From the IMG/VR virus record IMGVR_UViG_2537562189_000009: a DNA stretch of 64,000 nt; one strand, given 5' to 3'. The notes beneath the pieces are model-generated. The model worked only from the letters and a program-made list of their open reading frames with translations. It made no database searches and was not told the origin of the DNA. Source of the DNA: a virus (lineage: Duplodnaviria > Heunggongvirae > Uroviricota > Caudoviricetes). Both the position numbers and the translations under genes were made by a program. Positions 1 to 64,000 of this stretch are shown here, in pieces. The first letter of the stretch is position 1; each line of letters starts with the position of its first letter.

Positions 1-103
1 CAGAACTTTTATTTTTGACAAACATATTATGTTTTCAACAATATCCTGAGCCAGGTATATTCCAGTATAAGGCTCTGCCGGAAGGAATCTGGAAGAATGA
101 ATA

Positions 104-180
104 TGGCGCGCTGTACTGGATTCGAACCAGTGACCGATTGCTTAGAAGGCAATTGCTCTGTCCGGCTGAGCTAACAACGA
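104..180 (-). tRNA. tRNA-Arg (anticodon TCT), phage argN/argO-like
   Basis: Reverse complement folds as a 77-nt cloverleaf: D-arm GCTC/GAGC, anticodon loop CTTCTAA, T-loop TTCGAAT, 3' GCCA; position 1 (U) does not pair with 72 (C). Confidence 0.6.
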
Positions 181-263
181 CCGCCATCGGGGACCCGCCC
201 CCGCACCAACAACCCTGTTATCGTGTCGTCTGCTCTTCCTGATAAGCTAATGGCGGTTTGTGA

Positions 264-339
264 TGGTGGCCCTTGCTGGATTTGAACCAGCGACCTGGCG
301 ATTATGAGTCGCTCGCTCTCACCACTGAGCTAAAGGGCC
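264..339 (-). tRNA. tRNA-Ile2 (anticodon CAT, lysidine type), ileX/ileZ-like
   Basis: Reverse complement GGCCCTTTAGCTCAGTGG...CTCATAA...GGTTCAAATCC...GGGCCACCA; perfect 7-bp acceptor stem; near-identical to E. coli ileX from memory. Confidence 0.85.
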
Positions 340-371
340 GGGAGCAGAATAATAACGGTCCGTAATTAATT

Positions 372-402
372 CCGCAATAAAAAACCCGCTCGGCGGCGGG
401 TT
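372..402 (-). terminator. Intrinsic terminator (tR'-like) between Q and the tRNAs
   Basis: Minus-strand hairpin CCCGC-loop-GCGGG (plus 385-400) followed by a U-run (plus A-run 375-384). Confidence 0.5.
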
Positions 403-442
403 GTAGAAACTCTTCTAACGTCAGGCATAAAAAGCCCATCAT

Positions 443-480
443 TATGACGAATTTACCACAGATTCCGGAAAAATCAACCT
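443..480 (-). promoter_or_regulatory. Candidate late promoter (pR'-like) just downstream of Q
   Basis: Minus-strand -35 TTGATT (472-477) and -10 TAAATT (450-455) with 16-nt spacer; position matches lambda pR'. Confidence 0.4.
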
Positions 481-482
481 TG

Positions 483-1304
483 TTACCTAGTTACCTTTTT
501 TAACTGCCGCTCAGCCCATGCTTCTTCAATATCAAACCGGGTCACCAGCGCATCATAGAATTTCTTAACTGTTTTTTCCCATGACGCGCGTGTTATCTGG
601 TTTGTCACCTCGCATATAGCATTAAATGCCTCCGTTGATGGTAGTCTTTCATAGCCACGACCACCACAACGCTGGCAGTCTCTGATAACAGGCATACCAC
701 GTTTTACCGACTCTTCACGATGAATGGCGACACCACGCCCACGGCAATCCTTACAGGCGGTGGAAACCTCACCCTTTCCGCCACACTCCGGACAGGCAAC
801 TTTTACCACCTCCCTGACTTTTTTCCATTCTTCCCAGTAAGACGGATACACACCTTTCGTACACTTTGCCCATACCGGCGGCTTACCATCCGGATACTGG
901 ACCTTGTTTGTAAAAACTATGCTTTCAATAAATTTTTCCCCATAGCAACAAGGGCACTGCTTTTTACTCGCTGCGCTGCGGGCATAATCCTCAAAAGCGT
1001 ACGAAGCCATAATGCGCATCACTACCGGTTTTATTTCTGCCGGAAGTTTTCTCAACGCCGCCACACGATCGCACCGACGGAGTGCATAATCTGCCAGTAA
1101 TTCTGTTGCCCGCGCCCTGTCATTCATACTGATGCCCATTTTCCCCAGGAACGCAGAAAAACCCATCTCAGCCCGATTCTGTGTCATGCCCTGCGCGGCC
1201 ATCACATCAGTGATACTCAGCGCATCTTTTGACGTTGAGGCCGATGCATCGGTCAGGCAAGGGGATTTTGGGGAGTAGTATTTCGGTAAATCTTCCAGTT
1301 TCAT
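483..1304 (-). CDS. Late antitermination protein Q-like (273 aa)
   Basis: Sits immediately upstream of pR'/tR' and the phage tRNAs; several CxxC pairs; resembles QuuQ-type Q proteins from memory; start overlaps rusA stop. Confidence 0.7.
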   Translation of the reverse strand: MKLEDLPKYYSPKSPCLTDASASTSKDALSITDVMAAQGMTQNRAEMGFSAFLGKMGISMNDRARATELLADYALRRCDRVAALRKLPAEIKPVVMRIMASYAFEDYARSAASKKQCPCCYGEKFIESIVFTNKVQYPDGKPPVWAKCTKGVYPSYWEEWKKVREVVKVACPECGGKGEVSTACKDCRGRGVAIHREESVKRGMPVIRDCQRCGGRGYERLPSTEAFNAICEVTNQITRASWEKTVKKFYDALVTRFDIEEAWAERQLKKVTR

Positions 1305-1675
1305 TTTTTGACCTGCTCTTCATGCATTATGGGGTAAATCTTCACCCCCATACGTCCACCAGATACTGGCTGACCACGAACGATATTGATTTCATCAAAC
1401 TGCTCATCGTCCATTAACACTCCCGCATGCGTCAGCGCATCCAGCGGTGCTTTCAGGATATTGTCCAGGTCGCGACGACGCTTATCCGGTGGCTCTGCAA
1501 TCACCTTTATCGCCAGCCTTCCGGACAGGCTTAATTTCAGCCGCTGCTGGCGAACAATAAGCGCCACAGCCCGGCGATAACGCTTTCCCTCCTCCGAGAT
1601 AAAATATGTGCTGCCACGGCGTCGCCAGTAAGTGTTCACCGTCGGCGGGTAAGGTAAAACCAAATCTATGAGCAT
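1301..1675 (-). CDS. rusA: Holliday-junction resolvase RusA (124 aa)
   Basis: RusA-family motif PDKRRRDLDN; size and nin-region position typical. Confidence 0.8.
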   Translation of the reverse strand: MLIDLVLPYPPTVNTYWRRRGSTYFISEEGKRYRRAVALIVRQQRLKLSLSGRLAIKVIAEPPDKRRRDLDNILKAPLDALTHAGVLMDDEQFDEINIVRGQPVSGGRMGVKIYPIMHEEQVKK

Positions 1676-1687
1676 CAGTCACCTCTT

Positions 1688-2776
1688 TTACCCAAGTACG
1701 CCAGTTGCAAAGGCGTGATCAAGAAAACGAAAAATTAAATCAACCTGAGAACCATGCTTTTCTTCGAACGCCAGCGGATCCGCATGAAGCTCGTTGTGAT
1801 GCTCCCGACACAGCGGTAGCGTGAAAATATCGTGAGATTTTGTCCCCATTCCGCCCTGACCATGACCAATCAGGTGATGGGGATCGTCGGCTGGCTTACC
1901 ACAACACGCACACGGCTGTGTCTTCACCCAGCGTGTGTATTTCTCGTTAACCCAGCGGCGACGTTTAGGTCGTTTCATAAAAGATTCCGGAGACTCAGGA
2001 TCAACGGCAATGCTGACCACCGTCTTTTCCTGTGGTGGGTTCTGTTGCTGGTGGGCGTGAGGCAGCGGCGCAAGATTTTTTGTGCGCTGTTTCAGTATGC
2101 TGGTGGCGGTCTGCTCTCCCGGTACGATGTCGCTTTCACGGTACATTGAGCGGATTTTTTCCGCACGCAACCCCAGCGAACGACGTAATACCGCTTCCGG
2201 TAGCGCGTCCGCCACCTGATTGCGGACCGCCCACCAGGATAATTCAGCCCGAGATAATTCACGCTCCTGCGTACCGCTTATTGCGTGACGGATGACGTCA
2301 ATCACCCATGCTGTCAGATTTTGTTGAGCAAGCAGCTCCAGTGATTCCGATGTCTGGTCACGCAGTTGGTTGTCGCAGTGCCAGCACAACACCATTGCGC
2401 CGGTACCATAACGGTGAATGACTGTTTCAGTGTGATGGTAATCGCCATTAGGCCACTGGCAGGATGTAACATGACGTAATAGCCAGTCGGACAATGCGCC
2501 AACGCCGCCAGCAGCACGAATCACCCGTTCGTTACTAAAAAACGGCAGCAATGTTTTGTCTTCCGCCAGCGGCTGGCGAACGGCAGGAACGACTCCGGAT
2601 GGCAGATTACGCATGCTTTTTGGTTCCGGTTCCACCAGCACTCGAGGATTATGAAATATCTGTATGGATTCACGGCCCGGCTTAAGGACCACCAGCCCAA
2701 GCTCAGGCACCAGAACAGGTCTAAGTAATACCCGCACGTTACCTCCAGATCCGTTGCTGGAAAGTGCGGGACGCAC
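1688..2776 (-). CDS. YdfU-like (DUF968) nin-region protein with C-terminal HNH-like Cys/His motif
   Basis: C-terminus CACCGK...HHLIGHG...CREHHNELH; position between rusA and rem as in Qin; true start may be an internal Met. Confidence 0.55.
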   Translation of the reverse strand: MRPALSSNGSGGNVRVLLRPVLVPELGLVVLKPGRESIQIFHNPRVLVEPEPKSMRNLPSGVVPAVRQPLAEDKTLLPFFSNERVIRAAGGVGALSDWLLRHVTSCQWPNGDYHHTETVIHRYGTGAMVLCWHCDNQLRDQTSESLELLAQQNLTAWVIDVIRHAISGTQERELSRAELSWWAVRNQVADALPEAVLRRSLGLRAEKIRSMYRESDIVPGEQTATSILKQRTKNLAPLPHAHQQQNPPQEKTVVSIAVDPESPESFMKRPKRRRWVNEKYTRWVKTQPCACCGKPADDPHHLIGHGQGGMGTKSHDIFTLPLCREHHNELHADPLAFEEKHGSQVDLIFRFLDHAFATGVLG

Positions 2777-3017
2777 GTGGTGGGCGGTCGGAATAAGGCA
2801 GCCTGACAGAGATTATCCAGTGCCGATAGTCGAGACTGAGAGCTTTCTTAACCTCGAACCCGCGCCTGCGGTAAGAATGAATCAGCCATTCGGCCTGTTC
2901 TGCAGTGCATGGAGGGTGCTGGAACCATTCAGACTTGAATGCGTGAGAATACCGCCCGTGCGTGCAGGCAAGAACGGGCGAATTATCAGAATTGTAATAT
3001 TTTGCGTTGCGTGCCAT
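2739..3017 (-). CDS. Hypothetical small protein (92 aa)
   Basis: ORF only; overlaps the 5' end of the ydfU-like ORF; no motif recognised. Confidence 0.3.
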   Translation of the reverse strand: MARNAKYYNSDNSPVLACTHGRYSHAFKSEWFQHPPCTAEQAEWLIHSYRRRGFEVKKALSLDYRHWIISVRLPYSDRPPRASRTFQQRIWR

Positions 3018-3083
3018 CGGTTTTCTCCGGTGGCACGGTGTTACTCAGCGGGAGTTCAGCCCCGCGCAAGATTGTAGATGAGT

Positions 3084-3335
3084 TTATTCTCCTGAAAAAG
3101 CAGAAAAGCCAGCTTTTATTCCGATCTCTTTCAATGCCTGTAATGAAGTGACAAACTCACCTTCGCGCAAGATAAATCCGTCCGTGACCCGAGCATCCAC
3201 AAAATTAATTAACGCAGCCCCATTCTTTCGCAAACACATAATGCGGTAATGACTAACAAGATTTCCATTTTCAACGCACACAGCATAGAGGCCATCTTCA
3301 CAAAAAATTTTACGCAGTTCTTCGATGTTCATCAT
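3084..3335 (-). CDS. rem: Rem-like protein (83 aa)
   Basis: Sequence MMNIEELRKIFCEDGLYAVCVENGN... matches Qin Rem from memory; located downstream of hok. Confidence 0.7.
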   Translation of the reverse strand: MMNIEELRKIFCEDGLYAVCVENGNLVSHYRIMCLRKNGAALINFVDARVTDGFILREGEFVTSLQALKEIGIKAGFSAFSGE

Positions 3336-3454
3336 CAGAATCCTTCCGGATAATTAGCTCTCCCCTTTAAGGGACCATCCCTCTTATCCCTGCGCGCTAC
3401 TTAAGTATTTTTGATTCTATTCCGGCACCGTCCAGAACTTCAAACGCGTTAGAA

Positions 3455-3483
3455 AACTAAAAACAAAAACCCGCCGAAGCGGG
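3455..3483 (-). terminator. Intrinsic terminator downstream of hok copy 1 (same motif near 4070-4097 for copy 2)
   Basis: Minus-strand hairpin CCCGCTTCGGCGGG (plus 3470-3483) followed by a U-run. Confidence 0.5.
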
Positions 3484-3553
3484 TTAAGTGCGAGTGCGTT
3501 GAGGATGCCTGCCACATCAGAGGTGGCGAGGGATTTCTCCCTCGCCGGGTCTC

Positions 3554-3709
3554 TTACTCCTCAGGTTCGTAAGCTGTGAAGACAGCGACCTCCGTCTGGC
3601 CGGTTCGGATTCGTACCTCGCAGAGGTCTTTCCTCGTTACCAGTGCCGTCACTATGACGGTTAAACAGATGACGATCAGGGCGATTAACATCGCCTTTTG
3701 CTGCTTCAT
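3554..3709 (-). CDS. hok: Hok-family type I toxin (51 aa), copy 1
   Basis: MKQQKAMLIALIVICLTVIVTALVTRKDLCEVRIRTGQTEVAVFTAYEPEE; the track ORF 3554-3766 adds an in-frame mok-like leader. Confidence 0.8.
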   Translation of the reverse strand: MKQQKAMLIALIVICLTVIVTALVTRKDLCEVRIRTGQTEVAVFTAYEPEE

Positions 3710-3759
3710 AGCCTGCTTCTCCTTGCCTTTCGGCACGTAAGAGGCTAACCTACATGTGT

Positions 3760-3951
3760 CTAGCATACAAACTCACCTTCGCGCAAGATAAATCCGTCTG
3801 TCACTCGACCATCCACAAAATTAATTAACGCAGCCCCATTCTTTCGCAAACACATAATGCGGTAATGACTAACAAGATTTCCATTTTCAACGCACACAGC
3901 ATAGAGGCCATCTTCACAAAAATTTTTACGCAGTTCTTCGATGTTCATCAT
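3760..3951 (-). pseudogene. Truncated duplicate of rem (63 aa)
   Basis: First ~60 codons almost identical to rem; reading frame runs into the duplication joint and ends ...REGEFVC. Confidence 0.6.
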
Positions 3952-4167
3952 CAGAATCCTTCCGGATAATTAGCTCTCCCCTTTAAGGGACCATCCCTCT
4001 TATCCCTGCGCGCTACTTAAGTATTTTTGATTCTATTCCGGCACCGTCCAGAACTTCAAACGCGTTGAAAATAAAAACAAAAACCCGCCGAAGCGGGTTA
4101 AGTGCGGGTGCGTTGAGGATGCCTGCCACATCAGAGGTGGCGAGGGATTTCTCCCTCGCCGGGTCTC

Positions 4168-4323
4168 TTACTCCTCAGGTTCGTAAGCTGTGAAGACAGC
4201 GACCTCCGTCTGGCCGGTTCGGATTCGTACCTCGCAGAGGTCTTTCCTCGTTACCAGTGCCGTCACTATGACGGTTAAACAGATGACGATCAGGGCGATT
4301 AACATCGCCTTTTGCTGCTTCAT
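4168..4323 (-). CDS. hok: Hok-family type I toxin (51 aa), copy 2
   Basis: Protein identical to copy 1; upstream leader 4381-4512 is homologous to the leader of the hok locus at 30383-30571. Confidence 0.8.
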   Translation of the reverse strand: MKQQKAMLIALIVICLTVIVTALVTRKDLCEVRIRTGQTEVAVFTAYEPEE

Positions 4324-4768
4324 AGCCTGCTTCTCCTTGCCTTTCGGCACGTAAGAGGCTAACCTACATGTGTCTAGCATGAAATTGGCCTCAGATTAAT
4401 GTTAAGCGTCTTGCAGGACGCGTAATGTTAACTGGGGCTTTTCTCTATCTGCCGTTGGTATTCATGCCCGAGGCAGATAGCCTCAAGCACCCGCAGGCAT
4501 TCTACTTAACTCCCGTTATCTCGCCAATATGAAATCAGTCAGAAAGGCGATCCATAAGAATAACAGAACAATAAATTACCCGCACCACCGCAATAGTCAG
4601 CGAACATTTAAGAACCAACATGACAGCCTCCCACATTTAAAGTACGTATGTTCTAATAAATATAAATGGCATGATTCTGCGAAATACTTACATAAGCAAT
4701 TCGCTCAAATCTGACTGTCAGTTTTGAGCGAGAAAAATGATATCTACATATCTATCAAATTACAAATC

Positions 4769-6493
4769 TTAAAGCCTAAAAAACTTATCGTCCTCCCCAA
4801 GCTCAAGCACAACACTATTATTTATGAAGTCTTGATCAATATTCTCCAACTTGTCTTTAAGAATAGCCAATATATATTGACCATTAATCCCCGAAGCTAT
4901 CTCGAATAACTTATTTATTTGATTTACATGAATTGCCTCAATTCCATCATGAGCTATAAAACGTGGTGTTCTGGCTTCTAAAGACTCCTGGACAGATAAA
5001 TAGGCAAAATCTAAAGAGGCAACCTGGGCTTTCTTTTTTCCTTCTCCCTGATTACCTGATGTGAGCAAAGTTCCTAAAGGTTCAATGGTAAAAACGAAAG
5101 AACCGGAGGAATCTTTATAGGAAAGAATATATTCATCCTGATATAATTTTTTAGTATATAAAGAAAAATAGGAATTGAATAGCGCAAGACGTTTGTTAAA
5201 ATCGTCAAGTTTAGATTTTAATCTATCTGACACATCATTAAACTTTGCTTTCAGTATATTAAAGTTGTTCTCCATCTCTTGGATTTGAAGTAGTCCAGCT
5301 TCAAGCCCACCTTTTTCTTCAAATAATGAATTTAATTTTTTTTGCATTATTTGCAGGTCTGCCAATGTCCCATGCGAAGACAAACTCTTTAAAAGCTCTG
5401 ATTCTTGAGTCAATAAGTTATTTAGTTCATCTTTATATTTGGAAATTTCTTGCAGCACTGGCTGCATTTGTTTTCTAATAAACTCAGCTTTTTTTACAAG
5501 CATTTTATTATGAAACGAAAGTAGCTCAGTAAACTCTTTGTTTAAGTTACCTAACCGATCAGTTGCTTCTAAGTACAACTTCTGTAGATCTAGTGTATTT
5601 ATATTTTCATGACTTTTTTCCAGATCTAGTATAGCCTTATCGTTTAATTTTTGCTTAAACTCCAAAGATGATAGTATGATAGAAACTTCACTAATTTTAA
5701 TTTTTAACTCATTTAACTCAGCAAGCATATCATTATAAGAGTCTGCCACTTGAAAATTAGAAATTAACTCTTCTTGTGCTATAATATCTCTATTTATAAT
5801 TGCAATAGCTTGTTCCAAAGCATTCTTTGAGCGATGGCGAGTAATTACTTCATAATCGGATTTCGCCAGTTTATAGGCTTTAGTCACTGACTGTTTTTCA
5901 TCCAGAATCTGTGAGTTACCGAACCCAAACATAAACAGATTTAACGTTTCATATTGTGTATTAGAACCCATTTTTATCGTTTTTAATGCGTTCGACATCT
6001 TGTCATGCGTATTTCGAATAACACGTCCCATAATCTCTCGTATGGTCGGTTTTATCGCGGAATCAAGATATAATGTTCTTTTTAAAGCCTCGTTGAAATC
6101 TTTAGCCTTCGTATAGGACTCTTCATTTATTGAGGCTATAACCTTCGTTTTATTAGTCTCAGATGTAATTTTACGCTTAATTTTTATTACTGGTGCAGTT
6201 TTATTATTCAAATCTTTTGTGAGAATTAAACAAAACTCAATCTCGTTCTCTATCAAATAATTTTTTATAACCGAATTTTCTTTCTTGAATTCAGGATCGG
6301 TATAAAAATTCAGTTGTTCTGCTCCAAAACAAAAATCTAAAGCTCTTAATACAGTAGTTTTTCCCACACCATTTCCAGTTTGCTCTTTGCTGGAGGTGTT
6401 TCGGTCAATAATCAAATTAACGCCAATGTGAAATTCGATATCACGAATCACTCCAAGCCTGAAAGAACTGACTATTAGCCGTTTCAAAAACAT
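4769..6493 (-). CDS. SMC/ABC-like P-loop ATPase with long coiled-coil (574 aa), candidate defence core
   Basis: N-terminal Walker A GNGVGKTT then LRALDFCFG (SMC/RecF/Rad50-like head), ~350 aa heptad-rich middle, C-terminal RFIAHDGIEAIH; start overlaps upstream ORF by 10 nt. Confidence 0.7.
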   Translation of the reverse strand: MFLKRLIVSSFRLGVIRDIEFHIGVNLIIDRNTSSKEQTGNGVGKTTVLRALDFCFGAEQLNFYTDPEFKKENSVIKNYLIENEIEFCLILTKDLNNKTAPVIKIKRKITSETNKTKVIASINEESYTKAKDFNEALKRTLYLDSAIKPTIREIMGRVIRNTHDKMSNALKTIKMGSNTQYETLNLFMFGFGNSQILDEKQSVTKAYKLAKSDYEVITRHRSKNALEQAIAIINRDIIAQEELISNFQVADSYNDMLAELNELKIKISEVSIILSSLEFKQKLNDKAILDLEKSHENINTLDLQKLYLEATDRLGNLNKEFTELLSFHNKMLVKKAEFIRKQMQPVLQEISKYKDELNNLLTQESELLKSLSSHGTLADLQIMQKKLNSLFEEKGGLEAGLLQIQEMENNFNILKAKFNDVSDRLKSKLDDFNKRLALFNSYFSLYTKKLYQDEYILSYKDSSGSFVFTIEPLGTLLTSGNQGEGKKKAQVASLDFAYLSVQESLEARTPRFIAHDGIEAIHVNQINKLFEIASGINGQYILAILKDKLENIDQDFINNSVVLELGEDDKFFRL

Positions 6494-6720
6494 AATATCA
6501 AATCTCCATTTTCGTTAGCATCAACCAGGCCTAATAAATATAGCCAATTTAAAGTGTAAATATATTGCGTGAATGAAGAGTTGTTATTTTTAGATTTGAA
6601 TTCATTATACAAGTCTATAATATCAACATACGAATAAGCATTTGAACTCATGCATTCTAATAACCGAGCCCCCAGGTAATACAAGGTTTGGCTTGGTTTT
6701 GTTACATCAGAGATAATCAT
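6484..6720 (-). CDS. Small operon partner (78 aa), unknown function
   Basis: Translationally coupled by 4-nt overlap upstream and 10-nt overlap downstream; no histidine; no motif recognised. Confidence 0.5.
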   Translation of the reverse strand: MIISDVTKPSQTLYYLGARLLECMSSNAYSYVDIIDLYNEFKSKNNNSSFTQYIYTLNWLYLLGLVDANENGDLILCF

Positions 6721-7313
6721 ATTGGTTTTTCCAGAATCTTACACTCTACGAATGCATGATAAACGATAAAAGAAGCATGGCATTCGATTTCTTCGCTTGT
6801 GTAATTCATTGCCATAAGAGAATTTAAGCATTTCTTAATGATGTGCTCTATTACACTGTCTATTATCCAATCTGCAAACTCTCTTACCAATTGAATCTTT
6901 AAATTATTCCGTTCCTGAGCATCCTTGCAGCTCTTATACGCTTCTCTATGTTTAAGTAATAAATCTCCTTGACAATCAAGATATCGTGAATTGATGCTTT
7001 TCAGTGCCGTTTCCTTAGCAGTAGGCATACTTTCATTTAATGTTTCATACGCTTTATCTATCATCGAAGAATATAGATAGAACCCTTCAATACGTTCTCT
7101 ATGTTTTATAACATCATTGAAGTCTATTTTATTCTCAATATCATATGGCTCGTAGTCATTGTTTGTACGAGGATCAATAACATTCGAATCAACTAAAATA
7201 CCAACAAGATCCATAAAAATCGATGGAGACTTTATAATATCAACAGAGTTAGAATCGACAACCACCTGCACATTACGTGAGTAATTCCCTGACCTTTGAG
7301 TAACACCAACCAT
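6717..7313 (-). CDS. Operon partner (198 aa), unknown function
   Basis: Abuts the 81-aa ORF and overlaps the 78-aa ORF; several conserved-looking Cys/His/Glu but no recognisable nuclease or enzyme motif. Confidence 0.5.
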   Translation of the reverse strand: MVGVTQRSGNYSRNVQVVVDSNSVDIIKSPSIFMDLVGILVDSNVIDPRTNNDYEPYDIENKIDFNDVIKHRERIEGFYLYSSMIDKAYETLNESMPTAKETALKSINSRYLDCQGDLLLKHREAYKSCKDAQERNNLKIQLVREFADWIIDSVIEHIIKKCLNSLMAMNYTSEEIECHASFIVYHAFVECKILEKPI

Positions 7314-7315
7314 GA

Positions 7316-7561
7316 TCAGCCTCGCTTGTTTTCATTATTTCCAAAAACGACCGTCTGATTATTTTTTGAATGGCTACCGCTTTTTTGAATTATTGTATGC
7401 CCTGAACTTTTTTTATTAACAATAAATGTACCTAAAAATGTTACAAGAAAGCTACCAGAAGTGAACATCAATGGCACACTATTGAAGTGATATGCAGCAA
7501 AGCCAGCGCAAGCAACGAATGTCAAAGAAAATATTCTAATCATAATTCGGATCATAGCCAC
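7316..7561 (-). CDS. Small membrane protein (81 aa, two predicted TM helices), first gene of the operon
   Basis: Hydrophobic stretches IRIFSLTFVACAGFAAY and FLVTFLGTFIV; followed by a ~317-bp AT-rich upstream region (likely promoter). Confidence 0.5.
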   Translation of the reverse strand: MAMIRIMIRIFSLTFVACAGFAAYHFNSVPLMFTSGSFLVTFLGTFIVNKKSSGHTIIQKSGSHSKNNQTVVFGNNENKRG

Positions 7562-7878
7562 ATCCTGTAAGTACTGTTGTCATCTTTTAGTGATTCTTGA
7601 ATCCCATACTATACAAAAGCTTATCCATCTTTTGTACAAGCTTCCGCTTTGAAAGTGACATTATAAAGTAACTACAACTTAGAGTGCATCCCCCTAAATA
7701 TCTCCGATGGTGATAGTTGCTGGCTACAACTTACTTTCATAACCAACTAACTGGCTTGCTCTGCGTTAATTAGTGCATAGGAATGTCAGCATTATCCGCT
7801 CTTGGCACAAACCAAACGACCACGCTAGCGCTAATCTTGTGCCACGAAAATGTCAATTCACATCTGAACTAATGCTCT

Positions 7879-8310
7879 TTAATCTCGTCGCTTCAATAGA
7901 TATCGAGCATTTCCCTGATAGAATGCGAGTATGCGCTGCATAACTTCAGTCTTCCGGCACTCGCGACAGATTATGTTTAGGCGACTGTCGTAGCGGCGTA
8001 TTTCTCCGTCAGGTAATGACCAGATAAGGTCCGGATCAACCACAGCAGGTTTCTTCACCTTTGCCCTCGAGAGTTTTTTGCGGGCGTTTTGCCAGTCCTT
8101 ACGCGCCTGTTCAGACGGGAATAACCCGTAGCCGGAGTTGTATACATCGCCACTGGCTACCAGCTCTCTGGCAAGAACGCTCATCAGATATCTAGTCGCA
8201 CCTGTTTTAGCTTCCAGTTGCCGTAACGTCTCACGACCGCTCTGGCGCACGAGTTCCACCACCTGCCCTTTAATTTTTTCCCGCTCTTCTTGTGTAAAAA
8301 CTTTTGCCAC
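7879..8310 (-). CDS. Hypothetical phage early protein (143 aa)
   Basis: ORF with normal GC, co-oriented downstream of the replication gene; no motif recognised. Confidence 0.4.
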   Translation of the reverse strand: MAKVFTQEEREKIKGQVVELVRQSGRETLRQLEAKTGATRYLMSVLARELVASGDVYNSGYGLFPSEQARKDWQNARKKLSRAKVKKPAVVDPDLIWSLPDGEIRRYDSRLNIICRECRKTEVMQRILAFYQGNARYLLKRRD

Positions 8311-8350
8311 AAGTCCCCCTTAAAATTACCTCATGACCTGAAATCAACAC

Positions 8351-17685: not shown

Positions 17686-18900
17686 TTACCAGTTCCACAG
17701 CGTGCCATCTTCCAGACGTGCGACTGGCAGATAAGCAGGTTCATAGGGATATTTCGCCGCCAGCTTTTCATCGAATTCGATGCCAAGACCCGGTTTGTCT
17801 CCCGGATGCATATAGCCGTTATCGAAAGTCCAGTTGTGCGGGAAGACTTCGAGCATTTGTTCGGAATAACCCATGTACTCCTGGACACCGAAATTGGGGA
17901 CCCACAGATCAAAGTGCAGCGCCGCAGCCATGCAGACTGGTGACAAATCGGAAGGACCGTGTGAGCCAGTACGTACCTGATACAGCGAAGCAAAATCGGC
18001 AATCCGGCGCATACCGGTAATTCCGCCTGCATGGGTCAGCGTGGTGCGGATATAATCGATGAGTTGCTCTTCAATCAGTTGTTTGCAGTCCCAGATGCTG
18101 TTGAAGACTTCACCCACTGCGATGGGTGTGACGGTATGTTGGCGAATGAGACGGAAGCATTCCTGGTTTTCCGCAGGCGTCGGGTCTTCCATCCAGAACA
18201 TGCGATAATCTTCAATGCTTTTACCAAAGCGCGCCGCTTCAATAGGCGTTAAGCGATGGTGCATGTCATGCAGCAAATGTTCATTAAAACCAAACTTGTT
18301 ACGTACCGCGTCAAACAATTTCGGCATGAAATCGAGGTATTTCTCCGTCGACCACAGCTGCTCTTCCGGCCACTGTCCTTTGGTTGCGGGTTCATAAGCC
18401 AGACCTTTACCTTTCGACATGCCGTAGGTGGTTTTCATACCAGGGATTCCGCACTGCACGCGGATGGCTTTGAATCCCAGCTCCTGATGACGGGCATAAT
18501 CATCCAGAGCTTCATCAATACTGTGACCGGTGGTATGGCAATAAACCATCACCCCTTCACGAGACGCGCCGCCGAGTAACTGGTAAAGCGGCATGTTGGC
18601 AGCTTTGGCTTTAATATCCCACAGCGCCATATCAACCGCTGAAATGGCCGACATCGTAACCGGACCGCGACGCCAGTAAGCACCTTTATAGAAAAACTGC
18701 CAGATATCTTCGATACGGTGCGCATCGCGACCAATAAGCTGCGGACAAAGGTGATCCTGCAAATAAGAGGCCACGGAAAGCTCACGTCCATTGAGGGTGG
18801 CATCCCCAAGGCCCGTAATACCGTCCTCAGTGGTGATTTTTAATGTGACGAAATTACGCCCCGGACAGGTAACAAAAACTTCAGCCTTTACGATCTTCAT
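17686..18900 (-). CDS. rspA: Starvation-sensing protein RspA (enolase superfamily, 404 aa)
   Basis: [40 protein letters not shown]...; ATG at 18900. Confidence 0.9.
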
Positions 18901-19105
18901 GTTCGATTCCTTGCATCGCTTGTCGTGATGCATGAAATCTACGCAACTGAGCTACTACCATACAAGTATGAAGATCGAAAAAAGCCGGAGTGATCACAAA
19001 AAAAGGCGTATATTTGCGCTGTGAATGGTTGACAAAAGATGAAATAGAATACCTTTTGTCAGCTGACACTTCCTCTTATCTTATTGATAAAATGGATTTA
19101 TGTTC

Positions 19106-19432
19106 CTACGTGCGCCCCCAGCCCGCAACAATGATCAACATGCCGCAAAGCGCAATCAACGCACCCGTCCAGTCATAAAGAGTCAGTTTCACGCCATCCA
19201 CAACGCGCAGCCACATCAACGCCGTGCAGACATAAACGCCACCATAAGCCGCGTAAACACGCCCACTCGCCGCTGGATGCAACGTTAACAACCAGACAAA
19301 CAGCGCCAGTGAAATCCCCGCCGGAAGCAACAGCCAGATACTGGCGTTTCGTTTTAACCACAACCAGGGCAGAAAGCATCCAATAATTTCACACAGCGCA
19401 GTAGCAAAAAATAGTAACGTTGTTTTAATCAT
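19106..19432 (-). CDS. ynfA: UPF0060 membrane protein YnfA (108 aa)
   Basis: Four hydrophobic helices; sequence and position match E. coli ynfA from memory. Confidence 0.85.
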
Positions 19433-19566
19433 CTTTGTCTCTTATTGACATCATGTATAGTTATAGGGCGACATAATATCATCAATATAAACACCCTCCT
19501 GGTACGTTTTGCGTCCGCAGTGGATGGTGTAGAATCACCTTTAATCATTCATACAGGGAATGAATT

Positions 19567-19908
19567 ATGAAAATCACTCTCAGCAAACGAATCGGCCTGC
19601 TCGCTATTCTGCTGTCTTGCGCACTGGCATTGAGCACAACTGTTCATGCCGAAACTAACAAACTGGTGATTGAGTCTGGCGACAGTGCACAAAGCCGCCA
19701 GCACGCCGCTATGGAAAAAGAGCAATGGAATGACACGCGCAATCTGCGCCAGAAAGTGAATAAACGCACTGAAAAAGAGTGGGATAAAGCCGACGCCGCT
19801 TTTGATAACCGCGATAAATGTGAGCAAAGCGCCAACATCAATGCCTACTGGGAGCCCAATACTTTGCGCTGCCTGGACCGTCGAACTGGCCGCGTTATTA
19901 CCCCCTAA
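19567..19908 (+). CDS. ynfB: YnfB (UPF0482, 113 aa) with signal peptide
   Basis: [28 protein letters not shown]...; position between ynfA and speG. Confidence 0.85.
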
Positions 19909-19942
19909 CCTGTTATTGATTTAAGGAATGTAAGGACACGTT

Positions 19943-20503
19943 ATGCCAAGCGCCCACAGTGTTAAGCTACGCCCGCTGGAGCGTGAAGATTTACGCTATG
20001 TACATCAACTCGACAACAACGCCAGTGTGATGCGTTACTGGTTTGAGGAACCCTACGAAGCCTTTGTTGAACTCTCTGATCTGTATGATAAGCATATTCA
20101 CGATCAGAGCGAACGGCGCTTTGTGGTGGAATGTGACGGCGAAAAAGCCGGTCTGGTGGAGCTGGTGGAAATTAACCATGTTCATCGCCGCGCAGAATTT
20201 CAGATAATTATCTCCCCGGAGTATCAGGGGAAAGGTCTGGCAACCCGTGCCGCCAAATTAGCAATGGACTATGGCTTTACCGTTCTCAATCTCTATAAGC
20301 TGTATCTGATCGTTGATAAAGAGAATGAAAAAGCGATTCACATTTACCGCAAGCTTGGCTTTTCGGTTGAAGGTGAATTGATGCACGAGTTCTTTATTAA
20401 TGGTCAATATCGTAATGCCATTCGCATGTGTATATTCCAGCATCAGTATCTGGCAGAGCACAAAACACCGGGTCAGACTCTCCTGAAGCCGACCGCACAA
20501 TAG
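19943..20503 (+). CDS. speG: Spermidine N1-acetyltransferase SpeG (186 aa)
   Basis: GNAT fold sequence [26 protein letters not shown]...[18 protein letters not shown]; matches E. coli SpeG from memory. Confidence 0.95.
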
Positions 20504-20505
20504 CA

Positions 20506-21216
20506 TTAATAATAATCGATCGTATTTTTGATGGTGTAAACCCGTTCGACGGCGGGTTTTACTCCTTCATCAACAATGATTAGCTGACAGTCCACCGGAT
20601 TAGCGTGACTGTCATATTCACAGCTCTGTTTTACATTACCAACCCGTTGATTATTCAGTAAAGTAACCGCTGTGTAATCTAATTTTTTGATCGGATCCGT
20701 TGATGGCGTGGCGCTGACAGATAATGTTTTGTCGTTACTTTTCGTGGTTTTACCCAGCGGATAACCCTGATCATCATAGCGATATTCCATCTGCATTTGT
20801 TTGCTGCTGGCTTTAATCACGAAGCCATTATCATCGGTTTCCCAACTCACCCCGGCAGAAGGTAATTCTGCTAGCTGGCATTTTCCCTGTAAACGTACTC
20901 TCTTCTCCAGCGTCTCGGCATCACGGTAATAATTGGCGTCCAGTACCAGAGCGACCACGGTATTATTTTCCAGATCCAGTAATTCGAGTGAATCAAAACA
21001 GCCTTCTTCCGACAAAGTCCCAGAAACACGTTTCGTCACTTCACCTTGCTCATCCATTAATGTCTGAGTGAAATCTTTTACCGGACCACGCAGCGGATCA
21101 AAATCGAATTCATTAGAGAAACTGGCCATCTCAGGGGTAAATGAAAGTGTTACCTCTGTGCGGTCACATCCTGTGAGGAATATCGCGAGTAAGCATGGTA
21201 GTAATTTGTATTTCAC
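20506..21216 (-). CDS. ynfC: UPF0257 lipoprotein YnfC (236 aa, GTG start)
   Basis: Lipobox LLAIFLTGCD; GTG start at 21216 gives 236 aa; the track ORF begins 12 codons upstream. Confidence 0.8.
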   Translation of the reverse strand: MKYKLLPCLLAIFLTGCDRTEVTLSFTPEMASFSNEFDFDPLRGPVKDFTQTLMDEQGEVTKRVSGTLSEEGCFDSLELLDLENNTVVALVLDANYYRDAETLEKRVRLQGKCQLAELPSAGVSWETDDNGFVIKASSKQMQMEYRYDDQGYPLGKTTKSNDKTLSVSATPSTDPIKKLDYTAVTLLNNQRVGNVKQSCEYDSHANPVDCQLIIVDEGVKPAVERVYTIKNTIDYY

Positions 21217-21323
21217 AACAGTCACCAGAGAGTAGAGATGATTCTCAATCATAGTAGCAAATACAGTACTTTACACGTTAAATGCTATGCTTAAAGAAGT
21301 TATCTTCGCGTAAGGAGCTTATG

Positions 21324-21629
21324 ATGAAACTCTCAACCTGCTGTGCCGCGCTTCTGCTCGCCCTCGCCTCACCCGCGGTACTCGCCGCGCCGGGATCCTG
21401 TGAGCGCATACAGAGCGATATATCACAGCGCATTATCAATAATGGCGTACCCGAAAGCAGCTTCACGTTAAGTATTGTACCCAATGACCAGGTTGATCAG
21501 CCTGATTCCCAGGTCGTCGGGCATTGTGCTAATGATACGCATAAAATTCTCTACACCCGCACCACCAGCGGTAACGTCTCTGCTCCCGCGCAGTCTACCC
21601 AGGATGGCGCGCCTGCCGAACCGCAGTAA
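21324..21629 (+). CDS. ynfD: YnfD (DUF1161, 101 aa) secreted protein
   Basis: MKLSTCCAALLLALASPAVLA signal peptide; SD TAAGGAG upstream. Confidence 0.8.
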   Translation: MKLSTCCAALLLALASPAVLAAPGSCERIQSDISQRIINNGVPESSFTLSIVPNDQVDQPDSQVVGHCANDTHKILYTRTTSGNVSAPAQSTQDGAPAEPQ

Positions 21630-21827
21630 TACATTATCGACTGAACGCCGGATACGACACATCCGGCGATTTGAACATACAACATAATCCCACCTTATTA
21701 CTCATACCCTTCTATTGATATGGATTAATAATTCTTAACCCAAAATGGGTAGACTCCCTCTATTGTTAGCGCGCTAAATATTCAATATATAAACTTTTAT
21801 ATAACGATAAAGAACAGGGAGTGAGTT

Positions 21828-24254
21828 ATGTCCAAAAATGAACGAATGGTGGGCATCAGCCGCAGAACACTCGTTAAATCTACCGCGATAGGTTCTCTGG
21901 CGCTGGCTGCAGGCGGTTTTTCTTTGCCGTTTACCCTGCGCAGTGCAGCAGCAGCGGTACAACAGGCCCGCGAAAAAGTGGTCTGGGGTGCCTGTTCCGT
22001 CAACTGTGGTAGCCGCTGTGCACTTCGTCTACATGTTAAAGATAATGAAGTGACCTGGGTGGAAACTGACAATACCGGCAGCGATGAGTACGGCAACCAT
22101 CAGGTACGCGCCTGTTTGCGCGGTCGCTCCATCCGCCGGCGTATTAATCATCCCGATCGCTTGAATTACCCAATGAAACGCGTGGGTAAACGCGGTGAAG
22201 GCAAATTCGAACGGATTAGCTGGGATGAAGCCCTGGATACTATCGCCAGTAGCCTGAAAAAAACCGTCGAACAATATGGCAATGAGGCTGTATATATTCA
22301 GTACTCTTCGGGGATCGTTGGCGGCAATATGACCCGCTCTTCGCCATCAGCCTCGGCGGTCAAACGCCTGATGAACTGCTACGGCGGTTCACTCAATCAG
22401 TATGGCTCCTACAGCACCGCGCAAATTTCCTGTGCCATGCCCTACACCTACGGCAGTAATGATGGCAACAGCACCACGGATATTGAAAACAGCAAGCTGG
22501 TCGTGATGTTTGGTAACAACCCGGCAGAAACCCGCATGAGCGGCGGTGGCATCACTTATCTTCTTGAAAAAGCGCGCGAGAAATCGAACGCCAAAATGAT
22601 TGTTATCGATCCGCGATATACCGATACGGCTGCTGGTCGTGAAGATGAATGGCTCCCTATTCGCCCGGGCACCGATGCCGCGCTGGTTGCGGGTATTGCC
22701 TGGGTATTGATTAACGAAAATCTCGTTGATCAACCTTTTCTCGATAAATACTGCGTCGGCTATGACGAAAAAACCTTACCCGCAGATGCACCCAAAAATG
22801 GTCACTATAAAGCCTATATTCTTGGTGAAGGTGATGATAACACAGCGAAAACGCCGCAGTGGGCTTCGCAAATTACCGGTATCCCGGTAGACCGTATCAT
22901 CAAACTGGCGCGTGAAATTGGCACAGCAAAACCCGCTTATATCTGCCAGGGCTGGGGGCCGCAACGCCAGGCAAACGGCGAACTGACTGCACGCGCTATT
23001 GCTATGTTACCTATTTTGACGGGCAATGTCGGCATCAGCGGCGGAAATAGTGGCGCGCGTGAATCGACCTATACCATTACCATAGAACGCCTGCCGGTGC
23101 TGGATAATCCGGTCAAAACGTCAATCTCCTGCTTCAGCTGGACGGATGCTATCGATCATGGTCCGCAAATGACGGCAATCCGCGACGGTGTCCGGGGCAA
23201 AGATAAACTGGATGTGCCCATTAAGTTCATCTGGAACTACGCGGGAAATACCCTCGTTAATCAGCATTCTGACATCAACAAAACGCATGAAATTCTGCAG
23301 GACGAATCGAAATGCGAAATGATTGTGATCATCGAAAACTTTATGACCTCATCGGCAAAATATGCCGACATTCTGCTGCCAGACCTGATGACCGTTGAGC
23401 AGGAAGATATTATTCCTAACGACTACGCCGGTAACATGGGATATCTCATTTTCCTCCAGCCTGTCACCAGCGAAAAATTCGAACGCAAACCGATTTACTG
23501 GATCCTGAGTGAAGTCGCGAAACGTCTTGGACCTGACGTCTATCAAAAGTTCACAGAAGGTCGCACGCAGGAACAATGGTTACAACATCTGTACGCCAAA
23601 ATGCTTGCCAAAGATCCGGCGTTACCGTCTTACGACGAACTGAAAAAAATGGGTATCTATAAGCGTAAAGATCCCAATGGCCATTTTGTCGCCTACAAAG
23701 CATTTCGTGACGACCCCGAGGCAAATCCACTTAAAACGCCTTCCGGTAAGATTGAAATTTATTCCAGCAGGCTGGCGGAAATTGCCCGTACCTGGGAACT
23801 GGAAAAAGATGAAGTGATAAGCCCATTGCCAGTTTATGCCTCAACCTTTGAAGGCTGGAACTCCCCTGAACGTAGAACCTTCCCACTGCAACTGTTTGGT
23901 TTCCATTACAAATCCCGTACTCACTCGACCTACGGCAATATTGATCTCCTGAAGGCTGCCTGCCGTCAGGAGGTGTGGATCAACCCTATAGATGCGCAGA
24001 AACGTGGGATTGCCAACGGCGATATGGTGCGGGTGTTTAACCATCGTGGCGAAGTTCGGCTACCAGCCAAAGTAACACCACGTATTCTCCCTGGAGTTAG
24101 CGCTATGGGCCAGGGAGCCTGGCACGAGGCCAATATGTCTGGCGATAAAATCGACCATGGCGGCTGTGTGAATACGCTAACCACTCTGCGCCCTTCACCA
24201 CTGGCGAAGGGAAACCCGCAGCACACTAATCTGGTCGAGATCGAAAAAATATAA
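21828..24254 (+). CDS. ynfE: Molybdopterin oxidoreductase YnfE (DMSO/selenate reductase family catalytic subunit, 808 aa)
   Basis: Twin-arginine signal SRRTLVKSTAIGSLALAAGG, Fe-S cysteine cluster CSVNCGSRC, MopB-like core; paralog of the following gene. Confidence 0.9.
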   Translation: MSKNERMVGISRRTLVKSTAIGSLALAAGGFSLPFTLRSAAAAVQQAREKVVWGACSVNCGSRCALRLHVKDNEVTWVETDNTGSDEYGNHQVRACLRGRSIRRRINHPDRLNYPMKRVGKRGEGKFERISWDEALDTIASSLKKTVEQYGNEAVYIQYSSGIVGGNMTRSSPSASAVKRLMNCYGGSLNQYGSYSTAQISCAMPYTYGSNDGNSTTDIENSKLVVMFGNNPAETRMSGGGITYLLEKAREKSNAKMIVIDPRYTDTAAGREDEWLPIRPGTDAALVAGIAWVLINENLVDQPFLDKYCVGYDEKTLPADAPKNGHYKAYILGEGDDNTAKTPQWASQITGIPVDRIIKLAREIGTAKPAYICQGWGPQRQANGELTARAIAMLPILTGNVGISGGNSGARESTYTITIERLPVLDNPVKTSISCFSWTDAIDHGPQMTAIRDGVRGKDKLDVPIKFIWNYAGNTLVNQHSDINKTHEILQDESKCEMIVIIENFMTSSAKYADILLPDLMTVEQEDIIPNDYAGNMGYLIFLQPVTSEKFERKPIYWILSEVAKRLGPDVYQKFTEGRTQEQWLQHLYAKMLAKDPALPSYDELKKMGIYKRKDPNGHFVAYKAFRDDPEANPLKTPSGKIEIYSSRLAEIARTWELEKDEVISPLPVYASTFEGWNSPERRTFPLQLFGFHYKSRTHSTYGNIDLLKAACRQEVWINPIDAQKRGIANGDMVRVFNHRGEVRLPAKVTPRILPGVSAMGQGAWHEANMSGDKIDHGGCVNTLTTLRPSPLAKGNPQHTNLVEIEKI

Positions 24255-24314
24255 CCCACGACAACCATAAATTCTGGCATGACATTTTGTTTGAAAAGCA
24301 ATAAGTGAGTAATG

Positions 24315-26738
24315 ATGAAAATCCATACCACAGAGGCGCTCATGAAGGCTGAAATCAGCCGTAGAAGTCTGATGAAAACCTCCGCACTTGGCAGTCTTGC
24401 GCTGGCAAGCAGTGCTTTCACTCTGCCATTTTCCCAAATGGTCCGGGCGGCAGAGGCTCCGGTAGAAGAGAAAGCGGTCTGGAGTTCCTGCACCGTTAAC
24501 TGCGGGAGCCGCTGTCTGTTACGTTTGCATGTGAAAGATGACACCGTGTACTGGGTGGAGTCTGATACGACAGGTGACGACGTCTACGGTAACCATCAGG
24601 TTCGAGCGTGTTTACGCGGGCGCTCTATCCGCCGACGGATGAATCATCCTGATAGGTTGAAATATCCCATGAAGCGCGTCGGCAAGCGCGGTGAAGGTAA
24701 ATTTGAACGGATAAGTTGGGACGAAGCCCTGGATACCATCAGTGATAATCTTCGGCGGATCCTGAAAGATTACGGCAATGAGGCTGTACATGTCCTGTAC
24801 GGAACAGGCGTAGATGGCGGAAACATCACCAACTCAAACGTCCCGTACCGTCTGATGAACTCTTGCGGTGGTTTTCTCAGTCGCTATGGCAGCTACAGTA
24901 CCGCACAGATCAGTGCCGCAATGAGTTATATGTTCGGTGCCAATGATGGCAACAGCCCGGATGATATCGCCAATACGAAACTGGTCGTTATGTTCGGAAA
25001 TAACCCGGCAGAAACGCGGATGAGCGGCGGTGGTGTCACTTACTACGTCGAGCAAGCCCGCGAACGTTCAAACGCACGCATGATCGTCATCGATCCACGT
25101 TATAACGACACTGCTGCCGGGCGTGAAGATGAATGGCTGCCCATTCGCCCTGGCACCGATGGCGCACTGGCCTGTGCGATTGCCTGGGTACTGATTACTG
25201 AAAACATGGTCGATCAGCCATTTCTCGACAAATATTGTGTTGGTTACGATGAAAAAACGCTGCCCGCCAACGCACCACGTAACGCGCATTATAAAGCCTA
25301 TATTCTGGGCGAAGGGCCTGACGGCATAGCTAAAACGCCGGAATGGGCAGCAAAAATCACCAGCATCCCGGCAGAAAAAATTATCCAGTTGGCACGAGAG
25401 ATCGGTTCAGCAAAACCTGCTTATATTTGTCAGGGTTGGGGGCCACAACGACATTCCAACGGCGAGCAAACGTCCCGCGCTATTGCCATGCTTTCCGTTC
25501 TCACCGGTAACGTCGGCATAAACGGCGGCAACTCAGGTGTACGCGAAGGTAGCTGGGATCTGGGGGTAGAATGGTTCCCGATGCTTGAGAATCCTGTTAA
25601 AACGCAGATTTCCGTCTTTACATGGACAGATGCCATCGACCATGGTACGGAAATGACCGCGACCCGTGATGGTGTTCGTGGAAAAGAAAAACTGGATGTC
25701 CCCATCAAGTTTTTATGGTGCTACGCCAGTAACACATTGATCAATCAACATGGCGACATCAATCACACCCATGAGGTGCTTCAGGATGACAGCAAGTGCG
25801 AGATGATTGTTGGCATTGACCACTTCATGACGGCCTCGGCTAAGTATTGCGATATCCTGTTGCCCGACCTGATGCCAACAGAGCAAGAAGACCTTATCTC
25901 TCATGAATCTGCAGGGAATATGGGCTATGTGATCCTCGCCCAACCCGCAACCTCAGCAAAATTTGAACGCAAACCCATCTACTGGATGCTGAGTGAAGTC
26001 GCCAAACGCTTAGGACCAGACGTTTATCAAACCTTTACTGAAGGTCGCAGTCAGCATGAATGGATCAAATATCTCCATGCGAAAACGAAGGAACGTAACC
26101 CTGAGATGCCCGACTACGAGGAGATGAAAACGACCGGGATCTTTAAGAAAAAATGCCCGGAAGAACACTACGTCGCTTTCCGCGCATTCCGTGAAGATCC
26201 ACAGGCAAACCCGTTGAAAACACCTTCGGGGAAAATCGAAATTTATTCGGAACGACTGGCGAAGATTGCAGATACCTGGGAATTGAAAAAAGATGAAATT
26301 ATTCATCCCCTTCCTGCGTATACCCCAGGTTTTGATGGCTGGGACGATCCCCTGCGGAAAACCTATCCACTGCAGTTAACGGGCTTCCACTACAAAGCGC
26401 GTACCCACTCCAGCTACGGCAATATTGATGTGTTACAGCAGGCCTGCCCACAAGAGGTGTGGATCAACCCCATTGATGCTCAGGCACGCGGTATCCGTCA
26501 TGGCGATACCGTGCGGGTATTTAACAATAATGGAGAAATGCTGATTGCCGCAAAAGTGACTCCGCGTATTCTGCCTGGCGTTACCGCCATCGGGCAAGGT
26601 GCGTGGCTTAAAGCGGATATGTTTGGTGACCGGGTCGATCACGGCGGCAGTATCAATATTCTGACCTCTCACCGCCCTTCACCGCTGGCAAAGGGAAACC
26701 CGTCGCACAGCAATCTTGTCCAGATCGAAAAGGTTTAA
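24315..26738 (+). CDS. ynfF: Molybdopterin oxidoreductase YnfF (807 aa)
   Basis: Tat signal SRRSLMKTSALGSLALASSA, CTVNCGSRC; close paralog of ynfE. Confidence 0.9.
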   Translation: MKIHTTEALMKAEISRRSLMKTSALGSLALASSAFTLPFSQMVRAAEAPVEEKAVWSSCTVNCGSRCLLRLHVKDDTVYWVESDTTGDDVYGNHQVRACLRGRSIRRRMNHPDRLKYPMKRVGKRGEGKFERISWDEALDTISDNLRRILKDYGNEAVHVLYGTGVDGGNITNSNVPYRLMNSCGGFLSRYGSYSTAQISAAMSYMFGANDGNSPDDIANTKLVVMFGNNPAETRMSGGGVTYYVEQARERSNARMIVIDPRYNDTAAGREDEWLPIRPGTDGALACAIAWVLITENMVDQPFLDKYCVGYDEKTLPANAPRNAHYKAYILGEGPDGIAKTPEWAAKITSIPAEKIIQLAREIGSAKPAYICQGWGPQRHSNGEQTSRAIAMLSVLTGNVGINGGNSGVREGSWDLGVEWFPMLENPVKTQISVFTWTDAIDHGTEMTATRDGVRGKEKLDVPIKFLWCYASNTLINQHGDINHTHEVLQDDSKCEMIVGIDHFMTASAKYCDILLPDLMPTEQEDLISHESAGNMGYVILAQPATSAKFERKPIYWMLSEVAKRLGPDVYQTFTEGRSQHEWIKYLHAKTKERNPEMPDYEEMKTTGIFKKKCPEEHYVAFRAFREDPQANPLKTPSGKIEIYSERLAKIADTWELKKDEIIHPLPAYTPGFDGWDDPLRKTYPLQLTGFHYKARTHSSYGNIDVLQQACPQEVWINPIDAQARGIRHGDTVRVFNNNGEMLIAAKVTPRILPGVTAIGQGAWLKADMFGDRVDHGGSINILTSHRPSPLAKGNPSHSNLVQIEKV

Positions 26739-26748
26739 GGAGTAGCCC

Positions 26749-26832
26749 ATGACCACACAATATGGATTTTTTATCGATTCCAGCCGCTGTACTGGCTGTA
26801 AAACCTGCGAACTGGCGTGCAAAGATTTTAAA
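26749..26832 (+). pseudogene. ynfG: ynfG 5' fragment (first 28 codons of the Fe-S subunit), truncated by prophage insertion
   Basis: MTTQYGFFIDSSRCTGCKTCELACKDFK matches the YnfG N-terminus; then diverges and hits a stop at 26870; exact junction base uncertain by a few nt. Confidence 0.8.
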
Positions 26833-27278
26833 GTTGGTTACGTATCGTTTAAAATCAATTAGATAGCCCGTCATTTCTGCGCTCACACGTCCCAACATTG
26901 AAAAACATGCAAAGCTTTGTAAGCCGATGCAAAGCTTTGTGTGTCTCACTTTTGTCCCAATACCAATCCGAATCCACCCTTTGTCATCATTGAGAAATGG
27001 CAAGGAAGAAAAGGATGTTACTGCACGATTTGACAAATCCGCCAGAGCTATCGCATACTGACCGCACTGAACTTACAAGCGGTCATCCGCACCCGATAGC
27101 TTTGCGGCTTTTTTATGCCCGTAATGCGGCATAGTCACATCCGTACAAAGGTCGGGTGGAGAGGCGTAATACAATACCCGTAAGGGGAATATGCCCAGAG
27201 CTTCTTGTAAGGCTCAGTTGACACCCGACCAACCAGCTACTAACTGGTTGAGCTAACTAAACTTACAAGGAGGTCATC

Positions 27279-27911
27279 ATGACTAGTCAACTCATCCCCG
27301 TATTCAACGGCACTATCGCCAACGAAACCACTCTTCTCGTTAATGCCCGTGATTTACATACTTTTCTTGGGGTAGGTAAACGCTTTGCGTCTTGGATTAC
27401 AGAACGCATTGCTGAATATGGTTTCGTTGAAAATCAGGACTATATTTTGGTTTCCCCAAATCGGGAAATCAAAGGTCGAGGAGGCGATCGCCGTAGCAAA
27501 GACTATCACCTCACCCTCGACACAGCCAAAGAAACGGCGATGGTTGAGCGTAACGAAAAAGGCCGCCAGATCCGCCGCTACTTCATCGAGTGCGAAAAGA
27601 AACTTCGCAACATTCAGCCAGTACAAACTGAGCTGCAATTCACAGCCGAGGAAATCATCCTCCTCTGCTACATGCAACTCTGGATGGAAAAAGCCCAGGA
27701 CCTCAGCAAACACCTGTATCCGATCATGAAAGAGCTGAACTCATCATACACGAACAAGCTGTATGACATTGCGTTTGAGACTATCTACATGGTGACGAAG
27801 AACAGAGATGCGTTACTGAGGGAGGCTGCACAGCTTGACCAGTCAAGTTTCGTTGTCCAGCGGGCCAGACCAATGCTGAAAAGCCTGCGGGCAAGGCAAT
27901 TCGAATTCTAA
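27279..27911 (+). CDS. Phage antirepressor (AntA/KilAC-type, 210 aa)
   Basis: N-terminal LVNARDLHTFLGVGKRFASWITERI...ENQDYIL typical of AntA-type antirepressors; SD AAGGAGG upstream. Confidence 0.65.
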   Translation: MTSQLIPVFNGTIANETTLLVNARDLHTFLGVGKRFASWITERIAEYGFVENQDYILVSPNREIKGRGGDRRSKDYHLTLDTAKETAMVERNEKGRQIRRYFIECEKKLRNIQPVQTELQFTAEEIILLCYMQLWMEKAQDLSKHLYPIMKELNSSYTNKLYDIAFETIYMVTKNRDALLREAAQLDQSSFVVQRARPMLKSLRARQFEF

Positions 27912-27958
27912 AACCAAAGGAGCTTCGGCTCCTTTTTTCATGCCTGAAGGAAAGGAAA

Positions 27959-28180
27959 ATGGCAGATATCATCGACAATGCCGCTGAAATCGAAGAATTG
28001 CAGCGCAATCTCTCCCTGCAAAAATACAAATCCGATAGTAATGCCCCATCTGCTACTCATTGTTGCGAGTGTGGCGATCCGATAGATGAGCGGCGACGCC
28101 AGGCTGTTCGTGGATGCCGAGCTTGCGCAAGTTGCCAGCAGGATATTGAACTTATCAACAAACAGAGAGGTGTGAAGTGA
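27959..28180 (+). CDS. TraR/DksA-type C4 zinc-finger protein (73 aa)
   Basis: CxxC-N17-CxxC arrangement (CCECGDPIDERRRQAVRGCRACASC). Confidence 0.6.
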   Translation: MADIIDNAAEIEELQRNLSLQKYKSDSNAPSATHCCECGDPIDERRRQAVRGCRACASCQQDIELINKQRGVK

Positions 28181-28884
28181 ACGGAGTTAGCTATCAAGCA
28201 CTGCGGCTGGCGGCAGAAAATGCAACACCAGGCGAATGGTGTACTGATGACTATGGGGTTATTGCCAATGCCGGACTGAACGCCAATTACTACATAGCAT
28301 CATGCTCAGGACCAGATAATCGCGCCAATAAGCGATTCATAGCAGCAGCCAATCCGGCTACCGTCTTGGCACTGCTGGATGAACGGGAAAGAAACCAGCA
28401 ATACATCAAATCACGCGACCAGGAGAACGAGGATATTGCGCTAACGGTAGGGAAGCTGCGCGTTGAGCTGGAAGCAGCAAAATCAAAACTCAACGAGCAG
28501 CGTGAATATTACGAGGGTGTAATCGCGGATGGAAGTAAGCGCATTGCAGAACTGGAGAAAAGCGAAGAGCAACTCATTAATGAGCGTGACCATGCTGAGT
28601 CTGCTTTAGCTGATATGTACTTTGCAGCAACCGGGGATAGGCCTGAGTGGAGTAACTGTTTCAGTTTTTCAGATGCTGTCGATGCCGTGGTTGACAGAAT
28701 TGCTGATTTAGAAGCTAAACAGCCATCGCCAGTAGTGCCGGAAGGACTGGTTAAAGCAGTGCGCTTCTATGAGCAGGTAAAACGTGAGAATCCGCCAGCC
28801 GAAACAGGTGCATGGAAAGATGCTGTTGACTGGGTACTCAAAGAGGCTTGTCAGGTTGTAAACATTCGCATCAAAGGAGAGTGA
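28177..28884 (+). CDS. ead/Ea22-like protein (235 aa)
   Basis: Central coiled-coil (LRVELEAAKSKLNEQREYYE...) and overall resemblance to ead/Ea22 early proteins; start overlaps previous stop. Confidence 0.5.
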   Translation: MNGVSYQALRLAAENATPGEWCTDDYGVIANAGLNANYYIASCSGPDNRANKRFIAAANPATVLALLDERERNQQYIKSRDQENEDIALTVGKLRVELEAAKSKLNEQREYYEGVIADGSKRIAELEKSEEQLINERDHAESALADMYFAATGDRPEWSNCFSFSDAVDAVVDRIADLEAKQPSPVVPEGLVKAVRFYEQVKRENPPAETGAWKDAVDWVLKEACQVVNIRIKGE

Positions 28885-28885
28885 T

Positions 28886-29641
28886 ATGATTCACTACCAC
28901 GGTGGGCCTATTACTCCTGATACGTGCGCAATGAGAGCATGGAAAGGGCGACATGCGTTTATCAGTTTTGCGCATTCAGGCCAGATCAATCTCGCTGCTG
29001 AATACTGTCAGTCGTTCGCGCTGGACAACGGTGCATTCACCGCCTGGAAAGCAGCTGGCAAAAACAAAATCGACTGGAGCGATTACTACGAGTTTGTTGC
29101 TCGCTGGAAGAATCACCCAGGATTCGATTTTGCCATTATCCCGGATGTTATTGATGGCGGAGAGGAGGAAAATGATGCGCTTCTGAATGAGTGGCCTCAC
29201 GGAAAACTAGCTGGCGTTCCAGTGTGGCACATGAATGAAAGTGACGAGCGATTTATTCATTTGTGCAATGAGTTTCCGCGAGTGGCTATCGGTAGTTGTG
29301 GCGACTATGACGTAAAGCGCCCAACTCTTGCGGTAGCCAGAATGAAAGACCTGATTCGTCACATTGTTGATGAGCATGGTCAGCCGGTTACGAAACTACA
29401 TGGATTGCGCATGTTAAATCCGCTGATATTCACAAAATTACCCTTAGCCAGCGCAGATAGTACGAACGTCGCTCGAAACATCGGTATTGATAAAGCCTGG
29501 TCTGGGGCTTATGCACCTGCAAGTAAAGAGACACGCTCAGCATTAATGGTAGAACGGATTGAGGCACACAATAGCCCTGGTTCTCTTGCGTATTGTGAAC
29601 AACGCGACCGCTTTGAAATGCAATTGCAACTGGCAGTTTAA
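28886..29641 (+). CDS. Hypothetical phage protein (251 aa)
   Basis: ORF with coupled start; no family assigned from sequence alone. Confidence 0.4.
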   Translation: MIHYHGGPITPDTCAMRAWKGRHAFISFAHSGQINLAAEYCQSFALDNGAFTAWKAAGKNKIDWSDYYEFVARWKNHPGFDFAIIPDVIDGGEEENDALLNEWPHGKLAGVPVWHMNESDERFIHLCNEFPRVAIGSCGDYDVKRPTLAVARMKDLIRHIVDEHGQPVTKLHGLRMLNPLIFTKLPLASADSTNVARNIGIDKAWSGAYAPASKETRSALMVERIEAHNSPGSLAYCEQRDRFEMQLQLAV

Positions 29642-29822
29642 GGACTAACAAATGACCACTATAACCAAAGAGCGACTGCTGACAATCAAGCAGTGGCGCG
29701 AAACATACGGACCTGGTAGCAACGTTGTACTGCCAGCAGAAGAAGCGGAAGAACTGGCACGGATTGCACTGGCATCGCTGGAAGCAGAGCCTGTAGCGTA
29801 ATGCATTGTTGAAGATGGGGGC

Positions 29823-30281
29823 ATGTGTATTGACGGGTTCGGTGAGTATGTGGGTCACTCGCTACCTGATGGAACGCACCAGCTTTACACTGCCCCTCCA
29901 GCGCCAGTAGTACCTGAAGAAAAACCAATGCCTAACCCTCTTAAAATGTACGCGGTCGATGCTGTTGCCGCTATTGCAGAGGTGAGAGGCTGGAACTCCT
30001 GCCGCGCCTCCATGCTTCATGGTGCCGAACCTGTAAGCCAAACTTACAAGTTGAACGAGCTGTCGAGCAACTCTCCGGTAACTCCGGCTCGTTGGATAAG
30101 CTGTAGTACACGAATCCCCGCTCAAGATGATTGGATTTTAATTTATTCAAAGCACGGCGAGTATATGGCAGGACAGGTACAAGGGGAATACGTGGAGTTG
30201 AGCGACGGCACTTTATCGTGGTTAGGGAGCGCCTTATTCTGGATGCCGCTGCCAGAACCGCCGAAGGAGGTACGCCAATGA
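29823..30281 (+). CDS. DUF551-like phage protein (152 aa)
   Basis: C-terminal ...WILIYSKHGEYMAGQ...WMPLPEPP resembles DUF551 proteins found next to ead genes; tentative. Confidence 0.4.
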   Translation: MCIDGFGEYVGHSLPDGTHQLYTAPPAPVVPEEKPMPNPLKMYAVDAVAAIAEVRGWNSCRASMLHGAEPVSQTYKLNELSSNSPVTPARWISCSTRIPAQDDWILIYSKHGEYMAGQVQGEYVELSDGTLSWLGSALFWMPLPEPPKEVRQ

Positions 30282-30571
30282 GCTAGCCTGAAGCCTTCTC
30301 AAATGTTGGTATTGCAATGGCGGTAGCGCTGATGGTGTATTCGATTTGCCGCTGGGGATAAAAACGGTTTGCGGGGAAAGAAGAGTTAAGTAGAATTGCT
30401 GCGGGTGCTTGAGGCTGTCTGCCTCGGGCATGCCGCCGTAAGGCAGACATAGAAAAGCCCCAGTTAACATTTCGCGTCTTGCAGGACGCTTAACATTAAT
30501 CTGAGGCCAATTTCATACTAGACACATGTAGGTTAGCCTCTTACGTGCCGAAAGGCAAGGAGAAGCAGTCT

Positions 30572-30727
30572 ATGATGCAGCAAAAGGCGATGTTAATCGC
30601 CCTGATCGTCATCTGTATTACCGTTGTTGTGACGGCACTGGTAACGAGGAAAGACCTCTGCGAGGTAGGAATCCGAACCGGTCAGACGGAGGTCGCTGTC
30701 TTCGTAGACTACGAATCTGAGAAGTAA
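30572..30727 (+). CDS. hok: Hok-family type I toxin (51 aa), third hok locus
   Basis: MMQQKAMLIALIVICITVVVTALVTRKDLCEVGIRTGQTEVAVFVDYESEK; SD AAGGAG upstream; leader homologous (inverted) to 4381-4512. Confidence 0.8.
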   Translation: MMQQKAMLIALIVICITVVVTALVTRKDLCEVGIRTGQTEVAVFVDYESEK

Positions 30728-30846
30728 GAGACCTGGCGAGGGAGTAATCTCCCGCCACCTCTGATGTGTCAGGCATCCTCAACGCACCCGCGCTTTACCA
30801 TACTGAAAATGCTGTTTGAATGTTCATCTCTGAAAGAGGACTATGA

Positions 30847-31191
30847 ATGAAAAAGGTATTGATTGCAGCACTTATTTCCGGTGTGTCTTTTGGCGTTTTT
30901 GCACAGCAGGGCGGTTTCCAAGGGCCTGAAGCAGAGCGTTCAACAGTAGCGCAGGCAAAAGAACTGAAGGATGATGCATGGGTTATCCTTGAAGGGAGCA
31001 TCGTTAAAAAAGTGGGTAATGAACGTTATGAGTTTCGTGACAATAGCGGGACAATTGTCACGGATATTGATGACAGCGTATGGGCCGGGCAGAATGTTTC
31101 TCCGAAAGACAAAGTAAGAATTGAGGGTGAAATTGATAAAGACCTGAGCAGTGTTGAAGTGGATGTAAAGGCACTGAAATTATTAAAGTAA
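30847..31191 (+). CDS. YgiW/YdeI (BOF) family periplasmic OB-fold protein (114 aa)
   Basis: Signal peptide MKKVLIAALISGVSFGVFA and ...VILEGSIVKKVGNERYEFRDNSGTI...IEGEIDKD pattern; hairpin plus T-run terminator at ~31205-31240. Confidence 0.7.
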   Translation: MKKVLIAALISGVSFGVFAQQGGFQGPEAERSTVAQAKELKDDAWVILEGSIVKKVGNERYEFRDNSGTIVTDIDDSVWAGQNVSPKDKVRIEGEIDKDLSSVEVDVKALKLLK

Positions 31192-31623
31192 CCGTCCCAG
31201 CTTGCTAAGCCCGTCTTACTGACGGGTTTTCTGTTTGTTATCACAGTATTTTCAACAAAACACCGAATCTTATCCGGTACGCTGTAAAAACCCCGTCCTT
31301 CAGGGCGTGGAGGATGTCAAATGGCAGGGGTGAACATCATCCCGGTTACATCAGATCGCCTAATAACATATCAAGATTATTTTGCTCATAAATGCTATTC
31401 GCCATTACCGTTGCTGCTTCAGCTTAATGAAACGCATAGATCCGCCATGCTTTTTCAGCAAATACGCTGCCATTTGCGCAACTTTTTCTTCATTAAACAT
31501 AAATCGGCTCTCTGTATCACATGAAATGCTCTTTCTGACTATATGTTAATAGCTCCAGTTATTACAGGTCAATGAGTGTTTATTTCTTAATCAGCCCCGC
31601 ACTTCCGTACGGGGCATGTTCTG

Positions 31624-34600
31624 TTACTCCACTCCCACTTTTTTGTTGTACTCGCGGTTAAAGCGATCCACGGCAACCTTCATATCCCGCTCTACCGATT
31701 TCACCATCGCCGCCTGCTGCGCCAGACTGAGAGAACTGTCGGCATAAATGGCATCGCGCTGTTTGCGCAAATCCTTCAGTCTCTTCCGGGTATCCTGCAT
31801 AAGCCCGTTCATCGACAATTTTCCGTTGTTCTCGTCAATGAACGCCGTTCTTTCTGCACCGGTCAGACTCTTCAGCTCTGCGTGATACTGCGCAACCTCT
31901 GTCATCCGGTCGTACATCTTCTGCTGGTCTGCATACGGCATCACCTCACCCGAAATTTTCCCCAGGAAGGGCACCTGCTGTTCCGGTATATCAATACCAT
32001 TCAGCGATTTCACCGCCGCATCCGTGGTTTTGGAAATGAAGCGCCCTGTCCCTCCGGAGATATAGTCAATCCAGAATATCAGCGATTCCGGTGTGATATC
32101 CACCGCGCCGGGACGGTACTGACTGCCACCAGAGAACGCATTCAGCCAAGATGCAAACGCCTTGTACGCTTCTGGCGTTGAACGTATTCCCAGCTGGCTG
32201 TCAGGTTTTGGTGTACCAAACGGTATGTTCTCCTGGTAAATCTGCGCCCCCATGAAGTTTTCATTCATGGCAAGGTTCGCAAACGGACGCAGAATGGTCG
32301 GCGCTGCATTTTTCAGCAATGCCCCGGACAGTGTTTCCGACGTCTCACTGCCGATCGGGCTGAATGCCCCCAGGATACCACCGACAACATTACCGGCAGC
32401 ACGGGATGCCGTCAGGTCACCCGCCGCCACACCTTCAGCGGTATGCCCGAGCAGGAAGAAAACGTTGTACCCGTAAGGCAGAGGAATACTCCAGTACTCT
32501 CCGGCCTTGCCCCCGAACACCGATTTCATAATGACGAGGTTACGCTCTTTCACATGAGACGGCACTTTGTCATACCAGTTAACCCCGTCATCATCCTCCC
32601 CCGCAACACTGCGGTTAAGCGAGCCAAGCAGATAACCCGCTCCCACAGCTGCAAGCGCGATTTTCTGCGGTACATTGAGATTCTTCCAGCGAAGGCGCTC
32701 CAGTAACGGCCCGTCGCCATTAAGATGTCCGAGCGTTCTCACCAGGTTTGCCGTCCCCTGAATGCTGGCGTTGGCAAACATATACAGCGAGTTCATCAGC
32801 GCTCCCTGCTCACCACGACGATTAAAGTTCACCGTCATGTTTTTGGCAAGAGACGCCGCCTGCTGGCGTGACAAACCGGCATCACGGGCGTGTTTATAGG
32901 CAGAAAGACGCAGAGCATTTTCAACCGCCCCGTTGGCATCCTCGACAAGGTTAAGGAACGAATTCCATGCACCGATACTCTGGCCTTTCCATCCTCCCTT
33001 CGCCAGCGATACAAGGCGATCCATTTCCTTCTGCTGGCCTTCAAGGTCACCCATGTTAAACCAGCCGGTTTTACCTCCGTCCTCAACAAACTCTTTCCAC
33101 ACCTTCTGCCACTGCGCACCTTTGCCCGTGAGGTTTTTGCCACGCAGACTGGCGTATACGGCTGACATAGCAGAACGGCTGTCTTTCACCACAGCCAGTG
33201 CGGATAAGTTATCCAGCCCTTTCAGTTTGCCGTCGCTCCTTCCCTGCTCCGCCTTCAGATTCATCACCGCTGTCTGCACATCACGGATGAAGTTACTGAC
33301 CAGGAATTCCGGGTTATACGACGTGTTCACCGTTGCCAGGAAGCGGTTAACTTTCCCCAGCGTACGGATTACTGCGTTACTGGTTTCCGGTCCCATATTC
33401 TTCATCGCACGCATCAGGCGCGGATCATGGAGTTTGATGTAGTACGTTTTGCCGTTCTTTTTGGTGGTGAAGTACCGGTCTGCCATCATTGCCATCGCCA
33501 CCGGACGCTCGACAACTTCGCGAATGGTTTCACCAGTTTCCTGGTCCTTGCGCTCTGCAATCACACGCATGGTATCCGGTCTGTCATCAGTGAATACCTG
33601 CCAGTAATCCTTATCGGGATTATCCTGCACCAGCTTCAGGAAGGCGTTACCCACTTCATTTTTGCGACTGCGGATCAGCGATTCGCTCAAGTCCTGTATC
33701 GCCTGAGTGGACGGAGACTGTGCGCGGGATGCACGCCCCATGGCCTGCTTACTTTCACGCCCACCGATGGTGAAGCCCTTACCTGTACGGGGCAGTGACA
33801 CCACACCGTCAACATCCTGCCCTTTCAAGGGAACGTAGTAACGGTAGGCGTTCTGCCAGGCATCCACCACACCGCTCTCTTCCAGTCCGGCCTCACGGAT
33901 AAGCTCACGGCGACGGGCCAGCATATCGTCAACAATCCCTGCCAGACGGTCATACTGTGCCTGTTTGCCGCTGTTACGTACACGCTGCATGATTTCCGCC
34001 GCTTCCGCGTTGGTCATCCCCGAACCGCCGTCCGGCATTTTCGGGTTGATTTTCGCGATATGCGCGTTACGTTCCGGCGCGTGACGGGCGTAGAGATACT
34101 CATCCAGATCGGCCTGCGCAATTTTGTAGTCCGCCAGTAATTTAGCCAGTGGCTGAACGTAGCGCTCCTTCATCACGTTCAGGTCGTTTTCCGCCTTCCC
34201 GTGGAAGAGTTCTTCCGCCATATAAGCGTTGTTACTGTCGTCTATTTTTCCGCCAGTTTTACGGATATTCTCCTGAACAGCTTTCAGCACCTGGAATTTA
34301 TCCTGCATCTGGCGCACAAAACGCGATGCAATTGTCTCTTCCGGTGTCAGACTGCTGGTACGGGAGTAATACGGCCCCTTGCGAATATCTTCAGGATAGA
34401 GTATTTTATCTACAGAGCCGCGATAAGAACGCTCCTCTTTGGGCAATTGAAGCCCACTGTACTGAGGGTTATCGCGGCTTAATTTTTCCTTCCGGTAAAG
34501 CGTCAAACCTGCTTTATCCAGGCTATTAGCTTTGTTCATCCCTCCTTTTGTTCCATATACAGAAGCCACCTTGTTAATTTCTATTCGTTTATCTGTTGCC

Positions 34601-37600
34601 TTCATGTGCACTGCCGACACCACCGGATCACCATTTTTATCCACGGCATCAAGCAGCATCACAACCGCATTTCTTTCTGTCGCGGAACGGTAAATTGCAT
34701 CCGGATCGTGCATCAGCTCAGGAAGTCTCTCGATAACATCCATCGGCACCACATGTTTCACGCCATTGGTTGCCTTCCGCACAGTGTCGCGGGAGATAAC
34801 CAGCGGCAAATCTGGTGCGCCAAGGTGGCGCAATACCGGCGGCGTACGCCCGATGTTTGCAGTCATTGCACCAGAACGTAACGACTTCATCATTCTGGCA
34901 AGGTCATCACGATAACGCTCGCCCTCACCTTCCGGCACTTTGAACGGATCAGGTTTACCACTACGGGAGTACTGAGACGATGCGTCCGCGCCATCCTCAC
35001 GCGGCGTGTAACCTTCCCGCACACGCTGGCCTAACGTACGGATGGTCTCGCGAACAAGTCTGATATCGTTCAGTTCCGTCGGCTTCAGTAACCCCGTACG
35101 ACGCAGTACCCCTTTGACCAGGGCAACAACACGCTCCCATGCCGCCACGAATTTATTCGGCTGTTTCTCCGCCATATGTGCCAGAAATTCACCCGCCTGC
35201 ACTTCCGGTGATTCCTTACCATAAGACGCATCAACCTTACGCCAGGCTTCACGGATGGTGGCGTTATCACTGTCACGGGTTTTCAGCACGGTCTTAATAA
35301 TCGTCTGATATTCCGCTGGCGTGACAACATGCTCCATGGCATGGTGGATAATCTCGTGACGCAACTTCTCGCGTACGGTCCGCCCGTCAGGGATGTTATC
35401 CGCCACCAGGACAATTTCTCGTTTATCCGGACGATAGAATGCGTGCACCCTGCCGTAACCGTCGAACGATTCACCCGCCAGCGCTTCAGCCTCTTTCTGT
35501 GACTTCACCACACGGACCTTCAGGTCACTGTCCTTAATGCCGCTCATCACGCCACGGGCAACCGCTTCAACCTGCGGGACCGGGCTGCCTTTGGCTTCCG
35601 CACTACGGTTAACATCCGAAATGAGATTACCTTCAGGTGTGCGGGTAACGCCCTTACGGGAATAAAACGCAACGCCCTTGTCCGTCTCACGGGTTTTCAG
35701 GGTGCGGAACAGGTGATCGAATGCCTCACGAATACCGCCATCCAGTTCCGCATTCGTCGGATAAGCGTAGGTGTTATCTGTGTTGTGCTCAGGTGCCTTA
35801 CGGATATTGACCAGATAATCATTCTCCACGCCAGCCATACGCGCCTTATCCTGAACATAACGCTCAAAGGCACGTGCCGCCATTTCAACATCCGTTGACC
35901 AGTACGGTTTTGAGCGCACCTCATCAAGAAGCGCTGAACGACGCGGCATGTCACTGTTTTTAATGGCCTGAATCACACCTTTAAAAGCGTCGTAAACCTC
36001 CTGACGTACCGGATATTCAGCATCAACATACCTGCCGTCTTTAAATACGCGCCTGGCACGCTGTGCTTCCGTCATAAAGTCGCCACCTGACGTAATTTTC
36101 CCGTCAGTGGAAACGTCATAACGACCAAAATAATTATCCAGAGAATGGAACCATTCGTGCGCCAGCGCACCCGGTCCGTTACCTTTTGTCAGGTTGATTG
36201 CCGCCTCACCCGGCTCATAGTGTGCTGCCGCCTTACCCTTACCACGGGCACCAAATGCCAGGCCAAGACGACCGTTCAGGGAAAGCGCTTTTGTCGGTAC
36301 ATTCAGTACTTCCGCAAGGTCATGCAGCGAGTCATAAGCCCGGTTCAAATCAGCCTGACGACGCGGACCTTCCACATAATTACCAAACTGCACACCACGG
36401 AAACCAAACGCATCACTGAACTGCTCCGGTGAAACATTCCCCTTGCGGCGTTCTGGTCCGGTACGGTCGCGGTTGGTGGCGTTGCGCTGCTCCTCACGCG
36501 AAATCTCCCGCATCTCCTTCACATGACGAACAAGCTCATCACGATGTGAATCAATGTACTTACGCGCATCACTGGCTGACTTAAAGCCACCTCTCACCCG
36601 CATTTTGTTTTTACCGTAAGCGATAAAAATATCGCCACTGCGGGTATTCCGGTAAACGTCAAAGCGGATTTTGTCATCCGGTGACGGTGCTGTTTTTTCA
36701 TCACCTTTCGCCTGTGATTTTTCCTCCTGCTCTGCAAACCAGACTTTCGCCTTTGCCAGTAATTCATCCCTGCTTTCCGAGAAAAAGAGGTTACTCCCCT
36801 TATTGTCCTTATTGCGCAGTGAATAAAGTTTCTGTGGCGGATCGTAACGCTTCCCTCCTGCCGCCTGATACACACCCGATACCACCCGATAAGCAGAAGC
36901 TCTGTCCATCTGTGAGGGTGGCAGAGTGCGTAACAGTTGCCAGGTGTCCGCGTAACGGGAGGGCATTCTGCCTTCCATCCATTCTGCGAGGCGTTTCGCG
37001 CTGACCGTTCCGTTCAGCATTTCCGATACACTGTGTCGTACTTTTTTTATGCTCTCCCCCCAGCCTGCCGTATTGTGTTTCGTCTTCGCCGGAATATCGC
37101 TACGATACAGCGCTATCATTGCCAGGGTATCAGCATCGGCACCTTCGTTCGCCAGTTTTGCGTAGTCCGGTTTCGGGAACAGTTTGCTCAGCGGCTGCGT
37201 GGCATAATCCCTGTCTTCCAGCGTTTTACCCAGTGTTTCAGCAAGCTGTGCATAACGGTGTTTGGCTGCCCCTTTAATTTCCTCGCCAAAGTCTTCAATT
37301 TTTTTGCCCCTGACTTCACCTCCGCGCACGGTAGCTTCCCTGTCAGTAGAGACAGTTGTTTCAGATTCAGGTGCGATTGTCTCAGGCTGCGGGATGTCAC
37401 GATTTCCTCCGGCCTGTCGGCGTACTTCTGCCTGCTGTGCAAGCTCAGGCAGTGAGTCCCGTACAGTGCGGGGAAGTGATTCAGGCTGAGGCATACGAAC
37501 ATTACGCGCAATGTCAGGAGCCGGTAGCCCTTCACGTACCGGTGCTGTCGCGTTCTGCGCATCCGGTGACGGCAGACCACGACGAACCATTTCACCCTCG

Positions 37601-40047
37601 AGTGTTTCCCCCTGGCGACCAGCGGCGTTTTCCGGTGCCGGAGCTTGTCCTTTCTGGAAACTCTGGCCCTTAACCTCACCGGTTGTGGTAAAACGACCAC
37701 CACGTCCTGCCTGATTCTCATCCGGCGTACGCGCCACCTCTCCCGGTAACGGATATCCCTGTCCGGGATGAATATCGCCGGGAGCGGGCAGGCGTGGACG
37801 CTCAGTTAACTCCTGTGCTGTCGGACCGGCATCACCTTCAGCCATCTGTGAACGTACAAGCTCCTCTGCCGTCGGCACGTTGCCACGGGCAAGGCGGGCC
37901 TGTACCTCCGTATCATCCCCCGTGAAACCACGGAATCGTGGGTCACGCATGAACGCGGGCTGCTCCATCGGGTCAGCATCAGCAATACGCTCTCCGTCAG
38001 CCAGGGTGTTAATGGTTTCCGTTGCCACATCTTCAGAGAACGCAGGATTATCCATTTCAACGGCATACTGATTCTCGCCTTTCTTCACTACGGACGGTTT
38101 CAGGCCGGTAGCGGCGGCATTACGGAAAACATCACTCCCCATGGCGCTTTTCTCATCCGTGAAATAACGGTTGTCCGGGCGCACCTTTTCAATGCGTTCC
38201 GCTGGTCTGGACGCACCATTCCCGTTAATTTCAATGCGGACTTCATTCGGGTCCCGGAACCGCACCGTCGGGTAAATGCTCCCGTTACCATCCTCCGCAT
38301 TTTCAGGCTGTGACTGTGCTTCCGGCGTCACTTCCTGTTGTGGGCGAATGACTTCTCGTATTGCCTGAAACTGTTGTTCTTCAGTCTCGGTGCGCCCCTC
38401 TTTCTGGCTGAGTCTGCGGTATTCCTCAAGCAGTTCAGAACGCGGCTTCGCCTTCAGCTCATTCATCACAGCCTGTCGCTTCGCCTGTTCGTCCAGTTCA
38501 TTCAACAACTGGCTGGCAGCTTCCCGGCGATGAGCTGCGGATGCGTCACCCTCTGTTGCCATATCCGCATCAGCATACTGCTCCAGAAGCTGCTCGCGAT
38601 TCATGCCCTGCATGGATTCACGCTGCTGCGCCACCGGATCAACAGATTCTGGTTGCGGGGCTGCGTCGTCCTGCTGCACGGTTTCAGCATCACGCATGGC
38701 GGTTTCTTCTGCGGCCTGACGTCTGCCACGATATCCGGCAACCGCACCGGATGGAGCCCCCATCGCAGCACCAAAGGCTGCACCTTCGATCGTTGCGTCA
38801 GCCACGCCCTCCCACGGTGACACATCCATTCCGGCGGTCTCACGCAATGCCGTGTTTTCCTGATAGCGTGAATAGCCGCCCTGCGCCGCATTAATCGCCC
38901 CCTGTTCCGTGGCATTTCTGACAATGCCGCTTTTAACGGTCTTCGCTGTGCCTCGTGTCACCAGATTAAACAGTTGTGCGTCACCCAGTTTTGCCGCCAT
39001 GGCATTCACAGCCAGCAATTCAGGATCGGTTGCCAGCTGCGCGCGCACCTCATCGGCAACACGCTCTTTTGCCAGATCCATTTTCTGGCGATCAGTAAGC
39101 TGTGCGTGCTGCGGGTCGGCGTCAATGGACAAAAACGTCTGCTGAAATTTCGGTGACTGCGCCAGCTCAGAGTAATCCGCATTAAGAACAGCATCTGCTG
39201 CCGCCATTGCACTCTGCCCCTGTGCACTGGCTGTGGAATGGGTGATCAGGCCCGCCTGGAATAAATCCGGCATTTTTTTATCGACAGCTTCTGCTGCCAG
39301 TGCCGTGGCTCTTTCCGGCTGCATCCCTGCCGCGATGTATTTTTTCTCCAGCCCGGCGGTCAGCATTTTTCGCAGTGTGACATCACCCACCTTTTTAGCC
39401 ACACCGCCAGCAACCATATCAGGTACAAGCGCACCAATCAGGTTTACACCCTTCGCCACCCAGACCGCAGAATCATCATAGCCTTCGGTCATCGGCGTAT
39501 TCAGCGCACGAACTGCACCCGGCGACATCTTACCGGTCAGCCATTCATCAGTGGCTTCAGCACCATCACTGACAGCCTTACCGGTTGCCTTCAGACCTTT
39601 ACCGACAGTATCAGTAACCGCGTTTTTGCCATCAGGCAGGGTATCGATGACCTCATCAGCCCCCCTGCTGCCACCGGCAAAAATATCCTGCACAGTTGTG
39701 ACACCCGGCAGCCCCATACGGCTGAACTCATTTAAAATACGCGCCCCTGTTTTTACCGGGCTCTGAATCATCGCATCACCGAGTCCACGGGCCATTTCCC
39801 CTGTTCCCCGGACGGACTGGGCGAAACCTTTACCCATTGTTGGCAATACATCGCCCAGGCTGAACGACGTACTGTTATCCTTCCAGCGATTCGGATCAGA
39901 GAAAAATGCTTCATAGCTGTCAGTTTCGCCGGGTTGCTGAATGTTCAGGCTGTTACGATTCTGGTTACCGAGTTGCGCCTCAGGACGCTGTTCCTCTGAA
40001 TAGGCCATACAGACTCCATAAAAAAACCCGGCACAATGGCCGGGCAT
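31624..40047 (-). CDS. Giant virion-associated protein (2807 aa) with embedded HExxH zincin-like motif
   Basis: Single uninterrupted ORF; ALAHEWFH at nt ~36145-36159; long Ala/Gln-rich and charged low-complexity tracts; last gene of a co-directional block of six. Confidence 0.8.
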   Translation of the reverse strand: MPGHCAGFFYGVCMAYSEEQRPEAQLGNQNRNSLNIQQPGETDSYEAFFSDPNRWKDNSTSFSLGDVLPTMGKGFAQSVRGTGEMARGLGDAMIQSPVKTGARILNEFSRMGLPGVTTVQDIFAGGSRGADEVIDTLPDGKNAVTDTVGKGLKATGKAVSDGAEATDEWLTGKMSPGAVRALNTPMTEGYDDSAVWVAKGVNLIGALVPDMVAGGVAKKVGDVTLRKMLTAGLEKKYIAAGMQPERATALAAEAVDKKMPDLFQAGLITHSTASAQGQSAMAAADAVLNADYSELAQSPKFQQTFLSIDADPQHAQLTDRQKMDLAKERVADEVRAQLATDPELLAVNAMAAKLGDAQLFNLVTRGTAKTVKSGIVRNATEQGAINAAQGGYSRYQENTALRETAGMDVSPWEGVADATIEGAAFGAAMGAPSGAVAGYRGRRQAAEETAMRDAETVQQDDAAPQPESVDPVAQQRESMQGMNREQLLEQYADADMATEGDASAAHRREAASQLLNELDEQAKRQAVMNELKAKPRSELLEEYRRLSQKEGRTETEEQQFQAIREVIRPQQEVTPEAQSQPENAEDGNGSIYPTVRFRDPNEVRIEINGNGASRPAERIEKVRPDNRYFTDEKSAMGSDVFRNAAATGLKPSVVKKGENQYAVEMDNPAFSEDVATETINTLADGERIADADPMEQPAFMRDPRFRGFTGDDTEVQARLARGNVPTAEELVRSQMAEGDAGPTAQELTERPRLPAPGDIHPGQGYPLPGEVARTPDENQAGRGGRFTTTGEVKGQSFQKGQAPAPENAAGRQGETLEGEMVRRGLPSPDAQNATAPVREGLPAPDIARNVRMPQPESLPRTVRDSLPELAQQAEVRRQAGGNRDIPQPETIAPESETTVSTDREATVRGGEVRGKKIEDFGEEIKGAAKHRYAQLAETLGKTLEDRDYATQPLSKLFPKPDYAKLANEGADADTLAMIALYRSDIPAKTKHNTAGWGESIKKVRHSVSEMLNGTVSAKRLAEWMEGRMPSRYADTWQLLRTLPPSQMDRASAYRVVSGVYQAAGGKRYDPPQKLYSLRNKDNKGSNLFFSESRDELLAKAKVWFAEQEEKSQAKGDEKTAPSPDDKIRFDVYRNTRSGDIFIAYGKNKMRVRGGFKSASDARKYIDSHRDELVRHVKEMREISREEQRNATNRDRTGPERRKGNVSPEQFSDAFGFRGVQFGNYVEGPRRQADLNRAYDSLHDLAEVLNVPTKALSLNGRLGLAFGARGKGKAAAHYEPGEAAINLTKGNGPGALAHEWFHSLDNYFGRYDVSTDGKITSGGDFMTEAQRARRVFKDGRYVDAEYPVRQEVYDAFKGVIQAIKNSDMPRRSALLDEVRSKPYWSTDVEMAARAFERYVQDKARMAGVENDYLVNIRKAPEHNTDNTYAYPTNAELDGGIREAFDHLFRTLKTRETDKGVAFYSRKGVTRTPEGNLISDVNRSAEAKGSPVPQVEAVARGVMSGIKDSDLKVRVVKSQKEAEALAGESFDGYGRVHAFYRPDKREIVLVADNIPDGRTVREKLRHEIIHHAMEHVVTPAEYQTIIKTVLKTRDSDNATIREAWRKVDASYGKESPEVQAGEFLAHMAEKQPNKFVAAWERVVALVKGVLRRTGLLKPTELNDIRLVRETIRTLGQRVREGYTPREDGADASSQYSRSGKPDPFKVPEGEGERYRDDLARMMKSLRSGAMTANIGRTPPVLRHLGAPDLPLVISRDTVRKATNGVKHVVPMDVIERLPELMHDPDAIYRSATERNAVVMLLDAVDKNGDPVVSAVHMKATDKRIEINKVASVYGTKGGMNKANSLDKAGLTLYRKEKLSRDNPQYSGLQLPKEERSYRGSVDKILYPEDIRKGPYYSRTSSLTPEETIASRFVRQMQDKFQVLKAVQENIRKTGGKIDDSNNAYMAEELFHGKAENDLNVMKERYVQPLAKLLADYKIAQADLDEYLYARHAPERNAHIAKINPKMPDGGSGMTNAEAAEIMQRVRNSGKQAQYDRLAGIVDDMLARRRELIREAGLEESGVVDAWQNAYRYYVPLKGQDVDGVVSLPRTGKGFTIGGRESKQAMGRASRAQSPSTQAIQDLSESLIRSRKNEVGNAFLKLVQDNPDKDYWQVFTDDRPDTMRVIAERKDQETGETIREVVERPVAMAMMADRYFTTKKNGKTYYIKLHDPRLMRAMKNMGPETSNAVIRTLGKVNRFLATVNTSYNPEFLVSNFIRDVQTAVMNLKAEQGRSDGKLKGLDNLSALAVVKDSRSAMSAVYASLRGKNLTGKGAQWQKVWKEFVEDGGKTGWFNMGDLEGQQKEMDRLVSLAKGGWKGQSIGAWNSFLNLVEDANGAVENALRLSAYKHARDAGLSRQQAASLAKNMTVNFNRRGEQGALMNSLYMFANASIQGTANLVRTLGHLNGDGPLLERLRWKNLNVPQKIALAAVGAGYLLGSLNRSVAGEDDDGVNWYDKVPSHVKERNLVIMKSVFGGKAGEYWSIPLPYGYNVFFLLGHTAEGVAAGDLTASRAAGNVVGGILGAFSPIGSETSETLSGALLKNAAPTILRPFANLAMNENFMGAQIYQENIPFGTPKPDSQLGIRSTPEAYKAFASWLNAFSGGSQYRPGAVDITPESLIFWIDYISGGTGRFISKTTDAAVKSLNGIDIPEQQVPFLGKISGEVMPYADQQKMYDRMTEVAQYHAELKSLTGAERTAFIDENNGKLSMNGLMQDTRKRLKDLRKQRDAIYADSSLSLAQQAAMVKSVERDMKVAVDRFNREYNKKVGVE

Positions 40048-40077
40048 CAGGAAATGGTATTAATGGAATATCGTGAA

Positions 40078-64000: not shown

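Follow-up and report, generated by a model that had tools for sequence, protein, structure and literature searches.

A shared amyloid-like motif suggests that the DNA sensor of a prophage-borne ABC-three-component system triggers membrane killing

A four-gene operon in a 64,000-nucleotide stretch of viral DNA (Caudoviricetes; IMG/VR record IMGVR_UViG_2537562189_000009; hereafter the window) combines the core of an ABC-three component (ABC-3C) system with a small membrane protein. The interesting feature of this operon, unseen in its initial annotation, is a short motif shared by the small protein and the neighbouring CTD10 protein. The evidence gathered here supports a prophage-borne ABC-3C/short (type II) Lamassu-type system and not one of an undescribed kind, ABC-3C being now placed in the Lamassu superfamily and equated with type II Lamassu in the literature. 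The enzymatic effector that is fused to the CTD10 domain in relatives is replaced by a disordered, N/Q/G-rich tail of ~25 residues and a separate membrane protein; the novelty lies in this mode of effector attachment, the core genes being already known. From the sequences, it seems on balance likely that the operon encodes an abortive-infection system of this type whose effector has been split off and is coupled to the core via the shared motif, which suggests a route by which a DNA sensor may trigger membrane killing.

Gene organisation and prophage setting

The initial annotation described four co-directional, tightly packed minus-strand ORFs, and the ORF list and gene junctions agree (Table 1). 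The small gene is separated from the 198-aa gene by 2 nt, the latter shares a 4-nt ATGA overlap with the 78-aa gene, which in turn overlaps the ATPase gene by 10 nt, and the four genes are translationally coupled. The four ORFs are considered real genes, because conserved homologues of every product, at ~50% identity or lower, occur in an unchanged order. The small protein, previously given 81 aa, is corrected to a probable 79 aa (MIRIMIRIF...), its most likely start being the ATG at 7555, since AGGA lies 7 nt upstream and a length of 79 aa is shared by the PGAP call and the homologues. PGAP's 55-aa call for the gene of the middle component is probably too short. A TATAAT is visible in the leader (GC 0.37-0.43), where the promoter is only presumed, because a consensus scan of the leader gave no strong sigma-70 site.

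Table 1. Features of the operon, with positions in the window
Feature	Position	Size or residues	Strand	Remark
AT-rich leader, 5' of operon	7562..7878	317 bp	-	presumed promoter region
Small membrane protein gene	7316..7555	~79 aa (ORF also readable from GTG 7561, 81 aa)	-	proposed effector
Effector-side motif copy	7334..7393	small-protein residues 55-74	-	IIQKSGSHSKNNQTVVFGNN
CTD10 protein gene	6717..7313	198 aa	-	LmuA-equivalent without enzymatic effector domain
Sensor-side motif copy	7245..7304	CTD10 protein residues 4-23	-	VTQRSGNYSRNVQVVVDSNS
ABC-3C middle component 6 (MC6) gene	6484..6720	78 aa	-	LmuC-equivalent
DUF2326 SMC/Rad50-like ABC ATPase gene	4769..6493	574 aa	-	LmuB-equivalent sensor

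The operon is indeed AT-rich against its phage neighbours, with a GC content of 0.28-0.37 across 4600-7800 and ~0.49-0.54 in the flanks. The gene order of the window is that of a Qin-like prophage, with rem-hokD followed by the four genes and then by DUF977 and replication genes; at the equivalent position K-12 Qin carries rem-hokD-relE-relB-ydfV-flxA. The earlier reading of the slot between hok and the replication genes as a prophage hotspot is upheld, the operon being cargo that was acquired horizontally. Like this slot, the sites of related cassettes speak for a defence context: they occupy the integrase-psu hotspot of a P4-like satellite (L003), a site beside P2 gpA (L006) and one beside AbiEii (L020), while at L021 an Agp-like gene pair adjoins the ABC-3C system. 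The cassette moves as a unit among P4-like and P2-like elements, integrative islands, plasmids and chromosomal sites.

The ATPase

The ATPase matches Pfam DUF2326 at 52.9 bits (cut-off 28.7), and its best PADLOC match is the candidate model PDC-M68B (2.8e-41), with only weak matches to the LmuB profiles (E 6e-4 and 0.085). PDC-M68B is the sole PDC-M68 component matched, the other three operon proteins having no match among the PADLOC models. In the AF2 model (pLDDT 85, pTM 0.71) an N-terminal head (residues ~1-190) is followed by an antiparallel coiled coil (~194-451) and a C-terminal head (455-574); a CxxC zinc hook is absent from the protein. The best Foldseek match in the PDB is B. subtilis YydD (9a6c_A, E 7e-21), and Lamassu LmuB chains (9uxh_F at 2e-14, 9hqu_A at 1e-12, then 9hqx, 9nyg_B and 9ux7_A, down to 4e-11) rank above cohesin, condensin and Rad50, although the sequence of the ATPase gave no match to the solved LmuB chains. 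A defence-type operon built around an SMC/Rad50-like ABC ATPase, as first proposed, is therefore supported by Pfam, by PADLOC and by the fold matches to YydD and LmuB.

The ATPase motifs read previously, GNGVGKTT, LRALDFCFG and the C-terminal SGNQGEGKKK...RFIAHDGIEAIH, are all found in the translation. Walker A (G40-N-G-V-G-K45-T-T) fits Gx4GK[S/T], and across 72 homologues the invariant residues are G40, N41, G44, K45, T46 and T47, followed by N481, G485 and K487 and by D516, E519, H522 and Q525. The C-terminal motifs, described as non-canonical, are divergent but not absent, being strictly conserved among these 72 homologues. In the Walker B region the family consensus is FILHDQ, while the window and its own clade have FIAHDG (hhhhDG). 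D516 is thus followed by G, where Haudiquet et al. give Q, S, T or E in the short-Lamassu motif hhhhD[Q/S/T/E].

The CTD10, MC6 and small membrane proteins

The 198-aa and 78-aa partners, initially thought to lack any recognisable motif, belong to Pfam CTD10 (42.1 bits, cut-off 28.1, residues 36-195) and Pfam MC6 (50.8 bits, cut-off 27.2, residues 7-77 of 78) respectively. The position of the MC6 gene, between the CTD10 and ATPase genes, is kept in every related locus. The CTD10 protein, whose homologues are 195-199 aa long, has no N-terminal enzymatic effector domain: ~35 residues precede CTD10, and residues 1-25 match no family. In its AF2 model these residues have a pLDDT below 50, and helices over 29-190 form an all-helical domain. 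The fold of this model is matched only by YydB (9a6c_B), and weakly (prob 0.99, E 0.3). Self-association of the CTD10 protein is an assumption, because the model has no fold match to the solved LmuA C-terminal domains.

Three of the four proteins thus score above curated Pfam cut-offs, RefSeq/PGAP names the core proteins "ABC-three component system", and the ATPase matches PADLOC PDC-M68B; the core is for these reasons not the undescribed defence system first suggested. The guess with which the initial annotation closed, that the arrangement is Lamassu-like or of the ABC-three-component type and that the membrane protein serves as its effector, is the one that the evidence favours.

The small protein comprises two hydrophobic helices (~1-22 and ~27-46) followed by a hydrophilic Q/N/G/S tail. 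In each of the 13 enterobacterial loci a homologue of 35-46% identity is encoded directly upstream of CTD10. It belongs to no family in Pfam, PADLOC, NCBIfam or PHROG, has a sub-threshold match to Hol_Tox (E 0.014), and is not a Bell/HeLo-type domain.

A motif shared by the small protein and the CTD10 protein

The C-terminal tail of the small protein and the N-terminus of the CTD10 protein carry a matching motif pair (IIQKSGSHSKNNQTVV vs VTQRSGNYSRNVQVVV). Local alignment of the two copies in the window scores 48 over 20 aa with 9 identities (z 6.9, shuffle p<=1e-4), which passes the criterion published for amyloid-signalling pairs, namely at least 15 aa and a score of at least 40 (Dyrka). On the sensor side Q16 is invariant, with Q6, G9, S12 and N14 nearly so. 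The similarity is held at the protein level, because only four of the nine identical residues in the window share a codon; across pairs the same codon is used at 42 of 82 identical residues.

Pairs from related loci score 63 (L020, z 10.6; L023, z 9.2), 62 (L018, z 7.6), 55 (L021, z 6.9), 53 (L008, z 9.1), 50 (L002, z 7.9), 42 (L025, z 4.4) and 39 (L024, z 4.0). Those of L026 (z 1.0) and L027 (z 2.7) are statistically weak, owing to the low complexity of their tails, and those of the L004/L010 clade, at 33-35, are under the published cut-off of 40. The motif sequence varies by lineage yet matches inside each locus, and cognate pairs score higher than non-cognate ones in three of four enterobacterial clades. 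Among short CTD10 representatives the tails are rich in N, Q and G (0.32 vs 0.13 elsewhere in the protein; 134/140 representatives) and poor in charge (K+R+E+D 0.17 vs 0.30 elsewhere).

No amyloid-motif family was matched by the motif in a Pfam scan at E<=1. A likeness to RHIM-like Q-V-V cores, if any, is a visual impression.

Fused and separate effectors

Across relatives, the small gene and a fused effector domain are found as alternatives. A small transmembrane (TM) ORF abuts or overlaps the CTD10 gene in each of the 21 unfused loci with upstream sequence, as against none of the five three-gene loci in which CTD10 is fused to HNH (L015-L017) or SMEK_N (L031, L032), where no credible small TM gene was found. 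The motif pairing follows the same division, with covarying sequences in 21/21 unfused loci examined vs 0/5 fused ones, some pairs being statistically weak. A fused TM-CTD10 protein was found in none of the 149 family representatives.

Proposed mechanism and alternative explanations

In solved Lamassu complexes, LmuB2-LmuC sequesters the C-terminal domain of LmuA, and freed LmuA tetramerises through this domain to become active. By analogy, at rest a DUF2326 ATPase dimer and MC6 would hold the CTD10 protein sequestered and monomeric, until it is set free when phage DNA ends or replication intermediates are sensed. The freed protein could then self-associate via its helical domain, bringing together the disordered ~25-residue N/Q/G-rich tails, where other members of the family would gather HNH or SMEK domains instead. 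Clustered tails may adopt a cooperative beta (amyloid-like) fold which would recruit the co-translated membrane protein (79 aa, two helices) by its matching C-terminal tail and act on that tail by cross-beta templating. This protein would in turn form a membrane-disrupting oligomer, and the membrane damage would kill the infected cell, giving the predicted anti-phage phenotype. At two loci, L018 and L021, the motif has a TM helix on either side and is not C-terminal; the simple picture of tail templating therefore fits these loci less neatly.

That inter-helix position would suit docking, and motif pairing and translational coupling would suit a constitutive heterodimer equally well. The two motif copies might accordingly pair as beta-strands in a fixed, stoichiometric way, tethering the CTD10 protein, and through it the whole ABC-3C complex, to the inner membrane, with the small protein as a localisation subunit and toxicity arising elsewhere, for example from the ATPase complex acting on DNA. 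This we consider rather unlikely, since the tail and small protein replace HNH or SMEK in a strict either/or manner, which argues for an effector role, no other candidate toxic domain is present in the operon, and N/Q/G-rich, charge-poor tails are typical of self-templating motifs, not of specific docking peptides. The presence of the same short motif on two proteins would also be expected if the small-protein tail were a decoy, resembling the N-terminus of the CTD10 protein and vying with it for a common site on the ATPase-MC6 complex, setting an antitoxin-like activation threshold, and sequestration and release are known for Lamassu. It is, however, the C-terminal domain of LmuA and not its N-terminal part that is sequestered in the solved complexes; such regulation would moreover leave the system without an effector and the universal TM anchor unexplained, which makes it distinctly improbable.

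Two further explanations are given very little credence. The adjacency of the genes and the placing of the motif precisely at the junction ends of both proteins are as would be expected of a functionless remnant of a split or duplicated ancestral TM-linker-CTD10 protein, but the absence of such a fusion from all 149 representatives and the persistence of lineage-specific, covarying pairs across proteins as little as 25-30% identical speak against a relic; since about half of the identical residues differ in codon, purifying selection on both copies is indicated. A non-defence role, as a prophage or plasmid maintenance, lysis-timing or superinfection-exclusion module with an SMC-like ATPase and a holin-like peptide, is just as hard to credit. 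The prophage early-region site beside hok and rem, the sub-threshold Hol_Tox match and the plasmid-borne relatives would be in keeping with it, but its domains belong to families known from ABC-3C/Lamassu conflict systems, relatives adjoin AbiEii and an Agp-like system, and the cassette moves as a unit between unrelated elements and chromosomal sites with no partition or lysis partners travelling with it.

Comparison with known systems

Short or type II Lamassu (LmuACB, DdmABC; ABC-3C) shares with the window an SMC/Rad50-like ATPase of ~570-600 aa with the LmuB fold, a small MC-family middle component, a third protein whose C-terminal domain is of an ABC-3C family and carriage as mobile-element cargo, and abortive infection may be expected by analogy. 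The window differs in that its LmuA-equivalent has a ~25-residue tail and no enzymatic N-terminal domain, in its fourth gene, and in an ATPase barely detected by PADLOC LmuB (6e-4) with Walker B hhhhDG. The immediate relatives are HNH-/SMEK-CTD10+MC6+DUF2326 systems (B. subtilis YydB/C/D-type; PADLOC PDC-M68; ATPase 28-36% identity), which have the MC6, CTD10 and ATPase families in common with the window but lack the small membrane gene, their effector, nuclease-type or SMEK, being fused. The literature searched reports no experiments on any DUF2326/MC6/CTD10 system. A group with short LmuB, intact LmuC and LmuA reduced to its C-terminal domain has been described from more than 40 species (Haudiquet et al.), and, matched by this description, the window system is presumably their Clade O. 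HNH and SMEK are among the short-Lamassu effectors listed there, in agreement with the fused relatives found here; that study, from which the words 'membrane' and 'transmembrane' are absent, mentions neither a membrane partner nor a shared motif.

The closest parallel to the motif is found in amyloid-signalling pairs. E. coli Bab/Agp (BASS11) confers abortive infection against T5, which is lost with beta-breaker mutations; in that system a small protein that targets the membrane and bears the motif C-terminally stands next to a sensor with the motif at residues 2-25. Like Bab/Agp, the NLR/Bell BASS pairs and fungal NWD2/HET-S, the window has adjacent genes, a small putative membrane-targeting effector with a C-terminal motif, a sensor-side motif at about residues 2-25, and a ~20-residue N/Q/G-rich motif that varies by lineage; likewise, among homologous sensors, some have the motif plus a separate effector and others a directly fused effector domain instead. 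Unlike those pairs, its sensor is an SMC-like ABC-3C complex and not NLR/STAND or TPR-GreAB-PIN, the motif is on the CTD10 adaptor and not on the sensor ATPase, and the effector is a bare one-/two-helix TM peptide and not Bell/HeLo, amyloid formation being putative. [quoted passage not shown] At L021, the Agp-like pair carries a motif near-identical to that of the neighbouring ABC-3C system, and its small TM partner is of the same kind.

Operon organisation, genomic context and distribution

Along the operon the first and second ORFs are separated by 2 nt, the second and third overlap by 4 nt and the third and fourth by 10 nt. The GC content of 0.28–0.37 over 4600-7800 returns to about 0.5 on both flanks. 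These findings confirm the initial annotation in coordinates, junctions and the GC dip. A promoter scan of the 317-bp leader found no convincing sigma-70 site. Around the operon lies a Qin-like lambdoid prophage, integrated beside rspB. The earlier remark that the operon sits in a cargo slot is correct, because in K-12 Qin relBE-ydfV-flxA occupies the same position, with hokD on one side and the immunity/replication genes on the other. Just downstream of the operon, a tandem duplication of ~615 bp (98–99% identical, window 3151-3753 and 3767-4367) covers rem-hokD, yielding two identical Hok-type ORFs (3554-3766 and 4168-4380) together with one full and one truncated rem; one rem and one hokD are annotated in L001, an E. 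coli locus otherwise identical to the window.

The cassette is rare. Among 5,426 complete E. coli genomes, 17 contain at least 80% of it. Close relatives of the 198-aa protein are limited to 4 of ~100,000 species representatives (all Enterobacterales), and in the INPHARED phage records neither the operon nor its ATPase has a match at the DNA or protein level. The same four genes recur in several defence-associated settings among the homologous loci compared, including P4-like (L003, L009, L014) and P2-like (L006) ones and L020. In the P4-like satellite setting the cassette is found between the integrase and psu/ogr-delta, while further copies adjoin P2 gpA and a Dam methylase, or AbiEii and an integrase. 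In E. coli KK05-19 (NZ_CM144239.1, 4724185-4729047) it is broken by an IS3-family element, the match falling into two pieces with the transposase between them.

Features of the operon and of the homologous loci (L-numbers)
Feature	Locus	Coordinates	Strand	Small protein	CTD10 protein	z
Small gene (ORF)	window	7561/7555-7316	-
198-aa gene (ORF)	window	7313-6717	-
78-aa gene (ORF)	window	6720-6484	-
574-aa gene (ORF)	window	6493-4769	-
Small-protein tail motif	window	7334-7393		IIQKSGSHSKNNQTVVFGNN
CTD10 N-terminus motif	window	7245-7304			VTQRSGNYSRNVQVVVDSNS
Motifs, short form	window			NNQTVV	NVQVVV
Motifs, short form	L002			NTQNNYF	NIQNNYL
Motifs, short form	L008			STNTQTI	STNTQNI
Motif pair	L020			TGYQAENMTVNN	TGYQADRMTVHN	10.6
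Motif pair	L023			GKNSQQAMGDITN	GPNSQQAFGDIVN	9.2
Motif pair	L018			GSVSVGRDNNGGIIN	GSVAVGGDNNGLLIN	7.6
Motif pair	L021					6.9
Motif pair	L025					4.4
Motif pair	L024					4.0
HNH-like N-terminal domain, three-gene systems	L015-L017				HNH-like
SMEK_N, three-gene systems	L031 (Priestia plasmid), L032 (C. botulinum pCLJ)				SMEK_N

The ATPase and MC6 core

Three of the four products match Pfam families above the curated cut-offs: DUF2326 (574 aa), CTD10 (198 aa, "C-terminal domain 10 of ABC-3C systems") and MC6 (78 aa, "ABC-3C middle component 6"), and the RefSeq names for these core genes already agree. The ATPase also matches the PADLOC candidate PDC-M68B over its full length (2.8e-41), its matches to LmuB (the Lamassu ATPase) and AriA being weak. 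NCBIfam places none of the four proteins in a family, the sole PHROGs match among them is that of the ATPase to phrog_5467 (unknown function), and searching the PDB with the ATPase sequence turned up no relative, only coiled-coil noise. AlphaFold2 modelling based on 72 homologues (pLDDT 85, pTM 0.71) predicts a coiled coil of ~260 residues that connects split heads. The best structural match to this model is B. subtilis YydD (E 7e-21), followed by five structures of Lamassu LmuB (E 2e-14 to 4e-11), all outranking cohesin, condensin, Rad50 and JetC.

The C-terminal head had been described as non-canonical, which holds insofar as it is divergent, yet its motifs are invariant across the family: a signature-like N481-x3-G485-x-K487, the Walker B aspartate D516, and E519, H522 and Q525. 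After D516 the family consensus has Q, in agreement with the hhhhD[Q/S/T/E] reported for the short Lamassu Walker B (Haudiquet et al.), and the clade of the window has G. The 78-aa MC6 ORF overlaps the upstream stop (ATGA); the RefSeq/PGAP call (L001 11085-11252) begins at a later start, giving 55 aa and leaving a 65-nt gap, and probably underestimates the length of the gene, since the Pfam match covers residues 7–77 of the longer ORF.

The system is almost certainly of the ABC-3C/Lamassu type, ABC-3C being a literature synonym of type II Lamassu within the Lamassu superfamily. Its core belongs to the ABC-3C/short-Lamassu lineage, closest to the HNH-/SMEK-CTD10 systems and YydBCD; PADLOC LmuB profiles detect the ATPase only marginally. 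The architecture guessed beforehand, Lamassu- or ABC-3C-like with a membrane effector, was right, but calling it undescribed was wrong for the core, for which Pfam and RefSeq assignments exist. No profile matches support Septu, PARIS, Gabija or Wadjet (AriA reaching only 6.6e-4), in line with their dismissal by eye.

Replacement of the effector domain

LmuA, the Lamassu effector, is defined in part by an N-terminal enzymatic domain, whereas the CTD10 protein of the window has no such domain. Homologues of this protein are all 195–199 aa, and its short form is therefore native and does not reflect truncation. In its structural model residues 1–25 have pLDDT <50, a tail predicted to be disordered, followed by an all-helical domain. 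Foldseek with this model recovered YydB weakly and nothing else, LmuA C-terminal domains included, and the CTD10 alignment, used as a profile against the PDB, gave nothing meaningful.

Distant relatives of the ATPase (28–36% identity) divide into two architectures. Three-gene systems carry a CTD10 protein of 264–328 aa, fused to an HNH-like or SMEK domain, and have no small upstream gene. In four-gene systems a short CTD10 gene follows a small ORF, the two abutting or overlapping. Among the loci examined, this ORF is present in 21/21 unfused systems and a credible one in 0/5 fused systems. Both fused domains, HNH and SMEK, are named as effectors of short Lamassu by Haudiquet et al. Locus scanning used a narrower CTD10 alignment, the broad one of 52 sequences being too diverse, and the uninformative loci were L022 (upstream cut), L028 and L029 (broken CTD10 ORF) and L033 (degraded ATPase). 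The last of these, from the Acinetobacter seifertii plasmid pAS78-1 (L033 2501-4302), has its DUF2326 ATPase split between two annotated ORFs and no annotated MC6; a restriction S subunit and the toxin-antitoxin pair YoeB/Phd are encoded nearby.

An exhaustive profile search gave 502 CTD10 cluster representatives, with the short form in 140 of the best 149. Over the first 30 residues N, Q and G make up 32%, compared with 13% elsewhere in the protein (134 of the 140 short-form cases), charged residues are depleted, and recurrent patterns include IKGNNNQQAGGNITN and NSGNNSGVIASNIGTVNV.

The small membrane protein and the shared motif

ATG 7555 is the most probable start of the small gene, with AGGA 7 nt upstream, and gives the 79 aa found by PGAP and in homologues. 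The product of this gene is assigned to no Pfam, PADLOC, NCBIfam or PHROGs family; a sub-threshold Pfam match to Hol_Tox ('putative holin-like toxin') falls on the second hydrophobic helix (residues 31–50, E 0.014; 15.7 bits, the cut-off being 23.3). Across loci the small proteins measure 57–104 aa and combine one or two strongly hydrophobic helices with a hydrophilic segment rich in Q, N, G and S.

The tail of the small protein and the N-terminus of the CTD10 protein share a motif. In the window 9 of the 20 aligned residues are identical (BLOSUM62 score 48; z 6.9, p<=1e-4, against composition-preserving shuffles), and the alignment counts as a motif pair under the definition published in the NLR amyloid-signalling field. 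The pairing is found in every enterobacterial clade, both copies changing together within a locus, and cognate pairs score higher than non-cognate ones in three of four clades. Unrelated lineages keep the pairing with entirely different motifs (L018, L020, L021 and L023–L025 in the table), the pairs of L026 and L027 being weak and of low complexity. In two high-GC lineages (L018 563-877, L021 2757-3065) the order is TM helix, motif, TM helix, so that the motif lies in a loop and not at the C-terminus.

Only 42 of 82 residues identical between paired motifs use the same codon, and the similarity is therefore held at the protein level, which excludes recent duplication or gene conversion as its source. 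A frameshifted TM-CTD10 fusion is likewise excluded, the ORFs lying in different frames and being separate in 21/21 loci; no fused form occurs among the 149 representatives. As a sequence pattern the paired-motif, split-effector design is statistically solid, and it is mechanistically plausible.

The motif could instead be a fixed tether to the membrane, a decoy or regulator, or the relic of a gene fission, and the cassette as a whole could have a role outside defence. Against all four readings stand the strict substitution of the tail and the membrane protein for HNH or SMEK, the absence of further toxic domains from the operon, the covariation of the motifs and the codon divergence between their copies. 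On these patterns the balance tips slightly towards the small membrane protein as the motif-coupled effector of the system, while true amyloid-like templating as the means of coupling is a more tentative proposition.

Proposed mechanism and relation to known systems

In Lamassu, two LmuB protomers and LmuC sequester the C-terminal oligomerisation domain of LmuA, and DNA-end sensing frees LmuA to form a tetramer through that domain, activating its N-terminal effector. Amyloid signalling has been demonstrated in the Bab/Agp abortive infection pair of E. coli, in which a 109-aa membrane-targeting protein bears a ~20-residue motif at its C-terminus and the adjacent sensor bears the same motif at residues 2–25; T5 infection causes sensor-dependent assembly of the motif, and beta-breaker mutations abolish defence. 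In the paradigm from fungal and bacterial NLRs, the effector domain is either fused or encoded by an adjacent gene and coupled through a short motif. The Bab/Agp motif was compared through its published description, and the Agp-like query had no match in the INPHARED phage records.

The mechanism proposed here combines the Lamassu release model with Bab/Agp signalling. The DUF2326-MC6 complex would hold the CTD10 protein, which on sensing would be freed and oligomerise; its clustered N-terminal tails might then take a cooperative beta fold and template the tail of the membrane protein, whose assembly would disrupt the membrane and abort infection. Trigger, release and cross-beta fold are inferred, as are the damage to the membrane and the phenotype. 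That an SMC-type sensor signals by prion-like amyloid templating, with a released and oligomerised effector-less LmuA-like adaptor nucleating an N/Q/G-rich motif and so turning a membrane peptide of 60–100 residues into a lethal assembly, is an idea we would put at somewhat below an even chance.

One published Lamassu clade appears effector-less, and the text on it never mentions a membrane partner (Haudiquet et al.). The family of the window very probably corresponds to or overlaps this clade. The loci compared suggest that this clade, or a close equivalent, is not without an effector: the part would be played by a tiny membrane protein that has a gene of its own, has been missed by annotation and is connected with the sensor complex solely through the shared motif of ~20 residues. 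The system as a whole is not categorically new; what is new is the paired-motif, split-effector design. In the literature searched, which did not extend to the paper that established ABC-3C (Krishnan et al. 2020), no amyloid motif is linked to Lamassu, ABC-3C, CTD10 or DUF2326.

If the proposal is true, amyloid signalling would reach past NLR and TGP sensors, the 'effector-less' Lamassu clade would be explained, and plug-and-play coupling would be widespread, with hundreds of short-CTD10 clusters at 50% identity and several motif classes. An amyloid-like link would offer unrelated immune sensor families a general, modular route to membrane-killing effectors and make one E. coli prophage operon a compact four-gene test bed; detectors of defence systems should then cover small unannotated ORFs and paired terminal motifs.

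One short-CTD10 motif class is common to a neighbouring Agp-like system. In L021 an Agp-like PIN-TPR-GreABC gene (6401 onward), with an 86-aa small hydrophobic TM partner (6159-6419), lies directly downstream of the ABC-3C four-gene system. This provides circumstantial support for the proposed mechanism, and cross-talk, or effector modules common to two sensor families, is a possibility. The Agp-like motif pair there, DHGSVAVGGDANAPITV / NNSSIAIAGDANAPVSI, is near-identical to the neighbouring ABC-3C pair (GSVAVGGD...).

Follow-up and report, generated by a model that had tools for sequence, protein, structure and literature searches.

Phage-type polyvalent proteins (Iyer, Burroughs, Anand, de Souza & Aravind 2017, PMC5512222) contain unrelated effector domains in one polypeptide encoded in the virion module, with a zincin-like metallopeptidase (MPTase) between other domains, and the LPD38 domain is restricted to proteins of this type (PMC5512222). 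The LPD38 giants of phages JC1 and Bcep22 are virion-associated by mass spectrometry (MS). Bcep22 gp75, JC1 gp69 and the “DarB-like” giants of Ralstonia GP4-like phages (4500 aa) are each encoded by the last virion-module gene of a T=9-type podovirus with a 933W-related portal and capsid. Among LPD38 giants, a knock-down phenotype is known only for protein 00025 of phage PTXU04 (2198 aa), which the phage requires to infect efficiently. The virion RNA polymerase (vRNAP) gp50 of coliphage N4 (3500 aa) is likewise a giant, packed in a capsid whose major capsid protein is of the family found in 933W-type phages, and its gene is likewise the last of the virion block, after genes for small ejection proteins.

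The gene described here lies in a window of 64,000 nucleotides (virus record IMGVR_UViG_2537562189_000009). Judged by its sequence, its product is the giant polyvalent protein of short-tailed Stx prophages of the 933W/phi24B type (Traversvirus). Finding it amounts to the re-discovery of a known gene family, as the gene was already annotated. Its orthologues are 933W L0134/ST933Wp72, Sakai VT2, phi24B vb_24B_48 (“gp47” of a 2026 preprint) and PHROG 616, and RefSeq WP_000331697.1 (“LPD5 domain-containing protein”) is the same giant. The giants of 933W, VT2 and phi24B have the same domains and the same position after a 421-aa gene, and their ORFs showed 97–99.9% nucleotide identity over the whole 8.4 kb. 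Full-length copies (90–99.7% nucleotide identity) were found in 186 Stx-phage records. Among 5426 complete E. coli genomes, 426 carried the gene, with coverage of at least 80% of the 8.4 kb in 423 of these carriers. Compared with phi24B and 933W, dN/dS was 0.13–0.21, indicating purifying selection along the length of the gene; substitutions relative to the orthologues were scattered, in recombination-like patches. More distant homologues were present in phages of marine Vibrio, soil Burkholderia/Ralstonia and Bacillus. A literature search on the expression of the giant ORF in phi24B lysogens (PMC3342100) and on 933W “L0134” returned nothing.

The first-pass annotation had reported a single uninterrupted 8.4-kb reading frame as the last gene of a co-directional block. 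The ORF list and translation confirmed the frame (31624..40047, minus strand, 2807 codons plus stop), and the ORF list also confirmed the block. The annotations of the orthologues differ in start codon, giving 2794 or 2807 aa. The first in-frame ATG (40047) was inside a terminator-like hairpin. A GGAG sequence was found 6 nt upstream of the ATG at 40008, where RefSeq WP_000331697.1 also starts, and the full-length match to PHROG 616 began at M14 (aa 14–2807). Because of the hairpin at the first ATG, the GGAG and the RefSeq and PHROG 616 starts at the second, the protein most likely starts at ATG 40008 and is 2794 aa rather than 2807 aa long. Features of the gene and its block are listed in Table 1, with residues numbered as in the 2807-codon frame.

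Table 1. Features of the giant gene and of the genes preceding it
Feature	Position (nt)	Strand	Remarks
Giant polyvalent-protein gene, most likely CDS	31624..40008	-	2794 aa + stop; first-pass ORF 39 nt longer (to 40047)
Terminator-like GC-rich hairpin + T7 run	40026..40045	-	7-bp stem, 6 GC pairs; between 421-aa gene and giant gene
421-aa gene directly upstream of giant	40078..41343	-	PHROG 601; syntenic partner of giant gene
90-aa gene of same block	41354..41626	-	Long glycine zipper at C-terminal end
150-aa gene of same block	41636..42088	-	From ORF list
218-aa gene of same block	42085..42741	-	PHROG 8003 “virion structural protein”, E 2e-9
N-terminal region, aa 14-460	38668..40008	-	Conserved core aa ~174-421 (tblastn vs phages)
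Acidic Pro/Gln-rich low-complexity linker, aa ~461-900	37348..38667	-	From composition per 100 aa
Effector-cassette head	36409..37299	-	IxDFGExIxGA+K motif aa 917-932 + LPD5 (Pfam aa 1064-1213, E 6.5e-45)
Zincin-like domain 1, aa ~1214-1453	35689..36408	-	H1276, H1297-E-W-F-H1301, D1304, Glu helix E1388/E1395
Zincin-like domain 2, aa ~1486-1690	34978..35592	-	H1564-E-I-I-H-H1569, read as HExxxH; downstream GEFLAHMAE helix
MuF_C domain, aa 1763-1852	34492..34761	-	Pfam E 1.2e-17, 64.3 bits vs cut-off 27.6
Mostly alpha-helical module (~930 aa), aa ~1874-2807	31627..34428	-	Proposed constant “chassis”
Pfam LPD38 within module, aa 2490-2695	31963..32580	-	Covers only this part of module

The giant gene was the last of the virion/structural module, downstream of the portal, capsid, adaptor and fibre genes, and thus lay among late/virion genes, as polyvalent-protein genes do. 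In a near-identical prophage, RefSeq annotates a portal, an adaptor, fibres and a capsid of the N4-gp56 family, in agreement with the earlier observation that tape-measure, tube and sheath genes are absent. The 421-aa protein was homologous to the 467-aa gene product preceding the giant of Vibrio phage D60 (E 2e-12), and is a candidate internal or ejection protein. The 90-, 150- and 218-aa gene products matched tape-measure and tail-lysin proteins in PHROG, in segments internal to the latter, and sub-threshold Pfam matches to Gly-zipper_Omp and Bacteriocin_IIc (E 0.002–0.005) were also obtained with these small proteins. No similarity was detected between the four small upstream proteins and N4 gp51–gp58, including gp51 and gp52.

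Pfam detected LPD5, LPD1, MuF_C and LPD38 in the giant, each above its own cut-off. A polyvalent protein has two or more effector or LPD domains, unrelated to each other, in a single chain; in the giant, two zincin domains were found besides the four Pfam matches. [quoted passage not shown] A weak glycine-zipper-like segment was seen at aa ~419–446, with sub-threshold Gly-zipper Pfam matches (E 0.04–0.13). The ~440-aa acidic linker that follows (D+E 15–20%, Pro up to 14% and net charge down to −12 per 100 aa) had no Pfam match and is disordered. The IxDFGExIxGA+K motif at the head of the effector cassette was present in the consensus of homologues. Searching seven unassigned segments against Pfam at E up to 10 returned sub-threshold noise, besides the Gly-zipper segment and a Peptidase_M76 hint. 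Relatives of solved structure, sought by sequence with the whole protein and with profiles of both regions, were limited to chance PDCD10 matches (E 0.03), and the PADLOC defence/anti-defence catalogue gave no match.

A zincin-like HExxH motif noted in the first pass was found exactly at the position given (HEWFH, nt 36145–36159), and its residue conservation and fold matches indicated a real, conserved zincin-type site. It had been placed within low-complexity tracts, which was incorrect: the tract covers aa ~461–900, whereas the motif lies in a conserved, confidently modelled domain, with mean pLDDT of 78–89 in the 10-residue blocks of the motif helix. From composition, 0.03 HExxH motifs would be expected by chance, and two were present. 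The motif was conserved in 59–60 of 60 homologues at 19–48% identity, for each of H1297, E1298 and H1301. Two glutamates on the next long helix, where the third metal ligand is expected, were also kept (E1388 in 59/59, E1395 in 59/60). The MPTase clade of polyvalent proteins has a His after strand 2 and HExxHxxD (PMC5512222), and the corresponding residues of the giant were kept in 60/60 (H1276) and 59/60 (D1304) homologues. The Pfam “LPD1” match (aa 1374–1453) was the Glu-helix part of this peptidase; the Pfam LPD models missed both peptidase cores.

A second motif, unnoticed in the first pass, was HEIIHH at aa 1564–1569 (nt 35341–35358). It was kept in 42–45 of ~50 homologues, and the D60 giant had HEILAHH at the aligned site. 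In 14 diverse giants the Glu of this motif was invariant, and both His and the downstream Glu were kept in at least 90%. The Peptidase_M76 hint mentioned above, likewise sub-threshold, fell at this site. The HExxH domain of the giant had the zincin fold. In fold, the HExxH domains resembled MtfA, lethal factor, PPEP, IrrE and SprT, all of them zincins that cut proteins rather than the cell wall. Both domains are putative zinc-binding peptidases. One free-standing LPD5-peptidase protein was encoded in a conjugative element with TraG, TrbL, M23 and MobA/L relaxase genes, and another closed a structural module of a phage, suggesting that the LPD5-peptidase cassette acts inside cells.

Iyer et al. 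(2017, PMC5512222) placed MuF_C in the BECR RNase fold, and the MuF_C domain of the giant is a predicted endoRNase of the PBECR type, not a peptidase. GVKH at aa 1762–1765 holds candidate catalytic residues. The MuF-C of phage Mu itself is reportedly inactive.

The C-terminal module was modelled by AF2 with pLDDT 85 and pTM 0.81. Homologues covered 97–99% of it at 34–58% identity. A Foldseek search against PDB returned no fold relative (the best match, a membrane transporter with E 0.056 and TM 0.07, was taken as noise), whereas 67 matches were obtained in BFVD with TMq up to 0.89. The module was present in 19,847 clusters at E≤1e-3. Of 133 module-bearing representatives (median length 2722 aa), 131 had it at the extreme C-terminus, where it ended a median of 2 aa from the end of the protein. 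LPD38 occurred in all of 14 sampled giants, and the cargo varied (ART, Sno-type helicase, PBECR5, InPase, DdrB-ParB, RadC, SLT and LPD5). The D60 giant retained the N-terminal domain, the second peptidase and the helical module, but had no Pfam match to LPD5, LPD1 or MuF_C, nor any BLAST match across that stretch. From its position and its co-variation with cargo, we infer that the module may be a carrier. The giant had no classical transmembrane helices (best 19-residue hydropathy 1.2–1.4; no 16-residue stretch free of D, E, K, R, Q, N, H and P), and a membrane-conduit role of the module is thus without direct sequence support. The module as an obvious membrane channel was dropped for the same reason.

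Compared with the described giants, the module was shared with Bcep22 gp75, JC1 gp69 and the Ralstonia proteins (27–28% identity over 84–88%), but their cargo of lytic transglycosylase, methylase/helicase (DarB-like) and LPD3 was absent from the Stx giant. Ejection proteins of the type of T7 gp16 and the N-terminus of Bcep22 gp75 carry a wall hydrolase, whereas Pfam detected none in the Stx giant. PTXU04 protein 00025 resembled the Stx giant in a C-terminal fragment with the fold of the module (Foldseek E 4e-24, TMq 0.65); it was 16% identical and had no other recognisable domains. N4 gp50 has a similar layout, with an N-terminal domain, a low-complexity linker, cargo, an HExxH domain (C1) and a helical C2 of ~110 kDa which, like the module, is without known fold relatives; it differs in having a T7-like RNAP domain, for which the Stx giant gave no Pfam match. 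For comparison at the sequence level, profiles A1 and A2 were run by hmmsearch against gp50–gp58, and A2 was aligned with A3 by hhalign, also with trimmed profiles. Zincin-like domain 2 matched C1 with an hhalign probability of 83% (E 8.7e-6) in 34 columns round HExxH, whereas no relation was detected between the module and the C-terminal domain of N4 vRNAP (hmmsearch; hhalign probability 0.1–1.9%).

The evidence on virions comes from one preprint, on the phi24B orthologue (97% identical). In that preprint (bioRxiv 10.64898/2026.04.10.717836), this protein was detected by MS in purified virions, where it is described as abundant, and it was invisible in the cryo-EM map. Detection in virions together with absence from the map suggests that it is an internal virion protein. 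An ejection or internal protein with an enzymatic domain, in a short-tailed virion, and a multi-domain polyvalent protein directed against host defence had been offered in the first-pass annotation as alternatives; given the Pfam class of the giant and the presence of its orthologue in virions, the two readings hold together. The giant is probably carried within the head and injected into the bacterium along with the DNA. Synthesized late, it would be enclosed in the T=9 capsid and leave it through the tail at infection. Its layout comprises the N-terminal domain, the acidic linker, a variable cargo and a constant C-terminal unit, the cargo being the LPD5 and zincin-peptidase cassette followed by the MuF_C/PBECR predicted RNase, and the constant unit being the HExxxH zincin domain and the helical module. 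The C-terminal unit would act as a carrier, ensuring that the protein is taken up into the head and then enters the cell. There the cargo would act on proteins and RNA of the newly infected host, in host takeover or counter-defence, and the zincin domains would cut either the polyprotein into working pieces or host targets. Entry into the cell, self-processing, the targets and an anti-defence activity are proposed parts of the model. As a whole, we consider this explanation, i.e. a late, capsid-packed and ejected polyvalent giant with a C-terminal carrier and cargo acting in the cell, likely.

In the phi24B preprint, the protein was proposed to be a structural ejection conduit, a trans-periplasmic tube whose metallopeptidase digests peptidoglycan. 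Podoviruses need ejection proteins, the orthologue was reported there as present in virions and invisible in the map, and a lytic transglycosylase domain is carried by the Bcep22/JC1 giants and by one of the 14 sampled giants, all of which would fit a conduit. However, the “metallopeptidase” of the preprint is MuF-C, a predicted RNase of the BECR fold, and both its designation as the metallopeptidase and its digestion of peptidoglycan were rejected, on this ground and those that follow. No SLT, lysozyme, M23, NlpC or amidase match was obtained with Pfam, even at E up to 10 on unassigned segments. The true HExxH domains resemble protein-cutting zincins, their cassette is found again in a conjugative element that has an M23 peptidase of its own, and the giant is without transmembrane helices. 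The data lend no support to a peptidase that cuts peptidoglycan, and the conduit is unlikely.

A dispensable, head-borne anti-restriction accessory, protecting incoming DNA like DarB of P1 and unneeded on permissive hosts, is suggested by a match of the C-terminal part to PHROG 10089 (“DarB-like antirestriction”, E 5.5e-24), by the same annotation of the Bcep22-like and Ralstonia homologues and by the predicted counter-defence role of polyvalent proteins. That match was limited to the LPD38 module, however, and no N6-adenine methyltransferase or helicase domain was found by Pfam in the whole protein or its unassigned segments. Nor does dispensability fit with the coverage in E. coli carriers and the purifying selection described above, or with the requirement of the PTXU04 LPD38 giant for efficient infection on a laboratory host, and we regard such an accessory as rather unlikely. 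It is very improbable that the giant is a virulence or lysogenic-conversion factor, in the form of a zinc-protease toxin that is secreted after expression from the prophage and targets the animal host. Stx prophages have many morons, lom, bor, YadA-like and hok genes are near the giant gene, anthrax lethal factor was among the top fold matches, and GenBank notes a “leader peptide” on the phi24B ORF; but this “leader” belongs to the 13 codons that precede the likely start codon and overlaps the hairpin, the gene is in the late structural block with its product (in the orthologue) in virions, and homologues occur in the Vibrio, Burkholderia/Ralstonia and Bacillus phages.

Beyond the Stx phages, the HExxxH peptidase and the helical module together might be a general carrier for protein injection in tailed phages, the functional counterpart and possibly a very distant relative of C1+C2 of N4 vRNAP; we put this forward tentatively, as a possible but doubtful generalization. 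If true, whatever cargo is fused upstream of it would be packaged in the head and then threaded through into the cell like a string of beads, the giant of Stx phages would be essential for infection and not an accessory, and the ~20,000 module clusters would be a catalogue of injected effectors. Shiga toxin genes are spread among E. coli by short-tailed Stx phages, and the giant gene takes up ~14% of the genome of such a phage. If the giant is needed for DNA delivery or for overcoming defence, it would limit which strains become new Shiga-toxin producers. Giant phage proteins with differing enzyme cargo share this C-terminal module by the thousand, so that a single experiment in a tractable phage of E. 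coli would bear on a very large class.

The minus strand was open without interruption from 40047 to 31624 (2807 codons and a stop). The ORF list and translation agreed with the first-pass annotation, which had described this giant ORF as the last of a co-directional block (218-, 150-, 90- and 421-aa ORFs before it) and had placed the HEWFH codons exactly where we found them, at 36145–36159. Two HExxH motifs were seen in the protein against 0.03 expected by chance from its composition. The first in-frame ATG lay inside a GC-rich hairpin with seven T's, whereas the next, ATG 40008, had GGAG six bases upstream and was the start in RefSeq and in PHROG 616, whose profile matched residues 14–2807 end to end. 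The giant protein was therefore taken as 2794 aa, and the first-ATG start probably explains, as an artefact, the “leader peptide” given for the long form in GenBank HM208303. The hairpin itself was terminator-like (GCCCGGC-cattgt-GCCGGGT, then T7) and stood between the 421-aa and giant genes; transcription of a Q-antiterminated late operon would pass through it, and under other conditions it might reduce the expression of the giant gene compared with that of the genes upstream.

The window is E. coli chromosome, where a Traversvirus-type short-tailed prophage adjoins ynfE/ynfF. At this junction a truncated 4Fe-4S gene, likely ynfG, was annotated in a near-identical RefSeq genome, and beyond the ynfA-F/rspAB block was the end of a second prophage, with a 431-aa integrase and an 823-aa 3′-5′ exonuclease. 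Genes for a portal, an N4-gp56-family capsid protein, an adaptor and fibres lay upstream of the giant-gene block; tape-measure, tube and sheath genes were absent from the annotation. The late region also contained, between its fibre genes and this block, a YadA-like trimeric autotransporter gene (head repeats and anchor) and a gene for a lom/ail-family outer-membrane protein. Just past the giant gene, the opposite strand carried an ORF of the Hok/Gef toxin type and a gene for an OB-fold stress protein of the YgiW/YdeI family; these matched hokW/sokW and the YgiW-like gene of 933W.

Features of the giant protein and its surroundings (residues in the 2807-aa frame of the first-pass annotation, used throughout; nucleotides in the window unless a record is named)
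Feature	Residues	Nucleotides	Strand	Source
Acidic, proline-/glutamine-rich tract	~461–900			
LPD5	1064–1213			Pfam
Peptidase 1 motif, HEWFH	1297–1301			
LPD1	1374–1453			Pfam
Peptidase 2 motif, HEIIHH	1564–1569			
MuF_C	1763–1852			Pfam
C-terminal module	~1874–2807			
LPD38	2490–2695			Pfam
Hok/Gef-type toxin ORF		30545–30727	+	
YgiW/YdeI-family gene		30847–31191	+	
Terminator-like hairpin		40026–40045	-	
421-aa gene		40078–41343	-	
90-aa gene		41354–41626	-	
YadA-like gene		43325–44536	-	
lom/ail-family gene		45260–45994	-	
Prophage junction with ynfE/ynfF, and end of the second prophage		21828–26738, ~12357–16467		
467-aa gene, Vibrio phage D60		9844–11247 (L009)		
874-aa gene, Selenomonadaceae contig		10001–12625 (L004)		

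The four Pfam domains go back to the work of Iyer et al. 2017 (PMC5512222) on “polyvalent proteins”, and both HExxH motifs lay outside every Pfam match. With aa 1200–1700 as query, 946 homologues were obtained; in an alignment of 60 of them (19–48% identity), H1276, G1291, H1297, E1298, H1301, D1304, E1388 and E1395 of peptidase 1 were each kept in 59–60. As judged from sequence, this pattern is that of a widespread phage-type zincin clade, which has a His ending strand 2, HExxH with an Asp three residues on, and then a Glu-bearing helix (Iyer et al. 2017, PMC5512222). The Glu helix of peptidase 1 fell within the LPD1 match, so that LPD1 amounts to the rear portion of this peptidase domain. 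The peptidase 2 motif was kept in 42–45 of about 50 aligned homologues. Vibrio phage D60 had HEILAHH at the aligned site, and 14 diverse giants had LxHExxGH with an invariant E, both His and a downstream ExLAxxAE glutamate being kept in at least 90%; peptidase 2 is therefore best read as an HExxxH variant, a form also reported by Iyer et al. 2017 (PMC5512222). MuF_C is a predicted RNase and not a peptidase. The N-terminal ~450 aa were conserved among Stx, Vibrio and Aeromonas phage giants, and the acidic tract following them had no Pfam family match.

The C-terminal module behaves as a single unit. Its homologues showed 34–58% identity over 97–99% of its length, and its predicted structure was a single, mostly helical body (pLDDT 85, pTM 0.81). 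No fold relatives were found in the PDB and no sequence relatives among solved structures; predicted viral structures gave 67 matches (TM up to 0.89), and 38 of the 50 listed were fragments of split giants carrying the later numbers _2 to _4. By tblastn the module was detected in Stx phages, about 100 Vibrio phages (41% identity), Ralstonia and Burkholderia Bcep22-like phages, where it is annotated “DarB-like” (27–28%), and Bacillus megaterium podophages (22%). When 1.84 billion cluster representatives were searched with its profile, 19,847 clusters passed E<=1e-3 and 7,954 passed E<=1e-30. Among the top 133 representatives (median length 2722 aa), the module ended at most 15 residues from the C-terminus in 131, and HExx(x)H lay 60–450 residues upstream of it in 83/128.

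LPD38 was present in 14/14 giants, and the domains upstream of the module varied: LPD1 (5), LPD5 (4), ADP-ribosyltransferase (4), Sno-type helicase (3), PBECR5 (3), pyrophosphatase, DdrB-ParB, MuF_C and RadC (2 each) and SLT (1). The D60 giant (3066 aa) had only the N-terminal domain, peptidase 2 and the module in common with the E. coli giant; LPD5, LPD1 and MuF_C gave no Pfam match in it, and that stretch no BLAST match. A free-standing 874-aa LPD5-peptidase-LPD1-peptidase protein was encoded in a conjugative element on a Selenomonadaceae contig, near TraG, two TrbL, an M23 peptidase and an LPD7-MobA/L relaxase; TnpV and a group II intron reverse transcriptase also adjoined it. A 795-aa free-standing LPD5-peptidase version followed an SLT protein at the end of the structural module of a phage. 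Being common to conjugative elements and phages, the cassette most simply works inside the recipient cell.

Coliphage N4 and the short-tailed Stx phages have the same capsid protein family, and the layout of the N4 virion RNA polymerase (gp50) parallels that of the giant. This 3500-aa protein begins with an N-terminal domain and a low-complexity linker of 100 aa; after the polymerase come C1, an HExxH domain, and C2, a helical domain of 110 kDa with no known fold relatives. The protein is thought to traverse the tail like beads on a string. Profile-profile comparison (hhalign) of peptidase 2 from the 14 giants with C1 aligned 34 columns round the active site (probability 83%, E 8.7e-6), a strand-strand-helix stretch at ~2197–2232 of N4 gp50 and aa ~1530–1569 of the giant. 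Profile comparison revealed no relation between the large helical modules (probability 0.1–1.9%), and the small proteins upstream of the giant did not resemble N4 gp51 or gp52.

The 421-aa protein was homologous to the 467-aa protein of D60 (E 2e-12), each encoded just upstream of a giant; the gene pair is thus a conserved unit across distant hosts. The C-terminal half of the 90-aa protein was a long glycine zipper (GTGIGTGATIGATVGSAVPVVGTAVGAVAGAVIGGIAGALF), with weak Pfam Gly-zipper and Bacteriocin_IIc matches and PHROG matches to inner stretches of tape-measure and tail-lysin proteins. It may be the “homolog of a bacteriocin” found in phi24B virions and dismissed as a contaminant (bioRxiv 10.64898/2026.04.10.717836), and may be a true membrane-inserting ejection protein.

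Full-length 8.4-kb matches (90–99.7% identity) were found in 186 phage records, including 933W, Sakai VT2, phi24B and many Stx1/Stx2-converting phages, and the gene was present in 426/5426 complete E. coli genomes. It is functional and under selection: against phi24B and 933W, dS was 0.07–0.08 and dN/dS 0.13–0.21, with divergence in the patchy pattern expected of recombination.

[quoted passage not shown] That preprint's view of MuF-C as a metallopeptidase digesting peptidoglycan was unsupported by our domain analysis. In JC1 and Bcep22, too, MS shows the LPD38 giant to be associated with virions, and efficient infection by phage PTXU04 depends on its 2198-aa LPD38 protein (CRISPRi-ART knock-down). 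A simple channel-former or wall-digester would be hard to match to a protein with no transmembrane helices, in which no wall-hydrolase domain was found and whose zincins have protein-peptidase-like relatives; a purely accessory, DarB-like role is at odds with the lack of a methylase or helicase and with the strong conservation of the gene. The evidence best supports a polyvalent protein that is packaged in the virion and ejected. On this reading the two options of the first-pass annotation, an internal or ejection protein of a short-tailed virion and an anti-defence polyvalent protein, were both right and are one and the same thing, its anti-defence activity being a putative one.

What was already known comprises the giant gene, the family to which it belongs (PHROG 616; RefSeq “LPD5/LPD38 domain-containing protein”), the class of its protein (2017) and the location of that protein in the virion (2026). 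Our additions refine a known thing: the start codon is corrected; both metal sites are located beyond the Pfam models, LPD1 being assigned to peptidase 1; the second site is read as HExxxH; a C-terminal unit of ~930 aa, much bigger than the LPD38 model, is defined together with its scale and strict position; and the peptidoglycan idea is corrected. The fixed position, huge spread and varied cargo of the module, and the PTXU04 phenotype, suggest that it is a carrier. An N-terminal domain, a linker and the HExxxH peptidase with the helical module would form a constant frame, and the LPD5-zincin cassette and predicted RNase would be the exchangeable cargo of the E. coli giant, which may pass from the virion into the cell, be cut, and act on host proteins and RNA.
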